The notes under the pieces: generated by a model
What the model saw: only the letters and a program-made list of their open reading frames with translations
The model's database searches: none
What the model was told of the DNA's origin: nothing
Made by a program: the position numbers and the translations under genes
Shown here: piece after piece, positions 1 to 64,000 of the stretch
Numbering within the stretch: the stretch's first letter is position 1
Layout of the letters: each line of letters opens with the position of its first letter
NCBI GenBank assembly: GCA_050179935.1
Contig: JBFXEQ010000004.1
Coordinates: 28,432-92,431, forward strand
Direction of reading: 5' to 3'
Source: Bacteroidales bacterium
GTDB lineage: Bacteria > Bacteroidota > Bacteroidia > Bacteroidales > UBA12077
DNA length: 64,000 nucleotides

Positions 1-1477
1 TATTATATTCAGTTATCCAGAACATAGCCGAATCCGACATCATATTTTCCACTTCGGGTAAATCAAAATTTAACGATGGCAAAAACGTGTCAAACCAGGT
101 GGTTAACCGATGCTCTTCCCAAATTCTGATATTTTTTCGACCATCTGGCAAATCAAGTTGCGTGGCCCAATGAGGATTGTCGATATAGTTTTTATTTTGC
201 TGATGAACATGATTCGAAACATAATCGAGAATAATATTCATATCCTTTTCGTGAGTTGACGAAACTAAATCACTTAAATCTTTTGCAGTTCCAAAACGAT
301 TATCAACGGTTGTTAAAGTTATTGGCCAGTAACCATGATATCCGGAATATTTACGATGTGGGGCCGGATATTCGACAAACCCCTCTTTTGGATTTTGCGT
401 TATTGGCGAAAGCCAAATCATACTCACACCTAATTCAGTAAAATATCCGTCATTTACTTTTTGCGTAATACCTGCCAAATCGCCACCCCAATAATTTGCT
501 TTCTCATGTATTTCAGGATCATTCAATGGATTATCAATTGATTTATCGCCATTATTAAACCGATCAACCAGCATAAAATAAAGTACCTGTGCATGTTTGT
601 CGGTTCTCTTTAATTGCGCTGCATCCGAGATAACTTTGCCAAACTCAAGCGGAACAAGCACATCGTTTGAATATCCAAACTCATTATTAGTCCAAACTCT
701 TAAATATGAGCGATTTAACTTTTTGGCATTTTTAGGAATATCAACTGCTATCGTATTATTTTGGACAGTAAAGGGTACTGAGTAATTATTCCACAAACAC
801 ACTATTTTATCGGCTTCACCATTAATACCTATTTCAATGGTTCTCTCAGTAAAAGTCTTTGTATAAAGCTTTGGAGCGTTCTCTGCAGGATCACTGATTA
901 CAAGAACAGAATTAAATCCACCAATATTATTACTTTCCTGAACCCTATTGTCTGGATCGAGCATCCATTTGCCATCAACCACAACCTGGTATTGATATCT
1001 GCCGGGTGATAATTTTAGTATTTTTCTCCATTGTCCTTTATCATTCATTAAAGTATCGATCGGTGTCCATGAATTAAAGCTACCAGCCAGCAAAATTTGC
1101 TTATAATTAAAACCTTTAGAATCGAAAACAAACTCGTACTGGGTCATTTTCTGATATAACAAAACAATTGAATGTGCATAACCCTTAATCCAAGCCTGAG
1201 CAACTTCAAGTGAAGGAGTACTTTCAGTTGGTGTAACATACAACCATCTCTTATCATCAGAAAGCTTAAAAGTATAGTTTTCAAGAGAAATTGAGTCAAT
1301 TTTTTCAACCTGCTTAAAATACCCGTTCAGATAAATCTCTGCCCCGGCATCTGTAACATATACAGGAGCCGACGCTTCGTACATTTCTGCTGATTTAGGA
1401 ACTTTCAGGTTTACTGATTTGCTACAACCAAACAGAGAAACCAGTATAACGAATAATAAAAGATGATTTTTTTGCAT
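1..1477 (-). CDS. GH13 alpha-amylase-family lipoprotein with E-set/CBM48-like N-terminal domain (N-terminal part only; C-terminus lies outside the window)
   Basis: Open minus-strand frame from ATG at 1475-1477 to the window edge. It is absent from the ORF track because there is no stop inside the window. My translation starts MQKNHLLLFVILVSLFGC (lipoprotein signal). It then contains LLAGSFNSWTP...GRYQYQVVVDGKWMLDPDN (E-set/CBM48-like), LVDRFNNGD, GGDLAGI, GYHGYW and ILDYVSNH (GH13 region I). Confidence 0.8.
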   Translation of the reverse strand, partial: MQKNHLLLFVILVSLFGCSKSVNLKVPKSAEMYEASAPVYVTDAGAEIYLNGYFKQVEKIDSISLENYTFKLSDDKRWLYVTPTESTPSLEVAQAWIKGYAHSIVLLYQKMTQYEFVFDSKGFNYKQILLAGSFNSWTPIDTLMNDKGQWRKILKLSPGRYQYQVVVDGKWMLDPDNRVQESNNIGGFNSVLVISDPAENAPKLYTKTFTERTIEIGINGEADKIVCLWNNYSVPFTVQNNTIAVDIPKNAKKLNRSYLRVWTNNEFGYSNDVLVPLEFGKVISDAAQLKRTDKHAQVLYFMLVDRFNNGDKSIDNPLNDPEIHEKANYWGGDLAGITQKVNDGYFTELGVSMIWLSPITQNPKEGFVEYPAPHRKYSGYHGYWPITLTTVDNRFGTAKDLSDLVSSTHEKDMNIILDYVSNHVHQQNKNYIDNPHWATQLDLPDGRKNIRIWEEHRLTTWFDTFLPSLNFDLPEVENMMSDSAMFWITEYN

Positions 1478-1487
1478 AGTAGTTGAT

Positions 1488-3341
1488 TTATGGGTTCAAT
1501 TCAATAATCATAGCACCTTTTGCAGGCAATTTAATTTTAGTAAGATCATTAATACTGGATTTTGAAATGATATCAAAACCAGTTTTATAATTCGAGAGGA
1601 CTTCTGCAAACATATCAGTAGTAATAGTTTGCACAGAACTATTGTTGTTCAGAATTATCATTACGCAATCTGTTTCTGTGTATCTGAAATAGGTATAGAT
1701 ATTATTCTCTGGAATAAAATGCAACAGTTTGCCAGAATGTATTACCTGTTTGGTTTTTCTCCAATTCAGAATATTCTGGTAATAATTAAAAACATTATTT
1801 TGTGCAACTGTCCTACTTTCAGAAGTAAAAGCATTTATCGAATCTTCCGACCAACCACCTGCAAAATCGCTGCGCATTATACCGTGAGCTTCGTGTGCAA
1901 ATCCTTCCATAAGCAGCTCAGTACCATAAAATACCGAAGGTATTCCACGTGTTGTTAATTGAAAAGCTATAGCCAGCTTGAGTTTATTAATATCTTTCTG
2001 AAATGATGAAAATATTCGTGTAAGATCGTGATTATCGAGAAAAACAATGGTATTCATTGGGTTACTGTACAAAAAATCCTGCGACAAAATATAATAAAGT
2101 CGCGAAACGCCATTTGTCCAGCTATGTTCTTCGTTGAAAGCGTTCTCGATTGCATAATGCATTGGAAAATCTGTAACTACAGGAATATTTGATGAGTATC
2201 CATCAAAGTTTTTTGTATTCTTCTGCCAATAAGCTGTATGTGATATTTCCTGCAACCAGGCCTCTCCTATTATCGTTAAACTAGGATATTCATCCTGAAT
2301 CCTTTTTGCCCATTGCGCAACCATATCTTTATCTGAATAAGGCTGTGTATCCAGTCTAATACCATCAATCCCGGCATATTCAATCCACCAGATCGTGTTT
2401 TGTATCAGATAATTAGCCAGAAATCTATTTTTTTGATTCAGATCGGGCATATTTATATCGAACCAGCCATCGTTTTGCAGGCTTTTATCAATATTTGATG
2501 CATACGGATCCTGAACTACTTCAGACCGATAATTAGATTGCGTAAATTCATTATATTGATGAATCCAATCTTTTACAGGTAAATCATTCATCCACCAATG
2601 ACCGCTGCCACAATGATTTAAAACTACATCCATTATAAGTTTCAAATCTTTTTGATGGGCAGTTTTTACCAGTTCAGTGTACTTTTCATTTGTTCCAAAA
2701 CGCGGATCAACCTGATAATAGTTGCTTATAGCATATCCATGATAGGTATATTTTGGCTGATTATTTTCGAGCAAAGGAGTTATCCAAATTGTGGTAGCGC
2801 CAAAATCACGAATATAATCAAGATGATTGATAATACCCTGAATGTCACCACCATGTCTTCCATCAGGATTGGTTCTGTTTGCTTTTTCGAGCATCTTTTC
2901 AGAGTCATCGTTAGTTACATCGCCATTCGAAAACCTATCAGGCATTAAAAGGTAAATCACATCGGAGGTTGAGAATCCTTTATGCTGATTACTATCTTTA
3001 TTTCTAGGTTTTATTTCATAATTCAATGATTCGACTTTTTCTTTGTTCTTGTAAAAATCCAATTTTATGAAATTTTTGTTCAAATTATCTGGAATGATCA
3101 AATCAATAAATAAATAATTTGGGTTATCGATTTTTGAGAAACCTGTAATAAGTCCCTGAATATCACAAGCAACATCAAGGACAGCAACATTTTCTCCATA
3201 AATCATAATTTGTAATGATTTTTCTTTCATTCCGGCAAACCAGAACGGAGGTTCAACTCTTTTAATAACCTGCGAAAAAAGATCAACAGAAACAAAAACA
3301 AAAATCAATAAAATATAAATACTTCTTTTATACACAGTCAT
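1488..3341 (-). CDS. GH13 alpha-amylase / cyclomaltodextrinase-like enzyme, secreted
   Basis: 617 aa with N-terminal signal peptide. All four GH13 regions are visible: DVVLNHCG (I), GIDGIRLDT (II), IIGEAW (III), FLDNHD (IV). Also has MPDRFSNGD. Confidence 0.85.
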   Translation of the reverse strand: MTVYKRSIYILLIFVFVSVDLFSQVIKRVEPPFWFAGMKEKSLQIMIYGENVAVLDVACDIQGLITGFSKIDNPNYLFIDLIIPDNLNKNFIKLDFYKNKEKVESLNYEIKPRNKDSNQHKGFSTSDVIYLLMPDRFSNGDVTNDDSEKMLEKANRTNPDGRHGGDIQGIINHLDYIRDFGATTIWITPLLENNQPKYTYHGYAISNYYQVDPRFGTNEKYTELVKTAHQKDLKLIMDVVLNHCGSGHWWMNDLPVKDWIHQYNEFTQSNYRSEVVQDPYASNIDKSLQNDGWFDINMPDLNQKNRFLANYLIQNTIWWIEYAGIDGIRLDTQPYSDKDMVAQWAKRIQDEYPSLTIIGEAWLQEISHTAYWQKNTKNFDGYSSNIPVVTDFPMHYAIENAFNEEHSWTNGVSRLYYILSQDFLYSNPMNTIVFLDNHDLTRIFSSFQKDINKLKLAIAFQLTTRGIPSVFYGTELLMEGFAHEAHGIMRSDFAGGWSEDSINAFTSESRTVAQNNVFNYYQNILNWRKTKQVIHSGKLLHFIPENNIYTYFRYTETDCVMIILNNNSSVQTITTDMFAEVLSNYKTGFDIISKSSINDLTKIKLPAKGAMIIELNP

Positions 3342-5656
3342 TATTCAATTGAATTTACATTAATAGCCGATTTTGATTTAATCGTATGCTCCTCTTCGTA
3401 AATAAATAGTTTCAGGTTTTTAGATGAGTTGTTCTGAACTGTAATCTCTTTATTGGTAACCTGAACGTTAACCTGATGACCTCTAAACTTAACATTAAAC
3501 GAATATTGTTTCCATTGTTTTGGGATAAAAGGATTGAAATGTAACTCGTCGTTTTTTATTCGCATACCACCAAAACCCTCAACTACCGACATCCATGTTC
3601 CGGCCATACTTGTAATATGCAATCCCTGGTACACCTCGTTATTATAATCATCCAGATCGAGCCGGGCAGTTCGTAAATAAAGCTCATACGCTTTTTCTTT
3701 ATATCCCAATTTTGATGCAAGAATAGAATGCACGCATGGCGAAAGTGACGACTCGTGAACGGTACGTGGTTCGTAAAAATCAAAATTTCGTTTAATGGTG
3801 TTTAAATCAAATTTATCTTCGAAGAAGTAGATTCCTTGTAAAACATCTGCCTGTTTTATAAAACATGACCTCAAAATTCGATCCCACGACCATTTTTGGT
3901 TAATAGGACGATCTTCTTTAGGTAAATCTTTAACAAGAATCTGTTCTTTGTCCATATATCCTTCCTGCTGCAAAAAAACACCCAGCTCCTCATTCTCAGG
4001 ATAATACATATTATCGATTATCTTTGTCCAGAAGCTAACCTCTTTTAGCTCATTAAAATGCAGTTTATCCTTTACCTTTTTAAAATGATCGGGAGATTTT
4101 TCTTCAATTTTTGCAATACTCTGTATGGTATATTCCATGCACCAGGTAGCAATAGTACTCGTGTACCAGTTATTGTTAACATTATTTTCGTACTCATTGG
4201 GGCCTGTAACACCCAACATAACATACTTTTTCTTTTCGTCTGAGAAATTTATCCGTTGTGCCCAAAATCTGCTAATACCAATTAAAACCTCTATACCATA
4301 CTCAAATAAATAGGATTCATCACCTGTGTAACGTGTATAATTATAGATAGCGTAAGCAATAGCTCCATTTCGGTGAATTTCCTCAAAAGTAATCTCCCAT
4401 TCGTTATGGCATTCTTCACCATTCATTGTAACCATAGGATACAAGGCCGCTCCATTTTTAAATCCCAGCTTTTCGGCATTTTCGATAGCCTTATCCAGCT
4501 GACGATAACGATACAGTAATAAGTTTTTAGCAACCCGTTGATCGGCTGTACGCAAATAAAAAGGCACACAATACGCTTCGGTATCCCAATATGTTGAGCC
4601 ACCATATTTTTCGCCGGTAAAACCCTTAGGGCCAATATTAAGGCGTTCGTCTTCGCCAGTATAGGTTTGATTTAATTGAAAAATATTAAATCGGATTGCC
4701 TGTTGAGCTGCTACATCTCCTTCGATCACAATATCGCTTTCGGACCATTTATCGGCCCAGGCTTTTTTGTGATCTTCGTATAACTTTTCGAATCCTTTTT
4801 TAAATGATCTTTTTAAAACAGCACTTGCAGCTTCAACAATGGCACTTTTTTCATAATCTTCTGATGTAGTTATTGCTGCATACTTATAAATGGTTACAAC
4901 ATCATTTTTTTTACAGTTAACACAAACACTCTGACTTATATATTTTTTTCTACGATCTTCGATAGATGAATTACTAATTACCGTATCATTTTTTTCGACT
5001 CTGTATTTCATGGCTGTGCAAACATGAAAATTGAGTTTTTTGGTTTTTGTTGATATATAAGCCTCCCCCGGATTGCTTTTTGAAGTTACCTCTTCCCAGA
5101 ATTTTTCGTTATAGTTTGAATCTTCATTAATTACATCAGCATCGAGATATGGAGTAACTGTAATTTTACCATTAACATTGAGGCTTTTAACCTGATACGT
5201 TATACACCCAAGTTCGGGTTCGGTAAGGCTAATAAATCGTTTTGCATTTACTTCTATTTTGTTACCATTATCAAACTCAGCAATAAAGGAACGTTCGAGT
5301 ACCCCTTCGTGCATATTTAAAACACGCTGAAACTGTTCTACTTTAACTTTTGCCAGATCAAGTAATTGGTCATTTATCATAACATCAATGCCAATCCAGT
5401 TGGGTGCGTTTAAAACTTTGGCGAAGTACTCGGGATATCCATTTTTCCACCATCCTACCTTTGTTTTATCGGGATAATAAATTCCAGCAATATAGTTTCC
5501 CTGTAACGAATCACCTGAATATCGTTCTTCGAAGTTTGCCCGTTGTCCAATTTTTCCATTACCCAATGAAAAAATACTTTCTGATGAGCGTTGATTTTTA
5601 GGGTTAAAATCCTCTTCGATTATACACCAATCGTCGTTTTTTAAATACGTATTCAT
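3341..5656 (-). CDS. GH65 glycoside phosphorylase, most likely maltose phosphorylase
   Basis: 771 aa, the typical GH65 length. Contains the GEKYGGSTYWDTE catalytic-acid region. It is flanked by beta-phosphoglucomutase and GH13 genes. Its stop overlaps the start of the downstream GH13 gene by 1 nt (TAATG). Confidence 0.85.
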   Translation of the reverse strand: MNTYLKNDDWCIIEEDFNPKNQRSSESIFSLGNGKIGQRANFEERYSGDSLQGNYIAGIYYPDKTKVGWWKNGYPEYFAKVLNAPNWIGIDVMINDQLLDLAKVKVEQFQRVLNMHEGVLERSFIAEFDNGNKIEVNAKRFISLTEPELGCITYQVKSLNVNGKITVTPYLDADVINEDSNYNEKFWEEVTSKSNPGEAYISTKTKKLNFHVCTAMKYRVEKNDTVISNSSIEDRRKKYISQSVCVNCKKNDVVTIYKYAAITTSEDYEKSAIVEAASAVLKRSFKKGFEKLYEDHKKAWADKWSESDIVIEGDVAAQQAIRFNIFQLNQTYTGEDERLNIGPKGFTGEKYGGSTYWDTEAYCVPFYLRTADQRVAKNLLLYRYRQLDKAIENAEKLGFKNGAALYPMVTMNGEECHNEWEITFEEIHRNGAIAYAIYNYTRYTGDESYLFEYGIEVLIGISRFWAQRINFSDEKKKYVMLGVTGPNEYENNVNNNWYTSTIATWCMEYTIQSIAKIEEKSPDHFKKVKDKLHFNELKEVSFWTKIIDNMYYPENEELGVFLQQEGYMDKEQILVKDLPKEDRPINQKWSWDRILRSCFIKQADVLQGIYFFEDKFDLNTIKRNFDFYEPRTVHESSLSPCVHSILASKLGYKEKAYELYLRTARLDLDDYNNEVYQGLHITSMAGTWMSVVEGFGGMRIKNDELHFNPFIPKQWKQYSFNVKFRGHQVNVQVTNKEITVQNNSSKNLKLFIYEEEHTIKSKSAINVNSIE

Positions 5657-5676
5657 TTACGTAGGATTTAAAATTT

Positions 5677-6330
5677 TTAACTAATTCTATCAAATATTGA
5701 AATGTCGAGGTTTTTAAAATCCGGAATAACCAGATCGGCTTTGCAAAGCACCTCTTGAGTACCAACACCAATAGCTTTCATTCCCGCGTTATGCGCTGCT
5801 TCAATTCCAGCAGCTGCATCTTCGAACACAATGCAGTTTTTCGGGTTGGCTTTCAGCTCTTTTGCTGCTTTAATAAAAACTTCCGGATCGGGTTTTGAGA
5901 ACGAAATTTTATTGCCATCAATAACGGCATCGAAATAATTACTAAGACCAATTTTTTCGAGGATAATTCCGGAATTTTTACTTGATGAGCCAATTGCAAT
6001 TTTATGATTTGCTGATTTAAGCTTTTTAAGAAAATCACTTACCCCTGGTAAAATATCATCAGGAGTCATTTTAAGAATGTATTCTTTATACCAGTCGTTC
6101 TTTCGTGTTGCCAGCTCAATCTTTTCTTTTTCAGATAAGTTATTTATTTTGCCTATTTCGAGAACAATTTCAAGAGAATCGAGTCGACTAATCCCTTTAA
6201 GGTGTTCGTTCTGATGAATAGTTATATCAAAACCAAGCTCGTTAGCGAGTCTTTTCCAAGCTTGATAGTGAAAAATGGCTGTATCTACAATAACACCATC
6301 TAAATCAAAAATAACAGCTTCTACATTCAT
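5677..6330 (-). CDS. pgmB: beta-phosphoglucomutase (HAD superfamily)
   Basis: 217 aa. HAD motif I VIFDLDGVIVDT, GSSSKN, and motif EDAAAGIEAAHNAGM. Sits between the MFS sugar transporter and the GH65 phosphorylase. Confidence 0.85.
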   Translation of the reverse strand: MNVEAVIFDLDGVIVDTAIFHYQAWKRLANELGFDITIHQNEHLKGISRLDSLEIVLEIGKINNLSEKEKIELATRKNDWYKEYILKMTPDDILPGVSDFLKKLKSANHKIAIGSSSKNSGIILEKIGLSNYFDAVIDGNKISFSKPDPEVFIKAAKELKANPKNCIVFEDAAAGIEAAHNAGMKAIGVGTQEVLCKADLVIPDFKNLDISIFDRIS

Positions 6331-7643
6331 TATTTTGCTATTCGTTTATCAAGTTTATCATCAACAAAGTAAGTACTTATTGCTCCAAGGATCATACAAA
6401 TTCCGGCAGCAAGAATCGCATTAAAAGGATTTCCTCCATAAACATGTTTAAATAAAACTGTTCCAAGTAATCCATTGGTTATCTGAGGTATAGTTATTGA
6501 AAGGTTAAATAAACCCATAAATACGCCCATTTGTTTTGCCGGAATAGAATTTGCCAGCATGGCGTATGGCATAGCCAGAATACTTCCCCAGGCAATACCA
6601 ACGCCTATCATTGGTAAAATAAGCCATGTATCGTTCTTAAATAAAAAGAATGATAGAAATGATAATCCGCCAATTGTGAGAGCTAAAGCATGTGTAGCCC
6701 TGCGTCCAATACGTTTTGCAATAATTGGTAAAGATAAAGCTATGATAGCAGAAACTCCATTATATATACCAAACAATATCCCTACCCAATCGCCAGCTTC
6801 CTGAAACTGCAAGCTATGAGGATCTGTAGTTCCATAAAATCTTGAAGCGATAGCAGGAGTCGTATAAACCCACATGGAGAAAAGTGCAAACCATGAAAAA
6901 AACTGAACCACCAATAACTGAATCATTGTTTTAGGAATAGTAAATTTCTTCTTCACTTTTTCATCCTTATTTTCTTCCTCATCGTAAAATTGAGGTGGAT
7001 ATTCTTTCGTAGTAATTACTGTCCAAACAATTGATGATATTAAAACGAAGGCGCCAATGTAAAAAGACCATATAACATTTGGTGAAATTTCGCCTTGAAC
7101 TTCGGCCTCTTTAGATATTCCGAAAATATTTCCAAGAATATAAGGTAACCATGATCCGATAACAGCACCAATTCCAATAAGCATAGTTTGAACCGAAAAT
7201 CCCAAGGTATGTTGTTCTTCAGGTAATTTATCAGCAACTAATGCTCTGAATGGTTCCATGGAAATATTAATTGATGCATCCATGATCATTAACATCCCGC
7301 CACCAATAAACATGGGCGAAATAAATGATGCCAGATGCGGAGCATTAGGCATGGCAATTAAAGCAAGACTGGTTAGAATCGCTCCTGCTAAAAAGAAAGG
7401 ACGCCTTCTGCCTAGCTTTGTCCATGTTCTATCACTATAGTAACCAACAATAGGCTGAATAATCATTCCTGTTAATGGGGCCACCAGCCAAAACCAGTTA
7501 AGATGCTCTACATTTGCTCCAAAGGTTTGGAGAATACGACTGGCGTTGGCATTTTGCAATGCAAAGCCAAACTGAATGCCCAGAAATCCAAAACTTAAAT
7601 TCCAGATTTGCCAGAAACTAAGTGATTTTTTATGCTTATTCAT
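6330..7643 (-). CDS. MFS (GPH/SLC45-like) sugar:H+ symporter, probable maltose/maltodextrin transporter
   Basis: 437 aa and highly hydrophobic (about 12 TM). Contains the YSDRTWTKLGRRRPF loop motif. It is the first gene of the maltose operon and shares a 1-nt stop/start overlap with pgmB. Confidence 0.7.
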   Translation of the reverse strand: MNKHKKSLSFWQIWNLSFGFLGIQFGFALQNANASRILQTFGANVEHLNWFWLVAPLTGMIIQPIVGYYSDRTWTKLGRRRPFFLAGAILTSLALIAMPNAPHLASFISPMFIGGGMLMIMDASINISMEPFRALVADKLPEEQHTLGFSVQTMLIGIGAVIGSWLPYILGNIFGISKEAEVQGEISPNVIWSFYIGAFVLISSIVWTVITTKEYPPQFYDEEENKDEKVKKKFTIPKTMIQLLVVQFFSWFALFSMWVYTTPAIASRFYGTTDPHSLQFQEAGDWVGILFGIYNGVSAIIALSLPIIAKRIGRRATHALALTIGGLSFLSFFLFKNDTWLILPMIGVGIAWGSILAMPYAMLANSIPAKQMGVFMGLFNLSITIPQITNGLLGTVLFKHVYGGNPFNAILAAGICMILGAISTYFVDDKLDKRIAK

Positions 7644-7769
7644 GGATTAGAAGATTTGTAAACTTAGATAATTTAACTATTATCAAAGATAATAAAAAAA
7701 GCGATATAATACCGTAAAATATTAGTAAGCAATTATTTACAATAGTACAAAACAAACCAAAAGGCTTAT

Positions 7770-7783
7770 TTCAAACGTTTGCA
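7770..7783. promoter_or_regulatory. LacI/cre-type palindromic operator candidate upstream of the maltose operon
   Basis: TTCAAACGTTTGCA with a perfect 10-nt palindrome core CAAACGTTTG (7772-7781). It lies about 130 nt upstream of the MFS start codon. It resembles the TGnAAnCGnTTnCA operators of LacI-family regulators. Confidence 0.35.
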
Positions 7784-7808
7784 AAAAACGAAAAAAAATT
7801 CAAAAAAA

Positions 7809-7835
7809 ATCCCGAAGTAATTTTTACTCCGGGAT
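7809..7835 (-). terminator. rho-independent terminator of the POT transporter gene
   Basis: Hairpin ATCCCGAAGTAA-TTT-TTACTCCGGGAT (one mismatch). On the minus strand it is followed by a long T-run (the A-run at 7789-7809 on the plus strand). Confidence 0.6.
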
Positions 7836-7858
7836 TAGAAGTTAATATAAATTATTAT

Positions 7859-9577
7859 TTATGCTGTCTTTGTAGCATGTTCTAATCTTTTTAGTATTGA
7901 AAAAATGAAAATAGCAGCTAATATACATAATACGACTAAAATACCCCAAAATTGCCACAATTGAACCTTATTCCAAAGAATACCAATTAAAGCAACACCA
8001 TAATTACCAATTGCAGTTGCAGCAAGCCAACCACCTTGCATTAGACCTTTATACTGAGGAGGAGCAACTTTAGAAACAAAGGACAATCCAATTGGACTTA
8101 AAAATAACTCAGCAATTGTTAAAATAAAGTATGTACTTATTAACCAGTAAGGACCAACAGCAAAATTGTTACCAACTCTTGTTTCTCCAATGTCACCAGG
8201 AGCCATACCAATAAGCGATAACGAACCAACAACGAGTATAGTAAACCCAACAGCAGTTATTATCATCCCTATACCTATTTTCTTTGGATCGGAAGGATCT
8301 TTGCCTTTATTTGCCAACATTCCAAATATACCAACTACTATTGGTGTAAGAGCAACTATGAAGAAAGGGTTAAAATGTTGAAATTTTTGTGGTGTAAATA
8401 AATTACTTATTTCATATCCATTAATTCTAAAGAATGCTATTACAGCAAATGCAGCAGCCATAATAAGACCAACTATTCTTAAAGTGTTATTGTTTTTGCG
8501 TCTTGCAAATAAAAAAACGCCTACAACAGTTAAAGCAATTGAAAGTAATCCAAATAAATCAAACCAAATATTTGTAAGTTTACTAACTGTATCAACAGTA
8601 TAATCTCTTGCAAAGGCAGTCATTGCAGCACCATTTTGATGGAATGCCATCCAAAAGAAAATCACAACAACAAAAACAAGTACTAATGAAACCATTCTTT
8701 CTTTTACTTGTTTTTTAGTAAGTTGAATAACATTATTTACATAATCTTTGTTTTTAGATTTTTGTTTTTCAGTAATATCTGCATGTTTATAATATTTTCT
8801 AAATCCCCAGAAAATTAACATCGAAGCTATTAATGAAAGAGTTGCAACTCCAAATGCCCAATGATAGGAATTTGATAATTTATTTATATAGTACAATGAA
8901 AATTGCCCCAAATCACCTGACATTGATGAAAATGCAGCTTGGTGATTTGCAAGCTCAGTTAATTTTACAGTTTCTTCTGTTGATATAGTACCATCAATAA
9001 ATTTATGAGCTAATGCAGGAATACCTCCACTATATGTCAATTTTGATCCTTTTAACATCCAATTACTTATAGCTTCAGCTGCAGTTGGAGCAAACATAGC
9101 ACCAACATTAATACCCATATAAAAAATATTAAAACCTAACGATCGAAATTTTTCAAATTTTTGATCAGCATCGTAAAGATTTCCAACTAGAGCTTGTAAG
9201 TTTCCTTTAAATAAACCTGTACCTATCGAAATTACAGCTAAACCTGCAATGACTAATGGCAATCCACTTCTTGCTGATTCAGCTGACCAATTTGTTGGAA
9301 TTGCAATTAGTATATACCCTGTGAACATCACTAAAAGTCCTAGACTAATTGTTTTTCCATATCCAAAAACTTTATCTGCTAAAATTCCACCAAGAAGTGG
9401 CATAAAATAGACACAGGCTAGGAAAATACCAAAATATTGTGATGCTGTTTCGTATTTAAAACCATATTTGGCTTGTAAAAACAAAACAAATATTGCAAGC
9501 ATTGTATAATACCCAAATCGCTCTCCCATATTTGCAAAAAGAGCAACAAATAATCCTTTTGGATGGTTTTTAAACAT
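7859..9577 (-). CDS. POT/PTR2 family proton-dependent di/tripeptide transporter
   Basis: 572 aa polytopic membrane protein. Carries the ExxERFxYY signature as GERFGYYTM and the second POT motif GGILADKVFGYGKTI. Confidence 0.85.
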   Translation of the reverse strand: MFKNHPKGLFVALFANMGERFGYYTMLAIFVLFLQAKYGFKYETASQYFGIFLACVYFMPLLGGILADKVFGYGKTISLGLLVMFTGYILIAIPTNWSAESARSGLPLVIAGLAVISIGTGLFKGNLQALVGNLYDADQKFEKFRSLGFNIFYMGINVGAMFAPTAAEAISNWMLKGSKLTYSGGIPALAHKFIDGTISTEETVKLTELANHQAAFSSMSGDLGQFSLYYINKLSNSYHWAFGVATLSLIASMLIFWGFRKYYKHADITEKQKSKNKDYVNNVIQLTKKQVKERMVSLVLVFVVVIFFWMAFHQNGAAMTAFARDYTVDTVSKLTNIWFDLFGLLSIALTVVGVFLFARRKNNNTLRIVGLIMAAAFAVIAFFRINGYEISNLFTPQKFQHFNPFFIVALTPIVVGIFGMLANKGKDPSDPKKIGIGMIITAVGFTILVVGSLSLIGMAPGDIGETRVGNNFAVGPYWLISTYFILTIAELFLSPIGLSFVSKVAPPQYKGLMQGGWLAATAIGNYGVALIGILWNKVQLWQFWGILVVLCILAAIFIFSILKRLEHATKTA

Positions 9578-9678
9578 AATTTATTATTTTTAGTTAGTAT
9601 TACTTATTCATTTTTAAGAAAGACAAATATAAAAATCTTTTTTTTCAGACCAAGTTTTTATTTAAAGGTTTAACCTAC

Positions 9679-9686
9679 TAAATTTG
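9679..9686 (+). promoter_or_regulatory. Bacteroidota-type -7 promoter box (TAnnTTTG) for nnr
   Basis: TAAATTTG, ending 20 nt upstream of the ATG at 9707. Confidence 0.35.
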
Positions 9687-9706
9687 TTATTAAAAATATC
9701 GAATTT

Positions 9707-11230
9707 ATGAAAATATTTCGATCATCGCAAATTCGCGAAATTGATAGTTATACAATTCAATGCGAACCAATAAAATCAATTGATCTAATGATTCGGGCAG
9801 CCAGCAGTGTTACTCAATGGATAAAAGAAAACATCGATAAACCCAAAACGGCTCACGTATTTGCTGGTCCGGGAAATAATGGCGGTGATGCGCTAGTTGT
9901 TGCAAGACAGTTGTCGCAATATAATTATAATATTGTTGTTTATCCGGTGATGATTTCGGAAAAACTTTCGCCTGATTGCGAAGCAAATTTAAAAATCTTG
10001 CAAGAACTTAAATCTGTTCGCATAATGGAGATAAGGACTAAAGATGATTTTCCGAATATTCAGCCTGATACAATAATCATTGATGGCATTTTCGGAACAG
10101 GCCTTACTCGCAAAACAGAAGGATTGGCAAAAGATATTATAAAACATATAAATAAATTAAAAGCAACAATTATCTCCATTGATATTCCGTCAGGATTATT
10201 TGGCGAAGATAACTCAGCAAATGATCCTGAATCAATTATTTGCGCTGATTACACCTTGACTTTTCAGTCTCCGAAACTATCTTTTTTACTACCAGAAAAC
10301 GATCGGTTTGTTGGTAAATGGATTGTTCTGCCTATTGGGTTGCATCCTGAAGCGATCAAAAATACAACAACTTCATTTTTTTATGTGCAGGATGATTTTA
10401 TAAAAGAAAATCTCAAAATCAGAAAAAAATTCGATCACAAGGGATCTTTTGGGCATGTTGCTTTAATAGCTGGCAGTTATGGCAAAATGGGTGCTGCTTT
10501 GTTGGCTGCAAAGGCAAGCTTACGAGCCGGATGCGGGTTAGTAACCGTTCATATTCCCAAATTGGGATATGAGATTATGCAAACTGCCGTACCCGAAGCA
10601 ATGGTAAGTATTGACGAATCTGAACATATTTTTTCGGAATTACCAAATCCTAAGGATTTTTCATCAATCGGAATTGGACCCGGAATAAGTACCAACCCAA
10701 ATACTGTTAAAGGATTTACATATTTACTTAATTACTACCAAAAACCTTTGGTTATTGATGCTGATGCATTAAACATATTATCAGCACATAAAGATCTTTT
10801 AAAGAAAATTCCTGAAGATAGTATTCTAACACCCCACCCAAAAGAATTTGAACGATTGACCGGGAACTGGAATAATGATTTTGAAAGACTGACTAAACAA
10901 ATCGAATTTGCAAAAAGCAATAAGGTATTCGTAGTTCTTAAAGGTGCACACACGTCTATAGCTTGTCCAAATGGTGATTGTTATTTTAATAGTACCGGAA
11001 ACCCGGGAATGGGCACAGCAGGAAGTGGCGATGTACTAACCGGTATTATTCTTTCGTTATTAGGCCAGGGTTATGAACCAAAAACAGCATCAATAATTGG
11101 TGTATATTTACATGGCTTAGCAGGTGATATCGCTGCTGAAAAAATCGGACAGGAAGCATTAATTGCCTCAGATATAACTGAAAACTTAGGTAATGCTTTT
11201 TTAAAAACTAAGAATAAAAATGTTGGATGA
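9707..11230 (+). CDS. nnr: bifunctional NAD(P)H-hydrate epimerase / ADP-dependent NAD(P)H-hydrate dehydratase
   Basis: 507 aa. The N-terminal YjeF_N part has GPGNNGGDALVVAR. The C-terminal carbohydrate-kinase-like part has GHVALIAGSYGKMGAALLAAKA and GTAGSGDVLTG. Confidence 0.85.
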   Translation: MKIFRSSQIREIDSYTIQCEPIKSIDLMIRAASSVTQWIKENIDKPKTAHVFAGPGNNGGDALVVARQLSQYNYNIVVYPVMISEKLSPDCEANLKILQELKSVRIMEIRTKDDFPNIQPDTIIIDGIFGTGLTRKTEGLAKDIIKHINKLKATIISIDIPSGLFGEDNSANDPESIICADYTLTFQSPKLSFLLPENDRFVGKWIVLPIGLHPEAIKNTTTSFFYVQDDFIKENLKIRKKFDHKGSFGHVALIAGSYGKMGAALLAAKASLRAGCGLVTVHIPKLGYEIMQTAVPEAMVSIDESEHIFSELPNPKDFSSIGIGPGISTNPNTVKGFTYLLNYYQKPLVIDADALNILSAHKDLLKKIPEDSILTPHPKEFERLTGNWNNDFERLTKQIEFAKSNKVFVVLKGAHTSIACPNGDCYFNSTGNPGMGTAGSGDVLTGIILSLLGQGYEPKTASIIGVYLHGLAGDIAAEKIGQEALIASDITENLGNAFLKTKNKNVG

Positions 11231-11239
11231 AAAATACCT

Positions 11240-11313
11240 GTCCCCCTATGAGGGGGACTAAGGGGGTGGAAAGAATGAAATATCCACCCCCTCGATCCCC
11301 CGCCAGCGGGGGA
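11240..11313. other. three consecutive GC-rich stem-loops (G5/C5 stems) in an AT-rich intergenic region
   Basis: Hairpin 1 at 11240-11258: GTCCCCC-TATGA-GGGGGAC. Hairpin 2 at 11262-11291: GGGGGTGGA-12 nt-TCCACCCCC. Hairpin 3 at 11296-11313: TCCCCCGC-CA-GCGGGGGA. Confidence 0.6.
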
Positions 11314-11344
11314 CAATAAAACTACAAACTATAAAAGAAAAAAA

Positions 11345-12487
11345 ATGAAAAAAAGTAAATCCCTTCTCTATTTGTTTTTTTTGGTACTAGTATCGTGCAA
11401 ACCGACCTCAGAAACAACTGTAACACCATTAAAGCAAGTAAATAATCTTCCTGACAAAGGAATTATTTATGCATTGCCAAAAACGACACTCCGCTTTACT
11501 GTTGAAGCAAAGCGAACCGAGATTATCCCTGGGCCTTATGCTGAGTTTTCACTCAAATATTTGGGTATTGAAAACGCACCAACTGATGAAGAAACACAAT
11601 GGCAGATTTCGAATATCGCCATTGATTCATATAACGAAATTGACCCGGAGAACTATTATGTTCTTGAGCCATCGGGAAAATTTAATTTTGATTTTTTAAA
11701 ACTCGTTCAGGCTGCATTGATTTTACCAGTAAACTCTAATACCAGCGAAAATTTAACCAATGATTTTTTCGGTGATACCGATCCCGGAGACGAAATCGTT
11801 TTTACCGACCTGAGTGTAAAACAATATGTTGGAAACGAAGATGTTACTTATTATAAAAGAGTACAGCGCGACTCTGTTTTTGCCCGTGTTCCCGTAGTTA
11901 AAAAACAGTATGTTCAGAAATCGTTCGAAGATAAAGCCGAAGAAGCTTCGAATTTTATTTTTATGATTAGAGCCAAGCGTTTTGAACTGATATCTGGAAT
12001 GGCTGATTTTTATCCCGAAGGGAAATCTCTTGAGGTAGCTATTAAGCGTCTTGATAATCTCGAAGATGAATATATGTCGTTATTTATTGGTAAAAGATTT
12101 ACATCAACCTATAATGCTGTTTTCGAATTTACTCCGACTGAACAGGATTTAACCCAGCCATATATATTATTCAGGTTTAGCGATGATAAAGGTATTTTGC
12201 AACCAAACGACTTGCGAGGAAAACCAATATTAGTTGAGATGGAAAAAACTAATCTTACTAAAAACCTTTCTTATGTTGTGAATGGTTTAAATAAAGCAGG
12301 ATCGAATTATAAGGACAAACTATATTATCGTTTCCCCGATAAAGCAATAATCCGGTTAATTGACGGAAATAAAAAAATCGCTGATAAAAAAGTATCTATT
12401 CAGCAGTTTGGAATAGTTACAACCATTCCGACCAGCTTTTTAATGGATGATGAAACATTTATCGAGTTTTATCCTGGGAAAGACTAA
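11345..12487 (+). CDS. hypothetical lipoprotein (DUF4831-like from memory)
   Basis: 380 aa. Lipoprotein signal MKKSKSLLYLFFLVLVSC. No catalytic motif recognised. Confidence 0.5.
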   Translation: MKKSKSLLYLFFLVLVSCKPTSETTVTPLKQVNNLPDKGIIYALPKTTLRFTVEAKRTEIIPGPYAEFSLKYLGIENAPTDEETQWQISNIAIDSYNEIDPENYYVLEPSGKFNFDFLKLVQAALILPVNSNTSENLTNDFFGDTDPGDEIVFTDLSVKQYVGNEDVTYYKRVQRDSVFARVPVVKKQYVQKSFEDKAEEASNFIFMIRAKRFELISGMADFYPEGKSLEVAIKRLDNLEDEYMSLFIGKRFTSTYNAVFEFTPTEQDLTQPYILFRFSDDKGILQPNDLRGKPILVEMEKTNLTKNLSYVVNGLNKAGSNYKDKLYYRFPDKAIIRLIDGNKKIADKKVSIQQFGIVTTIPTSFLMDDETFIEFYPGKD

Positions 12488-12509
12488 TTCCAGAATTTGT
12501 AATTATTAA

Positions 12510-12537
12510 AAAATCCCTCAGATAAATGAGGGATTTT
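12510..12537. terminator. bidirectional terminator hairpin between convergent genes
   Basis: AAAATCCCTCA-GATAAA-TGAGGGATTTT: perfect 11-bp stem with A/T runs on both sides. Confidence 0.65.
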
Positions 12538-12555
12538 AGTATTTAAATTTATTTT

Positions 12556-13101
12556 TTATTGTGTTTTTACTTTGGAGACAAACTGTTTTGTAAAGTCTTC
12601 AAAACTCTGACTTTTATAAGCATCATCGGCAAAAAACATCAAGATAGGTTCTATTCCTTCGGCAGTCATATACCCAGGAACAGCTGTAAGCAACTGACTC
12701 TCCTCGTTCAGATATACAACTGACGGATAAGACATTCGACCTTGTAACAGAGCAATAGCCAATTGGTGTGGGCTTCTTCCATTCGGTCCTTCGTTAACAA
12801 ATGATCTGCCGCCAAATAAAATAGTATCTTTACTTTCGGCATTAAATTTAACTGCATAATATTCAGTATTTAATATGGTTGCTATGGCAGGATTATTAAA
12901 AGTTGCTGCATCCATTTTTTTACACCAACCACACCAATCGGTATAAACATCGACAAATATTTTTTTCTGTTCCTTTTTATTCAATTCAAGAGCTTCTTCT
13001 AAAGAATACCATTTAACGCCAACCCCTTGCCCGTAACTAAGGGATGTTGTTAAAATCAAGGTAGTTAGAACAATCCATGCTTTTTTTACCATATAAATCA
13101 A
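12556..13101 (-). CDS. secreted thioredoxin-fold protein
   Basis: 181 aa. Signal peptide and the CxxC active site WCGWCKKM. Confidence 0.7.
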   Translation of the reverse strand: MIYMVKKAWIVLTTLILTTSLSYGQGVGVKWYSLEEALELNKKEQKKIFVDVYTDWCGWCKKMDAATFNNPAIATILNTEYYAVKFNAESKDTILFGGRSFVNEGPNGRSPHQLAIALLQGRMSYPSVVYLNEESQLLTAVPGYMTAEGIEPILMFFADDAYKSQSFEDFTKQFVSKVKTQ

Positions 13102-13221
13102 ATTCTAAATTATTTAACTATTTAGATACGTATATTTAACGCAAAAGTAAGATTTTTGTTTTAATTAAAATCTTAATTTAAGTTAAATGTATTTATCATT
13201 TTATCCTTGCTCAATTTTTGC

Positions 13222-13229
13222 TAAATTTG
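13222..13229 (+). promoter_or_regulatory. TAnnTTTG -7 box candidate upstream of pepD
   Basis: TAAATTTG, 85 nt upstream of the pepD ATG. Confidence 0.3.
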
Positions 13230-13313
13230 GCATTCTATAAAAATGATTAAACAATAATCAGAAACAATAGTCTTATAAAATAATTATAATAAAAAAAATC
13301 AGGAGGATATATA

Positions 13314-14771
13314 ATGAGCGAAATACGTAATTTAAACCCAAAAGCAGTTTGGGATATTTTTCAGAATTTGTGTGATATTCCACATCCATCGAAAAATGAA
13401 AAAAAAATAATCGAATATGTAAAATCATTCGGTGAAAAATTAGGTCTTGAAACTATCGTTGATGAAATAGGTAATGTAATTATTAAAAAGCCTGCATCGC
13501 AAGGAATGGAAGACAGAATGACTGTTGTTTTACAAGGTCATCTCGATATGGTTCCTCAAAAAAATAACGATGTAAACCATGATTTTTTAACAGATCCTAT
13601 TAAACCATTTATCGATGGTGAGTGGGTTAGAGCAAAAAGCACAACACTTGGTGCTGATAATGGTATCGGAGTAGCTGCAGCAATGTCTGTATTACAGGAC
13701 AAATCGTTAGTTCATGGTCCAATCGAAGCATTATTTACCATCGACGAAGAAACCGGAATGACTGGTGCCGAAAATCTTAAGCCAGGCTTGTTGAATGGCG
13801 ATATAATGATAAATCTTGATTCGGAAGATGAGGGCGAACTTTATATTGGTTGCGCTGGTGGTGTTGATACGGTTGTAAAATTTTATTACAAATCCGAAAA
13901 AGTACCAGCTGATGTAAAAGCGTTCAGAATTGATGTTAAAGGAATGAAAGGTGGCCATTCTGGAATGGATATTATACTTGGTCGTGGTAATGCAAATAAA
14001 ACACTTAATCGTATTCTTTATACTGTTAACAAAACGTTGTCTATTCGTTTAGCCGATATTCAATCGGGAAGTTTGCGCAATGCTATACCTCGCGAAGGTT
14101 TTGCTGTTGTTGTGGTTCCAACCAGTCAGATTGGTGAATTTAAAAATTTTATTGATGAATTAGTTCCTGTAATAAAAGCAGAATTATCAGTAACTGAACC
14201 TGATCTGGAAATAAGTTATTCAGAAACATCAATGCCCAATTCTGTTATTGATGAAAAAACTCAAAATAACATGATAAAAGGTATTTATGGATGTCCAAAT
14301 GGTGTAATGAGAATGAGCGATGCAATGGTTGGATTAACCGAAACATCGAATAACCTTGCAATTATTAAAAAGGAAGATAAATATATTCAGATCGATTCTT
14401 TACAAAGAAGTTCTGTTGACTCAGCAAAAGAAGATCTGGCAAATATGATTTGCTCAGTGTTTGAATTAGCTGGAGCCGAAGTTGTACATCAGGGAGCTTA
14501 TCCAGGTTGGAAACCAAATATCAACTCGCCAATTCTTAAAACCATGAAAGAGGTTTACAATACTAAGTTTGGTAAAGTTCCTGAGGTAAAAGCTATTCAT
14601 GCTGGTTTAGAGTGCGGAATTATAGGTAAGAATTATCCAAACTTCGATATGATTTCGTGCGGCCCAACTATTCGTCATCCACATTCACCCGACGAAAAAG
14701 TAAAAATAGATACCGTTCAGAAATTCTACGATTTCTTGTTGGAAACATTGAAAAATATTCCGAAGAAATAA
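13314..14771 (+). CDS. pepD: aminoacyl-histidine (Xaa-His) dipeptidase, M20 family
   Basis: 485 aa. Motifs LQGHLDMV, GADNGIGVAA and DEETGMTGA. Preceded by an AGGAGG Shine-Dalgarno site at 13301-13306. Confidence 0.85.
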   Translation: MSEIRNLNPKAVWDIFQNLCDIPHPSKNEKKIIEYVKSFGEKLGLETIVDEIGNVIIKKPASQGMEDRMTVVLQGHLDMVPQKNNDVNHDFLTDPIKPFIDGEWVRAKSTTLGADNGIGVAAAMSVLQDKSLVHGPIEALFTIDEETGMTGAENLKPGLLNGDIMINLDSEDEGELYIGCAGGVDTVVKFYYKSEKVPADVKAFRIDVKGMKGGHSGMDIILGRGNANKTLNRILYTVNKTLSIRLADIQSGSLRNAIPREGFAVVVVPTSQIGEFKNFIDELVPVIKAELSVTEPDLEISYSETSMPNSVIDEKTQNNMIKGIYGCPNGVMRMSDAMVGLTETSNNLAIIKKEDKYIQIDSLQRSSVDSAKEDLANMICSVFELAGAEVVHQGAYPGWKPNINSPILKTMKEVYNTKFGKVPEVKAIHAGLECGIIGKNYPNFDMISCGPTIRHPHSPDEKVKIDTVQKFYDFLLETLKNIPKK

Positions 14772-14820
14772 AAGCTGAATTTTATAAAAGGGCTAAAGCC
14801 CAATTATTTAAATATATAAT

Positions 14821-14844
14821 AACCCCAGCCTAAAGGCTGGGGTT
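14821..14844 (+). terminator. terminator hairpin after pepD
   Basis: AACCCCAGCC-TAAA-GGCTGGGGTT followed by a T-rich tract. A smaller hairpin GGGCTAAAGCCC lies at 14790-14801. Confidence 0.65.
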
Positions 14845-14969
14845 ATTTATTAAAACTAATCTCTAGAAAGCCTGTCACAACAGACAAAATAAACAAACAG
14901 AATTGATTATTGCCATCAGATCTTTACTTAATCCGCTATAATTTGTAACTTTCTAAAATAAACAAAAAC

Positions 14970-15626
14970 ATGGTTATGAACCGAAAGATAATACTATTTC
15001 TTATACTGATATTTCTGATAGGGTGTGGACCATTTATTTATTTTAAATCACCACAACCAGCAAAAAAAAGTAATCTATCCTCATTTCCAAAAGATCTGTT
15101 TGGCAGCTATTTATCGCTTTCCGATAGTTCCATAATTGTAATTGAATCGCAGAAAATAGTTAAAAAGCGATTCGAAAATATGATTATGTCTTTTGATGAA
15201 TATTCAAAAGAAACTGGTGATACGTTATTCAGAGATACTACTTTTCTTTTTACTGACAACTGGTTGATCAACATGAAAACAGTCGGCGATTCAATTGATG
15301 TTAAATCAAGCCGTGTTGAGGAATTCTTTTCTATATCAAATAAAAATATTTTAAGAAAATACAAAGGATACTACTTTCTGAATTATGAGGATACCAATAA
15401 TTTATGGCGGGTCGAAATCCTAAAACTGGAAAATGACACCCTTGAGCTGGGCAATATTCTTACAAAAGAAGATCTGGAAAAAATAAAGAGTTTTACCATT
15501 TTTGAATCATATACTGACACCACAGAACCAGGTAAATCAACTAAATACTATTTAAATCCTTCGAAAAGAGAAGTTAGAAAAATACTGAAAATCAGGACTC
15601 CGGGTGAAAAATTCATAAAACAATAA
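14970..15626 (+). CDS. hypothetical lipoprotein
   Basis: 218 aa. Signal ending LIGC. No recognisable domain. Confidence 0.5.
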   Translation: MVMNRKIILFLILIFLIGCGPFIYFKSPQPAKKSNLSSFPKDLFGSYLSLSDSSIIVIESQKIVKKRFENMIMSFDEYSKETGDTLFRDTTFLFTDNWLINMKTVGDSIDVKSSRVEEFFSISNKNILRKYKGYYFLNYEDTNNLWRVEILKLENDTLELGNILTKEDLEKIKSFTIFESYTDTTEPGKSTKYYLNPSKREVRKILKIRTPGEKFIKQ

Positions 15627-15691
15627 CTTATTTAATCTAAGAAAACTGATGTTAATTTAACTTCAGTTTTTTTGTATAGCTTGGTTTTGGC

Positions 15692-15699
15692 TATATTTG
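15692..15699 (+). promoter_or_regulatory. TAnnTTTG -7 box with upstream TTTG
   Basis: TATATTTG at 15692-15699 and TTTG at 15671-15674. It lies inside the long version of the ORF, so it supports the ATG at 15717 as the true start. Confidence 0.35.
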
Positions 15700-15716
15700 G
15701 TAAATTTTTTTATATC

Positions 15717-16679
15717 ATGGAAGAAAATAACCAGGTTGTAAAATCCGATAAGAAGGATCGTGAAGTAACCCAGTATGATTTTACTGTTTGTCCAAACTGT
15801 GGAGCTACTGAGGTTGGCAAATTTTGCCCTGATTGCGGACAATCGAACAAAGATTTTAACAAACCTGTTAAAGAAATTATCGGTGATCTAGCCGGATCAA
15901 TTAATTTTGATGTAAGATTAATAAATACCATTAAACCATTTTTCCTAAAACCAGGGTTTTTAAGCCAGGAGTATTTTAAAGGCCGCAGACAACGCTATGT
16001 GCCACCCATGAGGCTATACTTATTTTTTAGTGTTATCTTTTTCTTTTTAGCACAAATTGCTGGTACAAAAAAACTGCATAATATAGAAATAGAAAACCTT
16101 GCTAATGATAGTACTAGTCAGCCTTTTTCGATAAATTTTAATGCATCTGTTAATGACTCAGTTTATAATTTTCAAACAACTGATTCATTAACCACTCTTC
16201 TTTCGCAGGAGCTTTCGAAAGACAGTACCGACCTAAAGGAAACAAAAAATATAATTACCAGTGGACAAAACCTATGGAAACATAGAGATGCCATAATGAC
16301 AAAGTTTTTTAAAACCCTATCGTATGTTTTAATTCTGCTCATGCCTTTTTTCGCACTCATACTTACTTTGATTCTATGGAAATCCAGATATCTATATGTT
16401 AAGCACCTTATTTTCTCAATTAATTATCACTCATTTGTTTTTGGATTGTTATCCATAGTAATTGGTTTATCCTTAGTGCTTCCCGAAAAAGTTTCAGGCT
16501 ACTTTATGTATTTATTATGGGGCGTTCCTGTTTACTTAATGATTGGAATTAGCAGGTTTTATAACCGAAAATTGATTGGTGCTTTTTTTAAATCCTGTGG
16601 AGCATTGACTCTATATTTTATTACTATTGCTATAGTTTTTCTGTTTGTTCTTTTGTTTTCGGCCAAGGAGTTTGCATAG
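15717..16679 (+). CDS. DUF3667-like zinc-ribbon membrane protein
   Basis: Zinc ribbon CPNCGATEVGKFCPDCGQ, RRQRYVPPMRLYLF and several C-terminal TM helices. I moved the start from the track's 15672 to the ATG at 15717. Confidence 0.6.
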   Translation: MEENNQVVKSDKKDREVTQYDFTVCPNCGATEVGKFCPDCGQSNKDFNKPVKEIIGDLAGSINFDVRLINTIKPFFLKPGFLSQEYFKGRRQRYVPPMRLYLFFSVIFFFLAQIAGTKKLHNIEIENLANDSTSQPFSINFNASVNDSVYNFQTTDSLTTLLSQELSKDSTDLKETKNIITSGQNLWKHRDAIMTKFFKTLSYVLILLMPFFALILTLILWKSRYLYVKHLIFSINYHSFVFGLLSIVIGLSLVLPEKVSGYFMYLLWGVPVYLMIGISRFYNRKLIGAFFKSCGALTLYFITIAIVFLFVLLFSAKEFA

Positions 16680-16768
16680 TTTTCTGGTAAATAGTTGTTT
16701 AATTTCATAACTTGCTTTTTCATTTAAAAAAAGTACGATTGGCCGCTTTTATTCATAATTGTTGTTAA

Positions 16769-16875
16769 TGATTTTCTTCATTTGCCCCGTCCCTAAAGGG
16801 TGTGAAGAAAATCAATTTGCACCCCTGCCTGCCGCAGGCAAGCTTTAGGGGTTTGGGGCAAACAAATTGATTTTC
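16769..16875 (+). other. GC-rich structured intergenic element with mutually exclusive pairings
   Basis: 16803-16814 is the exact reverse complement of 16769-16780. The overlapping 16807-16819 is the exact reverse complement of 16863-16875. GC arms 16781-16798 and 16843-16862 can also pair. There is an inner hairpin TGCCTG-CCG-CAGGCA at 16826-16840. Confidence 0.5.
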
Positions 16876-16932
16876 AATTTATTTACATAATATTTATGAC
16901 ATAAAACGGACATTCAAAAAAAAGTATTGATT

Positions 16933-17904
16933 ATGAAAAAGATAACTATTGTTCTGTTTTTATTTGCCGTAGTTTTTTCATGTTCAGATAATGAAGAAGA
17001 TATTAACTACGACAAAGATTTTAGGCAGGAAATGCGAAACTTCGTGGTGGGTATAAGTGAATATGCCAAAGAAATTAATCCTGATTTTATTATTATTCCA
17101 CAAAATGGACAGGAATTAGTAACTATGGATGGTGAAGAAACAGAAACCCCTTGCCTATTCTATTTATCAGCCATCGATGGTGTTGGTCGCGAAGATCTTT
17201 TTTATGGTTACGATAATGATGATATATCTACTCCAGCTTCTGAAAAAAATTATATGGTTACTTTTCTTGATGTTTGCGAAAATAATAATGTAGAGGTTTT
17301 AACCACAGACTACTGCTGGACGCATTCGAAAATGGATGATTCTTACACTCAAAACAATTCAAAAAATTACATCAGTTTTGCTGCACCCGAACGCGAACTT
17401 AACATTATCCCTGATTATCCGGAAGTTGTTTATAACGAAAACAACAATAATATATATTTTCTGGCAGACGCAAAAAACTTCCTTTATTTAATCAATCCTG
17501 AAAATTTTACCACCAAACAGAATTTTATAAATGCCATTACAGCAACAAATTACGATGTTCTTATAATGGATTGTTTTTTTAACAATGACCTTTTCACAGC
17601 CGATGAAGTAACTCAATTAAAAGCAAAACAAAATGGCGCACAGCGATTAGTAATTTCTTATATGAGCATTGGCGAAGCCGAAAACTACAGGTATTATTGG
17701 CAAAGCACATGGGAAATTGGTAATCCTTCATGGTTAAAGTCAGAAAACCCTGATTGGGAAGGAAATTACAAAGTTTTGTACTGGGAACAGGAATGGCAGA
17801 CAATTATTTATGGAAATAATGAATCTTATCTGAAAAAGATTCTCGATGCAGGTTTTGATGGTGTTTATCTCGACATTATTGATGCTTTTGAATATTTCGA
17901 ATAG
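16933..17904 (+). CDS. GH114 / TM1410-like putative glycoside hydrolase lipoprotein (endo-alpha-1,4-polygalactosaminidase-like)
   Basis: Lipoprotein signal ending VVFSCSD. ISYMSIGEAENYRYYW and GFDGVYLDIIDAFEYF resemble the GH114/TM1410 family from memory. Start moved to the ATG at 16933. Confidence 0.5.
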   Translation: MKKITIVLFLFAVVFSCSDNEEDINYDKDFRQEMRNFVVGISEYAKEINPDFIIIPQNGQELVTMDGEETETPCLFYLSAIDGVGREDLFYGYDNDDISTPASEKNYMVTFLDVCENNNVEVLTTDYCWTHSKMDDSYTQNNSKNYISFAAPERELNIIPDYPEVVYNENNNNIYFLADAKNFLYLINPENFTTKQNFINAITATNYDVLIMDCFFNNDLFTADEVTQLKAKQNGAQRLVISYMSIGEAENYRYYWQSTWEIGNPSWLKSENPDWEGNYKVLYWEQEWQTIIYGNNESYLKKILDAGFDGVYLDIIDAFEYFE

Positions 17905-17912
17905 TAATAACC

Positions 17913-17937
17913 CTACGAGGGTTTTAAACCCTCGTAG
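17913..17937 (+). terminator. hairpin after the GH114-like gene (no clear U-tract)
   Basis: CTACGAGGGTT-TTA-AACCCTCGTAG: perfect 11-bp stem. Confidence 0.45.
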
Positions 17938-18000
17938 AGTTACTATTAAATCTGGTAAAATAATTAAAGAATAAAATATTTATAACGAAAACACATCCAA

Positions 18001-18192
18001 ATGAAAACAAGAAAACTTATTACCGAGATTTTATTAACTTTTGCAATAACCCTTGTTACTAGTGGAATTGTAACACTGTTATGGAATATTATAATTGAAA
18101 AAGTCGGAACAGAAATTGACTGGAAAACTTCTTTCATAATGGCCATTATTATTGGAATTGTTATTCCTCTATCGCGGACAAAAGAAAATTAG
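18001..18192 (+). CDS. possible small two-TM membrane protein
   Basis: 63 aa with two hydrophobic helices. Supported only by ORF and hydrophobicity. Confidence 0.3.
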   Translation: MKTRKLITEILLTFAITLVTSGIVTLLWNIIIEKVGTEIDWKTSFIMAIIIGIVIPLSRTKEN

Positions 18193-18356
18193 GAAAGATT
18201 TTAAGTAAAATTCATTATTTCCGGCCTTGATCTTTAATTCTGGATTTCCTTTTTAAATGAAATAGCATTTAAAACAAATATGAATGCTCCAAAATTTGTT
18301 ATTTATTTTTTGCTATTTTTAAACCCCCATTAAATTGTTTTATATAGTTCTAATTT

Positions 18357-18728
18357 ATGAAAGATAATTCGAGTATTTTGAAATACATTTTTATACTTCT
18401 TTTGCTGGTTCTAATATTTTTAACTTTTAACTCCACAAGAAGAACAAAAAAAGCCATAAAAATAATTAACCACGTAAATAATGAGCTTCAATCGGTGCAA
18501 GATAGCTTAAAGCAGGCGCAGCAAACAATAGTTATTACATTGCAGAAAATTAAAGCAACCGAAACGGAATTAAAAGTGTTAAAAATGGAACGCGAAATTC
18601 TTGTATTGGAGGAACAGAAAAAATCAGCTAAAAATTGGGAAGAATTTCAAAAATTCAAAAATGAAATAACACGAATTGAAGAATTAAAAGAGAAGTTAAA
18701 AGAAGAAGCTAACACTTACGAATTATGA
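18357..18728 (+). CDS. N-terminally anchored coiled-coil protein
   Basis: 123 aa. One TM helix (ILKYIFILLLLVLIFLTF) followed by a heptad-like Lys/Glu-rich region. Its stop overlaps the next start (ATGA at 18725). Confidence 0.5.
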   Translation: MKDNSSILKYIFILLLLVLIFLTFNSTRRTKKAIKIINHVNNELQSVQDSLKQAQQTIVITLQKIKATETELKVLKMEREILVLEEQKKSAKNWEEFQKFKNEITRIEELKEKLKEEANTYEL

Positions 18729-19276
18729 AAAACCTAATCCTTTTAATCCAGTTCTGCGCAATAATAGGTAGTTCGGTTTTAGCACAACAATCTGAAATAA
18801 AAACTATCCCTGTTGATTATTCATCATCGGGTAAAGCACCCATTATGTTTATTGCTGGCGACACCATAAAAATTGAGTGCGACACAGTTTTTATCATGAA
18901 TAAAGGACGTTATCAGTTTTATAAAAATATTCATTCGGCAATACAAAACGATAATGATTCAACATGCAAAAACCTGTTAAAAGCATACGAAATAAGACTT
19001 TCAGATCACGAACAATCTTATATACAGTTAGTCGAAAAAAGCCGTAATGCCGAAAAAGTAGCTCTCGAATTAGCAGCTTTTACACAACATTCGTTAGCCG
19101 AAACTCAAAAAACTTTGGTTAATACACAAAACTCATTACAAGAAACTATAAAAAACCTCGAAATAGCGAATGATCATCTAAAAAAAGAACGATGGAATTC
19201 GGCTGGTAAAAAAGTTTTGATTGGAATTGGAGGTGTTGCAGTTGGAATAATTACGGGCGTTTTGGTAGCTAAATAA
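18725..19276 (+). CDS. secreted coiled-coil protein with C-terminal TM anchor
   Basis: 183 aa. Signal peptide, coiled-coil middle, and C-terminal VLIGIGGVAVGIITGVLVAK. Confidence 0.5.
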   Translation: MKNLILLIQFCAIIGSSVLAQQSEIKTIPVDYSSSGKAPIMFIAGDTIKIECDTVFIMNKGRYQFYKNIHSAIQNDNDSTCKNLLKAYEIRLSDHEQSYIQLVEKSRNAEKVALELAAFTQHSLAETQKTLVNTQNSLQETIKNLEIANDHLKKERWNSAGKKVLIGIGGVAVGIITGVLVAK

Positions 19277-19284
19277 TTCTTAAA

Positions 19285-19310
19285 AAGCAGGAGTTTTTAA
19301 CCTCCTGCTT
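19285..19310. terminator. bidirectional terminator hairpin
   Basis: AAGCAGGAG-8 nt-CTCCTGCTT between convergent genes. Confidence 0.6.
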
Positions 19311-19315
19311 CCAGT

Positions 19316-20299
19316 TTATTGTTCAACAATATCTACTCTTCGGTTTTTCGCTTTGCCTTCTTCTGTTTTGTTTGTAGCAACCGGTGCTAAAGAAGAAACC
19401 CCATAAGATTTTAGTTGTTCTGCTTTTACTGCATATTTTTTAGTAAGTTCGTTTAATACTGCTTTTGCCCTATTTTCAGACAAGGTCATATTTGCTGCAA
19501 AATCGCCAACATTATCAGTATGGCCAACAATATAAAATTTCTTGTTTGGATTAGTATTCATGTATTCAGCAACATTTTTGATTTCAGTTTCCGATTCGGG
19601 TTTTATATCTGATTTACCTGTTTCGAAAAGAATATCGTAAATAGCAATATGTCCATCGGTTTGAATTCCTTTGGCAATGTTTTCTGCAGTTACCTTACCC
19701 GTTTCAACAAGTTGCTTTTCAATAATATCCTGAGTAATTAATGTATATTCATCTGAGACGACCGTATAAATAATGGCATATATTTCTTTACCATCTTTAT
19801 TTCCCTTTGCTGCAATAAACGAATGATCATTCTTCCAGATAGGAAAACCAATGCCTAATCCAAACTTGTCATTGCCTAAACCATCATTACCGTATAATCC
19901 TGTTTGGTAATATTTATCCTTCCAGCTATGCGGCCTATCGCTAAAACCCAGTTCATTAGTTGCTATGGCAATTAAAACAGTAAATCCGGATGCTTTAAAT
20001 GCTGCTTTGTAATTTTGCATCACGTATTCTGAGTTATTATCCTTAGAAACAGAATATTGTATTCTGATAACTTTACCTTCAATTACTTGTGGCTGATTCC
20101 AGTCAATAATTCCTTTTTCATTTAAAGGCAATTTGTAAGAACCCCATTTTGTTTCTTTATAAAATTCGATAATTGAACCTTCGAAACGGCTTATGAGAGG
20201 ATAATCCTTGCTGTTTTCAATGTCACTTGTACGTTGTGCATAAATTGGTGTTGAAATTAATAAAAGCCCAATTATGCAGATCATAATTAGTTTTTTCAT
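19316..20299 (-). CDS. OmpA-family peptidoglycan-associated protein with DUF4892-like N-terminal domain
   Basis: 327 aa. Signal peptide. C-terminal OmpA_C motif IVGHTDNVGDFAANMTLSENRAKAV...NRRVDIV. Confidence 0.8.
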   Translation of the reverse strand: MKKLIMICIIGLLLISTPIYAQRTSDIENSKDYPLISRFEGSIIEFYKETKWGSYKLPLNEKGIIDWNQPQVIEGKVIRIQYSVSKDNNSEYVMQNYKAAFKASGFTVLIAIATNELGFSDRPHSWKDKYYQTGLYGNDGLGNDKFGLGIGFPIWKNDHSFIAAKGNKDGKEIYAIIYTVVSDEYTLITQDIIEKQLVETGKVTAENIAKGIQTDGHIAIYDILFETGKSDIKPESETEIKNVAEYMNTNPNKKFYIVGHTDNVGDFAANMTLSENRAKAVLNELTKKYAVKAEQLKSYGVSSLAPVATNKTEEGKAKNRRVDIVEQ

Positions 20300-20592
20300 T
20301 TTCTTTTACTTTTATGTTATTAATCACGTTAATATCAAGTATTACAAGACTTGCACTAAAAGCTACTCATTTAAAGATGTTGAATTATGGAAATCAACAA
20401 GTTAAGTAAAAGAGAAAGAATAATCAAGATATTGCAAATTAATCTATAGCAGATAATATTAAAAGATTTTTATATCAATCCATTTTCAAAAATTAACACA
20501 TATTTTTTTCTCCAATAATTAAATGAAATGAAACAAATAATAAGAATCAGAGAATTGAAACCTGCTTTATTATATGCTATTCTCAATATTCG

Positions 20593-20600
20593 TATATTTG
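20593..20600 (+). promoter_or_regulatory. TAnnTTTG -7 box
   Basis: TATATTTG inside the long form of ORF 20528. This argues for the ATG at 20660 as the start. Confidence 0.3.
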
Positions 20601-20659
20601 TTTTAACAAAAACAGTTCTTTTTTGTCATAATAATTATTATCAAAATAAATACAACAAA

Positions 20660-21022
20660 ATGATTAAATACATTACTATTCCATCAAGAATAAAAGCCGT
20701 TGGCACAAAAGAAAAAATAATTGATGAGTATTTCGGCAGAGTTAATTCTCAATCAAATGAAGTAAGCATTGCTAAAATGATAAGTCCCGAAGGATGGGAA
20801 GAACCAGGTCAAACTCCAGAATTTAATGAGTACACAGTAGTTCTTAAAGGAAAACTAAAAGTCAAAACAAAAACAAAAGAATATGTAATTGAAGCCGGAC
20901 AGGCTATATTGGTTGAAAAAAACGAATGGATACAGTACAGCTCTCCATTTAAAGGCGGAGCCGAATATATTGCCGTTTGTTTACCTGCATTTTCGGCCGG
21001 AACAGTTAACCGAGATGAGTAA
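20660..21022 (+). CDS. small cupin-fold protein
   Basis: 120 aa from MIKYITIPSR. Beta-barrel-like EYTVVLKGKLKV...GQAILVEKNEWIQY. The 44-aa N-terminal extension in the track looks non-coding. Confidence 0.55.
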   Translation: MIKYITIPSRIKAVGTKEKIIDEYFGRVNSQSNEVSIAKMISPEGWEEPGQTPEFNEYTVVLKGKLKVKTKTKEYVIEAGQAILVEKNEWIQYSSPFKGGAEYIAVCLPAFSAGTVNRDE

Positions 21023-21111
21023 GAAAATGGTGATCCGTGATCGGTGATGGAATTTTAGTGATTTAATATACCTTATACCACAACATATACCTCAAACTAA
21101 AATTGATTATT

Positions 21112-22338
21112 ATGAAAAATATATTGATTTTACTCGCACTCATTTTTTTTGGATTTTGTAGCACCGAAAACGATAATCCAAAATACACAATTGATTTTAC
21201 TTTTGAGTCTTTTGCTGATTTTAAGGCCGAGCTTACTAAAATTGCTTTAATAGAATCAGAAACTGAAAGAAATTTATTAATCACGCAATTTTGGGATACG
21301 TTGAAAAACCGCAATCAAATACCATTCATTTTTGGCGATTCTGTTGCATTTCTTTATAAAGGTGAGGCTAGTATAGTGAGTTGGGCGGGTGATTTTAATG
21401 GATGGTGGGAAGCTGCTATAGGTTACGAGGGAGTCCAAATTGGATTAAGCAATATATGGATTAACGAACAAAAATTCCCTTCCAATGCTCGCCTCGACTA
21501 TAAGATTATAGTGAACGGCAACTGGATTCTTGATCCGGCAAACCCATACATACAAATGAGTGGTTTTGGGCCAAACTCAGAATTACGAATGCCCGACTGG
21601 GTATTTCCTCAGGAAACAGTTTTGCTACAAGGTATAACCCGAGGAACATTAAGCGAAAACTTAATTATTCAAAGCAATGCATCAAACCTAAATTATTCGG
21701 TTCAATATAAAGTTTATACTCCATACGGTTACACCGAATTAAGTAATTTGCCAGTAATTTATGTTACCGATGGTCACGAATATGCTGATGATGCCAAAGG
21801 ATCAATGATTATAGTCTTAGATAATCTTATTTTTTCAGGACAAATAAATCCTGTAATTGCTGTGTTTATTGATCCTCGAAATCCTTCGGATTTATCGCAA
21901 AACAGGCGATCAGATGAATACAGGGCAAATATAAAATTTGCCATTTTTGTTGCTGATGAGCTTGTACCGGTGATTGATTCGAATTACAAAACTGATACAA
22001 CAGCCGATGCACGAGCAATACTTGGAACTTCGCTTGGCGGTTGGAACTCCGCTTACTTTGGTTATATTCGCAGCGATAAATTTCAATTAATAGGAATCCA
22101 TTCACCTGCTTTTGATGATGCAATAATACAGAATTACAATAATTCTGCCCTAATACCTTTAAAGATTTATATGAGTACAGGTGTAATATACGACACGCAA
22201 GATAGAGCCCGAGCCATGAAAACAATTATGAACGACAAAGGTTATCCTTTAATGTATAAGGAAGTAAACGAAGGCCATTCGTGGGGCAACTGGCGCGCCC
22301 TGATTGATGAACCGCTTATTTATTTTTTTGGTAATTAA
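21112..22338 (+). CDS. esterase-D/enterochelin-esterase-family alpha/beta hydrolase lipoprotein with E-set N-terminal domain
   Basis: Lipoprotein signal ending GFCS. Nucleophile elbow GTSLGG. C-terminal EGHSWGNW. Confidence 0.7.
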   Translation: MKNILILLALIFFGFCSTENDNPKYTIDFTFESFADFKAELTKIALIESETERNLLITQFWDTLKNRNQIPFIFGDSVAFLYKGEASIVSWAGDFNGWWEAAIGYEGVQIGLSNIWINEQKFPSNARLDYKIIVNGNWILDPANPYIQMSGFGPNSELRMPDWVFPQETVLLQGITRGTLSENLIIQSNASNLNYSVQYKVYTPYGYTELSNLPVIYVTDGHEYADDAKGSMIIVLDNLIFSGQINPVIAVFIDPRNPSDLSQNRRSDEYRANIKFAIFVADELVPVIDSNYKTDTTADARAILGTSLGGWNSAYFGYIRSDKFQLIGIHSPAFDDAIIQNYNNSALIPLKIYMSTGVIYDTQDRARAMKTIMNDKGYPLMYKEVNEGHSWGNWRALIDEPLIYFFGN

Positions 22339-25300
22339 CTAAAACCGAATACCAATAACCAAGATATCATCCAATTGAAACTCATTGCCTTTCCAATGGT
22401 CAAATGTTTTTTCAACAATCTGGCCTTGTTCTTCCATTGGTTTGGCAGCAATTTCTGTAAATAATTTCTTCATGCCAGAACTCTTGAACTTGGTAACTGT
22501 TGGTCCACCAAATTGATCGGCATATCCATCTGAAAAAATATAAATCACATTACCAGGTTCTATTTTTATTTCATAATTTGTAAAATTCTCCTTTTCAACA
22601 TGATAAATACCTATTGGCATTCGATCAGCTTTAAACTCCTCTAAAACATTATTTTTTACCAGATACAACGAATTGTATGCTCCGGAGAATTCTAGTGTCA
22701 TTTTATTCTTATGCCAGATACATAAAGCGATATCCATTCCATCTTTTGCTTCGCCTTCTTTGCCTGTTTGATGCAAAGAAAATTTAATTTTCTCGCGCAA
22801 CAAGCTTAAAACCTGATTTGCATTAAGATTATTGGTTGTATATCGTATTATTTCGTTAAGTGCTGAAATGCCTAACATACTCATAAAAGCTCCCGGCACT
22901 CCATGTCCTGTACAATCGGCTGCAGCAAAGAACACTCTATCGTGGTCTTCGGCGATCCAGTAAAAATCGCCACTAACAATATCACGAGGGCGATAAAAAA
23001 TAAAATGATCGGCAAATGTTCTTTCAAAATGATCGCGCAGCGGAAGCATTGCTCTTTGTATTCGACTTGCGTATGTTATGCTATCAGTAATTTCTTCTTT
23101 CTGCCTTAAAATCTCGTCTCTGTTTTTAGCGAGCTCATCCCGCTGATTTTCAATCTCTTCTTTTTGCTCCTGAATCTCAATAGTGCGTTCTTTTACTTTT
23201 TGCTCCAGAACATTTTTATCATGTTGCAACTTTCTTTCACGTACTTTTGATACAATATAAAACAATGCCAACACCGCCAATGCAATTATCATGTAAAACC
23301 AAATGCTCTGAATAAACGGAGCTTTCAATGTAAAATCGAGACTTCGCTCATCGCTCATATTACCCCACAAATCCTTTGCACGAACACTTATCGAATAATC
23401 TCCGGGTTTTACAATAAGGCTTATATTAGTGCTTGTTGACCATTTAGACCAGTCGCTCATTAAGCCATCAACAAAATACTGGTACTGGGTTGAATTTTGC
23501 TTAACATAGTACGGAGCTACTATATTAAAATAAACAGCATTATTTTCGGCATCGAAAACCAAATCAGATAATTCGAAAGACAATCCTTCCTCATTAGTAA
23601 TTTGCTTAAAATAAACAGTAAAATCAGTATTTGCTTTTTCGGAAGCTTTTGAGATTTTAAATAACTGATTATTCTCTGCAATAACCCATAAATTATTATC
23701 TGAATCAGCATAAATATAGGTTATATCAGTAAATATTTTTAGAAAAACATTTTCACTCTCGTCCCATTTATTCTCATCAGAAAGGCAAACCCATTCGTTA
23801 TTCTGTTTTATCCAAGGCAATCCATATTGAGCCAGAATAAAATGTATTCTTGAATCGTTTTGCCATAGATCAGGTTTATAAGGTAAAAAACTATCCGAAG
23901 AGATAGCATGGTAATACAACCCTGACTCAAGAAACAAAACTATCTGATTATTAACACTCTGCATATAATATCGTTCGGGAAATGGAGTTTCGATGGTATA
24001 AGTTTTTAACGCTTTAGGTTCTGATTTATCATCTAGCAAAAACGAATACACAGCATTATCGCCGCCTAGCCATAAATGATAATCATCGGTTAAAGCAATA
24101 GAATAAATAGGTTCAGTAAAATCGATAAAATTATAAACAGGCACCCAATTGTTTTTATCAATTTTTATCGAAAAAACACCTTTATTGGTAGCTACGAGAT
24201 ACAAATTATTTGCAGTTTCTCTGCTGATCTGATTTATGTAACTGTTTTTAACTATTGGTTCAGCTTTATGGTTTGTGACTTGAAATAATCCACTATTGGT
24301 AGCAGCCAATATTCCGTAATCGGTAGAAATAAGTTGTTTTGTCTTTTCATTTATTCCATCAACTTTTTTAAATAAATAATTTATTGATTTTAATGTTGAT
24401 ACTGTTTTTTTTGTGTATTGTGGTTGAGTTTGAATTATTTTATTGGTTGGTGCTATCGTTTCGGCAGTATTTGTATCTTCGGATTTAGATTTTTCTGATG
24501 AACTTTCTTTTTTACCAAAAAGCCTTGAAAAAAGTTTTTTTGATGATTTTTGTTCATCAGTTTTTGCATTTATCCCTGTCTCATCAGTTGACTGTGTTGG
24601 AATAATACGAATTTTTTCTTCAACCGGTTTATTTTTAACAAGTACTTGAATATCGGCATAATCTCTTACCTGGGTTAAATAAAATAACCCATCGCTGGTA
24701 GCCACATATAATTCGTTATTATGCCAGAGTGTTGTAATTAAATTACCCTTTAGGCCGGGATAGGTAGTAAAATTCTGTATTGGTAATCGCAGATCTATTC
24801 GGCTTACTCCATACTGATGAGCTACCCACAATCCATTATTATTATCTAAAGCAAACGAATAGATCTCATCATCGGGTAATCCATTCTGATAATTAATGGT
24901 ATATACAATTTTTCCTGAATTTTTACTTACAATCTCAACACCACCAATTAGAGTGGCAAAGGCGTACAAACTATCGGATATAACTAATCCTTCGGAAAGA
25001 ATACTTCCACTAAGGTAACCATCATCATTAATGGTGTAATCGTAATATTTAATACCATCAAAAAGAAAGAGTTTATTTTCATCGGTACCCACCAAAACCT
25101 TTTCCTTATTGTATGGTAGCATAAAAAGGATTTCGTTTTTTTGAGTTAGATAACCGGTAACAATAGGAAAAAGAGTATCACTTTCAATTCGGTACAATCC
25201 TTTATCATAAACATTTATAAATGTATTTTTGGGAGTTAAAAATAATCCGGTAAATGGATTACTCATCTTAGCATACCATCTCAGAGATTTTTCAGGTTCA

Positions 25301-25767
25301 TCTAACTGATATCGGGTTATAGAATTTTCTCCATAAAAAAAGATCGTTGAACCCGAAAATATAATTTTTGTAATTACCCCTATATCAGCAGTATCTTTTG
25401 AGAGTGAAATATATTGATAAAAACCTTTCGAGTCCTTTTGAAGATATCCATAGTTATTGTTAGTTCCTACGTAAACAATATCGTTAAATGGATTTTTACG
25501 AACCACAAAAGGAATATATGGTAATTTAATAATATCCCAATTACTGCCATCGAAAATAATTATGCCCCTGCGGTTTGCAAACAGCATATTGTTTTCTTTG
25601 TCCTGACAAATTGACCAGTTTTGATTTTCTATCTCCCTGATTTCTTTGTAATGAGTAATATATGGCGTTCCGTTTTGAGCAAAAGCATATCCATAACCCA
25701 TTAAAGATAAAAGGAGAATAAATTTATAGATTTTCTTTGCTAACATATCCTTGGTATTAGAGGGCAT
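22339..25767 (-). CDS. periplasmic beta-propeller (Reg_prop)/YYY sensor fused through one TM and a coiled coil to a PP2C (SpoIIE-type) phosphatase
   Basis: 1142 aa. Signal peptide, long repeat-rich ectodomain, TM IWFYMIIALAVLALFYIV and coiled coil. The PP2C part has YASRIQRAMLP, SGDFYWI, ADCTGHGVPGA, SDGYADQFGG and DDILVIG. Confidence 0.8.
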   Translation of the reverse strand: MPSNTKDMLAKKIYKFILLLSLMGYGYAFAQNGTPYITHYKEIREIENQNWSICQDKENNMLFANRRGIIIFDGSNWDIIKLPYIPFVVRKNPFNDIVYVGTNNNYGYLQKDSKGFYQYISLSKDTADIGVITKIIFSGSTIFFYGENSITRYQLDEPEKSLRWYAKMSNPFTGLFLTPKNTFINVYDKGLYRIESDTLFPIVTGYLTQKNEILFMLPYNKEKVLVGTDENKLFLFDGIKYYDYTINDDGYLSGSILSEGLVISDSLYAFATLIGGVEIVSKNSGKIVYTINYQNGLPDDEIYSFALDNNNGLWVAHQYGVSRIDLRLPIQNFTTYPGLKGNLITTLWHNNELYVATSDGLFYLTQVRDYADIQVLVKNKPVEEKIRIIPTQSTDETGINAKTDEQKSSKKLFSRLFGKKESSSEKSKSEDTNTAETIAPTNKIIQTQPQYTKKTVSTLKSINYLFKKVDGINEKTKQLISTDYGILAATNSGLFQVTNHKAEPIVKNSYINQISRETANNLYLVATNKGVFSIKIDKNNWVPVYNFIDFTEPIYSIALTDDYHLWLGGDNAVYSFLLDDKSEPKALKTYTIETPFPERYYMQSVNNQIVLFLESGLYYHAISSDSFLPYKPDLWQNDSRIHFILAQYGLPWIKQNNEWVCLSDENKWDESENVFLKIFTDITYIYADSDNNLWVIAENNQLFKISKASEKANTDFTVYFKQITNEEGLSFELSDLVFDAENNAVYFNIVAPYYVKQNSTQYQYFVDGLMSDWSKWSTSTNISLIVKPGDYSISVRAKDLWGNMSDERSLDFTLKAPFIQSIWFYMIIALAVLALFYIVSKVRERKLQHDKNVLEQKVKERTIEIQEQKEEIENQRDELAKNRDEILRQKEEITDSITYASRIQRAMLPLRDHFERTFADHFIFYRPRDIVSGDFYWIAEDHDRVFFAAADCTGHGVPGAFMSMLGISALNEIIRYTTNNLNANQVLSLLREKIKFSLHQTGKEGEAKDGMDIALCIWHKNKMTLEFSGAYNSLYLVKNNVLEEFKADRMPIGIYHVEKENFTNYEIKIEPGNVIYIFSDGYADQFGGPTVTKFKSSGMKKLFTEIAAKPMEEQGQIVEKTFDHWKGNEFQLDDILVIGIRF

Positions 25768-25792
25768 AAGTTAATAAAAAAAATGAAGTAAT

Positions 25793-25831
25793 AACCGCTA
25801 AATCGTCAAAATTTATAACGATTTAGCGGTT
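25793..25831 (-). terminator. hairpin downstream of the acyl-CoA ligase gene
   Basis: AACCGCTAAATCG-13 nt-CGATTTAGCGGTT: perfect 13-bp stem. A T-run follows on the minus strand after a short gap. Confidence 0.55.
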
Positions 25832-25848
25832 TAATCTATCAAGTAAAC

Positions 25849-27750
25849 TTAAAATTTACTTACAATATTTTTATTTTGATGATTAGTTATAATTTTTCCA
25901 TCGGGCTGATAAAGATATTCTATTCTCAACTTATAATACTCAACAATTTTACCACGAACCATTTTGAGTGTACTGTTAATCATTTTATTTTCTTCGGTAA
26001 ATGGCTCACCTAAAACCGCCACTGCTGTAGGCAACCATCTTTCGGAAAACATTCCTTCAAACTTCCCTCCTTTTTTGTATTCATCTATTTCTGATTGGAT
26101 TTTGATTAGAGCGAGTTCCTGCCCTTTTTCAGTTTCAAAATCGGTATTGTTTTCAGTTAGATATTTTCGCAAAGCCTCTTTATTCGGAACAATTAGTCCA
26201 ACAGTATATGGGTTTTGATTATTATACAGCATACACTGATCAATATACTTCGATTGCTGAACAAAAGCTTCTTCAATCGATTCAGGACTATATTTTTCGC
26301 CATCGTTAGCAATTAACAAACTTTTAAATCGACCTAGCACATATAAAAATCCATCCTTATCCATATAACCCATATCGCCTGTATATAACCAACCATCTTT
26401 AATTGTTTCCTGGGTTGCTTTTTCGTTTCTCCAATATCCAATCATTACATTTTCGCCTTTAACAATAATTTCACCTTTTTCGCCAACAGGCAATTGGTTT
26501 CCTTTATCATCGATAATTTTCAATTCCAGGTTCTTTACCAGATACCCCGATGATCCGAGCTTATGCTTTGTTTTTGAGTTAGACGAAATGATTGGAGCAG
26601 CTTCTGATAATCCATAACCCTGAAACATAGGCATTCCTATAGCATAAAAAAAGCGTTGCAATTCAATGTCGAGTAAAGCTCCTCCGCCAATAAAAAAATC
26701 GAGCTCACCACCAAAACTAGCACGTATTTTAGAGAATAAAACCTTATCAAACAATTTAAGAATTGGTTTTTTAATTACATGTAATCCTTTGCCTTTTTTA
26801 AACCCGTTTTTGTTATAGCTATAAGCCATTTTTAAAGCTGTCCTGAATAATTTTTCTACTTTAGGCCCTTTATCCTGAATGCCTTTTTCGATATTCTTTC
26901 TGAAGTTATTGGCCAATGAAGGAACGCTCAGCAAAATGTTCGGTTTTATCTCTTTAATATTAATCGGTATATTTTTAAGCGTTTCTAAACCCGTTTTACC
27001 CGACTGAATAAACGCAATGCTTGCACCGTAAGCTATAAAACTATAGATACCTGCTGTATGCGCAAAGCTATGATCCAAGGGTAATATTAGTAAAGTTTTA
27101 TAATGCTCAGGAATAAACATCAGGCTGCAAGCCTGCTCAACATTGGCTGTGTAGTTTCGATGCGAAAGCATAATTCCTTTTGGATCAGCCGTTGTTCCCG
27201 ATGTGTAACTAATATTCGCCAAATCATTAGGCTTTACACTTGCTATTGCAACTTCAATATCTTTGCTATTTGTTTTTTCAAAATTTTCACCTAATCTAAA
27301 AACCTCATCGATTGAAATTTCATCTTGTTCATATTTCTCTTGTGGATCAAGATAAATAATCATTTCGAGCTCAGGTAAATTATCTTTAATTTGTTTAATC
27401 TTTTTTGCCTGTCCTCCCGAAACAAAAATCATTTTTGTACCCGAATGTTCTAACCTGAATTTAAGCTCTGTAGCAGCATCAAGCTTAACCGAAAGAGGAA
27501 CGTTAACTGCTCCAGTATATAAAATTGCCAATTCGCTTATTACCCAATAGTTTCTGCCTTCGGAAAGCAATGCTATACGATCGCCTTTTTTAATTTTAAG
27601 ATTTAATAAGCCCGCAGCCAGTAACCTTACTTTCTCACGAGTATCACGGTAATTAGTGGACTCATAAGTATCAATCTTTTTTTCCCAAAGCAGCGGATTT
27701 GATCCATATTTACTAACATTCTGTTCAAAAAGTTCAATAATTGTTGTCAT
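25849..27750 (-). CDS. AMP-dependent long-chain fatty-acid--CoA ligase
   Basis: 633 aa. AMP-binding motif YTSGTTADPKG and GWLYTGDMG. Confidence 0.8.
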   Translation of the reverse strand: MTTIIELFEQNVSKYGSNPLLWEKKIDTYESTNYRDTREKVRLLAAGLLNLKIKKGDRIALLSEGRNYWVISELAILYTGAVNVPLSVKLDAATELKFRLEHSGTKMIFVSGGQAKKIKQIKDNLPELEMIIYLDPQEKYEQDEISIDEVFRLGENFEKTNSKDIEVAIASVKPNDLANISYTSGTTADPKGIMLSHRNYTANVEQACSLMFIPEHYKTLLILPLDHSFAHTAGIYSFIAYGASIAFIQSGKTGLETLKNIPINIKEIKPNILLSVPSLANNFRKNIEKGIQDKGPKVEKLFRTALKMAYSYNKNGFKKGKGLHVIKKPILKLFDKVLFSKIRASFGGELDFFIGGGALLDIELQRFFYAIGMPMFQGYGLSEAAPIISSNSKTKHKLGSSGYLVKNLELKIIDDKGNQLPVGEKGEIIVKGENVMIGYWRNEKATQETIKDGWLYTGDMGYMDKDGFLYVLGRFKSLLIANDGEKYSPESIEEAFVQQSKYIDQCMLYNNQNPYTVGLIVPNKEALRKYLTENNTDFETEKGQELALIKIQSEIDEYKKGGKFEGMFSERWLPTAVAVLGEPFTEENKMINSTLKMVRGKIVEYYKLRIEYLYQPDGKIITNHQNKNIVSKF

Positions 27751-28036
27751 AATTCAGGTTCTTTAATTGAACGTACAATTTATAAAAAATCAAATTAATT
27801 TGGCCATTTGATCAAGTCAATTTACAAACCATTGGTTTAATCATAGATTTTTTAAACGTCAATCAGCTTATTGTATTGATAAACAGAATATTAAAAAATC
27901 ACTTAAAATAATAATTACGTGATAGATCATTGCAGATAAATAAGTTATTAACAATTGACAATACTTTTCTTTAATTAATCATTGGATTTTGTTCAGAATT
28001 ATTAGTTTTATTTTGATTATCAACTTATTTTTTATA

Positions 28037-28044
28037 TATCTTTG
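28037..28044 (+). promoter_or_regulatory. TAnnTTTG -7 box
   Basis: TATCTTTG, 40 nt upstream of the ATG at 28084. Confidence 0.3.
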
Positions 28045-28083
28045 TTATAATTGACATTGCAAACCCTAAAAATTCATGATATT

Positions 28084-28539
28084 ATGAAAAAAATCGCATT
28101 CGTTTTAGCAATTTTAGTACTTCTTTCGTCAGGATGTAACATGTTTGGAAAGAAGAAAAAAGCACAAGAAAAAGCTCGCATTGAACAACTTCGAAAAGAT
28201 AGTTTAGCAAAAGCGCAGAAAGCTGCCAAAGCTTTAGAACTTAAAAAAGTAGAAGAAGAACAAGCTAAACAGGAAGCTATTCGTAAAGCAGAAGAAGAGC
28301 GTCAACGACTTTACAAATTTCATGTTATCGTTGGAAGTTTTAAAACCCCAAAATATGCTGCTGCTTACAAAGATTTTATTGGCCAAAAAGGATATCAGAC
28401 TGAAATTTTAGTTAACAGCTATAAATTCGAGATGATAAGTATTGGTGCCTATAAAACATGGGGCGAAGCTGTAAAAGATCTTCAAAAAGCACGCGAAGCT
28501 GTTGAGGCTACATCCTGGATCTATATAAAAGGTCAATAA
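28084..28539 (+). CDS. SPOR-domain lipoprotein
   Basis: MKKIAFVLAILVLLSSGC signal, a Lys/Glu/Ala-rich linker, and C-terminal SPOR-like FHVIVGSFKTPKYAAAYKDF...ISIGAYKTWGEA. Start moved from the TTG at 28051. Confidence 0.7.
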   Translation: MKKIAFVLAILVLLSSGCNMFGKKKKAQEKARIEQLRKDSLAKAQKAAKALELKKVEEEQAKQEAIRKAEEERQRLYKFHVIVGSFKTPKYAAAYKDFIGQKGYQTEILVNSYKFEMISIGAYKTWGEAVKDLQKAREAVEATSWIYIKGQ

Positions 28540-28560
28540 AATCAATCGAATAATATATTG

Positions 28561-28588
28561 AAGCCGGTATACTTTACCGGCTTTTTTT
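28561..28588 (+). terminator. rho-independent terminator
   Basis: AAGCCGGTA-loop-TACCGGCTT followed by TTTTT. Confidence 0.7.
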
Positions 28589-28718
28589 ATTAGTTCTTTT
28601 CAAACATGCAAAATAGTTTACAATTATTAATGAGGATTTACGTTAAAATATTTTTTATAAACAAGTAATATTTTAAATTCGCATGATTATAAAATTTCAT
28701 AACCTAAAATAATAACTT

Positions 28719-30122
28719 ATGACTGAAGCTATAAAAAAGACTCTACGAGACTCTACCTTTGCCCGATGGATTGCATTATTGTTGATCTCATCAACGATGT
28801 TTTTTGCATACTTCTTTGTTGATGTGGTTGCTCCACTTCAGACTTTAATGGAAACTGACTACCATTGGACACCAGAAGTATATGGAATGTTGGGCGGTTC
28901 GGAGTTTTTCTTAAATGTTTTTGCATTATTCTTAATCTTATCGGGTATAATCCTTGATAAAATGGGAATCCGTTTTACATTAATAACTGCCGGTTTAACA
29001 ATGGTTACCGGAGCTGCTCTTAAATTTTATGCATTAACACCAGGATTTGTTGAAACAGGTCTCTCAACCTGGCTTAATTCATTCTGGATTTCAGTACCAT
29101 CAACAGCAAAATTAGCATTTGTAGGTTTCGCCATTTTTGGTATTGGAGTTGAAATGGCTGGTATTACCGTTTCAAAAACGATCGTTAAATGGTTTAAAGG
29201 TAAAGAAATGGCCTTAGCAATGGGTCTTGAAATGGCCGTTGCTCGTTTAGGTGTTTTTGCCGTATTCCAATTAAGCCCAATATTTGCTGAAAGAGGCGGA
29301 GTTTCAAACTCTGTACTTTGGGGATTAGTTTTCTTATGCATTGGTTTTATCACTTTCTTCATTTATACCTTTATGGATGTTGCACTAGATAAACAAACTG
29401 GTGATGACGTAAAAATCACTTCGCCCGAAGATGAATTTAAGGTTAGCGATTTGAAGAAAATATTTACAAACCCAGGATTTTTAACTATCGCAGGTCTTTG
29501 TGTATTATTTTATTCGGCAATATTTCCATTCCAGAAATTTGCAACTGATATGTTGGCTTCGAAATTAAGTGTTGATCTAAAAATAGCGGCTAAATACGTT
29601 TCATTATTCCCAATTGGAGCAATGGTGCTGACTCCTTTTATTGGTTTCTTTTTAGATAAAAAAGGATTAGGCGCTTCGATGATGATGTACGGTGCCATTT
29701 TATTAACCATATCGCATTTGATTTTTGCATTGGTACCGACCGATGTATTCAATGTACCTATTGCTATTGGAACAATCGTAATATTAGGAACTGCATTTTC
29801 CTTGGTTCCAGCATCGATGTGGCCATCGTTACCAAAAATTGTTGAAGAACGATACCTTGGATCTGCGTATGGATCAATATTCTGGATTCAAAATATTGGG
29901 TTAATGTTAGTGCCATTTTTAATTGGATGGTCAATTACTGCTGCTAATCCTGGCGTATCAGAACTTATCGCTGCAAAAGTTGAAGGAGCAAAATACAACT
30001 ATATGGTTCCTGAACTTATTTTTGCCGGATTTGGTGTTCTTGCTATAATATTAAGCATTGCTCTTAAAATGGTAGATAAGAAAAAAGGATACGGACTCGA
30101 TATTCCAAATATTAAAAAATAA
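28719..30122 (+). CDS. MFS transporter (paralogue 1)
   Basis: 467 aa, about 12 TM. VSKTIVKWFKGKEMALAMGL aligns with the same segment of the next gene. Confidence 0.75.
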   Translation: MTEAIKKTLRDSTFARWIALLLISSTMFFAYFFVDVVAPLQTLMETDYHWTPEVYGMLGGSEFFLNVFALFLILSGIILDKMGIRFTLITAGLTMVTGAALKFYALTPGFVETGLSTWLNSFWISVPSTAKLAFVGFAIFGIGVEMAGITVSKTIVKWFKGKEMALAMGLEMAVARLGVFAVFQLSPIFAERGGVSNSVLWGLVFLCIGFITFFIYTFMDVALDKQTGDDVKITSPEDEFKVSDLKKIFTNPGFLTIAGLCVLFYSAIFPFQKFATDMLASKLSVDLKIAAKYVSLFPIGAMVLTPFIGFFLDKKGLGASMMMYGAILLTISHLIFALVPTDVFNVPIAIGTIVILGTAFSLVPASMWPSLPKIVEERYLGSAYGSIFWIQNIGLMLVPFLIGWSITAANPGVSELIAAKVEGAKYNYMVPELIFAGFGVLAIILSIALKMVDKKKGYGLDIPNIKK

Positions 30123-30144
30123 GTTTTATATTTTTATAAAAAAG

Positions 30145-30185
30145 GGCTGTTCTCCTGATAACTTTCGGGAGAGCAGCCTTTTTTA
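30145..30185 (+). terminator. rho-independent terminator
   Basis: GGCTGTTCTCC-loop-GGAGAGCAGCC (one G.U pair) followed by a T-run. Confidence 0.65.
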
Positions 30186-30221
30186 TTTTTTATTTGTATC
30201 ATTGTGGTTTAACATCAACCC

Positions 30222-31580
30222 ATGGAAAAATTGCAAAAAAACATCAACGAATCTCCCTATATGCGATGGGGTATATTAATTCTTGTAGGATTAATACTCT
30301 CAGTTAATTATTATTTTTACGATGCTTTTTCGACATTAAAAGTTTTACTAAAACAAGAGTTCAATTTTTCAAATACACAATATGGTTTATTTGTAGCATT
30401 TTATTCTATTCCGAATACCTTCCTGTTTATGGCCGTTATTGGCGGAATTATTCTCGATAAATTAGGTATTCGCCGAACAGGATTTATGTTTGTATTTTTT
30501 ATGGCGTTTGGTGCTGTGCTTACTGCTTATGGAGCTTCAAAATATTACCAGCATGGTGGTATTGGTAACCAGTTTATGAGTTCATTTTTAACTAACTATT
30601 CTCCTGAACTAAAAATGATGTTGCTTGGTCGATTCTTTTTTGGATTAGGAGCTGAAACAAGTATTGTTGTCGTAAGCAAAATATTAGTTAAATGGTTTAA
30701 AGGCAAAGATCTTGCATTGGCTTTTGGCTTAAAAGTTGGCTTTGGCCGGTTAGGAACTTTTGCTGCATTAAATATTTCGCCGGTTTTGGCAGGCAATGGC
30801 GAAGGATTAAATATTGCCATTTGGTTTGCTGCAATTCTTGTTTGTATTGGATTATTAGCCTTTTTAGTGTATATGCTTTTTGATTTAAAAATTGATAAGA
30901 ACTTAGAAAAAACAAGTTTGTTAACCGAAAAAGACAGATTTAAATTAAGTGATATTGGAGGACTGCTTACAAACCGCTCCTATCTGTTTATTGCATTACT
31001 TTGTGTAACATTTTATTCGGCAGTATTTCCATTTGTAGCTTTTGCACCCGACTTTTTTGCCAATAAGTTTGGGATGTCAACTATTCAGAGCGGGCAGATA
31101 ACCTCCTTATTGCCATTAGGCACCATGATTTTTACACCGATTTTTGGCTTTTTTATTGATCGGGTGGGCAAAAGCGCAAGCGTAATGATGTTTGGCTCAT
31201 CAGTTTTATTGCTGGTGCATTTAAGTTTTGCACTTACAACTATTCCACCCTATTTCCCCATGATTTTGTTAGGAATAGCTTTTTCGTTGGTTCCTGCTGC
31301 CATGTGGCCATCAATGGTAAAGCTGGTACCCGAAAAACAAATCGGAACAGCCTACGGACTCATGTATTCTATCCAAAACCTCGGTCTTTGGGGATTTCCT
31401 ATTCTGGCAGGTATTATCCTCGATAAAACCAATACAGGCAATCCGGCAATACTAAATTACACCTATACCATATTACTTTTTGCGTTCCTCGGTTTGTTGG
31501 GAGTAATATTTGGGCTTATGCTAAAATACAACGATAAAAAGTATAATCTGGGAATAGATAGAGCACTAAATAAGATGTAA
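30222..31580 (+). CDS. MFS transporter (paralogue 2)
   Basis: 452 aa. VSKILVKWFKGKDLALAFGL. Collinear similarity with 28719-30122. Confidence 0.75.
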   Translation: MEKLQKNINESPYMRWGILILVGLILSVNYYFYDAFSTLKVLLKQEFNFSNTQYGLFVAFYSIPNTFLFMAVIGGIILDKLGIRRTGFMFVFFMAFGAVLTAYGASKYYQHGGIGNQFMSSFLTNYSPELKMMLLGRFFFGLGAETSIVVVSKILVKWFKGKDLALAFGLKVGFGRLGTFAALNISPVLAGNGEGLNIAIWFAAILVCIGLLAFLVYMLFDLKIDKNLEKTSLLTEKDRFKLSDIGGLLTNRSYLFIALLCVTFYSAVFPFVAFAPDFFANKFGMSTIQSGQITSLLPLGTMIFTPIFGFFIDRVGKSASVMMFGSSVLLLVHLSFALTTIPPYFPMILLGIAFSLVPAAMWPSMVKLVPEKQIGTAYGLMYSIQNLGLWGFPILAGIILDKTNTGNPAILNYTYTILLFAFLGLLGVIFGLMLKYNDKKYNLGIDRALNKM

Positions 31581-31637
31581 CTCAAAAACCCGTTTAATAA
31601 ATAGGATAGTCATAACTAAAAACTCCTGTATTTTTTA

Positions 31638-32019
31638 ACACAAGGGCTTTACCTTGTAGCGAGAGCGAGAATTACAGCAGCATGCTGCTGTGATTCTGTG
31701 AAAGAAAAACTAACAAAGCAAAGCTCATCTCGCTTCGCTTTATCATAGGTCTTTCTGTTTTTCATATCCTCAAGCAAGCTTGGGATATTCAAAACAAAAA
31801 GCCCCTGTGCTTGCAGCACAAGAGCTTTGCTTTGTAGCGAGAGCGAGAATTACTTCGTGATTATCAAATGGAATGCTTTACAAGGTAAAGCCCGAACCGT
31901 AAAACGGTTTGGCGTTCTTTTATTTTTACCAAATCCCATAGCAAGCTTGGAATTTGGTAAAAATAAAAGCCCCTGTGCTTTCAGCACAAGGGCTTTACCT
32001 TGTAGCGAGAGCGAGAATT
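31638..32019 (-). repeat. three direct copies (about 170-bp period) of the tRNA 3' end plus its downstream hairpin
   Basis: TAGCGAGAGCGAGAATT occurs at 31657-31673, 31835-31851 and 32003-32019; the last is the real tRNA 3' end. Each copy is preceded by CACAAG(G/A)GCTTT(A/G)C(C/T)TTG. An inverted fragment GCTTTACAAGGTAAAGCCC lies near 31876. An 18-nt perfect palindrome ACAGCAGCATGCTGCTGT lies at 31674-31691. Confidence 0.7.
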
Positions 32020-32076
32020 GAACTCGCGACCTCATGATTATGAATCATGCGCTCTAACCATCTGAGCTACCTCGCC
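32003..32076 (-). tRNA. tRNA with CAU anticodon (elongator Met or lysidine-type Ile2; not initiator)
   Basis: The 74-nt reverse complement folds by hand as GGCGAGG TA GCTC AGATGGTTA GAGC G CATGA TTCATAA TCATG AGGTC GCGAG TTCAATT CTCGC TCTCGCT A. The anticodon stem lacks the three G-C pairs of initiators. The acceptor stem has G.U pairs at 1:72 and 7:66. CCA is not encoded. Confidence 0.8.
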
Positions 32077-32240
32077 ATTTTATTGTTAAGAACTTAATTC
32101 TATCTATCCATTCTTGCGCTCTAACCTCCCGATAGCTATCGGGATGAGCTACCTCGCCATTTTATTGTTAAGAACTTAATTCTATCTATCCATTTTTGCG
32201 CTCTAACCTCCCGATAGCCATCGGGATGAGCTACCTCGCC
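32049..32240 (-). repeat. tandem copies of the tRNA 5' region plus upstream spacer; the two extra copies carry an 18-nt palindromic insertion in the D-loop
   Basis: GCGCTCTAACC...GAGCTACCTCGCC occurs at 32049-32076 (real tRNA), 32116-32158 and 32198-32240. The extra copies read GGCGAGGTAGCTCA-TCCCGAT(A/G)GCTATCGGGA-GGTTAGAGCGC on the minus strand. The spacers are nearly identical (ATTTTATTGTTAAGAACTTAATTCTATCTATCCATT). Confidence 0.7.
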
Positions 32241-32385
32241 AAAATATATTTATTTTAAGAACTTTCAACTATCCTTTCGGGCTGCAAATATAAAATATTT
32301 TGCTTTATCTTGTTAACAGAAATTAAAAAAATCTGATTTTTTTACATATATTGCAGAATATGATGAAAATAAATGATTAAAAAGA

Positions 32386-32763
32386 ATGAAAAAGAAATTT
32401 GAGCTTGAATTTACACTTAATGCATCACCAAAAATAGTTTTTCCCCGATTATCAACACCTAGTGGTTTAGCTGAATGGTTTGCCGATGATATTAATATTG
32501 ATGGTAATATTTTTACATTTAAGTGGGACCAAAGCGAGCAGCAAGCAGAGTTGGTTTCTAAAAAAGAAAATTCCTCTGTTCGGTTTAAGTGGGTAAATGA
32601 TGACCAAAATGATTATTATTTTGAATTTAAAATACATCAGGATGAGTTAACTAACGAAGTTGCTTTAATTATTACCGACTTTGCCGATGATAACGAGAAG
32701 GATGATGTTATTGAGCTATGGAATTCTCAAATAGCAGACTTAAAAAGAACATTAGGAATCTAA
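32386..32763 (+). CDS. START/AHSA1-like (SRPBCC) small protein
   Basis: 125 aa. N-terminal pattern LNASPKIVFPRLSTPSGLAEWF is typical of the SRPBCC fold. Assigned from memory only. Confidence 0.5.
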   Translation: MKKKFELEFTLNASPKIVFPRLSTPSGLAEWFADDINIDGNIFTFKWDQSEQQAELVSKKENSSVRFKWVNDDQNDYYFEFKIHQDELTNEVALIITDFADDNEKDDVIELWNSQIADLKRTLGI

Positions 32764-32840
32764 TCTATTTTTACAATTCATAAAATCCTTTACACAAAAT
32801 AACTTATTTTTGTAATCGTTTTACAATAAAACTATAACCA

Positions 32841-34508
32841 TTGAAACGCTTACACCGATTTCTTTTAGAATCTTATCTTGGCCCGCTGGTCATGACATTT
32901 TTTATTTCACTGTTTATACTGCTTATGCAGTTTCTTTGGAAAATGATTGACGATCTAGCAGGAAAAGGATTAGATTGGACCGTTATTGCCGAATTAATTG
33001 TTTATGCTTCGGCCAGGTTAGTTCCCATGGCGCTTCCTTTAGCTGTTTTGTTATCATCAATTATGACCTTCGGAAACCTGGGTGAAAACTTTGAACTAAC
33101 TGCTATTAAATCTGCCGGTATATCGTTACAACGATTTATGGCACCGCTTATCTACCTTATTATTGCTGTTAGTATTGCAGCATTTTACTATTCCGATTAT
33201 ATTATACCTTACACCAATCTCAAAGCAGGTGCCCTTATTTACGATGTTAAGCATCAAAGACCCGAATTGCAAATAAATGAAGGTATTTTTTATAATGGCA
33301 TTGAAGGATATAGCATAAAAATCGGAAAGAAAAACCATAAAACAAACCTGCTTCAACATATAATGGTTTATGATCATACCAATGGTAAAGAAAATGTGCA
33401 GGTTACAGTTGCCGATTCAGGCTATATGCGAATGACAGCCGATGAAACAAATATTATTCTTACTCTTTATCATGGATCGACATATGAAGAGGTGGATGAA
33501 CCAAGAAAAGACAGACGTAAATCAGATAAAAAATACCCTCATCAACGATACTATTTCGACGAACAAACTGTAATTTTTGAGTTATTGGGATTGGATTTTA
33601 ACCGCTCCGACGAAGATCTTTTTAAGGATAATTACCAGATGTTAAATATCTCTCAGCTTGTGTATTTTGAAGACTCTTTAAAAAAGGAATATGCTGAGAT
33701 TGTTAAAGATTTCTCTAAAACACTCTCAGACAATAATTATTTTAAACGCGAAGAGAATATTAAAAAAGAAATAGAAAAACAGAAGAAAAAGAAGCATAAA
33801 GCAATTAATGAAGAGGGTGTGTCTATTAAAATCAATGATCCAGTTAAACTTAAAAAATATCGGAGTGAGAAGAATAGTAAACTGTTGAGCAAAACTAAAA
33901 TAGAAAAAAACACTCTTAAGGCAGAAATAGATAGTATAAGCGATACTTTACAAAGTAAAAAACCTGTTAAATTAGTACTTACCGATTCGGTTATAAATAA
34001 AGATTTTTATATTGATTCGGCATTTAACAACCTAACTATTTCCGAAAAAAATGAGGCTATTGGTTATGCCTTAACCTATGCCCGGGCAGCTCAAGGCTCA
34101 GTTGAAGATTCGAAAAAACATTTTAACTACAAGCAGGATCGTATACGACGACATCAGATAGAATGGCACCGTAAGTTTGCTTTATCTTTTGCCTGTTTTG
34201 TATTCTTTTTTATAGGAGCGCCACTAGGAGCAATTGTTCGTAAAGGTGGTTTTGGAACTCCTGTTGTTATTTCTATATTCCTTTTTATTTTTTATTATAT
34301 ATTATCCATCTCGGGTGAGAAATTTGTTCGCGAAGGCGTACTTCCGGCCTACATTGGAATGTGGATTTCGTCGTTTGTTTTAATGCCTCTGGGTATATTT
34401 TTAACCTATAAGGCAACAACTGATTCAGTTATTCTGAATGCCGACACATACTTTACAGGGATTAAAAAACTTGTTGCTCGATTTTCGAAAAAAAAGTCAG
34501 ACACTTAG
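32841..34508 (+). CDS. LptF/LptG (YjgP/YjgQ) family LPS export permease with enlarged periplasmic/linker region
   Basis: 555 aa. TTG start gives the family-typical N-terminus MKRLHRFLLESYLGPLVMTFF. Three N-terminal and three C-terminal TM helices. About 320 aa lie between TM3 and TM4, including a Lys/Glu-rich tract. Confidence 0.75.
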   Translation: MKRLHRFLLESYLGPLVMTFFISLFILLMQFLWKMIDDLAGKGLDWTVIAELIVYASARLVPMALPLAVLLSSIMTFGNLGENFELTAIKSAGISLQRFMAPLIYLIIAVSIAAFYYSDYIIPYTNLKAGALIYDVKHQRPELQINEGIFYNGIEGYSIKIGKKNHKTNLLQHIMVYDHTNGKENVQVTVADSGYMRMTADETNIILTLYHGSTYEEVDEPRKDRRKSDKKYPHQRYYFDEQTVIFELLGLDFNRSDEDLFKDNYQMLNISQLVYFEDSLKKEYAEIVKDFSKTLSDNNYFKREENIKKEIEKQKKKKHKAINEEGVSIKINDPVKLKKYRSEKNSKLLSKTKIEKNTLKAEIDSISDTLQSKKPVKLVLTDSVINKDFYIDSAFNNLTISEKNEAIGYALTYARAAQGSVEDSKKHFNYKQDRIRRHQIEWHRKFALSFACFVFFFIGAPLGAIVRKGGFGTPVVISIFLFIFYYILSISGEKFVREGVLPAYIGMWISSFVLMPLGIFLTYKATTDSVILNADTYFTGIKKLVARFSKKKSDT

Positions 34509-34517
34509 TGCTTGCTG

Positions 34518-35723
34518 ATGAATATTCTGATTATATCAAATAAGGCAGTTTATCCGAGAGATGGTGGCAATTTGGCTATGTTAAGCCTGGCTCAGGGTTA
34601 TGCTAAAAAAGGGCATCATGTGTTTATCTTAAATATGATTACACACAAACATACCAATAGACCTGAGGATATTTCAGCTTTAAAAAAACAACAAATTGAT
34701 ATAACAGGCGTAAGTGTTGATACTCATATTTCAATTTATAAATTGGTTAAAAATCTTTTTTTCTCAACCAGACCATATAATCTTGAGCGATTTATTTCAA
34801 CAGCATTTTCTGAAAAAATTACTCACCTAATAAAAAATAGGCAGTTTGATTTTATTCAGCTCGAAAGCCTTTATACGCTACCTTATATCAATATTATCAG
34901 AAAAAATTATGCGGGTAAAATAGTTTATCGGTCACATAACATTGAATATATTATATGGAAAGAAAATGCATCGTATTCGCAATCTTATCTAAAGAAATTG
35001 TATTTTAACCTGTTATCGAAGAGATTGAAAAAATTCGAACAATCGCAAATAGATAACTATGATTTGATACTTCCAATTTCGCATACAGATGGATTGTACT
35101 ATAAACAATTTAAAAATAATAAGCCCTTATTAATAACTCCATTTGGATTAGATTCTGAGTTTTATTCTAATTTAAATTTTCCCCAAAAGAACAACGAACA
35201 TCAACCCACCTTGCTATTTTTAGGATCATTGGATTGGATTCCAAACCAGATAGGATTAGGCTGGTTTATAAAAGATGTATTACCAAAAATTCAAAACAAA
35301 ATACCAGAAATCAGTTTAAAAGTAGCTGGCCGAAACGCCCCACCCTGGCTAATAAAAAAACTATCTAAAAACAATGTACACTATTATGGAGCAATTGAAA
35401 ATGCGTTAGAATTTTTATTTTTAAATGGACTTGTAATTGTTCCTTTATTCGCAGGTAGTGGCATGAGAGTTAAAATTATTGAAGCAATGGCACTGGGCAA
35501 AACAATTATCTCAACACCTAAAGGTGCCGAAGGAATAAAAGTAAATTCGAACGAAATAATAATTGCCGAAAATGCTATTCAGTTTACCGAAAGCATTGTA
35601 GATCTTATTAATAACAAAGAAAAACAAATTGAAATAGGTAAATTTGCAAAGCAACGTATTAAAACAGATTATAATTCAGATACAATAGCTGAAAAAACCT
35701 TGCAATTTATATCTCAACATTAA
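34518..35723 (+). CDS. GT4-family (GT-B) glycosyltransferase
   Basis: C-terminal donor-binding region GSGMRVKIIEAMALGKTIISTPKGAEG. Start taken at the ATG at 34518, 10 nt after the LptF/G stop. Confidence 0.75.
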   Translation: MNILIISNKAVYPRDGGNLAMLSLAQGYAKKGHHVFILNMITHKHTNRPEDISALKKQQIDITGVSVDTHISIYKLVKNLFFSTRPYNLERFISTAFSEKITHLIKNRQFDFIQLESLYTLPYINIIRKNYAGKIVYRSHNIEYIIWKENASYSQSYLKKLYFNLLSKRLKKFEQSQIDNYDLILPISHTDGLYYKQFKNNKPLLITPFGLDSEFYSNLNFPQKNNEHQPTLLFLGSLDWIPNQIGLGWFIKDVLPKIQNKIPEISLKVAGRNAPPWLIKKLSKNNVHYYGAIENALEFLFLNGLVIVPLFAGSGMRVKIIEAMALGKTIISTPKGAEGIKVNSNEIIIAENAIQFTESIVDLINNKEKQIEIGKFAKQRIKTDYNSDTIAEKTLQFISQH

Positions 35724-35724
35724 T

Positions 35725-36891
35725 ATGGAAATTCTTTTCATTATACTTGTTATAATCCTTGTGTATTCTTATGTTGGATATCCATTGTTTATGTTTATTT
35801 TATCAACTCTCAAAAAGGCTTTTTGCAAAATTAACATAAACAAAATTAACTTTGAACCACATGTAACTGTTTTTGTTTCAGCTTATAACGAAATCGACAT
35901 AGTACATCAAAAAATTGCAAATTCATTTGAGTTAAATTACCCAAAAGATAAACTGCACTTTGTTTGGATAACTGATGGATCGACTGATGGTACAGAGATA
36001 GAGTTAAAAAAACATCCTGAAATTACGGTTTATCATGAAAAAGAAAGAAAAGGGAAGATAAATGCAATAAACAGAGGAATGAAGTTTATCGAAACTCCTC
36101 TTGTATTATTCTCGGATGCAAACTCAATGCTCAATAAAGATTGTATAAACGCAATAGTAGCTGAATTTAATGATGAAAAAACAGGTTGTGTGGCAGGCGA
36201 AAAAAGGATTATTCCCTTTGTAAAGGATAATGCGGTTAATTCTGGCGAAAGTTTGTACTGGAAATATGAATCGTTAATAAAAAGATGCGAATCGAACGTA
36301 AACTCTGCTATTGGAGCTGTTGGTGAGCTTTTTGCTATTCGCACAGAGTTATTTACCGAAATAGAAAACGATACCATACTTGATGATTTTGTTATATCTC
36401 TTAAAATTGCACAAAAAGGATTTAAAATAAAATATACCTCAGGAGCCTTCGCCGAGGAAAGAGCTTCAGAAAATATCAACGAAGAACTAAAACGCAAAAA
36501 AAGAATTGGATTTGGGGCTTTTCAAACTCTGTTCAGATTAAAAGAATTGATGAATCCCTTTCTAAATCCCTTATTAACTTTCCAGTATATTTCGCACAAA
36601 GTAATTCGATGGACAATTATTCCATTCTCATTACCGATAATAGCTCTTTTAAATATCCTTTTAGTTCTTACATCAACCCAAAATAAACTGTATATAATAC
36701 TTTTGTTACTCCAAATCCTTTTTTATTTATTAGTACTCATCGGTTTTGTTTTACAAACAAAAAAAATAAAACTAAAAATTATTTTCACCCCCTATTATAT
36801 TTTTATCATGAACTATTCATTACTGGCAGGATTTATTCGGTTTATTAAAAAAACACAGCCGGTAAATTGGGAACGTGCAAAAAGAGGTTAA
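35725..36891 (+). CDS. membrane-embedded GT2-family glycosyltransferase (synthase-like architecture)
   Basis: 388 aa. N-terminal TM, then a GT-A core with VTVFVSAYNE, DGSTDGT and FSDAN, then three or four C-terminal TM helices. Starts 2 nt after the GT4 stop. Confidence 0.75.
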   Translation: MEILFIILVIILVYSYVGYPLFMFILSTLKKAFCKININKINFEPHVTVFVSAYNEIDIVHQKIANSFELNYPKDKLHFVWITDGSTDGTEIELKKHPEITVYHEKERKGKINAINRGMKFIETPLVLFSDANSMLNKDCINAIVAEFNDEKTGCVAGEKRIIPFVKDNAVNSGESLYWKYESLIKRCESNVNSAIGAVGELFAIRTELFTEIENDTILDDFVISLKIAQKGFKIKYTSGAFAEERASENINEELKRKKRIGFGAFQTLFRLKELMNPFLNPLLTFQYISHKVIRWTIIPFSLPIIALLNILLVLTSTQNKLYIILLLLQILFYLLVLIGFVLQTKKIKLKIIFTPYYIFIMNYSLLAGFIRFIKKTQPVNWERAKRG

Positions 36892-36939
36892 AACCTATAA
36901 TTTGTGATTAATATCCTAGTTATTTATAAACTCTTATTA

Positions 36940-36947
36940 TACTTTTG
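36940..36947 (+). promoter_or_regulatory. TAnnTTTG -7 box for ribBA
   Basis: TACTTTTG, 36 nt upstream of the ATG at 36983. Confidence 0.35.
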
Positions 36948-36982
36948 CACAAGATTATTTTCCTTTTTAAAATAGTAACATC

Positions 36983-38251
36983 ATGTTGGCAAAAGATATT
37001 CCACAACAAAAGCTAAACACCATAGAAGAAGCAATTGAAGAAATTAAGGCTGGAAAAGTTTTAATTGTTGTAGATGATGAGGATCGTGAAAACGAAGGTG
37101 ATTTTGTTGTTGCAGCAGAACTTATAACTCCCGAGATTGTTAATTTTATGGCAACACATGGCCGTGGGCTAATCTGCACGCCACTTGCCGAAGATCGATG
37201 CAAAGAACTTGAGCTCGAATTGATGGTTGGAAACAATACGGCTTTGCATGCTACACCATTTACTGTTTCTGTTGATTTACTCGGACATGGATGTACAACA
37301 GGAATTTCTGCATCAGATAGAGCAAAAACAATAAAAGCTTTGGTTGATCCTGCAACTAAACCTGAGGATTTAGCTCGTCCAGGACATATTTTCCCGCTAA
37401 AAGCAAGACAAAGAGGTGTTATTCGTCGTCCGGGACATACCGAAGCAGTGGTTGACCTTACCCGTTTGGCAGGATTAAAAGCCGGTGGCGCTTTAGTTGA
37501 GATTATGAACGAAGATGGAACTATGGCCAGGTTACCTGAACTTTTTGTTATCGCTAAAAAGTTTGATCTTAAGATAATATCCATTGCTGATTTAATAAAA
37601 TACCGATTAAAAGAAGATAGTCTTATTGAACGTGGTGTAAGAGTAAAACTCCCTACTGAATATGGTAACTTCGAACTCATTCCCTATCTTCAGAAATCAA
37701 ACGGACTGGAGCATGTAGCACTAATTAAAGGAGAATGGACTCCCGATGAATCAGTTTGTGTTCGCGTACATTCATCATGTGTTACCGGTGATATTTTTGG
37801 ATCAAAACGATGCGATTGCGGACAACAACTTCATTTGGCAATGCAAAAAATTGAAAAAGCGGGTAAAGGTGTTATTTTATATATGAATCAGGAAGGAAGA
37901 GGAATTGGTTTATTTAATAAAATTAAGGCTTACAAATTGCAAGAAGAAGGAATGGATACTGTTGAAGCTAATATAGAACTTGGATTTAAGGAAGACGAAC
38001 GAGATTATGGTGTAGGCGCAAGCATTTTGCGTGATCTTGGTTTAGGTAAAATAAAATTGCTAACAAATAATCCTGTTAAGAGAAAAGGACTTGAGGCTTA
38101 TGGATTAATAGTAACAGAAAATATTCCTCTGCAAATTGAACCAAACAAACATAACAAGTTTTACCTCGAAACAAAACGAGTAAAAATGGGTCATACCCTT
38201 GAACTGGTAAAACCCATAAATCAAGAAAACCAAGAAAAGAAAAACAATTAA
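36983..38251 (+). CDS. ribBA: bifunctional 3,4-dihydroxy-2-butanone-4-phosphate synthase / GTP cyclohydrolase II
   Basis: 422 aa. [11 protein letters not shown] (RibB) and [21 protein letters not shown] (RibA zinc site). Confidence 0.9.
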
Positions 38252-38269
38252 TAAAAGTGATAATCAATT

Positions 38270-38884
38270 TTACCTACCCTCAGCAATAAGTAAAAGATAC
38301 AATTTTTGGGGTGTGGTATTATTCTTTCTACAGAAATCACTAATCTGTATTTCTTTGCTAACAACCTTATACCCTTTATTCTTTAATAAAACCGCTAATT
38401 CATCGTAAGAAATATGAATTAGGATTGCAAACTCGTTAAGAGATAGCTGATCGGGATTTGCAACATCAGGCATTACTGTATTTTTAACCATGTTCTGAGA
38501 AAAAACCTTTCCATATCCAACCAATTTGCTTACTGGTTTTAAATTATAATTGGTGGCAATAAAAATGGCAATTGTCAAAATTAAAACTACCAAAAACTCA
38601 ACAGAAACCATAGATTTTTTATTCTCTGATTTAAAGTACAAAACCATTAAGTTCCAATTAATTATAAAAATATGAAGCAATGCAAACAAAATAAATACAA
38701 AAGAAAACACGACATGTTGATTTTCCCAGTCGCTTTTTGTTAATCCGAGGATGTTCCATCCTATCCACCGCGAAACACTTCCTTCGGGAGCGATATACAG
38801 TGCAATACCAGAAAAAAGCATGAGTAAGAAAGTAAAAAGTAACCCGATACTAATAAAGCTTGTTAAACTAAACCTGTTTTTCAT
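38270..38884 (-). CDS. DUF4405-like membrane protein
   Basis: 204 aa with four TM helices. LFSGIALYIAPEG...HVVFSFVFILFALLHIFINW pattern, recognised from memory. Confidence 0.5.
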   Translation of the reverse strand: MKNRFSLTSFISIGLLFTFLLMLFSGIALYIAPEGSVSRWIGWNILGLTKSDWENQHVVFSFVFILFALLHIFIINWNLMVLYFKSENKKSMVSVEFLVVLILTIAIFIATNYNLKPVSKLVGYGKVFSQNMVKNTVMPDVANPDQLSLNEFAILIHISYDELAVLLKNKGYKVVSKEIQISDFCRKNNTTPQKLYLLLIAEGR

Positions 38885-38965
38885 GAGTTGATGGTTAAAT
38901 AGTTAGCAAAATAGGTATAAATATAAAATTTTATACATTTGTTTTGAATTTATTTTGGCTTTAAG

Positions 38966-39937
38966 ATGAATAAAAAAGATTTACGTATTGTTTATTTGGG
39001 AACACCTGAGTTTGCTGTAGCCCCGCTAAAACTACTTTACGAACAAGGATATAACATTGTCGGTGTTGTTACAAATCCGGATAAACCAGCAGGAAGAGGA
39101 CAAAAAATTCAGGAATCGGCTGTAAAACAATATGCCAAAAGTAAAAACCTGAATATACTTCAGCCCGAAAAATTTAAAGATCCAGTATTTATTAATCAGT
39201 TATCAAATCTTAAAGTCGATTTACAAATTATTGTTGCTTTCAAAATGCTTCCTGAGGTTATATGGTCAATGCCGCGATTAGGAACAATAAATCTACATGC
39301 CTCATTATTGCCTCAATACAGAGGTGCTGCTCCCATTAACTGGGCTATCATTAATGGGGAGAAAACAACCGGACTCACTACCTTTTTTCTGAAACACGAA
39401 ATAGATACAGGAAATATTATTTTTAGAGAGGAAGTTTCAATATCTGAAGATGATTCAGCAGGAACTCTTCATGACAGGTTAATGGAAAATGGAGCCAAGC
39501 TTATAGTTAAAACTGTTGATGCTATAATTGCCGGAAATTATCCACAGATTAATCAATCAGGGTTAATTGAGCCTAATAAACAAATAAAAGCAGCTCCAAA
39601 AATTTTTAAAGATGATTGTCGTATAAACTGGAATCAACCTATTGAATCTATTTATAACCTTATAAGAGGATTAAGTCCCTACCCTACTGCATGGACAGAG
39701 ATTTTAACACATGAAAAAGAACCTGTTCAGATAAAGATCTTTGATACTTTAAAAGAATTAGCTAATCATCAATTACAAGCTGGAACCATTGTAACTGATG
39801 AAAGAAAATTTCTTAAAATTACAGTACCCGGCGGATATATAAATATCATCAGGCTGCAACAGGCTGGCAAGAAACCCTTATTAATTAATGAATTTTTAAG
39901 AGGATTTCAGAATATTAAAACATATACTCTAAAATAA
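38966..39937 (+). CDS. fmt: methionyl-tRNA formyltransferase
   Basis: 323 aa. IVYLGTPEFAV and HASLLPQYRGAAPINWAIING. Confidence 0.9.
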   Translation: MNKKDLRIVYLGTPEFAVAPLKLLYEQGYNIVGVVTNPDKPAGRGQKIQESAVKQYAKSKNLNILQPEKFKDPVFINQLSNLKVDLQIIVAFKMLPEVIWSMPRLGTINLHASLLPQYRGAAPINWAIINGEKTTGLTTFFLKHEIDTGNIIFREEVSISEDDSAGTLHDRLMENGAKLIVKTVDAIIAGNYPQINQSGLIEPNKQIKAAPKIFKDDCRINWNQPIESIYNLIRGLSPYPTAWTEILTHEKEPVQIKIFDTLKELANHQLQAGTIVTDERKFLKITVPGGYINIIRLQQAGKKPLLINEFLRGFQNIKTYTLK

Positions 39938-39941
39938 ACGA

Positions 39942-40979
39942 TTACTCAGTATCAAACTCTGTAATTACAGGTTCTTCCTTTTTCTCTTCAGCAGTCGTTT
40001 CTAATTCAGGTTTAGTTTTTCTCAGATACAGTTTTTCACCTGGTTCTGGCTCTGTACCTTCTTTCATTCTATTTTTTTCGTATAATACTTTTAATCTTAT
40101 ACCATAAAGTTGAGAAATAGAGTGCATTGTTTCGCCTTCGGTTACTGTATGAAAATTTTTTCCATGCTCAGCATTATTGCGTTTAGGCTGTAGGTAGATT
40201 ATCTGACCTTCATTAAGAACCGCATTCTGAGGTAACTCGTTATATTTAGCCAACTCCCATGTTAACTTTTGAAACTCTTCGGTAAGAGAAACAAATGTGT
40301 CGCCTTTTTTTACAATGATATAATCAATTCTGTTTTTCTCATAAACAGTATGTCGGTTTAGCTGAATTTTAAAATTATCTACATTACCTAGATTAATTTG
40401 TTGTGTATCTGGTTGTATATCAGTTGAATTATTTGGCAATAGTCCCGAATCATAAAGATATAACTGATTATCCTCAATTATTTTAATAATCATGCTAGCA
40501 TAACTTTTATTTGTTGCATAACCAGCTTTTTGCAATCCATGTGCCCACGATTTATAATCTGTAGTACCATAATCGAACAAAAAACTATAGCGGCTACCGT
40601 TTACAATAAAGTCGGAATGGTCGTGGTACGAATCGTACACATTATCATATTTTCTGAAACACTCTCCTCTTTTATCATCATCATGATAAATTTTACCTCC
40701 ACTCCAGCCATTATGACATTTAATTCCAAAATGATTATTTGCTTTTCTCGCCAGCGTGCTATTTCCGTTATCTGATTCTAAAAGAGCCTGAGCAATGGTA
40801 ATACTTGCAGGAATTCCACATCTATTCATCTCGCGAATGGCGAGATCTTTATAATTGGCAATATAAGTTTTTCGATCTTGCGTGATAACCGGCAAACTCG
40901 ATGAATTGGTTGCCTGTCGCGTTGATGAACATGAATATAGTATAATCGGAATAAGTATCAAACACAGTCTTTTTATCAT
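39942..40979 (-). CDS. N-acetylglucosaminidase-domain peptidoglycan hydrolase with two LysM domains
   Basis: 345 aa. Lipoprotein-like signal ending LYSC. AQALLESDNGNSTLARKANNHFGIK. LysM-like YIIVKKGDTFVSL and HTVTEGETMHSISQLYG. Confidence 0.75.
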   Translation of the reverse strand: MIKRLCLILIPIILYSCSSTRQATNSSSLPVITQDRKTYIANYKDLAIREMNRCGIPASITIAQALLESDNGNSTLARKANNHFGIKCHNGWSGGKIYHDDDKRGECFRKYDNVYDSYHDHSDFIVNGSRYSFLFDYGTTDYKSWAHGLQKAGYATNKSYASMIIKIIEDNQLYLYDSGLLPNNSTDIQPDTQQINLGNVDNFKIQLNRHTVYEKNRIDYIIVKKGDTFVSLTEEFQKLTWELAKYNELPQNAVLNEGQIIYLQPKRNNAEHGKNFHTVTEGETMHSISQLYGIRLKVLYEKNRMKEGTEPEPGEKLYLRKTKPELETTAEEKKEEPVITEFDTE

Positions 40980-41121
40980 GGCTAATTGTTTTTTATCTTG
41001 AAAATAAGGTAATCCATTAATCTCTTATTAAGAATTCAGTTTTTTTTTGTTATTTTGAACAAATATAAAAATAATCGTTTTATAACATCAATAGAAAGTG
41101 GATTAACCAAATTAAATGTGA

Positions 41122-41604
41122 ATGAAAAAACGAGAAATAATTTCAGTCTTAACAGACTACAATTCTTCTGCCGAACTTGAAAAAATCTACGAGGAATTAA
41201 TAAATAATGCTAAGAAAGCTGCAGAGAGCGCCTATGCACCTTACTCAAAATTTAAAGTTGGAGCTGCAGTTTTACTAGGAAACGGACTTATAATCAGAGG
41301 AAATAATCAAGAAAATGCTGCTTATCCATCGGGATTATGTGCCGAACGGGTTGCCATTTTTTATGCCAATGCTCAATACCCTGAACAACCAATAAAAGCA
41401 ATAGCCGTAGCTGCCTTAACTGCCGATGGATATACTAAGGATCCAATTCCTCCATGTGGATCGTGCCTTCAAGTAATGCTAGAAAGTGAAAATAAATTCA
41501 AAACATCGATAAAGGTATTTCTGTATGGCGAAAATAAAATTACCTCAGCAGAAAGCATAAAACAGTTTCTGCCTGTAAATTTTAACAGTGAAATGCTTTT
41601 TTAA
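41122..41604 (+). CDS. cdd: cytidine deaminase
   Basis: 160 aa. Zinc motifs CAERVAI and PCGSCLQ. Confidence 0.85.
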   Translation: MKKREIISVLTDYNSSAELEKIYEELINNAKKAAESAYAPYSKFKVGAAVLLGNGLIIRGNNQENAAYPSGLCAERVAIFYANAQYPEQPIKAIAVAALTADGYTKDPIPPCGSCLQVMLESENKFKTSIKVFLYGENKITSAESIKQFLPVNFNSEMLF

Positions 41605-41650
41605 AGTAGATCAGATTTAGAAATAGATTTATTGTAATTCTTATTAACCA

Positions 41651-42100
41651 ATGAAAGTAATAGCTATACTACATAAGCTTAGTTACCTAAAATGGGTTTT
41701 TGTATTATGGATGATTGGATTAATGGCTTATATTTTTATTTGGAGTCCCGAAAATCCGATTCAGCTTGTGGGACAAGTAATTTTTATTTCGGGAATTGCA
41801 ATGGGGCTAACTAGTTTAAGTGATACTACCAAAATTACTGAGAAGCAGGTAAGAGATTTATCAAATCCTAAAACAACAAAAAAGCTATTTGTTATTTTCT
41901 TTGTATCAATAATATTTCTTTTCGTTATAAGTTTATTTTTTCATATCCAGCGATTTATACATCCTGAAGCCAATAAATCCATTTTAAATGATTTTACAAA
42001 GTTGGGATACGACTGCCTGGTAATGGTTTTAGGATTACTTTGCCTTGTAAAACAACTGGCAGATCAGATAAAATATGTAAACAGTATGAATTCGAAGTAA
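41651..42100 (+). CDS. hypothetical four-TM membrane protein
   Basis: 149 aa. Supported by hydrophobic helices only. Confidence 0.45.
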   Translation: MKVIAILHKLSYLKWVFVLWMIGLMAYIFIWSPENPIQLVGQVIFISGIAMGLTSLSDTTKITEKQVRDLSNPKTTKKLFVIFFVSIIFLFVISLFFHIQRFIHPEANKSILNDFTKLGYDCLVMVLGLLCLVKQLADQIKYVNSMNSK

Positions 42101-42147
42101 AGGTTAATAGAAGAAAAAGGATTCGCTCATCAACTAAAAAATAGACT

Positions 42148-43707
42148 TTAGTATTTAGCAAGTATTTTTAAGAACTCAGCATTTGGTTCAGTTCCATCAT
42201 TATCGGCAGAATATTGGGGTTTTAAACGGTTAACAAAATACATATCAAGTTCTTCGCTATTCTTAACCTCAATTTTGCCACGGTAGGTGCAATCGAAAAA
42301 ATCTTTAATATATTCATAAGTAACACCAGAAACATTTACACGTCCTATTTGTCCAAGCTGCTCCATTCTGGCTGCTCTATTAACAGCATCGCCCCATATA
42401 TCATAGGCGAATTTCTTTTTACCAATAACACCTGCAATTACTTCACCTGTATGAATACCAACACGCAATTGCCATACTTCCTGATTATTAGCTTTTTTCT
42501 GTTCACCATACTCTTTAATAAACTTCTGAATTTTAAGTCCTGCAATAGTTACGTCAATCGGATTACTTTTATTGGTTAGTGGTAATCCGCCAGCGCACAT
42601 ATATGCATCACCAATAGTTTTTATTTTTTCGATAAAATGGCCTTCGATAATCTCATCGAATTTCTGAAAATAAGTATTCAATTCGCCAATAAGATCATGC
42701 ACTGGCGTTTTTAATGCCAGTTTAGAAAAATCTTTAAAATCGGTAAATAAAATACTCACCATTTTATATTGCTTTGATCGGGCTGAACCTTTTTTCTTAA
42801 GCTGATTTGCAATCTCGGCAGGTAATATGTTTAGTAAAAGCTCGTCCGATTTATGCTTTTGTTCTTCAAGCAGTTGATTTGTTTTTTCGAGACTTTCAGT
42901 CAATGTAAGAAGACTTTCATTTTTAGCTTCGAGTCTTTCCTCCACTTCTTTTAACGCAGAAACATCCGACTCAATGGCTACAAATTTGATGATCTCATTT
43001 TGCTCATTAAGAATTGGTGTTAGTGTAGTTTGTATCCAGATTGGAGTTTCATAATTGGTAACCCACTTATTTTCATAAACAACGCTCTCATACCCATCTT
43101 TACATTTTTGAATTGCATCCGCTAATTTAGGATTTGTTTTTGCGTTAAAAATATCTGCTTCAAATTTTTCTTTAAACTCGCTGTAGGTAAAACCATACAT
43201 TTTTTCAAATCCCTCGTTAACCCATTCAATAACTCCACCAACACTAATAATTATAACACTATTAGCTGATCTTTTTGCAACTATCGATAATTCGCGCAAT
43301 ACTTCATGTTCAATATAAATATCATGCTGAAACTCGCTTCGGTTTAGAGCTGCATCAAATCGCAACAGCAACTCCTCTTTAGTAAATGGTTTTCGGATAA
43401 TATCTACAATACCATATTCAAAAATACGGTCTAAATTAATTACCGGCGAATATTCTGAAACTATAAGTACAGGAATGCCATGTGTTGCCCTATTTTGTTT
43501 TAACGACATTATACTGTCAATTCCACTTCTAACAAGGGTTTTAGGAAATACAATTATTACATCAGGGCTGTATTCTAAGGCTTTGTTGTATATTTCTTCC
43601 TTATTCGTTTGTATAATATGCAAATCGTCAATTTCATCTATAAGTAAATCATGTAATTGCGTGATTGTTTCGCCATTATCATCAGATACTAAAATTTTAT
43701 AACTCAT
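42148..43707 (-). CDS. receiver-like domain / PAS / coiled coil / class III adenylate cyclase
   Basis: 519 aa. Cyclase motifs VSILFTDFKDFS, KIKTIGDAYM, RVGIHTGEVIAG and YDIWGDAVNRAARME. The Lys/Asp pair is typical of adenine specificity. The N-terminal REC-like fold has ILVSDDN and IRKPF but Phe where the phospho-Asp should be (VIIVFP). Confidence 0.85.
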   Translation of the reverse strand: MSYKILVSDDNGETITQLHDLLIDEIDDLHIIQTNKEEIYNKALEYSPDVIIVFPKTLVRSGIDSIMSLKQNRATHGIPVLIVSEYSPVINLDRIFEYGIVDIIRKPFTKEELLLRFDAALNRSEFQHDIYIEHEVLRELSIVAKRSANSVIIISVGGVIEWVNEGFEKMYGFTYSEFKEKFEADIFNAKTNPKLADAIQKCKDGYESVVYENKWVTNYETPIWIQTTLTPILNEQNEIIKFVAIESDVSALKEVEERLEAKNESLLTLTESLEKTNQLLEEQKHKSDELLLNILPAEIANQLKKKGSARSKQYKMVSILFTDFKDFSKLALKTPVHDLIGELNTYFQKFDEIIEGHFIEKIKTIGDAYMCAGGLPLTNKSNPIDVTIAGLKIQKFIKEYGEQKKANNQEVWQLRVGIHTGEVIAGVIGKKKFAYDIWGDAVNRAARMEQLGQIGRVNVSGVTYEYIKDFFDCTYRGKIEVKNSEELDMYFVNRLKPQYSADNDGTEPNAEFLKILAKY

Positions 43708-43922
43708 AGATAAATGTGAATAAGGAATTGTTAATTGTTTAAAAGTATAATTTTTTTGAATAAATAAATCATTCGTTCATGCATTTTTTTAGTCCACTTG
43801 CCAAAAATGAATACGCAAATTGTCCGAATTTCAATTATACTGCTTAAATTTCATGAATAATTAAGTTAAAACTAATTTGTATTAACTTTTTTTCTAAATT
43901 TCAAGGTAAATAAAAATCGAAT

Positions 43923-45152
43923 ATGGGATATACCGTTCTGTTGATTGACCCATTAGAAAAAAATCTGGATGGCTTGAATACTAATCTCTCCAATGCATTA
44001 CCTGATTATATTTTTTTTACTATAAACGATTATACAAACTTAAATAAGCAGATTATAAATTATTCCCCAGATCTTATCATTATTGATATTGATCATACTG
44101 CAACCAACAATAATCATTTTCTCCCTGAATTGATTCAATCGGTTAATGTTCCTGTTATTGCTATATCGCAGGCAACCTCTATTGATGAAATTTTCAATAC
44201 GGGTATAATTTCTTTTATTCAAAAACCTGTTTCGGATATTGCTATAGTGTCGGCGATAAAAACTGCTGTTAAATTTATTTCAACATTTAAATCACTTGAA
44301 CAAAAACAAAACGAGATTGAGATAATAAACAAACATATTGAGGTACAGCACAATAATACATTGAAACAGAGAGACATTATAACTCAAAAAAATAGCGAGA
44401 TAATGGCCGATATAAGATATGCCAGTCGCATTCAGCGAGCCATATTACCCAATACTTCTCATTATGAAGAGCTTACAAATCAGCATTTTATTTTTCATTT
44501 ACCAAAGAGTTTTGTGAGCGGCGATTTTTATTGGATAAAAAGATATAATGACAAACTTATTTTTGCCGTTGGTGATTGCACCGGACATGGAGTTTCGGGA
44601 GCATTAATGCATATGCTGGGAACAGTGTATCTTAATAGTATAATTACCGAAAATACGTTTAAAAATGCAAGTGATATTCTGGAGCAATTGCGAAGTAAAA
44701 TTATGATATTGTTGCATCAGAAAGGGAATATGGGCGAAACTCAGGACGGAATGGATATTGCCCTTTGTATTGTTGATTGTAATAATAAGACAATTGAATT
44801 TGCTGGTGCAAACAATCCGCTTTACTTAATAAGGAATAACGAACTAATTGAATACAAGGGCGACAGAATGCCGGTTGGTATTCATATTAATTTTAATAAA
44901 TCATTTACTAACCACATAATTGAAATAAAAAGCAATGATATTATTTACCTTTTCTCAGATGGTTATGCCGATCAATTTGGAGGCGAATCGGGTAAAAAAT
45001 TCAGGTATAAAAGATTTCAGGATTTATTAATTGAAATAAATCAATTACAGATGTACAGGCAGAAAGAAGCACTCGAACGCGTATTTATTGATTGGTTAGG
45101 TTCTTTAGATCAAGTTGATGATGTACTTGTTTTTGGATTTAAAATAAAATAA
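43923..45152 (+). CDS. receiver-like domain fused to a PP2C (SpoIIE-type) phosphatase
   Basis: 409 aa. REC-like VLLIDP...PDLIIIDID...FIQKPV, then a coiled coil. PP2C motifs YASRIQRAILP, SGDFYWI, GDCTGHGVSGA, SDGYADQFGG and DDVLVFG. Confidence 0.8.
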   Translation: MGYTVLLIDPLEKNLDGLNTNLSNALPDYIFFTINDYTNLNKQIINYSPDLIIIDIDHTATNNNHFLPELIQSVNVPVIAISQATSIDEIFNTGIISFIQKPVSDIAIVSAIKTAVKFISTFKSLEQKQNEIEIINKHIEVQHNNTLKQRDIITQKNSEIMADIRYASRIQRAILPNTSHYEELTNQHFIFHLPKSFVSGDFYWIKRYNDKLIFAVGDCTGHGVSGALMHMLGTVYLNSIITENTFKNASDILEQLRSKIMILLHQKGNMGETQDGMDIALCIVDCNNKTIEFAGANNPLYLIRNNELIEYKGDRMPVGIHINFNKSFTNHIIEIKSNDIIYLFSDGYADQFGGESGKKFRYKRFQDLLIEINQLQMYRQKEALERVFIDWLGSLDQVDDVLVFGFKIK

Positions 45153-45174
45153 CTTTAGCTTTTAAATTTATAAA

Positions 45175-46920
45175 ATGATCACAAAAGCTTTTAAATATTC
45201 ATTACTCTTACTAATACTATTCTCGGAAACTATTTTTGGACAACAAATACCCGATAATATAAAGGCAGAACTTTCCTCGTACGAAGAACAAATAGCCAAG
45301 TTTAAAAACGAAGGAAACAAAAGCCTCGAATTGGAATATTCGAGTAAAGCAGCCTTTTTATGTTGGAATAATCAGGTTTTTGATCAGGCCATCAAAAATT
45401 TTGAAAATGTACTTGATATAAATAAATCACTAAATAATAACAATGGTATATTAATGGCTACCAATTATTTAGGCATGATTTACAACGAATCAGAAAAATA
45501 TCCAAAAGCCATTGAGTATTTTAAAAGTAGCATTTCAATTAGCAAATCATTAAAAAATAAGCCCAATATTGTTTCAGGATTAATTAATATAGCCCAAACC
45601 TACCAGCTATCGGGAAATTATGAGGAGTCGAATAAATCATCATTTGAGGGAATTAATTTATCAAAAGAACTCAATGATATTAAATCCTTACGAACATTTT
45701 ACGGTATTGTGGCCGACAACTATCAGAAGCTTGGTAACTCAGGTAAAAGCATCGAATATTTTGATCTTTTTGCTTCGCTCGATAAATTTATTAAAAATCA
45801 GGAAATTACCGATATTAAAAATCAGTCGGCCAGCGAGGTTAATAAAGCCCAGCAAGAAAAAGCAATAACAGAACAAGAGTTAAACAAACAAACCGATAAA
45901 CTTAAAAAAACCGAAGATTCGCTTGCTGTGGTTGAAGAGTTAACGCGTGAGCAAAAAATGCAACTCGAACTAAAAGAATCGCAAATTAAAGCACAGGAAG
46001 CCCAGCTAAAACTTGAGCGGTTATGGCGAAGCATTTTAATTTACGGATTTATAGCCATATTAATAGTTGCCGGATTACTTTTGTTTTTATACCGAAAAAT
46101 ACGAACCCAGAAATTTCAGATTGAAGATCAACGCGACAAACTTGATCTGCAGAATAAAAAAATCAACTCAAGTATTCAGTATGCACAAAATATACAGCAA
46201 GCTATTTTGCCAACATCGAAGCAATTAGACAAACATTTTGAATATTTTTTGACATACAAACCAAAAGACATTGTTTCAGGAGACTTTTACTGGTATGTTG
46301 AGTTTAATAACCGAGTTTATATTGCCTCAATTGATTGCACCGGCCATGGAGTTCCCGGAGCATTCATGTCGATGATTGGCAGCAGATTATTAAATGAAAT
46401 TGTAATTGAAAAAAACATTCTCGATCCGGCCAAGATACTTTCAACACTTAACGATAAAATTATAACTGCATTACGCCAGAACGAAACTGAAAACGAGGAT
46501 GGTATGGATGTTTGTTTACTTTGTTTCGAAGATATAAATCAGAAGAATAAAGCAATTTTTACCGGTGCAAAAAGACCATTATTGATTTATAAATCAAATA
46601 ATAAGTCTATTGAAGAGATTAAAGGCGACAGGCTGGCCATTGGCGGATCAAAAAACGAAAACAGAGATAAAGATTTTACTAGTCATTCGATAATTATAAA
46701 TAAAGGTGATATTGTATTTTTATCATCCGATGGATTAACAGACCAAAATAATGCTGAAAGAAAGCGTTTTGGTTCTCAACGATTTAATGATCTTGTAATT
46801 AATAATAGTCATAAAAATTTAACTGATCTGAAAACTATTATAGAAAGCGAACTTGAAAATTTTAAACAAGGTGAAGAGCAAAGAGATGATATAACTTTAA
46901 TTGGATTAAAAATAAAATAG
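45175..46920 (+). CDS. TPR-repeat ectodomain / TM / coiled coil / PP2C (SpoIIE-type) phosphatase
   Basis: 581 aa. Signal peptide, TPR-like repeats, TM ILIYGFIAILIVAGLLLFLY. PP2C motifs YAQNIQQAILP, SGDFYWY, IDCTGHGVPGA, SDGLTDQ and DDITLIG. Starts 22 nt after the preceding gene. Confidence 0.8.
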   Translation: MITKAFKYSLLLLILFSETIFGQQIPDNIKAELSSYEEQIAKFKNEGNKSLELEYSSKAAFLCWNNQVFDQAIKNFENVLDINKSLNNNNGILMATNYLGMIYNESEKYPKAIEYFKSSISISKSLKNKPNIVSGLINIAQTYQLSGNYEESNKSSFEGINLSKELNDIKSLRTFYGIVADNYQKLGNSGKSIEYFDLFASLDKFIKNQEITDIKNQSASEVNKAQQEKAITEQELNKQTDKLKKTEDSLAVVEELTREQKMQLELKESQIKAQEAQLKLERLWRSILIYGFIAILIVAGLLLFLYRKIRTQKFQIEDQRDKLDLQNKKINSSIQYAQNIQQAILPTSKQLDKHFEYFLTYKPKDIVSGDFYWYVEFNNRVYIASIDCTGHGVPGAFMSMIGSRLLNEIVIEKNILDPAKILSTLNDKIITALRQNETENEDGMDVCLLCFEDINQKNKAIFTGAKRPLLIYKSNNKSIEEIKGDRLAIGGSKNENRDKDFTSHSIIINKGDIVFLSSDGLTDQNNAERKRFGSQRFNDLVINNSHKNLTDLKTIIESELENFKQGEEQRDDITLIGLKIK

Positions 46921-46947
46921 TATTTTTATAGTAAATTTGTTATTAAC

Positions 46948-47451
46948 TTGAATAATAAAACTTTGCTAACATATAGAGGACCCTTTTATATTGAGCTTAT
47001 TTCGGTTTTTGGCAATAATGTCAGAAACTATACAAGTGCATATGGTAATGCAAACAAAAAGCTCTTTAGGATATTTATTGAATTATCGCAAAATGTATCT
47101 AATTATTCCGAAGATTATCATCTTGTTAATAATGAAAGTCGTATTGGAGTTGGAGAGCTGAAGCTAGTTGAGTGCGATACTCATTTTAAATTTACAACAA
47201 AAAATTTGGTAAAGAAAAGCGATAGCAAAATATTGATTAACCGCTGCGATCTTATAAATCAATCGAGTCTTATGGAATTAAGACAACTCAAAAGAGAACA
47301 ACGAATAAATTCGCCAGGCGAAAAATTTGGCGCCAGAATAGGACTAATTCAGGCAGTAATGTTATCGCAAAACAAACTTGAATATCAATGTGATGAAGTT
47401 GATGATAACTTTGCTTTTTTATCGCTTACAGTTAAAATAGATAAAAATTAA
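46948..47451 (+). CDS. SiaB-like (DUF6272) small GHKL-type protein kinase candidate
   Basis: 167 aa. TTG start, with no in-frame ATG near the N-terminus. LLTYRGPF...KKLFRIFIELSQNVSNYS matches my memory of the SiaB/DUF6272 N-terminal pattern. Positioned directly upstream of a DUF1987 gene, as in siaB-siaC. Confidence 0.6.
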   Translation: MNNKTLLTYRGPFYIELISVFGNNVRNYTSAYGNANKKLFRIFIELSQNVSNYSEDYHLVNNESRIGVGELKLVECDTHFKFTTKNLVKKSDSKILINRCDLINQSSLMELRQLKREQRINSPGEKFGARIGLIQAVMLSQNKLEYQCDEVDDNFAFLSLTVKIDKN

Positions 47452-47463
47452 TGATTATATAAT

Positions 47464-47850
47464 ATGGAAAATATTTCTATAAAAAGTTCACCTGAAACAC
47501 CTTATTTTCCTGAGGTAAATTTCGATGCATCGACCGGAATATGCGAAATAGCAGGCGAATCTTATATGGAGGAAACATATAAGTTTTATCTTCCACTTAC
47601 AACCTGGATTAAAGAATACATAGCCAATGTAAAAGGAAAATTAGAGCTTAACATTAAATTGATTTACTTAAATACCAGTTCTACTAAATGCATTTTGGAT
47701 ATTCTGGAAACCTTAAAAGATTATGAAGATAATGGTGGAGATACTAAAGTAGTTTGGTTTTATGACAAAGAAGATCCAGATATGATTGATGAAGTAGAAG
47801 ATTTTGAGGCCGAATCGGGCATTAAAATTGAAATGCGTGAACTCGTTTAA
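47464..47850 (+). CDS. DUF1987 / SiaC-like regulatory phosphoprotein candidate
   Basis: 128 aa. TPYFPEVNFDASTGICEIAGESYMEETYKFYLPLTTWIKEY and LNTSSTKCILDIL match the DUF1987 pattern as I remember it. Starts 12 nt after the kinase-like gene. Confidence 0.7.
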   Translation: MENISIKSSPETPYFPEVNFDASTGICEIAGESYMEETYKFYLPLTTWIKEYIANVKGKLELNIKLIYLNTSSTKCILDILETLKDYEDNGGDTKVVWFYDKEDPDMIDEVEDFEAESGIKIEMRELV

Positions 47851-47870
47851 AATAATTATAATTTTTATAA

Positions 47871-47905
47871 AAAATAAGGGCTGTAAAATTTACAGCCCTT
47901 ATTTT
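47871..47905. terminator. bidirectional terminator
   Basis: AAAATAAGGGCTGTA-AAATT-TACAGCCCTTATTTT: 15-bp stem between convergent genes. Confidence 0.7.
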
Positions 47906-48925
47906 TTATTTAACAATCTCTACCCATTTATGTAAATCTGGTTCATCACCCACCTGAATACCAACTAACTTATTGTATAATTTCGTTGATATTGGTCCTG
48001 CTTTTCCGTCTTTACAGAAAGTGTACTTTTTATTCACATCAATATCGAATATTTCGCCAATAGGTGAAATTACAGCTGCAGTACCGCAAGCACCAACTTC
48101 CTCAAAGGTTTCAAGCTCGTCGACAGCAACTGGTCTGCGTTCAACTTTTAATCCTATATCTTCGGCTAATTGAATCAAACTCAAGTTGGTAATTGAAGGA
48201 AGAATAGAACTAGATTTTGGTGTTATATAGGTATTGTTTTTTATACCAAAGAAATTGGCAGCACCAATCTCATCGATAAATTTTTTCTCAACACAGTCAA
48301 GGTACATTGGTGATGAATAACCAGCATCTTTTGCTTTAATTACACCTCGCAAACTTGATGCATAATTTCCACCAACTTTAATATTACCTGTTCCAAGTGG
48401 AGCTGCTCTATCGGAGTCGCGAACAACCGCTATTTTTACAGGATTAAATCCTTCTTTAAAATATGGACCAACCGGAGTTACAAATACAGCAAACAAATAC
48501 TCACCGGCAGGTTTTACACCAACCTCTGCACCCGATCCAATAAGTAAAGGTCTGATATATAAAGTTGCACCCGTTCCGTAAGGAGGAACAAATCGTTTAT
48601 TCATTAAAACAGCTTTAAAAATTGCTTCTTTAAACAATTCTTTGGTAACAGGTTGCATTAAAATTCCGTGAGCTGATCGCTCTAAGCGTTTAAAATTTTC
48701 TTCCCATCTAAAAACACGAATATTACCATCTTTACCCATATATGCTTTCATTCCTTCGAAAGCCTGCTGACCATAATGGATTGCAGTTGAGGCAATATGA
48801 AGATTTATATACTCTGATGATGAGATTTCAAGTTCGCCCCATTTACCATCGCGATTATAACATCTAACATTGTAATCGGTTTTTAAATAACCAAATGGGA
48901 GTTTGCTCCATTCCAAGTTTTGCAT
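47906..48925 (-). CDS. ilvE: branched-chain amino acid aminotransferase (fold type IV)
   Basis: 339 aa. IHYGQQAFEGMKAY (contains the putative PLP-binding Lys), GTGNIKVGGNYA and GACGTAAVI. Confidence 0.85.
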   Translation of the reverse strand: MQNLEWSKLPFGYLKTDYNVRCYNRDGKWGELEISSSEYINLHIASTAIHYGQQAFEGMKAYMGKDGNIRVFRWEENFKRLERSAHGILMQPVTKELFKEAIFKAVLMNKRFVPPYGTGATLYIRPLLIGSGAEVGVKPAGEYLFAVFVTPVGPYFKEGFNPVKIAVVRDSDRAAPLGTGNIKVGGNYASSLRGVIKAKDAGYSSPMYLDCVEKKFIDEIGAANFFGIKNNTYITPKSSSILPSITNLSLIQLAEDIGLKVERRPVAVDELETFEEVGACGTAAVISPIGEIFDIDVNKKYTFCKDGKAGPISTKLYNKLVGIQVGDEPDLHKWVEIVK

Positions 48926-49030
48926 AACTGTAGTAGTTTAGTTCTTAAAATAATTAATACAAAGATATCATTTTCATTTTTTTATTGATAAAAAAGTTTT
49001 TCATAGCAGGTTTTAACTTAAGTATAAAAA

Positions 49031-49052
49031 AAGCACTGGTAAACCAGCGCTT
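49031..49052 (-). terminator. weak terminator hairpin after dcp
   Basis: AAGCGCTGG-TTTA-CCAGTGCTT on the minus strand (one mismatch) followed by a T-run. Confidence 0.45.
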
Positions 49053-49056
49053 AATA

Positions 49057-51153
49057 TTATTTTATTCCCAAGTTTGTAAGTAATGCTTCAATCTGTGGTT
49101 CGCGACCTCTAAAAGCCACATACATTTCCATTGCGTCTTTAATACCATTTTTAGCAAGAACATTTTCGCGGAATGATTTTGCAGTTGCCTGATCGAAAAT
49201 ATTCGTTTCTTTAAATGTCTGGAAAGCATCGTTATCTAGAACACCAGCCCATGTATATGAATAATATCCAGCATCATATCCACCCATAATGTGGTTAAAA
49301 TAAGTAGCCCTGTATCTCGAATATATCTCAGGTATTAAACCAATACTGCTTAAATATTCTTTTTCAAATTTCATAACATCCAAATTTGGATCTTCTTCGG
49401 TCATCATATGAAATTTAATATCAAGCAACGATGCTGCCAACACTTCTGTCATTGCAAAACCCTGATTAAAATTAGCACTTGCTTTAAGTTTAGCAATTAA
49501 TTCATCAGGAATTACCTCACCTGTTTGGTAATGTTTAGCATACATTTTTAACACCTCGGGTTCAAAAGCCCAATGCTCCATTATTTGCGATGGTAATTCA
49601 ACGAAATCCCAAGCAATATAAGAAGCCGGATAAGATGTTTCGGCAAATATTCCATCCAAAGCATGTCCAAATTCGTGAAACATAGTTTCTACTTCATCAA
49701 TACTTAATAAAGCAGGTGCGTTTCCAGATGGTCGTGTAACATTTAATACATTATTTACCAATGGATAAACTTCTTTTCCATCTTTAGTAAATTTATGATC
49801 ACGGTAACTTCCGCACCATGCGCCACCACGTTTACTTGCTCTAGGATGCATATCCATAAAGAACAATGCAAGATGCGAACCGTCGGCTTCTTTTACTTCA
49901 TAAACTGTAGTTTCTGGATGTGGTACAGGAACACCATCTATTTGAGTAAAGGTGATTCCGTAAAGTTTATTTGCTACCGTAAAAATACCCTGACGAACAT
50001 TCTCTAACTCAAAATATGGTCTAACCTCACTTTCATCGAGATTATATTTTTCTTTTCTTAGTTTCTCTGTGTAATAAAACCAGTCGTGTGGTTCCAATTT
50101 AAAATTACCTCCTTCTTTATCAATCATCGCTTGTAATGCAGCTCTTTCCTCGATTGCTTTTGGCAAAATGCCTTTCCACAATTGATCCTGTAATAATTCG
50201 AAAACACGTTTTGGATTTTTAGCCATTCTTGGTTCAGTTGCATAAGAAGCGTGATTTTCATATCCCAACAGCTTAGCTCTTTTTACTCTCAGATTTAAAA
50301 TCTTTTTTAAGATCTCTTTATTATCGTATTCATCATTATGATTACCTTGGTTTACATATGCATCGTAAATTTGTTTTCTTAATTCACGATTGTCAGCATA
50401 ACTAATAAATGGTATTAAACTAGGTTTTTGAAGAGTAAATACCCATTTCCCTTCAAGACTATCATTTGCTGCAGCTTCGGCAGCTGCTTGTATAGAAGCT
50501 TCTGGCAGACCAGCAAGATCTTCTTTTTTATCAATAATTAATTTAAAATTATTTACTTCAGCTAAAATGTTCTGGCTAAATTGCAATGTTAATGTTGATA
50601 ACTCCTGATTTATGCCTTTTAATATTTCTTTTTTATCTTCAGGTAAACCAGCACCACTGCGAATAAAGCTTTTATAATCATTTTCTAAAAGAAAGAGTTG
50701 TTCTTCGTTCAGGTTATATTTATCCTTATTTTCATAAACTACCTTAATTCTTTCAAAATATCTTGGGTCTAATCGTATTTCGTCTCCATGAGCTGAGAGT
50801 TTAGGTGCAATTTCCTGCGCTAAAGTTTGTAGTTCATCGCTAATATTCACACCGTTAAATTCGTAAAATACAGTAATTACTTTTCCTAAAAGCTCACCCG
50901 CATGATACGATGCTTCAATGGTATTTTCGTAAGTTGGTTCTTCGGGATTAGAAAGAATAGCCTCCATTTCGGCTTTGTGTTGTTTCATTGCTTCCTCAAT
51001 AGCAGGAGCAAAATGTTCGATTTTAATCTTTTCGTAAGGAGCAACCTCAAATGGCGTATCATATTTAGCCAATAAAGGATTTACCTCAGCCTTCTTTGTA
51101 AAGGAGTTAAAAACTACTCCTGCGATCATAAAAAATAAAAGGATTTTTTTCAC
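49057..51153 (-). CDS. dcp: M3-family peptidyl-dipeptidase
   Basis: 698 aa. Signal peptide and zinc motif HEFGHALDG. Confidence 0.85.
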   Translation of the reverse strand: MKKILLFFMIAGVVFNSFTKKAEVNPLLAKYDTPFEVAPYEKIKIEHFAPAIEEAMKQHKAEMEAILSNPEEPTYENTIEASYHAGELLGKVITVFYEFNGVNISDELQTLAQEIAPKLSAHGDEIRLDPRYFERIKVVYENKDKYNLNEEQLFLLENDYKSFIRSGAGLPEDKKEILKGINQELSTLTLQFSQNILAEVNNFKLIIDKKEDLAGLPEASIQAAAEAAANDSLEGKWVFTLQKPSLIPFISYADNRELRKQIYDAYVNQGNHNDEYDNKEILKKILNLRVKRAKLLGYENHASYATEPRMAKNPKRVFELLQDQLWKGILPKAIEERAALQAMIDKEGGNFKLEPHDWFYYTEKLRKEKYNLDESEVRPYFELENVRQGIFTVANKLYGITFTQIDGVPVPHPETTVYEVKEADGSHLALFFMDMHPRASKRGGAWCGSYRDHKFTKDGKEVYPLVNNVLNVTRPSGNAPALLSIDEVETMFHEFGHALDGIFAETSYPASYIAWDFVELPSQIMEHWAFEPEVLKMYAKHYQTGEVIPDELIAKLKASANFNQGFAMTEVLAASLLDIKFHMMTEEDPNLDVMKFEKEYLSSIGLIPEIYSRYRATYFNHIMGGYDAGYYSYTWAGVLDNDAFQTFKETNIFDQATAKSFRENVLAKNGIKDAMEMYVAFRGREPQIEALLTNLGIK

Positions 51154-51224
51154 AGTATTTAAATTTTAGTTAGTAGTATTTTTTTATTATTTGATTCTAT
51201 TATTAATAAATAGTTTAAAGCTAT

Positions 51225-51635
51225 TTAATTATTTAAATGTTCGAACAACTCAAGTGTTTCTCCATTCGGCCCTTCAAAGAATATAATTTTAACACCATTA
51301 TAAATTGCAGGTAAATCAATCGGTTTTGCAGATTTAAAATGAACACCATTTTGTTTTAGTAAATCACAGATTTGATCTAAATCATTTACTTCGAAAGAAA
51401 TATGATCAATTATTCCGTGTGTTTTATTAACAAGAGATTTATCAGAAGGTTCGATAAACTCAACCAGTAAGTTGTTAAGTTTTACGAAAACAAGTTTTTT
51501 CGAGGTTCCATCAGGTTTATGAAGGATGGTTTCGAAATCAAACCTAAACCCCAAATTTTCGGTATAGAAATTTTTAGATTGCTCAGCATCTGTAGTTAAT
51601 ATTCCAATATGTGCTAATCCTTTTATGCTTCCCAT
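51225..51635 (-). CDS. VOC/glyoxalase-family protein
   Basis: 136 aa. LAHIGILTTD...DHISFEV pattern of paired beta-alpha-beta-beta-beta modules. Confidence 0.7.
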   Translation of the reverse strand: MGSIKGLAHIGILTTDAEQSKNFYTENLGFRFDFETILHKPDGTSKKLVFVKLNNLLVEFIEPSDKSLVNKTHGIIDHISFEVNDLDQICDLLKQNGVHFKSAKPIDLPAIYNGVKIIFFEGPNGETLELFEHLNN

Positions 51636-51727
51636 AAATTACCCACAACAACCATTTTTATTGAAGCATCAAATTAAAAGGTTATTACAATTAAATCAAA
51701 ATAAGTTCCTATGTTTTTAATCAGAAA

Positions 51728-52216
51728 TTATAAAAATTTGACATACACCACTTTGCCATCATTTTTATCATAAAAATCTTCGAAAAATGCTTTTTCGATA
51801 TAATTCATTTTAAGGTAAAAAGAACGAGTTGGGTGATATAATTCCTTTGAAGATGTTTCGACATAAACACCACAACCACCAATAGCTTTTATAGCTTGTT
51901 CTGTATTATCCATAAGTTCTTTACCAATACCCATTCCTCTGAAATCCTGGTGAGTAGCAATCCAATAAAGATCGAAACTATGTTTTGTACAAGGTATGCG
52001 TCCATAACAAGTGTAACCAACTACCTTACCTTCAATTTCGGCGAAGATAAAATCATAGCCACTGGCTTTGCCTGTTTCCACAGTTTCTTCGACCAAACCC
52101 ATAGCTACTTCAATTTCTTCGGTATTAAAAAAATTTGTAGATCGAACTATTTCACCAACAGCCTCGATATCAGAAGGTTTAACTTCATTTCGATATGTTA
52201 CATTATTATTTTTCAT
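51728..52216 (-). CDS. GNAT-family N-acetyltransferase
   Basis: 162 aa. Acetyl-CoA motif FRGMGIGKELM. Its start overlaps the stop of the upstream ATP-grasp gene by 4 nt. Confidence 0.75.
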   Translation of the reverse strand: MKNNNVTYRNEVKPSDIEAVGEIVRSTNFFNTEEIEVAMGLVEETVETGKASGYDFIFAEIEGKVVGYTCYGRIPCTKHSFDLYWIATHQDFRGMGIGKELMDNTEQAIKAIGGCGVYVETSSKELYHPTRSFYLKMNYIEKAFFEDFYDKNDGKVVYVKFL

Positions 52217-53181
52217 CGTTGTCCATCGTAAATTATTTCAGAGATAACTTCGTTAAAACCAACTCCTCCTTGATTGCAAGCAACAAAAAATCCAGCATCT
52301 GGCGAAATGCATGGGTTTGCATTAATTTCTAACACATAGGGGTTATTATCTTTATCTACCCGAATATCAACTCTAACATAACCACGAAGATTGAATTTAT
52401 TCCAACAATCGAGACTAATTTGCTTAACTTTTTCGAGCAATGGTTTGTCCTTTTCTGGAAAATCAAAAGTGCGTCGTGTATTTTGGTATTCGAACGAATC
52501 CTCATCCCATTTAGCTTTATAACCCAACACGAATGGTTTATCTTCGGGATATTCGTAGTATTTCATCTCGGCAGGAGGCATAACTCGTGGACCTTTTTTT
52601 CCACCCAATACAGAAATATTAAATTCACGACCATGAATATATTCTTCGATAAAAAACCCTGCATCCTTATTATTTTCGATATATTCTTTCAGTTTTGGGT
52701 CATTTCCATAAAAAACTGCATCTTCAGAAATACCTACAGAAGCATCTTCACCATATGGTTTTACAATATATCTTTTATCAGGATTTAGTTTATTAGTTTC
52801 GTTTGCAGCAAACCATTCGCCTGTAGGAATACCTGCAGCAACAAATGCTTCTTTGGCTTTCATTTTATGCGAGGTAAGGTACAATGCAAATGAGTCTGAG
52901 CCTGAAAATGGGATATCAAGACTATCGAACAATGCCGGAGCTATAAAACTTAAGAATCCCTTACCATCAACTGTTTCTACAAGGTTAAATATAAAATCAG
53001 GTTTAATTTTTAAGATTGAATCTTTTACACGTTGCATATCCAGATCAAAATCCCCCCTAAAGACTTCGTATCCAAGATTTATAAATTCTTTTTCAACTAC
53101 ATCAGCTTCTTCTAAAACATCCAATTCATCCTGCAACGCATTTTCAGATATTCGATTATGAATGATAAGTGCTCTTTTCAT
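52213..53181 (-). CDS. ATP-grasp ligase, D-Ala-D-Ala-ligase-like (paralogue 2)
   Basis: 322 aa. Ddl-like order: pre-ATP-grasp LDIPFSGSDSFALYLTSHKMKAKE, then VKPYGEDASVGIS, EEYIHGREFNISVLG and YVLEINANP. Confidence 0.75.
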   Translation of the reverse strand: MKRALIIHNRISENALQDELDVLEEADVVEKEFINLGYEVFRGDFDLDMQRVKDSILKIKPDFIFNLVETVDGKGFLSFIAPALFDSLDIPFSGSDSFALYLTSHKMKAKEAFVAAGIPTGEWFAANETNKLNPDKRYIVKPYGEDASVGISEDAVFYGNDPKLKEYIENNKDAGFFIEEYIHGREFNISVLGGKKGPRVMPPAEMKYYEYPEDKPFVLGYKAKWDEDSFEYQNTRRTFDFPEKDKPLLEKVKQISLDCWNKFNLRGYVRVDIRVDKDNNPYVLEINANPCISPDAGFFVACNQGGVGFNEVISEIIYDGQR

Positions 53182-53196
53182 TATTCTGCTTATTTT

Positions 53197-54189
53197 TTAT
53201 TTAATTCGACCTTCAGTTTTCAATCTCTTAATAGCTGCCTCCATAATAAATCCCATCAGTTGTTGGTATTCTATTCCCTTCAACCTAGATAAAATCGGCA
53301 AATCAGAATGAACCGGATGTAATCCTGCTAATGGATTTACCTCAATAAAATTACACACCCCCTTATCATCGTAGCGAACATCTACCCTGCCTCCATCAAC
53401 ACAATTGAGAATGCGCCATGAATCGAGCGCAACTTTTTCGCATTCTTTGGCTAATTTATCTTCGGCCAAATGATAATCAACAAGCTCGAGGTAATTATCT
53501 TTATTATGAAATGAGTAAACTCCTTGTTCGGCTTTATTGTTTAATAGTATCTCCATAACTCCGGCCGATCTTGCTTCGAGCCCTGAACCAATTACACCAA
53601 CTGTAAATTCGCGACCTGACAAGTATTTTTCCACCAATACTGGTTGCTTAAATTTCGATAAAAGCAACAAGCATCGTTCTTTTAGCTCCTCAATATTATT
53701 TATAACAGAGCCTGCGTAAATCCCTTTTCCAGTTCCTTCGGCTAGAGGTTTTGCAAACAACGGAAATTTTATTTTTACCTTTTCTATATCTTCGGGTTTT
53801 TCAACAACAAAGAACTCAGCTGTAGGAATACCTGCATCACGAATTACTCTTTTTGTTGTAGCCTTATCAAGTGTAAGCGCCAATGTTAATGGGCCCGAAA
53901 AGACATAAGGAATGTTCCATGCATCAAGCAATGCGGGTACTTGTGCTTCGCGACCTATACCATACATTCCTTCGCAAATATTAAACACCAGCTCCCATCG
54001 ATCGCCTTTTGCAAGACAACGTGTAAGTTCCTTGACATTCCCAATTCTTACTGTATCAAATCCTAATTTTTTCAATGTATTGTCGATGGCATCAATCGTA
54101 TCTTCCTTATCGAACTCAGCAGCTTCTTCTTTTGTAAAACCTTCTTTAAGATAATCGCTTTGCAAATCGTAGGTTATTCCTATTCTCAT
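53197..54189 (-). CDS. ATP-grasp ligase, D-Ala-D-Ala-ligase-like (paralogue 1)
   Basis: 330 aa. GREAQVPALLDAWNIPYVFSGPLTLALTLDKATTK, FAKPLAEGTGKGI, EKYLSGREFTVGVIG and FIEVNPLAG. Confidence 0.75.
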   Translation of the reverse strand: MRIGITYDLQSDYLKEGFTKEEAAEFDKEDTIDAIDNTLKKLGFDTVRIGNVKELTRCLAKGDRWELVFNICEGMYGIGREAQVPALLDAWNIPYVFSGPLTLALTLDKATTKRVIRDAGIPTAEFFVVEKPEDIEKVKIKFPLFAKPLAEGTGKGIYAGSVINNIEELKERCLLLLSKFKQPVLVEKYLSGREFTVGVIGSGLEARSAGVMEILLNNKAEQGVYSFHNKDNYLELVDYHLAEDKLAKECEKVALDSWRILNCVDGGRVDVRYDDKGVCNFIEVNPLAGLHPVHSDLPILSRLKGIEYQQLMGFIMEAAIKRLKTEGRIK

Positions 54190-54204
54190 GTTGATTTTTG
54201 GTAT

Positions 54205-54242
54205 TAAAAAACTTCCCGAAAGATATTTCGCTTTCAGGAAGT
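54205..54242 (-). terminator. strong intrinsic terminator or attenuator between kamA and the ATP-grasp genes
   Basis: On the minus strand: ACTTCCTGAAAG-8 nt-CTTTCGGGAAGT (12 bp including one U.G) followed directly by TTTTTT. It ends about 16 nt before the ATP-grasp start codon. Confidence 0.65.
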
Positions 54243-54266
54243 AATTTATAAATAATTTATCAAATC

Positions 54267-55529
54267 TTACTCTTTTTGATTTGGATAATAGAATGTTTTT
54301 CCTTCGTAGTTTTTCAAAACTACTTGTTCATCGTCGATGCTTTGCAAATAGTCTGGTAATAAAGGAATTTTACCACCACCGCCAGGGGCATCGATTACAT
54401 AATGCGGAATTGCATAACCCGAAGTAAAACCACGTAATCCTTTTATTATCTCAAGCCCTTTTGAAACAGGTGTTCTAAAGTGAGCAGATCCAGGTATTGG
54501 ATCACATTGATACAAATAATAAGGTCGTACCCTTGCTTTTAGCAATTTGTGAGTTAATTCTTTAAATATCGAAACTTCATCATTAACACCTTTAAGCAAT
54601 ACTGTTTGGCTTCCTAATGGAATACCTGCATCTGCTAAACGGGTACATGCAAAATGAGTTTCTGGTGTCAACTCATCAGGATGAGTAAAGTGAATGCTAA
54701 TCAATAAAGGATGATATTTTTTAAGGATTTTTAAAAGCATAGGGGTAATACGCTGAGGTAATACGACAGGCACTTTTGTACCAATACGGATTATTTCAAC
54801 ATGCTCAATAGCTCTAAGTTTTGATAATAAATACTCAAGTCGCGCATCGGATAACGTTAAAGGATCGCCACCTGAAATTAGCACATCACGAACCTTCGTA
54901 TTATTACGTATATAATCGATTGCAATATCCCATTCGTTAATACTCGAATGACATTTGTCTTTTTTCGAAACCATGTGCGAACGGGTACAGTATCTGCAAT
55001 AGGTTGAACAAAAACCAGTAACTAAGAACAGAACACGGTCGGGATATCTGTGTACTATATGGTTTACAGGGCTATAATTCTCTTCGCCAAGAGGATCAGC
55101 TTTTTCCTCCGGAGTGGTAATTAACTCATCAAAAACAGGAACAACTGATTTTCTTATAGCCTGATTTGAATTGTTTGGATCAAGTAAACTTGCATAATAA
55201 GGAGTAATCCTTATGGGAAGATTAAATCCATTATCAGTTGGTTTAATCTCATCATCGGATAAATGCAAGATTGTTTGCAACTGGGCATAACTTGTGTAGC
55301 TATTTTGTATTTGCCAACGCCAGTTGTTCCATTCGTTGAGAGAAGTGCCGGGAAAATGTCGAGCTAAAAATTGGAGAGTTCTTTCATTTACGGGAAAATC
55401 CGGTTTACTCTGTTTTTCAGAAGTGAGTTTTAAATTTATATTTTGCAAATAGTTTAACCCACTCGGAGGTTCTACATTTGCTTCCTCATATGATATAGAG
55501 GACTCTGTATTCATTTTTCCTGAATTCAT
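54267..55529 (-). CDS. kamA: lysine 2,3-aminomutase (radical SAM, PLP-dependent)
   Basis: 420 aa. Radical SAM cluster CSTYCRYCTR, WRWQ motif, YQCDPIPG, and VIDAPGGGGK containing the putative PLP-binding Lys. Closely collinear with the clostridial KamA sequence as I remember it. Confidence 0.85.
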   Translation of the reverse strand: MNSGKMNTESSISYEEANVEPPSGLNYLQNINLKLTSEKQSKPDFPVNERTLQFLARHFPGTSLNEWNNWRWQIQNSYTSYAQLQTILHLSDDEIKPTDNGFNLPIRITPYYASLLDPNNSNQAIRKSVVPVFDELITTPEEKADPLGEENYSPVNHIVHRYPDRVLFLVTGFCSTYCRYCTRSHMVSKKDKCHSSINEWDIAIDYIRNNTKVRDVLISGGDPLTLSDARLEYLLSKLRAIEHVEIIRIGTKVPVVLPQRITPMLLKILKKYHPLLISIHFTHPDELTPETHFACTRLADAGIPLGSQTVLLKGVNDEVSIFKELTHKLLKARVRPYYLYQCDPIPGSAHFRTPVSKGLEIIKGLRGFTSGYAIPHYVIDAPGGGGKIPLLPDYLQSIDDEQVVLKNYEGKTFYYPNQKE

Positions 55530-55805
55530 TTAAAATTAAAGTTTGACTTTTTATGTTAATTTTTAAGTTCATAATTGAGATTATTTATTAACCTCTTAAT
55601 TTTTAATTTATAATGCAATTTTATACATTTTATCAATCCGATATACACAAATCGCGCCAAAGAGTCCAATAATTATTAACCGATTTTTATCATTTAAAAC
55701 ACTATATATCTGCGATTTAAACTAATTCTGTTAATAATTAGTATGCTTTTTCGACATCGTTACTTTTTTATTATACCTTTACATCCTTGATTAAACCTGA
55801 CTTAT

Positions 55806-56252
55806 ATGATATATGATCAAATTTCGAATGCTGAAAAATATTTTTGTCTTCATCCCTTATTCGAAAAAGCATTTCAGTATTTGTTAAAGAACGATTTTTT
55901 AAAAATACCTGCCGGTAAATACCAAATTGAGCAGGACTCATTATTTGCGCTTGTTAATAATTATTTTTCTAAAAGTATAGACGAAAGTTTTGCTGAAAGT
56001 CACAAAAAATATATCGACATTCAGCTTGTCATTTCAGGGAAAGAAAGAATGGGATTTGGATTGCTTGATGATTTCACCCATGAACAGTACGATGCAGAAA
56101 AAGACTTACAGAAACATGCCGGCAAATTAAATTTTATCGATGTTGAAAAAAATCGATTTGTACTATTTTTCCCAAATGATATCCATATGCCCGGACTGCA
56201 GGTAGATAAACCTGAAGAAATAAAAAAGGTGGTTATAAAGGTTGCCATATAA
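55806..56252 (+). CDS. YhcH/YjgK/YiaL (DUF386) family protein
   Basis: 148 aa. AESHKKYIDIQLVISGKERMG and FPNDIHMP are typical of the family. Confidence 0.7.
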   Translation: MIYDQISNAEKYFCLHPLFEKAFQYLLKNDFLKIPAGKYQIEQDSLFALVNNYFSKSIDESFAESHKKYIDIQLVISGKERMGFGLLDDFTHEQYDAEKDLQKHAGKLNFIDVEKNRFVLFFPNDIHMPGLQVDKPEEIKKVVIKVAI

Positions 56253-56272
56253 CTCTGAAAAAAAAGTCGGAG

Positions 56273-56599
56273 TTATTCTTTTATCATAGTTAAAAGCATT
56301 TTAAACCTATCACTGGCTTTTACTGCATGCGTGTTATTTGCTGGCATAATGATTGATTGCCCTTGAGTAAGTTCATAGGTTTTTTTATTTATTATGATAG
56401 TTGCTTTGCCTTCGATTACCTGTACTAATGCATCAAATGGAGCTGTATGCTCACTTAACTCCTGCCCTTTGTCGAATGCAAATAAAGTGATATTACCTGT
56501 TGGTTTTTGAATAATACGCTTACTAACTATTCCATCAGTTGAATAATCAACCTTTTGACAAAAATCAAAAATATCGGAGGTATTTACTTTGTCGTTCAT
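56273..56599 (-). CDS. cupin-domain protein
   Basis: 108 aa from MNDKVNTSD. SEHTAPFDALVQVIEGKA...PANNTHAV cupin motifs. The track's longer form (to 56653) adds 18 low-complexity residues. Confidence 0.6.
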   Translation of the reverse strand: MNDKVNTSDIFDFCQKVDYSTDGIVSKRIIQKPTGNITLFAFDKGQELSEHTAPFDALVQVIEGKATIIINKKTYELTQGQSIIMPANNTHAVKASDRFKMLLTMIKE

Positions 56600-56738
56600 A
56601 CTATTTTTTAAGGTGATGTAGTAATTATACAATTTAATTAATTTAAAGTTCATTTATGGTTACATATTTTTGTTAAAACGGAAAAATTGGCTTATTTCAC
56701 ACCTTAATTAATTCTTATCTTATTAAAATAAATACTCC

Positions 56739-57605
56739 ATGAAAATGTTTGTTGCATTTTGGTTTGTTGTTTTTGTCTTTTTCTTTGGATTAATCCCTTT
56801 CTGGGTATTATACAGAATTGCTGATTTCATTTATTTTCTTTTATTTAAGATTTTTGGTTACCGAAAAAAAGTAATCATTAGCAACCTGAAAAAGGTTTTC
56901 CCTTTAAAATCAGAGAAAGAAATACAACAGATTTTATCGGCAGTTTATTTAAATCTTTCGGATGTTTTAATTGAAGGTATTAAGGGGTTTACTATGCTAC
57001 GTAAACAGGTAGTAAAACGTCATAAAATTACAAATCCTGAAATACTGGAATCAATTTACCAATCAGGCGTAAGTATTATAGGTGTTACCGGACATTACTG
57101 CAACTGGGAATGGGGAAGCTTATCGGCCAGCTTGCAAACGCAATATGAACCTGTGGCATTCTATAAGCCCCTTAGTAATAAATGGATTGATCGGTTTATG
57201 CACTGGAGCCGCTCAAAATACGGAACAAAACTAACATCAATATACGAAACCGCTGATACATTCAATAACAGACAGAACATAAAAAGTATATATTTAATGG
57301 CTGCAGATCAGAATCCTGCAAAAAAGAAGAAGTCGATATGGGTTGATTTTTTAGGGATTGATACCGCTTTTTTAGATGGACCTGAACGATATGCAAAAAA
57401 ATATAATTACCCGGTTGTTTACATGGATGTTCAAAGAAAAAAACGGGGATTTTATACCATTGAGCTTTCTATTATTACTTTAAATCCTTCGGAACTTCCT
57501 GATGGAGAAATAACTAAAAGATATGCAGCCAAACTCGAATCGGTTATTTTAAACGAACCAGGCAATTGGTTATGGTCGCATAAACGCTGGAAAATGAAAC
57601 GCTAA
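56739..57605 (+). CDS. LpxL/HtrB-family lysophospholipid (lipid A late) acyltransferase
   Basis: 288 aa. N-terminal TM and HYCNWEW (HX4D/E-like acyltransferase motif region). Confidence 0.7.
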   Translation: MKMFVAFWFVVFVFFFGLIPFWVLYRIADFIYFLLFKIFGYRKKVIISNLKKVFPLKSEKEIQQILSAVYLNLSDVLIEGIKGFTMLRKQVVKRHKITNPEILESIYQSGVSIIGVTGHYCNWEWGSLSASLQTQYEPVAFYKPLSNKWIDRFMHWSRSKYGTKLTSIYETADTFNNRQNIKSIYLMAADQNPAKKKKSIWVDFLGIDTAFLDGPERYAKKYNYPVVYMDVQRKKRGFYTIELSIITLNPSELPDGEITKRYAAKLESVILNEPGNWLWSHKRWKMKR

Positions 57606-57615
57606 GCCTTGGTTT

Positions 57616-59391
57616 TTAGGACAAATACATTTTTTCAATTTCAGACTGATATTTCTGCTCTATAACTTTGCGTTTTATTTTTAATGTATTGGTTAAGGCA
57701 TTATTTTCAATACTGAAATTTTCGGGGATCAGGGTAAATTTAACAACCTTCTCATACGAGGTTAGATCCGACTGATAACTTTCTATCTGTTCCTTAAAGA
57801 ATATAATGATCTTTTCATCTTTAACCACCTGAGTTGGGTCGGATACATTAATATTTAATTCGGCCATTATTACTTCCAAATTTTTAAATAACGGAACGAT
57901 CAGTGCTGTCATAAACTTTTTATTATCGCCAAAAACCACAACCTGTTCAATATACTTGCTCTGGCTAATCAATAATTCGAGTTTTTGAGGTGATACATAT
58001 TTGCCTACCGATGTTTTTATCATATCTTTTATTCTATCTGTCATCATAAGGTATTCGCCGTTAACCACAAAACCTTCATCCCCTGTTTTATACCAACCAT
58101 CAACAAGTACTTTGGCCGTTTCTTCCGGTTTATTATAATACCCTTTAAAAACAGTCTTTCCTTTAATCCAAATCTCTTTGTTTTCACTTATTTTAATTTC
58201 TACTTCGGACATTATGCTGCCTGTATAGTCGAAGTTGTAGGTATCTTTTTTAAAACACGAAACAGTTGCAGTTGTTTCTGTGGCTCCGTATCCGTAATTA
58301 ACAAATAAACCGGCGGCATGGAAGAATTTAAGTAGAGTTGGACTAATAGCAGAACCGGCGCAAGGTAACATTCTTACATCACCACCCAACACATTACGTA
58401 GTTTTTTAAAAACAAGTTTTTCAGCAATAGCATGTTTAAGGGTTAAACCAACTGGTGCTTTTTTTGCATCTTTTTTATACTCAATATATGCGTGACCAAT
58501 ATCAAATGCCCAATTAAAAAAACTTTTCTTAATTGATGGCCATTTTGAAACCTCCGCTATTATACCCTCATATGTTTTTTCATAGAAACGAGGTACAGTA
58601 CACATAACAGTTGGCTTTGCAATGGTCATTTCCTGAACTACTTCGCGTGGATTTTCGAGAAACACATTTATTAGGCCGTTATACAGCAAGAATAAGGTCC
58701 ATGTTCGTTCAAAAACATGACTCAAGGGCAAAAAGCATAATGAAACATCTGTAGGTTCCATTTGCAATCGCATTTCGTTTATTTTGAAAGCCTGTATAAA
58801 ATTATCGTGACCAAGCATTGCGCCTTTTGGTTCGCCTGTTGTTCCTGATGTATAAATAATTGTTGCAAGCTCATCGGGTTTGGCTTCTTCTAAAATACCT
58901 AATAAATCGGAAGGTGTGTATTTTGTTTTTAAAAACTCTGAATAACTGATAATTCTGGGGTCATTAATAACTAAACCCGAATCAAAAACAATAATTTTCT
59001 CTAGCGACTTGCAGTTTTCGAATAACCATGGAGCTTTATCAAGTTGATCTTTATTACCTATAAACAAGAGCCTCATTTGGGTTTCATCAACAATATATTT
59101 AACCTGATGTTCAGAGGATGTTGAATATAAAGGAACAACAACACCACGAATAGCCATGATTGCTAGATCGGTTATTACCCATTCATATCTGTTGGCAGAA
59201 AATATTCCGATCTTATCATTAAATCCAAAACCCAATGACAATAGTACATTAGATAAAGTATCTATCTGGGAACCAAGTTGATTCCAGCTTATCGATTTAT
59301 ATTTTAATGTGGATTTGTCTTTATACCTGAAAACTTCGCGGTCTCTGTATTTAGAAATCCGATCTCTTACGATCTTAACAACATGATCCAT
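57616..59391 (-). CDS. AMP-dependent long-chain fatty-acid--CoA ligase
   Basis: 591 aa. YTSGTTGEPKG and GWYKTGDEG. Confidence 0.8.
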   Translation of the reverse strand: MDHVVKIVRDRISKYRDREVFRYKDKSTLKYKSISWNQLGSQIDTLSNVLLSLGFGFNDKIGIFSANRYEWVITDLAIMAIRGVVVPLYSTSSEHQVKYIVDETQMRLLFIGNKDQLDKAPWLFENCKSLEKIIVFDSGLVINDPRIISYSEFLKTKYTPSDLLGILEEAKPDELATIIYTSGTTGEPKGAMLGHDNFIQAFKINEMRLQMEPTDVSLCFLPLSHVFERTWTLFLLYNGLINVFLENPREVVQEMTIAKPTVMCTVPRFYEKTYEGIIAEVSKWPSIKKSFFNWAFDIGHAYIEYKKDAKKAPVGLTLKHAIAEKLVFKKLRNVLGGDVRMLPCAGSAISPTLLKFFHAAGLFVNYGYGATETTATVSCFKKDTYNFDYTGSIMSEVEIKISENKEIWIKGKTVFKGYYNKPEETAKVLVDGWYKTGDEGFVVNGEYLMMTDRIKDMIKTSVGKYVSPQKLELLISQSKYIEQVVVFGDNKKFMTALIVPLFKNLEVIMAELNINVSDPTQVVKDEKIIIFFKEQIESYQSDLTSYEKVVKFTLIPENFSIENNALTNTLKIKRKVIEQKYQSEIEKMYLS

Positions 59392-59482
59392 ATTTCTTTC
59401 TTATTTTATCTAATTAAATTGGAAACCACAATTAAGCTTTTTTTTGGAATTAAAAAAACAACCTTAAAACTTTAATTAGATA

Positions 59483-60661
59483 TTATGCTAATTTTATTTT
59501 GGGGATCACTGGCATAACTCCTTCTAAATTAATTTTCTCAAACTCCCATTTATTGGCAATAAAATTCTTTACATACTCTGCATATTTGGTTCTGTAGAAA
59601 TCTAATTTAATATCAAAAACTACCTCTTGAACCGATTGTATTTTTTTTGCCTTAAACGCTTTTGATCCGGCAAATGCAAATCCCTCATCAAGATTACCAC
59701 GTGCAGCATTAAATAATGCCTGGGCTATGCAATAGGGAACATTTCTAAAATCGCATGATTTCAGACATTTCCACGAACATTTAAATGGTTTTGTATTGCC
59801 TGCATTAATCTGATTTATAAACTCATTTTTTATTGCTCTGCCGGGCAATCCTACAGGACTATTAATAATAACAATATCTTCTTCCTTGGCATTTATGTAT
59901 GCTTCTTTAAATTTAATAGATGCGTCGCATTCGTGAGTTGTTACGAACCTACTTCCCATTTTAACACCTTTAGCACCATGCTTCAAAATTTTATACATAT
60001 CTTCACCAGTGTAAACTCCACCACCAGCAATTACAGGTACTTCCTTATTAAATTGCTTTTCGAAAAAACTTATTTCATGAACCGTTTCTTCAATCAAATC
60101 GGATAGTGGTACTAACTCTTTCATTAATTCATCTTTTTTAAATCCTAAGTGTCCACCAGCCATTGGACCTTCAACCACTACAGCATCAGGAATATGATTA
60201 AAGTTTTTAGCCCAAAAAGAAAAAATTACTTTGGCTGCTTTTGCTGAAGATACTTTAGGGATAAATTTAGTTGAAATATTTTCAAATCCTCTTTCGGTAA
60301 CATATTTAGGCATTTTTAGCGGAAGACCAGCGCCAAGTATTACAACATCAATCTTCTCTTCCAAAGCAACAGTTAATAGCTCCTCATAATCAGTAACTGC
60401 AACCATTATATTTACACCCAATATACCTTTTGTTAAGCTCCTTGCTTTTTGAATTTCTTTTCGGAGTGCTCTTTTGTTCGCCTCTCTGTAATTTTTCATG
60501 TAATCAGGCTCGGTCATGCCAATCGCAACAGCAGAAATAACTCCAATACCCCCTGCATTTGCAACAGCAGATGCTAACCCTGATAAAGATATTGCAACTC
60601 CCATGCCTCCTTGTATTATAGGCAGTTTTGCTTCTAAATTACCAATTTTTAACGAATTCAT
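59483..60661 (-). CDS. nitronate monooxygenase / FabK-family FMN oxidoreductase
   Basis: 392 aa. TIM-barrel flavoenzyme pattern PIIQGGMGVAIS...VVEGPMAGGHLG...AGGGVYTG. Confidence 0.7.
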   Translation of the reverse strand: MNSLKIGNLEAKLPIIQGGMGVAISLSGLASAVANAGGIGVISAVAIGMTEPDYMKNYREANKRALRKEIQKARSLTKGILGVNIMVAVTDYEELLTVALEEKIDVVILGAGLPLKMPKYVTERGFENISTKFIPKVSSAKAAKVIFSFWAKNFNHIPDAVVVEGPMAGGHLGFKKDELMKELVPLSDLIEETVHEISFFEKQFNKEVPVIAGGGVYTGEDMYKILKHGAKGVKMGSRFVTTHECDASIKFKEAYINAKEEDIVIINSPVGLPGRAIKNEFINQINAGNTKPFKCSWKCLKSCDFRNVPYCIAQALFNAARGNLDEGFAFAGSKAFKAKKIQSVQEVVFDIKLDFYRTKYAEYVKNFIANKWEFEKINLEGVMPVIPKIKLA

Positions 60662-60817
60662 AATTGCTCATCATTTTAATTTACTGATGGCAAAAGTAAG
60701 TTCATCTCAACACGATTAATAGAAATAGGGTTTATTACCTTTTAAAAGGGCCAAAATAGTAGCAATAGGGGTAAAAAAATATTATACAGGGACGAAAAAA
60801 CGATTCGTGAGTGTGAA

Positions 60818-61654
60818 TTAAATTAGTTCTTTAAGCTTATATGCAAAATTTTTTGACACAGGAATAGAAAAATCGATTTTATCAAAAAACAATTTGTAGC
60901 CTTGAATACTGCCTTCGACTTTATCAATAAAATTTGTATTTATTAAAAATGATCGATGACATTTAAATATAAATTTATAATCGGCAAGAATATCTTCTGC
61001 TTTTTTAAGACTTGTCCTTACCATTTGGCTTTTAATCTGTTCGTTTTCTTTCCAAAAAATTTCAATATAATTATTGGCAGCACGAATAAATAGCAATAGA
61101 TTTATCTTAATTGAGAGACTATCTTTGGTATAATCTGATTTAAAATGCACTAATTGTTCGTCTTTCGATTTGTTTTCGTTAAGCTTTGTATTTATACCAT
61201 TTAATAACTTAACATGCGACCTCAGCATTCGGTTATAATTGATCGTTATTAATCCTGCAATTGGAACAACGGCAATAGCTATTAATTTAATTATTAAAGA
61301 AAAATCAATTTTGAATATACCTATTGCTTTGAAATACAAATAATATCCAACAGATATGGTCGAAAATATCCAGATATCCCATAAAATCTCTTTTTTAATA
61401 GTCCAAACACGTTTTAAAAAGATTTTAGGAAATAAGCTTGGAAACATTAATAAGTTTAAGCTTAACGATAAAAAGGTAACTACTCCAAGCCCAAGAATTA
61501 CAAAAACTTTTTGCCTGTTTGCTAAAGCACTCACATCGAGAGGTTGAAATAAATAAAGAAAACCAAAAATACCTAGGCAAATAAAAAATATAATCTTGCT
61601 GTTATGCTTCAGATCATCGTTGAAAGGGTATGGCTTATTTAAAAATTGAAACAT
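60818..61654 (-). CDS. membrane-anchored LytTR-domain DNA-binding protein
   Basis: 278 aa. Four N-terminal TM helices. The C-terminal LytTR-like region is IRAANNYIEIFW...FKCHRSFLINTNFIDKVEG. No receiver domain. Confidence 0.7.
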   Translation of the reverse strand: MFQFLNKPYPFNDDLKHNSKIIFFICLGIFGFLYLFQPLDVSALANRQKVFVILGLGVVTFLSLSLNLLMFPSLFPKIFLKRVWTIKKEILWDIWIFSTISVGYYLYFKAIGIFKIDFSLIIKLIAIAVVPIAGLITINYNRMLRSHVKLLNGINTKLNENKSKDEQLVHFKSDYTKDSLSIKINLLLFIRAANNYIEIFWKENEQIKSQMVRTSLKKAEDILADYKFIFKCHRSFLINTNFIDKVEGSIQGYKLFFDKIDFSIPVSKNFAYKLKELI

Positions 61655-61729
61655 AACAAAGTTTATTATTGAAGGTGCAAAATTAGACTATTTTTTTTGA
61701 TTTCTCTCCTTTTAATAACCTTATGAAAT

Positions 61730-62407
61730 CTATTTTGCAATCGTAATAAAATAGTTCCATAACGAATCCTGAGGAGGATTTGCCAAAATAGTAATTAGTT
61801 TTTTTGAAACAGGATGAATGAATTCAATCTTACGTGAATGCAAACTTATACCTCCATCTGCGTTTGAACGAGGAAATCCATATTTTAAATCCCCCTTTAT
61901 TGGACAACCAATTTTTGAAAGCTGACAGCGAATTTGATGATGACGACCTGTATGCAAATCTATTTCGAGTAAATGATAATTTTGTGCACTTGCAATTAAC
62001 TGATATGACAGACTTGCCGGTTTGGCATCTTTCTTCTCAGTATCGAATGCATACGATTTATTTTTTTGCTGATCTCTAACTATATAATGATTTAATGTAT
62101 CAGAAATTTTTGGAGGTTTTTCTTTTACGATTGCCCAATATACCTTTTTTATTTCCTTGCGCTGAAACATCTCATTTAATCGTGTTAACGCCTTTGATGT
62201 ACGTGCAAATAAAACAACCCCACTCACAGGGCGATCGATGCGATGTGTAACACCTAAAAAAACTTCCCCAGGCTTATTAAACTTAGCTTTTATATAATCC
62301 TTTACCTTATCTTCAAGCGATAAATCACCAGTTTTATCAACCTGTACAATATCCGAATTGGTTTTATTTACAGCTATTATATGATTATCCTCGAAAAGTA
62401 TTTCCAT
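61730..62407 (-). CDS. RluA-family pseudouridine synthase
   Basis: 225 aa. Catalytic motif HRIDRPVSG and GRHHQIR. Confidence 0.8.
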   Translation of the reverse strand: MEILFEDNHIIAVNKTNSDIVQVDKTGDLSLEDKVKDYIKAKFNKPGEVFLGVTHRIDRPVSGVVLFARTSKALTRLNEMFQRKEIKKVYWAIVKEKPPKISDTLNHYIVRDQQKNKSYAFDTEKKDAKPASLSYQLIASAQNYHLLEIDLHTGRHHQIRCQLSKIGCPIKGDLKYGFPRSNADGGISLHSRKIEFIHPVSKKLITILANPPQDSLWNYFITIAK

Positions 62408-62455
62408 GCTATTAATTATTCTGGCAAGAACTAAAAACTATACCTATTTAATAGA

Positions 62456-63271
62456 TTAATACTGTTCTTTCTCATTTGGGAAATCTCTTGTTTTCACATC
62501 TTTTATATATGTTTTCACCGATCCTTTAATTTCCTCAAAAAGATTATGATATCTACGTAAAAATCGTGGAGAAAACTCTTGTGTAATACCAAGCATATCG
62601 TGCAAAACAAGTACTTGTCCATCAACACCGGGACCTGCACCTATACCAATAACAGGTATTTTTAACTCACTGGCAACTCTTTCTGCTAGTTTGGCTGGTA
62701 TTTTTTCAAGAACAATTCCAAAGCAACCAGCTTCTTCGAGTATATGAGCATCTTCAATTAGTTTTTGAGCTTCAGCTTCTTCTCTTGCTCTAACAACATA
62801 AGTTCCAAATTTATGTATCGATTGAGGTGTTAAACCTAAATGGCCCATAACAGGAATACCAGCCGACAAAATTCGTTGAACAGATTCAAGAATCTCTTTT
62901 CCACCTTCAATTTTTACAGCATGACCACCTGTTTCTTTCATGATTCGTATTGCACTTGTAAGTGCTTCTTTTGAGTTTCCCTGATACGAACCAAAGGGTA
63001 AATCTACAACTACTAATGCTCTGCTAACTCCTCTAACAACAGATTTTGCATGATATATCATTTCGTCCATGGTAATTGGCAATGTAGTTTCATTACCGGC
63101 CATAACATTCGAAGCCGAATCACCAACCAATATTATATCAATCTCAGATTGATCAAGGATTCGTGCCATTGAATAATCATAAGCTGTAAGCATGGCTATT
63201 TTTTCACCACGATGTTTCATCTCATATAAAACATGAGTTGTAACTCTTTTTATTACCTGATGAACTGACAT
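62456..63271 (-). CDS. panB: 3-methyl-2-oxobutanoate hydroxymethyltransferase
   Basis: 271 aa from MSVHQV. MLTAYDY, LVGDS and VKIEGG. The 17-aa TTG-initiated extension in the track is unlikely to be real. Confidence 0.85.
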
Positions 63272-63533
63272 ATTATTTCGAGTTTGGTTATAATCAGCAA
63301 AACTACAAATATATAATTTCAAATAGTCAAAAAATAAAAGATTCTTTGAATCAGGTTGATTTATAAAAGACTATTCTCAAAACTGTCTTTTTGTCATTAA
63401 AGAAATGCTAAAAAACTTTTTTATCAGACAATCTTTGTGTCATTATAGCATAAATCTTAAATGGCATAATGATTGATTAAATTGAAATGAACTTGAAAAT
63501 TTTAGAATATAAATACAATAAAACAATATTAAA

Positions 63534-64000
63534 ATGGCAAAAATAATTGGTATAGATTTAGGTACAACTAACTCATGTGTTGCTGTTATGGAGGGTAACG
63601 AGCCTGTTGTAATCCCAAATAACGAAGGACGTAGGACAACTCCTTCGGTAGTTGCTTTTGTTGAAAACGGTGAACGCAAAATTGGTGATCCTGCTAAACG
63701 TCAGGCAATTACAAATGCAACAAAAACTGTTTCATCTATAAAACGATTTATGGGTGAAGCATTTGACAAAGTACAAAAAGAAATGAACAGAGTATCGTTT
63801 AAAGTAGTTAAGGGCGATAATAATACTCCTCGAGTTCAGATTGACGACAGACAATATTCACCTCAGGAAATCTCGGCAATGGTTTTGCAAAAAATGAAAA
63901 AAACCGCTGAAGATTATCTTGGACACGAAGTAACTGAGGCTGTTATTACTGTTCCTGCATATTTCAATGACTCTCAGCGTCAGGCTACAAAAGAAGCTGG
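63534..64000 (+). CDS. dnaK: molecular chaperone DnaK (5' part; continues beyond the window)
   Basis: My translation is [42 protein letters not shown]...[19 protein letters not shown]. It is not in the ORF track because there is no stop in the window. Confidence 0.9.

What the first reader, a model, noticed from the sequence alone, without database searches (positions are those of the whole stretch)
42148..47850. SiaB/SiaC-type partner switch with two PP2C inputs, paired with an adenylate cyclase instead of a diguanylate cyclase
What the sequence shows. Four plus-strand genes sit at 22-, 27- and 12-nt spacing:
- REC-like-PP2C (409 aa)
- TPR-TM-PP2C (581 aa)
- a SiaB-like small kinase (167 aa)
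- a DUF1987/SiaC-like protein (128 aa)

A 215-bp region separates them from a divergent gene encoding a REC-like/PAS/class III cyclase.

What is known. In Pseudomonas aeruginosa, the SiaA phosphatase and SiaB kinase set the phosphorylation state of SiaC. Unphosphorylated SiaC binds and activates the diguanylate cyclase SiaD.

What differs here. There is no GGDEF gene, no STAS/RsbV, no RsbW and no sigma factor in the neighbourhood. The only nucleotide-second-messenger enzyme is the cyclase. It has intact metal, transition-state and Lys/Asp adenine-specifying residues (KIKTIGD, YDIWGD, NRAARME), so it should make cAMP.

My inference is a phospho-dependent partner switch that integrates at least two sensory phosphatases to gate cAMP synthesis. 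To my knowledge this wiring has not been described. It would be notable in a phylum where c-di-GMP signalling is scarce and cAMP signalling is poorly understood.
Basis: partly seen in the sequence, partly recalled or inferred. Interest (0 to 1): 0.85.

Follow-up and report, generated by a model that had tools for sequence, protein, structure and literature searches.

The report
Orphan SiaABC switch beside adenylate cyclase
A genuine SiaA/SiaB/SiaC-type phospho-switch with two sensor phosphatases lies next to an intact adenylate cyclase, but comparative evidence shows they are two separable units that are neighbours in only one Bacteroidales clade, so the proposed switch-to-cAMP wiring stays an unproven and weakened hypothesis.

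Summary
The SiaC-like protein keeps the phospho-acceptor Thr (T71, YLNTSS). SiaB passes NCBI's SiaB-family cutoff. Both PP2Cs match the SiaA catalytic domain. The cyclase has all six class III residues, with Lys/Asp for ATP.

The claimed pairing with the cyclase rests on position alone, and three tests weaken it:
- In about 20 Bacteroidales genomes the same PP2C/PP2C/SiaB/SiaC cassette sits among housekeeping genes, with no cyclase nearby.
- Eight of nine more distant cyclase homologs sampled lack the cassette, and most of them keep the cdd/amidase/fmt/ribBA backbone. Cassette plus ilvE behaves as an indel beside the cyclase.
- Effectors of SiaC elsewhere carry the SiaD-type SiaC-binding stalk motif. 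This includes two real SiaC-adjacent class III cyclases found in metagenomes. The window's cyclase, and every other ORF in the 64 kb, scores at noise.

The window's SiaC subfamily never has such an effector in cis (0 of 28 metagenome loci and 0 of 61 genome loci, against 47 of 56 informative loci for other subfamilies).

Most likely this is an orphan partner switch whose target is unknown, next to an independently regulated pseudo-receiver/PAS adenylate cyclase. I put direct SiaC-to-cyclase control at about 0.2.

The parts
47464..47850 (+). SiaC-family regulatory phosphoprotein (128 aa). The predicted phospho-acceptor is Thr71 (codon 47674-47676) in YLNTSS.
   Evidence: Pfam SiaC 131.6 bits. 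PDB 6KKO/6K4F SiaC at E=5e-17 with the Thr aligned. Y68, N70, T71 and S72 are invariant in 18 Bacteroidales orthologs.
46948..47451 (+). SiaB-family small GHKL-type protein kinase (167 aa from a TTG start; a gene caller used a start 15 nt downstream).
   Evidence: DUF6272 at 1.8e-25. NCBIfam SiaB_fam_kinase scores 105.7 bits, above its cutoff of 85. It always lies directly upstream of SiaC in relatives. DUF6272-SiaC fusions exist elsewhere.
45175..46920 (+). SiaA-like sensor phosphatase (581 aa): signal peptide, extracytoplasmic TPR, coiled coil, one TM helix, then a cytoplasmic PP2C.
   Evidence: SpoIIE 86.6 bits and TPR_12 60.7 bits. NCBIfam SiaA 174.6 bits on the PP2C domain only, and a FimS-like N-terminal match. 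It is present in every cassette with enough sequence. The TM helix and signal peptide were read directly from the sequence.
43923..45152 (+). REC-PP2C phosphatase (409 aa). Its degenerate receiver domain still has the phospho-acceptor Asp, Ser87 and Lys109.
   Evidence: SpoIIE 64.1 bits, SiaA PP2C 186.2 bits, Response_reg 25.2 bits, below cutoff. The CheY-D57 equivalent is Asp in 37 of 39 orthologs and K109 in 39 of 39. The gene is absent from one subclade: L005, 7, 9, 10, 11, 13, 17, 32.
43708..43922 (.). 215-bp divergent intergenic region between the cyclase and the cassette.
   Evidence: Only AT-rich, promoter-like conservation across 29 syntenic loci. No conserved palindrome. The sigma-70-type scan gave no more sites than shuffles.
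42148..43707 (-). Pseudo-receiver / PAS / coiled-coil (cyclase-transducer-like) / class III adenylate cyclase (519 aa).
   Evidence: Pfam. All six catalytic residues, with Lys/Asp specificity. The CheY-D57 equivalent is Phe here and never Asp in 32 orthologs. No SiaD-type stalk motif.
42229..42777 (-). Cyclase homology domain (aa 311-493).
   Evidence: Guanylate_cyc 165.7 bits. Aligned to AC9 C1 and C2.
42958..43260 (-). PAS sensor domain of the cyclase (aa 150-250).
   Evidence: PAS_9 45.3 bits; TIGR00229 46.1 bits.
43360..43695 (-). Pseudo-receiver domain of the cyclase (aa 5-116).
   Evidence: Response_reg 30.6 bits. The acceptor Asp is replaced.
22339..25767 (-). Possible third input: a 1142-aa beta-propeller (Reg_prop) / Y_Y_Y / PP2C protein. 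Its catalytic domain is closer to the REC-PP2C than the two cassette phosphatases are to each other.
   Evidence: phmmer 260 bits against 165 bits. Pfam Reg_prop, Y_Y_Y and SpoIIE. Its link to the cassette is inferred only.

Best explanation
The interval holds two separable signalling units.

Unit 1 is an orphan SiaA/SiaB/SiaC-type partner switch. The SiaB-like kinase phosphorylates SiaC on Thr71. Two sensor phosphatases remove the phosphate. One is a membrane TPR-PP2C that reads an extracytoplasmic cue. The other is a REC-PP2C, probably controlled by an unidentified histidine kinase through its retained Asp. A third PP2C about 20 kb away may also contribute. By analogy with P. aeruginosa, unphosphorylated SiaC binds and switches an effector. 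In this Bacteroidota-type subfamily that effector is not a SiaD-like stalk protein encoded in cis, and it is unknown.

Unit 2 is a homodimeric class III adenylate cyclase. It is regulated through its own PAS domain and a non-phosphorylatable pseudo-receiver, and it belongs to a conserved housekeeping backbone (ribBA-fmt-amidase-cdd-cyclase).

The two units became neighbours once, in one Bacteroidales clade, and have stayed so through general synteny.

Shown: the domains, residues and conservation patterns. Inferred: the phosphorylation chemistry, the direction of signal flow, and the independence of the cyclase.
For: - Domain and residue evidence.
- The cassette is a conserved 3-4 gene unit in 61 genomes.
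- It occurs in at least four other contexts flanked by sdh genes, aminopeptidase P, PPDK, PEPCK, PlsY, TrmD and similar genes, with no signalling output nearby.
- Cyclase homologs at 41-53% identity lack the cassette in 8 of 8 sampled loci (L063, L065, L067, L069, L071, L192, L193, L194). Six of these keep cdd and/or the glucosaminidase gene.
- L193 and L194 read panB-rlu-cyclase-cdd. L070 reads panB-rlu-[Lnb_N-ilvE-SiaC-SiaB-PP2C-PP2C]-cyclase-cdd. The cassette plus ilvE is therefore an indel.
- A SiaC-binding stalk HMM built from 30 GGDEF proteins scores real SiaC-adjacent cyclases at 39.6 and 19.3 bits. The best window or Bacteroidales ORF scores 6.7 bits, and the decoy maximum is 6.9.
- A stalk effector is adjacent in 47 of 56 informative loci of other SiaC subfamilies, but in 0 of 28 loci at 45% identity or more, and in 0 of 61 genome loci.
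Against: - The adjacency persists in about 33 species-level genomes, down to 47% cyclase identity, with only one break inside the clade (L033).
- The cyclase is the only signalling enzyme within 10 kb.
- SiaC-to-class-III-cyclase wiring does exist in nature (L156, L183).
- TrmD lies next to SiaC in L052 and next to the cyclase in L069. This hints that the adjacency could be older than the clade.
- A stalk-independent interface, such as the pseudo-receiver or the PAS-CHD coiled coil, cannot be excluded.
- Whole-genome co-occurrence could not be tested.
Confidence: 0.55

Rival explanations
1. Unphosphorylated SiaC binds the neighbouring pseudo-receiver/PAS cyclase and gates cAMP synthesis, so two or three sensory phosphatases converge on cAMP.
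For: - Divergent adjacency is retained across about 33 genomes.
- There is no other candidate effector in cis.
- The pseudo-receiver has lost its phospho-acceptor and could serve as a protein-docking domain.
- Other lineages do pair SiaB/SiaC with class III cyclases (L156, L183).
- SiaC keeps the NTS motif and the acidic alpha-3 face used to bind a basic helix. This comes from the alignment read against PMC8457831.
Against: - Adjacency is confined to one clade that is syntenic for the flanking genes too.
- The cassette persists without the cyclase, and the cyclase without the cassette.
- The cyclase has no SiaC-binding stalk motif, whereas the genuine SiaC-linked cyclases have one.
- The pseudo-receiver state does not track cassette presence. 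P0180 and P0187 have Asn with no cassette, and P0169 has Asp with a cassette.
- No relative of this cyclase was seen from the 6.7 Mb or 5.1 Mb cassette-bearing contigs among the top 120 hits of two searches. This is weak evidence.
Confidence: 0.2
2. SiaC acts in trans on an effector encoded elsewhere in the genome, for example a histidine kinase, a sigma-54 activator or another dimeric coiled-coil enzyme. That effector may carry a diverged SiaC-binding helix. The cyclase is irrelevant to the switch. This is a more specific version of the best explanation.
For: In other lineages the stalk element is fused to LytS-type and HisKA-type kinases and to a sigma-54 activator, as well as to GGDEF and cyclase domains. 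The cassette is conserved in many unrelated genomic contexts. SiaC is highly conserved, at 60-97% identity, which implies several constrained partners.
Against: No stalk-bearing protein occurs in the 64-kb window or in any of the 71 Bacteroidales loci. The rest of the genome could not be searched.
Confidence: 0.3
3. The cassette has no separate effector. SiaC is a decoy or buffer substrate, or the phosphatases have other substrates that carry the output.
For: There are several PP2C paralogs per genome. Tandem SiaB-SiaC arrays without effectors occur in related metagenome loci: L078, L119, L165, L171.
Against: There is no precedent in characterised SiaABC or RsbVW-type systems. The NTS motif and the acidic helix of SiaC, which are used for effector binding in P. 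aeruginosa, are strictly conserved.
Confidence: 0.07

Closest known systems
Pseudomonas aeruginosa SiaABCD (PA0172-PA0169)
   Same: A PP2C phosphatase, a small SiaB kinase and a DUF1987/SiaC phosphoprotein with the same YLNTSS phospho-Thr. The phosphatase-kinase-SiaC gene order is the same. The membrane-anchored sensor phosphatase is the analog of SiaA.
   Different: There is no SiaD, meaning no GGDEF gene and no protein with the RISDRYQ-type SiaC-binding stalk, in cis. There are two phosphatases (possibly three) instead of one, with REC and TPR sensor modules instead of the SiaA N-terminus. SiaB and SiaC score below the NCBIfam equivalog cutoffs, so they are family-level members only.
SiaD-stalk::class III cyclase chimeras found here in metagenomes (L156, L183)
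   Same: A SiaB/SiaC pair lies next to a class III cyclase predicted to be active.
   Different: Those cyclases are short (about 285-330 aa) and consist of the SiaC-binding stalk plus the catalytic domain. In L156 the cyclase sits directly after SiaC on the same strand. In L183 it abuts SiaC convergently. The window's cyclase is a REC*-PAS-coiled-coil-CHD protein without that stalk, and it is transcribed divergently from the far end of the cassette.
HptB-HsbR-HsbA partner switch of P. aeruginosa and RsbU/RsbV/RsbW-type switches
   Same: A response-regulator-type PP2C (REC-PP2C) sets the phosphorylation state of a small STAS-like protein that changes binding partners.
   Different: The kinase here is a separate SiaB-type protein, not an RsbW or HsbR kinase domain. 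The switch protein is SiaC/DUF1987, which is related to STAS only by fold. No sigma or anti-sigma factor lies nearby.
PAS- or REC-regulated class IIIa/b adenylate cyclases with a cyclase-transducer element
   Same: Sensor domains, a coiled coil with the KSDxLLxNILP element, and a CHD with Lys/Asp specificity. More distant family members (P0222, P0230, P0239) are canonical response-regulator cyclases.
   Different: The receiver has lost its phospho-acceptor in the window's clade, so its input is unknown.

Membership tests
SiaABC(D) partner-switch system | SiaC/DUF1987 phosphoprotein with the conserved N-T-S phospho-acceptor motif | tested here: met
   PF09345 scores 131.6 bits against a cutoff of 24.5. 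T71 aligns with the P. aeruginosa SiaC phospho-Thr motif. The motif is invariant in orthologs. The NCBIfam SiaC equivalog cutoff (150) is not reached (92.8 bits), so this is family-level membership, not an ortholog.
SiaABC(D) partner-switch system | SiaB-family kinase encoded immediately upstream of SiaC | tested here: met
   NF038262 SiaB_fam_kinase scores 105.7 bits, above its cutoff of 85. The equivalog NF038264 scores 60.5 bits, below 225. The 12-nt spacing is seen. The pairing is conserved in all loci with sequence, and fusions exist. Kinase activity was not tested.
SiaABC(D) partner-switch system | SiaA-type PP2C phosphatase | tested here: met
   Both PP2C domains match NF038263 SiaA positions about 390-658, at 186 and 175 bits. 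The GDF, DCTGHG, DG-D, SDG and DD metal motifs are visible in both sequences. The full-length SiaA equivalog cutoff (700) is not met because the sensor modules differ.
SiaABC(D) partner-switch system | SiaD: an adjacent diguanylate cyclase (GGDEF) effector | tested here: not met
   There is no GGDEF domain or GG[DE]EF motif in the window or in the 61 related loci.
SiaC effector (SiaD-like) | N-terminal helical stalk carrying the SiaC-binding motif (..K-[IVM]-S-D-[RK]..; SiaD S82/Q86 contact SiaC T68) | tested here: not met
   The motif is defined in PMC8457831. An HMM from 30 SiaC-adjacent GGDEF proteins scores the window cyclase and all window ORFs at 4.7 bits or less, and all Bacteroidales-locus ORFs at 6.7 or less. 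The decoy maximum is 6.9. The L183 and L156 cyclases score 39.6 and 19.3 bits.
SiaC effector (SiaD-like) | Conserved linkage of the effector gene to SiaB/SiaC across relatives | tested here: not met
   The cassette occurs without the cyclase in about 20 genomes. The cyclase occurs without the cassette in 8 of 9 sampled divergent homologs.
Class III adenylate cyclase | Two metal Asp, substrate Lys and Asp, and transition-state Asn and Arg in one chain (active homodimer, ATP-specific) | tested here: met
   FTD, IGD, IKTIG, YDIWGD and VNRAARM align to AC9 C1/C2. Guanylate_cyc scores 165.7 bits. Enzymatic activity was not tested.
Two-component response regulator (receiver domain) | Phospho-acceptor Asp (CheY D57), with T/S87 and K109 | tested here: not met
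   This row is for the cyclase. The D57 equivalent is Phe in the window and S, N, F, T, G or C in 32 orthologs, never Asp.
Two-component response regulator (receiver domain) | Phospho-acceptor Asp (CheY D57), with T/S87 and K109 | tested here: met
   This row is for the REC-PP2C. Asp is present in the window and in 37 of 39 orthologs, S/T87 in 39 of 39 and K109 in 39 of 39. The acidic pair is degenerate (D-P) in the window, and the Pfam score is below cutoff. Phosphorylation was not tested.

The most novel reading that the evidence does not exclude
SiaC controls the neighbouring cyclase through a stalk-independent interface, such as the dead receiver domain or the PAS-CHD coiled coil. A Thr-phosphorylation partner switch fed by two or three sensory phosphatases would then set cAMP levels in these Bacteroidales. 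This would be a second, convergent way of coupling SiaABC to a class III cyclase, alongside the stalk-cyclase chimeras seen in L156 and L183.
Probability: 0.2. Interest if true: 0.75.

Novelty: new variant of a known kind. Interest (0 to 1): 0.5.

Why it matters
SiaABC has been characterised only in Pseudomonas, as a controller of the diguanylate cyclase SiaD. The full-text searches here found no paper describing it outside that setting.

This window shows a widespread Bacteroidales version that has several sensor phosphatases and no effector in cis. Its output is an open question.

The comparison also shows that the SiaC-binding stalk is a portable element. Next to SiaB/SiaC it is fused not only to GGDEF domains but also to class III cyclases, two classes of histidine kinase and a sigma-54 activator. 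This extends the suggestion in PMC8457831 that DUF1987 proteins regulate adjacent proteins. It also gives a sequence test for candidate SiaC targets.

If the neighbouring cyclase did prove to be the target, it would link Ser/Thr phospho-switching to cAMP in a phylum where neither is well understood.

Tried and rejected
1. REC-REC similarity. The canonical REC of the cassette-less L067 cyclase is 33-39% identical to the REC of the REC-PP2Cs. I considered a shared histidine kinase or a domain duplication. I rejected this because the best pair scores 100 bits, while the same REC scores 86 bits against unrelated PDB receivers such as PleD.

2. Pseudo-receiver as a marker of SiaC control. Rejected. 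Loss or retention of the acceptor Asp does not track cassette adjacency.

3. The extra coiled coil between PAS and CHD as a cassette-specific insertion. Rejected. Cassette-less homologs (P0180, P0187, P0230) have it as well, and only the 491-aa clade lost it.

4. Conserved regulatory palindrome in the 215-bp spacer. None found. The promoter and terminator scans gave no more than shuffles.

5. SiaC-cyclase fusion proteins. None among the 150 best representatives of 3384 SiaC clusters. Only SiaB-SiaC fusions, SiaC-SiaC tandems and one SLT-SiaC fusion were seen.

6. Automatic pattern scans with diverse SiaC alignments failed. My first hand-written pattern was mistyped and found nothing. The corrected pattern worked.

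7. Whole-genome co-occurrence. 

8. TrmD as a trace of an older cyclase-cassette-trmD order. This is a single gene in a single genome, and no wider synteny was found.

9. Multimer modelling. Not attempted. The structure tool returns no interface metrics and accepts only native sequences.

Full report
**Observation.**
- Pfam and NCBIfam confirm every domain.
  - The minus-strand protein has Response_reg (just above cutoff), PAS, an HNOBA-like helix and Guanylate_cyc (1e-48).
  - The two plus-strand phosphatases have SpoIIE/PP2C domains that match the catalytic part of NCBI's SiaA model at 1e-54 and 3e-51. One also has a weak receiver domain. The other has TPR repeats, a signal peptide and one TM helix.
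  - The 167-aa protein is DUF6272 and passes the SiaB-family cutoff (105.7 bits against 85).
  - The 128-aa protein is SiaC/PF09345 (1.4e-38).
- The SiaC-like protein matches solved P. aeruginosa SiaC structures at E=5e-17. Its YLNTSS Thr (T71) aligns with the same motif in the P. aeruginosa protein. That motif holds T68, the phospho-acceptor named in PMC7647112 and PMC8457831.
- The cyclase domain aligns to mammalian AC9 C1 and C2. Both metal Asp, the Lys/Asp adenine pair and the Asn/Arg transition-state pair are in one chain. An active, ATP-specific homodimer is therefore a fair prediction.
- No GGDEF, STAS, RsbW or sigma gene lies within about 10 kb, and no GG[DE]EF ORF occurs in the window.

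**Refinements.**
- Aligned to CheY, the cyclase's receiver lacks the phospho-acceptor. It is Phe here and never Asp in 32 orthologs, so it is a pseudo-receiver.
- The REC-PP2C keeps Asp57 in 37 of 39 orthologs, and Ser/Thr87 and Lys109 in all 39. It may still be a phosphorelay target.
- A third SiaA-like PP2C lies at 22339-25767. It is a 1142-aa propeller/Y_Y_Y sensor, and its catalytic domain is closer to the REC-PP2C than the TPR-PP2C is.

**Is the cyclase-cassette adjacency conserved?** A scan of one genome per species returned 61 Bacteroidales loci encoding this SiaC subfamily, at 32-97% identity. I mapped homologs of all window genes onto them.
- Where SiaC is about 64% identical or more (plus L043), the cyclase is adjacent.
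- In those same loci cdd lies on the cyclase side, and ilvE and the M3 peptidase lie on the SiaC side. The whole neighbourhood is syntenic, so the adjacency carries little independent weight.
- In about 20 loci with SiaC at 50-61% identity, the REC-PP2C/TPR-PP2C/SiaB/SiaC cassette is intact, but no cyclase lies within 6 kb upstream or 10 kb downstream.
- Those cassettes sit in at least four other contexts. The flanking genes are succinate dehydrogenase genes and aminopeptidase P; a cupin, an ADP-ribosylglycohydrolase, PPDK, PEPCK and PlsY; or TrmD, a sulfatase, PorP and others.
- None of these neighbours is a signalling output.

**Reverse test.** The REC-PAS-cyclase architecture extends to about 41-53% identity in many Bacteroidales.
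- Of nine divergent homologs whose contexts I read, only the 59% one (L070) has the cassette.
- The other eight (L063, L065, L067, L069, L071, L192, L193, L194) do not.
- Six of those eight still have cdd and/or the glucosaminidase gene next to the cyclase. In four of them (L063, L069, L193, L194) fmt and ribBA follow as well, as in the window.
- L193 and L194 read panB-rlu-cyclase-cdd-amidase-fmt-ribBA. L070 reads panB-rlu-[Lnb_N-ilvE-SiaC-SiaB-PP2C-PP2C]-cyclase-cdd-amidase.
- The cyclase therefore belongs to a conserved backbone, and the cassette together with ilvE behaves as an indel beside it.

**What marks a SiaC effector?** I sampled the SiaC family without reference to its neighbours, using a hand-made degenerate DNA pattern. 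This gave 120 metagenome loci.
- Thirty-four have a GG[DE]EF-motif gene with the stalk signature next to SiaB/SiaC.
- These SiaD-like proteins share an N-terminal helix motif (..Y.RLL[KR]Q.RR.TK[IVM]SD[RK]..).
- This motif is the SiaC-binding motif seen in the SiaC-SiaD crystal structure, where SiaC T68 contacts SiaD S82/Q86 in RISDRYQ (PMC8457831).
- Three loci from lineages remote from the window have a class III cyclase hit beside SiaB/SiaC.
  - In L156 the cyclase follows SiaC on the same strand, in the SiaD position.
  - In L183 it abuts SiaC convergently.
  - Pfam confirms Guanylate_cyc in both, at 89.5 and 102 bits.
  - The third, L079, has only a truncated cyclase fragment upstream of a stalk-GGDEF gene.
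- A stalk HMM built only from 30 GGDEF proteins scores the L183 cyclase at 39.6 bits and the L156 cyclase at 19.3 bits. Reversed-sequence decoys reach 6.9 bits at most.
- SiaC-to-class-III-cyclase wiring is therefore real elsewhere, built by fusing the stalk to a cyclase domain.
- The same stalk also precedes LytS-type and HisKA-type histidine kinases and a sigma-54 activator directly downstream of SiaC.

**Applying that test to the window.** No ORF in the 64-kb window scores above 4.7 bits with the stalk HMM. No ORF in the 71 Bacteroidales loci scores above 6.7 bits. Both are at decoy level.
- The KSDELLLNILP segment of the window cyclase lacks the hydrophobic residue before Ser that the stalk motif has. 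From my own knowledge, that segment looks like the general cyclase-transducer element of class IIIa/b cyclases.
- A stalk-bearing effector is adjacent in 35 of 38 informative metagenome loci where SiaC is under 35% identical to the window's, and in 12 of 18 at 35-45%. It is adjacent in 0 of 28 loci at 45% or more, and in 0 of 61 genome loci.
- The window's SiaC thus belongs to a subfamily that is systematically orphan.

**Interpretation.** The adenylate-cyclase call stands too.
- The link between them is positional. It is explained by one juxtaposition event retained by synteny, and it fails both the conservation test and the effector-motif test.
- It is not excluded.
  - The adjacency has survived in about 33 species-level genomes.
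  - The cyclase is the only signalling enzyme nearby.
  - A stalk-independent interface is conceivable.
  - TrmD beside SiaC in L052 and beside the cyclase in L069 hints weakly at an older linkage.
- I rate direct control of this cyclase by SiaC at about 0.2. I rate an orphan switch with an unlinked or unknown effector, beside an independently regulated cyclase, at about 0.55.

**Prior art.** Full-text searches found SiaABC work only in Pseudomonas, always with SiaD as the effector. One paper uses the term DUF1987, and it speculates that such proteins regulate adjacent proteins. No paper found couples a partner switch of this type to a class III cyclase.
- The Bacteroidales orphan cassette is therefore a new variant of a known kind.
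- The modular stalk, including the stalk-cyclase chimeras, appears to be undescribed in the held library.

**Limits.**
- All phosphorylation steps, enzyme activities and signal directions are inferred from homology.
- Whole-genome co-occurrence and multimer modelling could not be done with the tools and caps available.
- The nine cyclase contexts and the 120 metagenome loci are samples, not censuses.
- Many metagenome contigs are short.

Noticed in passing
L072-L191 (metagenome loci), e.g. L099:1742-2590(-), L115:384-1214(+), L132:5350-6189(-), L167:3963-4997(+), L178:7878-9176(+), L091:3-1754(-), L129:2-724(-): The SiaD-type SiaC-binding stalk is a portable N-terminal element. Directly downstream of SiaC it is fused to LytS-type histidine kinases, HisKA kinases (one with PAS, one hybrid) and a sigma-54 activator, as well as to GGDEF domains. 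SiaABC-type switches therefore appear to control several classes of dimeric signalling enzyme.
   Followed up: partly
L156:1661-2665(-) and L183:3313-4188(+): Two short class III cyclases (stalk plus CHD, predicted active, with Lys/Thr-type specificity residues) lie adjacent to SiaB/SiaC in lineages remote from the window. They are genuine candidates for SiaC-controlled cAMP synthesis.
   Followed up: partly
window 22339-25767 (-): A third SiaA-like PP2C (1142 aa) with a Reg_prop beta-propeller and a Y_Y_Y sensor. Its catalytic domain is closer to the REC-PP2C than the two cassette phosphatases are to each other. It is a possible extra input to SiaC.
   Followed up: partly
P0249, P0268, P0284, P0342 (fusions); P0261, P0291 and others (tandems); L078, L119, L165, L171: DUF6272(SiaB)-SiaC fusion proteins, SiaC-SiaC tandem proteins, one SLT-SiaC fusion (P0386), and tandem arrays of SiaB-SiaC pairs all exist. 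The family numbers 3384 clusters at 50% identity.
   Followed up: partly
L192:11183-13042(-): In one cassette-less relative, the gene next to cdd and the cyclase encodes a cNMP-binding domain fused to a class II fumarase (Lyase_1 plus FumaraseC_C). It is a possible direct metabolic cAMP effector. Large TPR-HisKA kinases lie nearby in L192 and L193.
   Followed up: no
window 51728-55529 (-): A cluster of lysine-2,3-aminomutase, two D-Ala-D-Ala-ligase-like ATP-grasp enzymes and a GNAT acetyltransferase. It looks like a pathway for a beta-lysine-derived compound, such as an osmolyte or a small peptide.
   Followed up: no
window 41651-42100 (+): A 149-aa multi-TM protein with no Pfam hit lies between cdd and the cyclase. 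It is present only in the closest relatives (L002, and split in L003), so it is a recent insertion into the backbone.
   Followed up: partly
P0222, P0227, P0230, P0239 (about 541 aa): More distant members of the cyclase family have fully canonical receiver domains (DD...D-x-x-MP...T...KP). The family seems to have started as true response-regulator cyclases and to have lost phospho-acceptance repeatedly.
   Followed up: partly
L009 (JBKHIH010000011.1): This contig is labelled Thiohalospira sp. (Gammaproteobacteria), but it is collinear with the Bacteroidales loci and 64-85% identical to them. It is probably mis-binned.
   Followed up: no
window 32003-32076 (-): A single tRNA gene is the only Rfam match in the window at gathering threshold.
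   Followed up: no

Follow-up and report, generated by a model that had tools for sequence, protein, structure and literature searches.

Four genes on the minus strand of the 64,000-nucleotide window (the whole stretch of DNA analysed) form a real conserved unit, predicted to encode a lysine 2,3-aminomutase (KamA), two Ddl-like ATP-grasp ligases (AG1 and AG2) and a GNAT acetyltransferase. We read them as a single cassette that makes a small, cytoplasmic beta-lysine amide, likeliest an N-acetylated beta-lysine di- or tripeptide, and put the probability of this reading at about 0.55. An earlier note on this DNA had proposed such an acetylated beta-lysine peptide, an interpretation that was supported in every part that was put to test; the peptide product and its role are what we infer from the sequences. 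The note's author knew of no characterised pathway combining an aminomutase, ATP-grasp ligases and a GNAT, and we likewise found none, nor any description of the cassette, in full-text literature searches.

Organisation of the locus

The domains of the four proteins were assigned with Pfam and NCBIfam models. kamA (54267-55529, 420 aa) encodes Pfam Radical_SAM and LAM_C domains, AG1 (53197-54189, 330 aa) and AG2 (52213-53181, 322 aa) each match Dala_Dala_lig_C (E=1.8e-24 and E=2.2e-19, respectively), and the GNAT (51728-52216, 162 aa) contains Acetyltransf_1 and Acetyltransf_7, all on the minus strand. The open reading frame coordinates match the layout described previously, with a 15-nt gap between AG1 and AG2 and a 4-nt overlap between AG2 and GNAT; kamA and AG1 are separated by 77 nt. 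A consensus scan located in this spacer a terminator-like hairpin (54211..54242, minus strand; 12-bp stem plus T-run), whose stem and T-run are also kept in the closest relative (locus L013), and which could serve as a partial terminator or attenuator setting the ratio of kamA to ligase expression. Upstream of kamA lies a 276-nt intergenic region (55530..55805, minus strand), the presumed promoter region, beyond which comes a divergent gene of the YhcH family. An Rfam search of this region returned no family at E<=1, and thus no lysine riboswitch; sigma-70-like matches in a consensus scan were weak and fewer than in shuffled sequence.

Pfam scans of window open reading frames of at least 150 aa and of operon neighbours revealed no B12-dependent aminomutase, 3,5-diaminohexanoate dehydrogenase, Kce or Kal, and no aaRS-like EpmA, so that the absence of lysine fermentation genes and EpmA remarked upon earlier is upheld for the window. 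There is no third Ddl-like gene in the window, and PADLOC gave zero matches.

A lysine-type aminomutase

KamA is ~60% identical to the structurally characterised lysine 2,3-aminomutase of Clostridium subterminale (PDB 2A5H, E=2.4e-126, residues 60-415), and alignment to 2A5H places its motifs CSTYCRYCTR, YQCD and VIDAPGGGGK at Cys125/129/132, Asp293, Asp330 and Lys337 of the clostridial enzyme. Across 66 operon-linked KamA sequences there is no variation in the cluster cysteines or in the equivalents of Arg134, Asp293, Asp330 and Lys337, which cover the cluster, PLP-lysine, carboxylate-binding and epsilon-ammonium-binding roles; this bears out the earlier assignment to the lysine type. The clostridial zinc site is missing from KamA; none of the operon-linked sequences has Cys at the Cys268 equivalent, and the CxCxxC tail is found in 0/66. 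We assign KamA to a distinct, short-tailed clade of predicted lysine 2,3-aminomutases lacking the zinc site. It passes the NCBIfam KamA-family subfamily model (341 bits, cut-off 199) and falls below the cut-offs of the equivalogs for AblA (474.5 bits, the highest score; cut-off 525.4), glutamate aminomutase (428.7 bits, cut-off 650), arginine aminomutase (381 bits, cut-off 600) and EpmB (243.5 bits, cut-off 369.3). The protein has an N-terminal extension of ~60 residues, and a (D/E)-E-P-P-(S/G) motif sits within the otherwise unconserved N-terminal leader (Glu20-Pro21-Pro22, codons at 55464..55472, minus strand). EPP is nearly universal in the 66 operon-linked sequences, from many phyla, while its flanks vary freely.

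Two divergent Ddl-like ligases

The description of AG1 and AG2 as paralogous is correct, but only in a distant sense: they share just 27% identity, and the distance between them is about that of either one to Ddl. Their top NCBIfam Ddl models score 145 bits (AG1) and 104 bits (AG2) against a cut-off of 243, and the Dala_Dala_lig_N domain was undetected in either protein by Pfam and NCBIfam scans. All 50 of the PDB matches listed by Foldseek for the AF2 model of AG1 (pLDDT 87) are Ddl or Ddl-type ligases (TM 0.7-0.8, ~25% identity). In alignments both proteins retain the Ddl ATP, Mg and transition-state residues (equivalents of Lys144, Lys215, Arg255, Asp257, Glu270 and Asn272), whereas D-Ala-specific positions are altered: Tyr216 is replaced by Asp or Glu and Leu282 by an invariant Asp in AG1, while AG2 has Ser150 to Ala, Tyr216 to Trp, Gly276 to Cys, Ser281 to Ala and Leu282 to Gly. 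The pair is therefore Ddl-like without being ordinary Ddl, as had been proposed.

Homologues of both ligases are named 'D-alanine--D-alanine ligase' in public annotations, and Ddl is the nearest fold and family. That they are ordinary peptidoglycan D-alanine-D-alanine ligases, or that kamA begins lysine fermentation and has its neighbours by coincidence, nevertheless seems to us scarcely credible, as both fall far under every Ddl cut-off with no detectable Dala_Dala_lig_N, differ at D-Ala-specific positions and are fused to KamA or GNAT in many genomes, and the window lacks kamDE, kdd, kce and kal.

The ATP-grasp domain of cyanophycin synthetase is also weakly matched by AG1 (NCBIfam NF010623, E=6.8e-12; PDB 7WAC, E=6.7e-6), and AG2 has weak, sub-threshold Pfam matches to tubulin-tyrosine-ligase-type and sugar-transfer-associated ATP-grasp families, together with a weak match to the PylC model (28 bits, cut-off 248). 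Across phyla AG1 keeps 55-67% identity, which is high for an enzyme making a small molecule and would also fit a conserved macromolecular target.

The acetyltransferase and a facultative deacetylase

The GNAT matches PDB 2R7H (E=3.1e-31), and a protein 99% identical to 2R7H is encoded in the same operon type; this orphan PDB entry is the GNAT of a KamA-AG1-AG2-GNAT operon. Among its named relatives RimI, which acetylates protein N-termini, scores best but stays sub-threshold (35.7 bits, cut-off 86.4), and the 162-aa protein has no AblB-type match at E<=0.01. A deacetylase nearest to solved acetylpolyamine amidohydrolases (E=4e-66), and fused to an N-terminal GNAT-like domain, is embedded in 10/90 operon loci at three different positions; this fifth gene is facultative and not found in the window itself. 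The acetylpolyamine-amidohydrolase-like character of the embedded enzyme lends support to a small-molecule product. The sub-threshold RimI match, like the tubulin-tyrosine-ligase-type matches of AG2, is a counterpoint.

These matches would be accommodated if the cassette modified a conserved protein, the ATP-grasp enzymes adding beta-lysine plus another residue at a Lys, Glu or C-terminus (for example of EF-P or a ribosomal protein) and the GNAT capping the adduct, which would make it a functional analogue of EpmA/EpmB or RimK/RimI. We consider this rather unlikely. In its favour, conservation of AG1 and KamA across phyla is unusually high (55-70% identity), and in gamma-proteobacteria the beta-lysine for EF-P modification comes from KamA-family enzymes. 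EF-P assists the translation of di-prolines, the kind conserved as EPP(S/G) in the KamA leader, and small DUF5818-like proteins lie between a sigma-54 promoter and kamA in nine Desulfobacterota loci. However, the DUF5818-like proteins are absent from Bacteroidota and the window, and several have signal peptides; 89 sequences show no linkage to efp or to any other candidate target, and there is no conserved neighbour. Both ligases are Ddl-type rather than RimK/LysX-type and, to our knowledge, characterised Ddl-type ligases act on small molecules. KamA is far nearer lysine 2,3-aminomutase than EpmB (474 versus 243 bits), and the embedded deacetylase is closest to enzymes acting on small molecules.

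Conservation, gene fusion and neighbours

Synteny was counted in 80 species genomes, with assessable loci as denominators. KamA precedes AG1 in 72/77 loci, AG2 follows AG1 in 66/67, the GNAT is present in 55/63 and the complete four-gene set in 49/61. The carriers are anaerobic bacteria spanning at least eight phyla (Bacteroidota, Desulfobacterota, Acidobacteriota, Spirochaetota, Planctomycetota, KSB1, Sumerlaeota and Bacillota), and an arrangement that recurs with the same gene order and strand in dozens of unrelated genomes goes far past what chance would give. Oleidesulfovibrio alaskensis G20 and Desulfovibrio mangrovi are among the carriers. Fusions of adjacent genes turn up repeatedly. 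KamA-AG1 fusions occur in ~40 protein clusters, one isolate genome among them, in which AG2 and GNAT follow; AG1-AG2 fusions occur in at least 15 of the best 150 50%-identity representatives; and in one locus (L088) the set is reduced to two polypeptides, KamA-AG1 and AG2-GNAT. Synteny in relatives, on which the earlier note had staked its case, is thus kept.

An aminomutase with an acetyltransferase follows the logic of AblAB, and AblA is the highest-scoring equivalog for KamA (474.5 bits), so one might regard the two ATP-grasp genes as unrelated passengers beside an AblAB-like pair. This is highly improbable, as the ligases separate kamA from GNAT at nearly every locus and form fusions with both, KamA remains under the AblA cut-off of 525.4, and the GNAT belongs to the 2R7H family, with no AblB-type match at E<=0.01. 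Record titles also place the carriers mostly in freshwater or low-salt anoxic habitats. These habitats, and a sigma-54 response regulator in Desulfobacterota, weakly disfavour the earlier suggestion of a compatible solute.

A survey of neighbours in 80 loci found none conserved other than the cassette genes, including the deacetylase, and the cassette has no conserved association with an exporter, precursor peptide or carrier protein. The Desulfobacterota operons are preceded by a sigma-54 activator and promoter and are under a dedicated NtrC-family sigma-54 response regulator. In a variant cluster, an AG1-like-KamA fusion is found together with a cyanophycinase-like S51 peptidase and an adenylating enzyme resembling F390 synthetase; as a counterpoint to a di- or tripeptide, this cluster also fits a polymer. 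The ligases might then be iterative, producing oligo-beta-lysine or a cyanophycin-like co-polymer of beta-lysine and an acidic amino acid as a nitrogen store, the ends being capped or regulated by the GNAT. NtrC-family control would suit such a nitrogen-linked function, and the weak similarity of AG1 to cyanophycin synthetase points the same way. We nonetheless hold a polymer to be unlikely: none of the 80 loci has the S51 peptidase in its four-gene cassette, AG1 scores 44 bits against a cyanophycin synthetase cut-off of 877 with no counterpart of the Mur-ligase-like domain, we know of no processivity in Ddl-type enzymes, and a deacetylase of the acetylpolyamine-amidohydrolase type suits a small molecule better.

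Proposed pathway

For the small beta-lysine amide that we favour, we propose that KamA uses radical-SAM/PLP chemistry to turn L-lysine into beta-lysine, a strongly supported step; the 3S isomer is the probable product, as KamA resembles the clostridial enzyme. AG1 and AG2 would probably act as a pair, each activating a carboxylate as an acyl-phosphate to form one amide bond, as their fold, conserved catalytic residues and gene fusions suggest. AG1 would make the first bond, directly on or with the KamA product, and AG2 the second, giving a di- or tripeptide-like molecule around beta-lysine. The 2R7H-type GNAT would then acetylate an amine that is still free, the epsilon- or beta-amino group of the beta-lysyl moiety being the most plausible site, and in about one in ten operons the embedded acetylpolyamine-amidohydrolase-like enzyme would take the acetyl group off again. 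As the GNAT is missing beside the ligases in 8/63 assessable loci, acetylation may not be obligatory. With no conserved exporter, precursor peptide or carrier protein, the product is probably an intracellular regulated metabolite, perhaps, for example, protecting against stress or serving as a nitrogen-rich solute or polyamine-like cation buffer.

Comparison with known systems

A close parallel is AblA/AblB, which makes N-epsilon-acetyl-beta-lysine in methanogens and green sulfur bacteria, with a KamA-family aminomutase followed by an acetyl-CoA-dependent N-acetyltransferase in one operon and a cytoplasmic product, as also proposed here. Unlike that system, the cassette has two Ddl-fold ligases between these partners and fused to both, a 162-aa GNAT of the 2R7H type rather than AblB, a KamA under the AblA cut-off and without the zinc site, and mostly non-saline carriers. 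With the Ddl/Van ligases AG1 and AG2 share the three-domain ATP-grasp fold (Foldseek TM 0.7-0.8 for the AG1 model), the ATP, Mg and acyl-phosphate-stabilising residues and presumably the acyl-phosphate mechanism, but they differ in sequence (~25% identity; 145 and 104 bits against 243), in the replaced D-Ala-binding positions, in a context of KamA and GNAT rather than mur/fts genes, and in being two paralogues, often in tandem fusion.

In EF-P modification, too, a KamA-family aminomutase (EpmB) yields beta-lysine for ATP-dependent ligation to an amine, although EpmA is a lysyl-tRNA-synthetase paralogue rather than an ATP-grasp enzyme and the cassette KamA reaches 243 bits against an EpmB cut-off of 369. 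Cyanophycin synthetase also forms an amide bond with a basic amino acid by ATP-grasp chemistry, and a cyanophycinase-like S51 peptidase is linked to the sister architecture (AG1-like-KamA fusion); the cassette, however, has no Mur-ligase-like domain, and the similarity of AG1 is confined to ~110 residues of the ATP-grasp core. NAGGN synthesis (Ngg/AsnO) couples GNAT activity to an ATP-grasp peptide ligase to give an N-acetylated dipeptide solute, a coupling with a possible parallel in the natural AG2-GNAT fusion of L088, but NAGGN lacks a beta-amino acid and is made without an aminomutase. The facultative deacetylase and GNATs resemble acetylpolyamine amidohydrolase and polyamine N-acetyltransferases as an acetylation/deacetylation pair acting on aliphatic amines, except that the deacetylase is here fused to a GNAT-like domain within a beta-lysine ligase operon. 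The pyrrolysine pathway PylB/PylC/PylD follows the same logic, although PylB is from another radical-SAM family, its product being 3-methylornithine, the cassette has no PylD and the PylC match of AG2 is far under the cut-off of 248: both systems would have a radical-SAM enzyme rearrange lysine and an ATP-grasp ligase then couple the resulting amino acid to a second amine.

Organization and conservation of the locus

Four adjacent genes occupy positions 51728–55529 on the minus strand of the window: kamA (54267–55529, 420 aa), two Ddl-like ATP-grasp ligase genes designated AG1 (53197–54189, 330 aa) and AG2 (52213–53181, 322 aa), and a GNAT gene (51728–52216, 162 aa). A spacer of 77 nt separates kamA from AG1 and one of 15 nt separates AG1 from AG2, while AG2 and the GNAT gene overlap by 4 nt. 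The earlier note had proposed that this block specifies an acetylated beta-lysine peptide or solute, and its coordinates, spacings and motifs were all correct when the open reading frames were read again. Judged by their predicted products, the genes on both flanks are functionally unrelated (a VOC/glyoxalase-family protein, an M3 peptidase and a class IV aminotransferase on one side; a divergent YhcH-family gene, a cupin and a lipid A acyltransferase-like gene on the other). The G+C content of the window is approximately 33%, and its closest relatives among the matches listed are uncultured aquifer Bacteroidota of the GWA2_31_9b and GWC2_33_15 type. No lysine riboswitch or other RNA element was matched in Rfam upstream of kamA (E ≤ 1, window 51000–57000), nor did any of the four proteins match a defence system in PADLOC.

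The spacer between kamA and AG1 contains a 12-bp hairpin with a T-run (window 54211–54242, minus strand), which is conserved in L013, the locus of the window's closest relative, and may act as a partial terminator uncoupling kamA from the ligase genes. At another relative's locus, L002, this spacer has grown to about 430 nt (6570–7000) and includes three copies of the repeat GTGGCGAAAAAAAGACAC...AAAGCCACAAA, which looks like a REP-like or miniature element inserted within the operon.

An AG1 profile scan of one genome per species (GTDB representatives) recovered at least 494 relatives, and 80 loci were kept for comparison; the denominators that follow include only those loci whose contig extends far enough. 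KamA immediately precedes AG1, in the same orientation, in 72/77 loci, AG2 lies directly downstream of AG1 in 66/67, and a GNAT is present in 55/63. The complete set is found in 49 of 61 assessable loci, so that the block, which the earlier note had suggested looking for in relatives, is indeed syntenic there. Gene order and strand in the window are those of the relatives, its AG1 is of the 'AEFD ... REAQVPA ... EGTGKG ... hSDLP' type, and its proteins agree with the consensus of the 70 AG1, 63 AG2, 66 KamA and 45 GNAT sequences drawn from the 80 loci. Carriers are labelled as Bacteroidota, Acidobacteriota (including Aminicenantes), Spirochaetota, Planctomycetota, KSB1, Sumerlaeota, Clostridia and Desulfobacterota (Syntrophales, Desulfobacterales and others), together with one Competibacterales bin. 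In a neighbour-joining tree of AG1 the Bacteroidota group together and the remaining phyla are intermingled with Desulfobacterota, a pattern suggestive of some lateral transfer. Clustering of all open reading frames of the 80 loci revealed no conserved extra neighbour (transporter, precursor, carrier protein, efp or regulator), with the single exception of a GNAT-deacetylase fusion.

The aminomutase

Residues 60–415 of KamA match the crystal-structure sequence of the Clostridium subterminale lysine 2,3-aminomutase (2A5H, E=2.4e-126). The alignment places Cys125, Cys129 and Cys132 of 2A5H, which we take to be the [4Fe-4S] cluster ligands, in the KamA motif CSTYCRYC (174–181), and pairs the presumed substrate carboxylate binder Arg134 with Arg183 and the presumed PLP-binding Lys337 with Lys387 in GGGGK. 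Asp293 and Asp330, which we understand to bind the epsilon-ammonium group of lysine and to be replaced in glutamate 2,3-aminomutase, correspond to Asp343 (in YQCD) and Asp380 (in VIDAPGG). The CxxxCxxC motif and the equivalents of Arg134, Asp293, Asp330 and Lys337 are invariant in 66/66 operon-linked KamA homologues, in agreement with the earlier reading that the radical SAM cluster, the PLP lysine and the two lysine-type Asp residues are retained. The AblA-type lysine model TIGR03820 ranks first for KamA in NCBIfam at 474.5 bits (cut-off 525.4); the glutamate aminomutase model scores 428.7 bits (cut-off 650), the arginine aminomutase model 381 bits (below its equivalog cut-off) and the EpmB model 243.5 bits (cut-off 369.3), and the only model passed is the KamA-family subfamily model (341 bits, cut-off 199). 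We predict with good confidence that KamA converts lysine to beta-lysine, the stereochemistry of which we deduce from similarity alone.

The clostridial structural zinc site (Cys268 and a C-terminal CxCxxC) was not found in the window KamA, where Cys268 is replaced by Glu and the C-terminus follows GGGGK by about 33 residues. Among the 66 operon-linked homologues this position is never Cys and the CxCxxC tail is found in none; judged from the alignments, the absence of this non-catalytic site marks these KamA proteins as a distinct clade. Their N-terminal leader is variable except for a (D/E)-E-P-P-(S/G) motif (window 55464–55472, minus strand, KamA residues 20–22), near-universal in operon-linked KamA of many phyla. 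Translation of di-proline motifs is of the kind that EF-P helps, and the motif could be of this type or, equally, a docking motif.

Two ligases of probably altered specificity

AG1 and AG2, which are only 27% identical to each other, both contain the Pfam domain Dala_Dala_lig_C, whereas Dala_Dala_lig_N was detected in neither (E ≤ 0.01). Ddl is their best family in both NCBIfam and PDB, at scores below the cut-offs of the Ddl models (PRK01372, cut-off 243: AG1 145.3 and AG2 104.4 bits; TIGR01205, cut-off 246: 114 and 88). An AlphaFold model of AG1 (pLDDT 87, with low confidence confined to the P-loop and omega-loop) returned 50 listed Foldseek matches in PDB, all of them D-Ala-D-Ala or D-Ala-D-lactate ligases, at TM 0.7–0.8 and approximately 25% identity.

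Active-site residues were read from alignments to Yersinia and Pseudomonas DdlB and from conservation within each family. Equivalents of DdlB Lys144, Lys215, Arg255, Asp257, Glu270 and Asn272, presumably the residues that handle ATP, Mg and the acyl-phosphate, are kept in AG1 and AG2 and conserved in both families. The positions that we take to be D-Ala-specific are altered: Ser150 is Thr in AG1 and Ala in AG2; Tyr216 is Asp/Glu and Trp, respectively; Leu282 is an invariant Asp in AG1 (motif hSDLP) and Gly in AG2; and Gly276 and Ser281, both kept in AG1, are Cys and Ala in AG2. On these residues AG1 and AG2 are active-looking ligases of new specificity, not peptidoglycan Ddl. That they might be ordinary Ddl, a possibility raised in the earlier note, is argued against by the sub-cut-off scores, the changed D-Ala residues, the gene order and the fusions described below. 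The second-substrate pockets of both are unlike that of Ddl, and the invariant acidic residues that AG1 has gained at this site hint at a cationic nucleophile such as beta-lysine.

The acetyltransferase and PDB entry 2R7H

The GNAT matches PDB entry 2R7H (E=3.1e-31), deposited under the title 'putative D-alanine N-acetyltransferase'. One locus with the order sigma-54 activator-KamA-AG1-AG2-GNAT encodes a protein that shares 99% identity with 2R7H, and the complete genome of Desulfovibrio mangrovi (CP104208) carries the same operon, at about 3.558–3.564 Mb, plus the deacetylase fusion. Other cultivable carriers are Oleidesulfovibrio alaskensis G20, from which 2R7H derives, and Draconibacterium. 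The cassette thus occurs in cultivable sulfate reducers, and a structure already exists for one of its component families. The NCBIfam matches of the window GNAT (E ≤ 0.01) are RimI-like and aminoglycoside-acetyltransferase-like only and all below cut-off, the best named one, RimI, by a wide margin; the AblB-type model, which we take to be part of that library, was not hit at this threshold. On these profile scores, the cassette GNAT is not AblB-like.

Gene fusions

HMMER, run exhaustively against 1.84 billion representatives, returned 657 proteins at E ≤ 1e-30, the best 150 of which include at least 15 AG1-AG2 fusions in operon order. Searching with a KamA-AG1 fusion recovered approximately 40 clusters of such proteins (716–879 aa); in the genome of Syntrophobacteraceae bacterium DRH4 one is followed by AG2 and GNAT, and on the metagenomic contig L088 the entire system is contained in two proteins, KamA-AG1 and AG2-GNAT. 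Since KamA-AG1, AG1-AG2 and AG2-GNAT fusions all exist, each adjacent pair of the cassette is found somewhere as a single polypeptide. Such gene joining is strong evidence that the four activities share one pathway and that AG1 directly partners KamA. An apparent KamA-AG1 fusion at locus L069 was an out-of-frame reading frame in a high-GC contig and was discarded, the genuine fusions having been found independently.

Several AG1-like proteins from the protein-representative search (P0157, P0162–P0164, P0180, P0202, P0212 and others) are double ATP-grasp proteins arranged in tandem and form a sister clade, each half being AG1-like (24–40% identity); judged by amino-acid composition they apparently come from high-GC organisms. 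In another, P0214 (980 aa), a long stretch of eukaryotic-style leucine-rich repeats precedes the fused AG1-like domain, and the ligase may have been acquired by a eukaryote or a host-associated organism.

Accessory genes in relatives

Several genes accompany the operon in relatives and are not present in the window. The first encodes a protein of about 580 aa in which a GNAT-like domain at the N-terminus is joined to a deacetylase domain (Hist_deacetyl, E=5.6e-76); in 10/90 loci it lies inside the operon or closes it, at three different positions. The nearest solved relatives of the deacetylase domain are acetylpolyamine amidohydrolases (E=4e-66, around twice the bit score of HDAC6-type proteins). 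Enzymes of this kind use small N-acetylated aliphatic amines, and it is chiefly on account of this likeness that we favour a small molecule, bearing an amine that is reversibly acetylated, as the product.

At seven loci of Desulfobacterota the operon is preceded by a sigma-54 activator of the NtrC family, orthologous among them, and a TGGCAT-N5-TTGCT promoter was present in 5/6 upstream regions searched at such loci; the cassette is thus signal-regulated in those Desulfobacterota. A paper on the D. vulgaris sigma-54 regulome does not mention the cassette genes. Nine Desulfobacterota loci (L031, L039, L045, L053, L059, L060, L062, L079 and L081) have one or two small genes between the sigma-54 promoter and kamA, just upstream of the latter. 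Their products (about 80–150 aa) show weak likeness to DUF5818, some with signal peptides and some in two copies per locus, and are absent from the Bacteroidota loci as well as the window.

In a sister architecture (loci L083–L086) an AG1-like domain is fused ahead of KamA (716–730 aa) and adjoins a cyanophycinase-like S51 peptidase and an F390-synthetase/PaaK-like adenylating protein of 432–435 aa; neither AG2 nor GNAT occurs at these loci. This S51-linked system, like the NtrC-type control, has suggested that the cassette could build a polymer or cyanophycin-like store, but the four-gene cassette itself offers no sign of a polymer.

Proposed pathway and product

We propose that KamA would convert lysine to beta-lysine, a well-supported step, after which AG1 and AG2 would each build one amide bond by acyl-phosphate chemistry on the beta-lysine core, and the GNAT would acetylate a leftover amine; the deacetylase, where present, could undo this acetylation. 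The lack of a conserved exporter, precursor peptide or carrier protein with the cassette points to a cytoplasmic metabolite. Taken together, we give about even odds that the cassette makes an undescribed, N-acetylated and polyamine-like beta-lysine di- or tripeptide, reversibly acetylated and serving as a regulated cytoplasmic component in anaerobes of at least eight phyla. The majority of carriers originate from aquifers, freshwater lakes, fens, sulfidic springs and digesters, and these mostly low-salt habitats argue weakly against a dedicated salt osmolyte.

In a less likely but live alternative, the two Ddl-fold ligases would add beta-lysine to a conserved protein by a non-EpmA route, EF-P-like or RimK-like. 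The high conservation of the cassette proteins, their weak RimI-like and TTL-like matches and the EPP motif in the KamA leader would all be in keeping with such a modification, but no target gene is linked to the cassette, and tblastn with an approximate E. coli EF-P query found no efp in 89 sequences (the window and 88 loci).

If the beta-lysine peptide is indeed the product, beta-lysine metabolism would gain a branch in addition to lysine fermentation, N-epsilon-acetyl-beta-lysine, EF-P modification and streptothricin-type antibiotics. Such a product would also provide a function for hundreds of genes annotated 'D-alanine--D-alanine ligase' and for the orphan structural-genomics entry 2R7H, and define a metabolite common to abundant environmental anaerobes (Bacteroidales, Syntrophales, Desulfobacterales, Spirochaetota and Acidobacteriota). 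Mis-annotation as Ddl affects metagenome counts of cell-wall or vancomycin-resistance-type ligases. The cassette is widespread, mis-annotated and experimentally tractable, and its presence in cultivable sulfate reducers makes the question directly testable.

Other features of the window

Two phosphatases of the SpoIIE/PP2C type, one carrying a receiver domain and the other TPR repeats, make up a SiaABC-like signalling module (43923–47850) together with a DUF6272 protein and a SiaC-family phosphoprotein. The operon at locus L090 adjoins a similar SpoIIE-DUF6272-SiaC module, which comes with a GGDEF protein. We considered the module as a partner of the cassette and rejected it, since among the loci compared it is limited to the window, L090 and the close relative L013 and its proximity looks coincidental. 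PP2C-type signalling proteins are plentiful in the window, which also encodes a SpoIIE phosphatase of 1142 aa that carries a Reg_prop domain (22339–25767) and a protein combining receiver, PAS and adenylate/guanylate cyclase domains (42148–43707). A maltose/maltodextrin utilisation cluster (1488–7643, minus strand) contains a cyclomaltodextrinase-type GH13, a GH65 phosphorylase, a HAD hydrolase (probably beta-phosphoglucomutase) and an MFS transporter.

Comparison with known systems

Our search of the full-text literature found no description of the cassette, consistent with the earlier statement that no aminomutase, ATP-grasp and GNAT pathway has been characterised. The amidoligase survey of Iyer et al. 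2009 (Mol Biosyst 5:1636), the likeliest place for an earlier bioinformatic prediction of such a neighbourhood, lay outside that search. All of the enzyme families are known. Neither the pathway nor its product nor its broad distribution seems to have been characterised; we class the proposed pathway as amino-acid-ligase-based synthesis of a beta-lysine derivative.

Lysine fermentation is argued against by the lack of kamDE, kdd, kce and kal, which holds throughout the window as the earlier note had stated. The same note had reported no EpmA-type ligase, and we likewise saw no aaRS-like reading frame in the window; the EpmA/EpmB system combines an EpmB-type aminomutase, an aaRS-like ligase and linkage to efp, none of which was found here. 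Among known ATP-grasp ligases, the multi-domain cyanophycin synthetase CphA resembles AG1 over only about 110 residues (44.4 bits against a cut-off of 877), and the 3-methylornithine-lysine ligase PylC is a distant match to AG2 (28.3 bits against 248.3), with neither pylB nor pylD in the window. A plain AblAB pathway is argued against by the cut-offs, the gene order and the fusions: in AblA/AblB the AblB-type acetyltransferase is adjacent to the aminomutase, whereas here two ligase genes part kamA from the GNAT gene.
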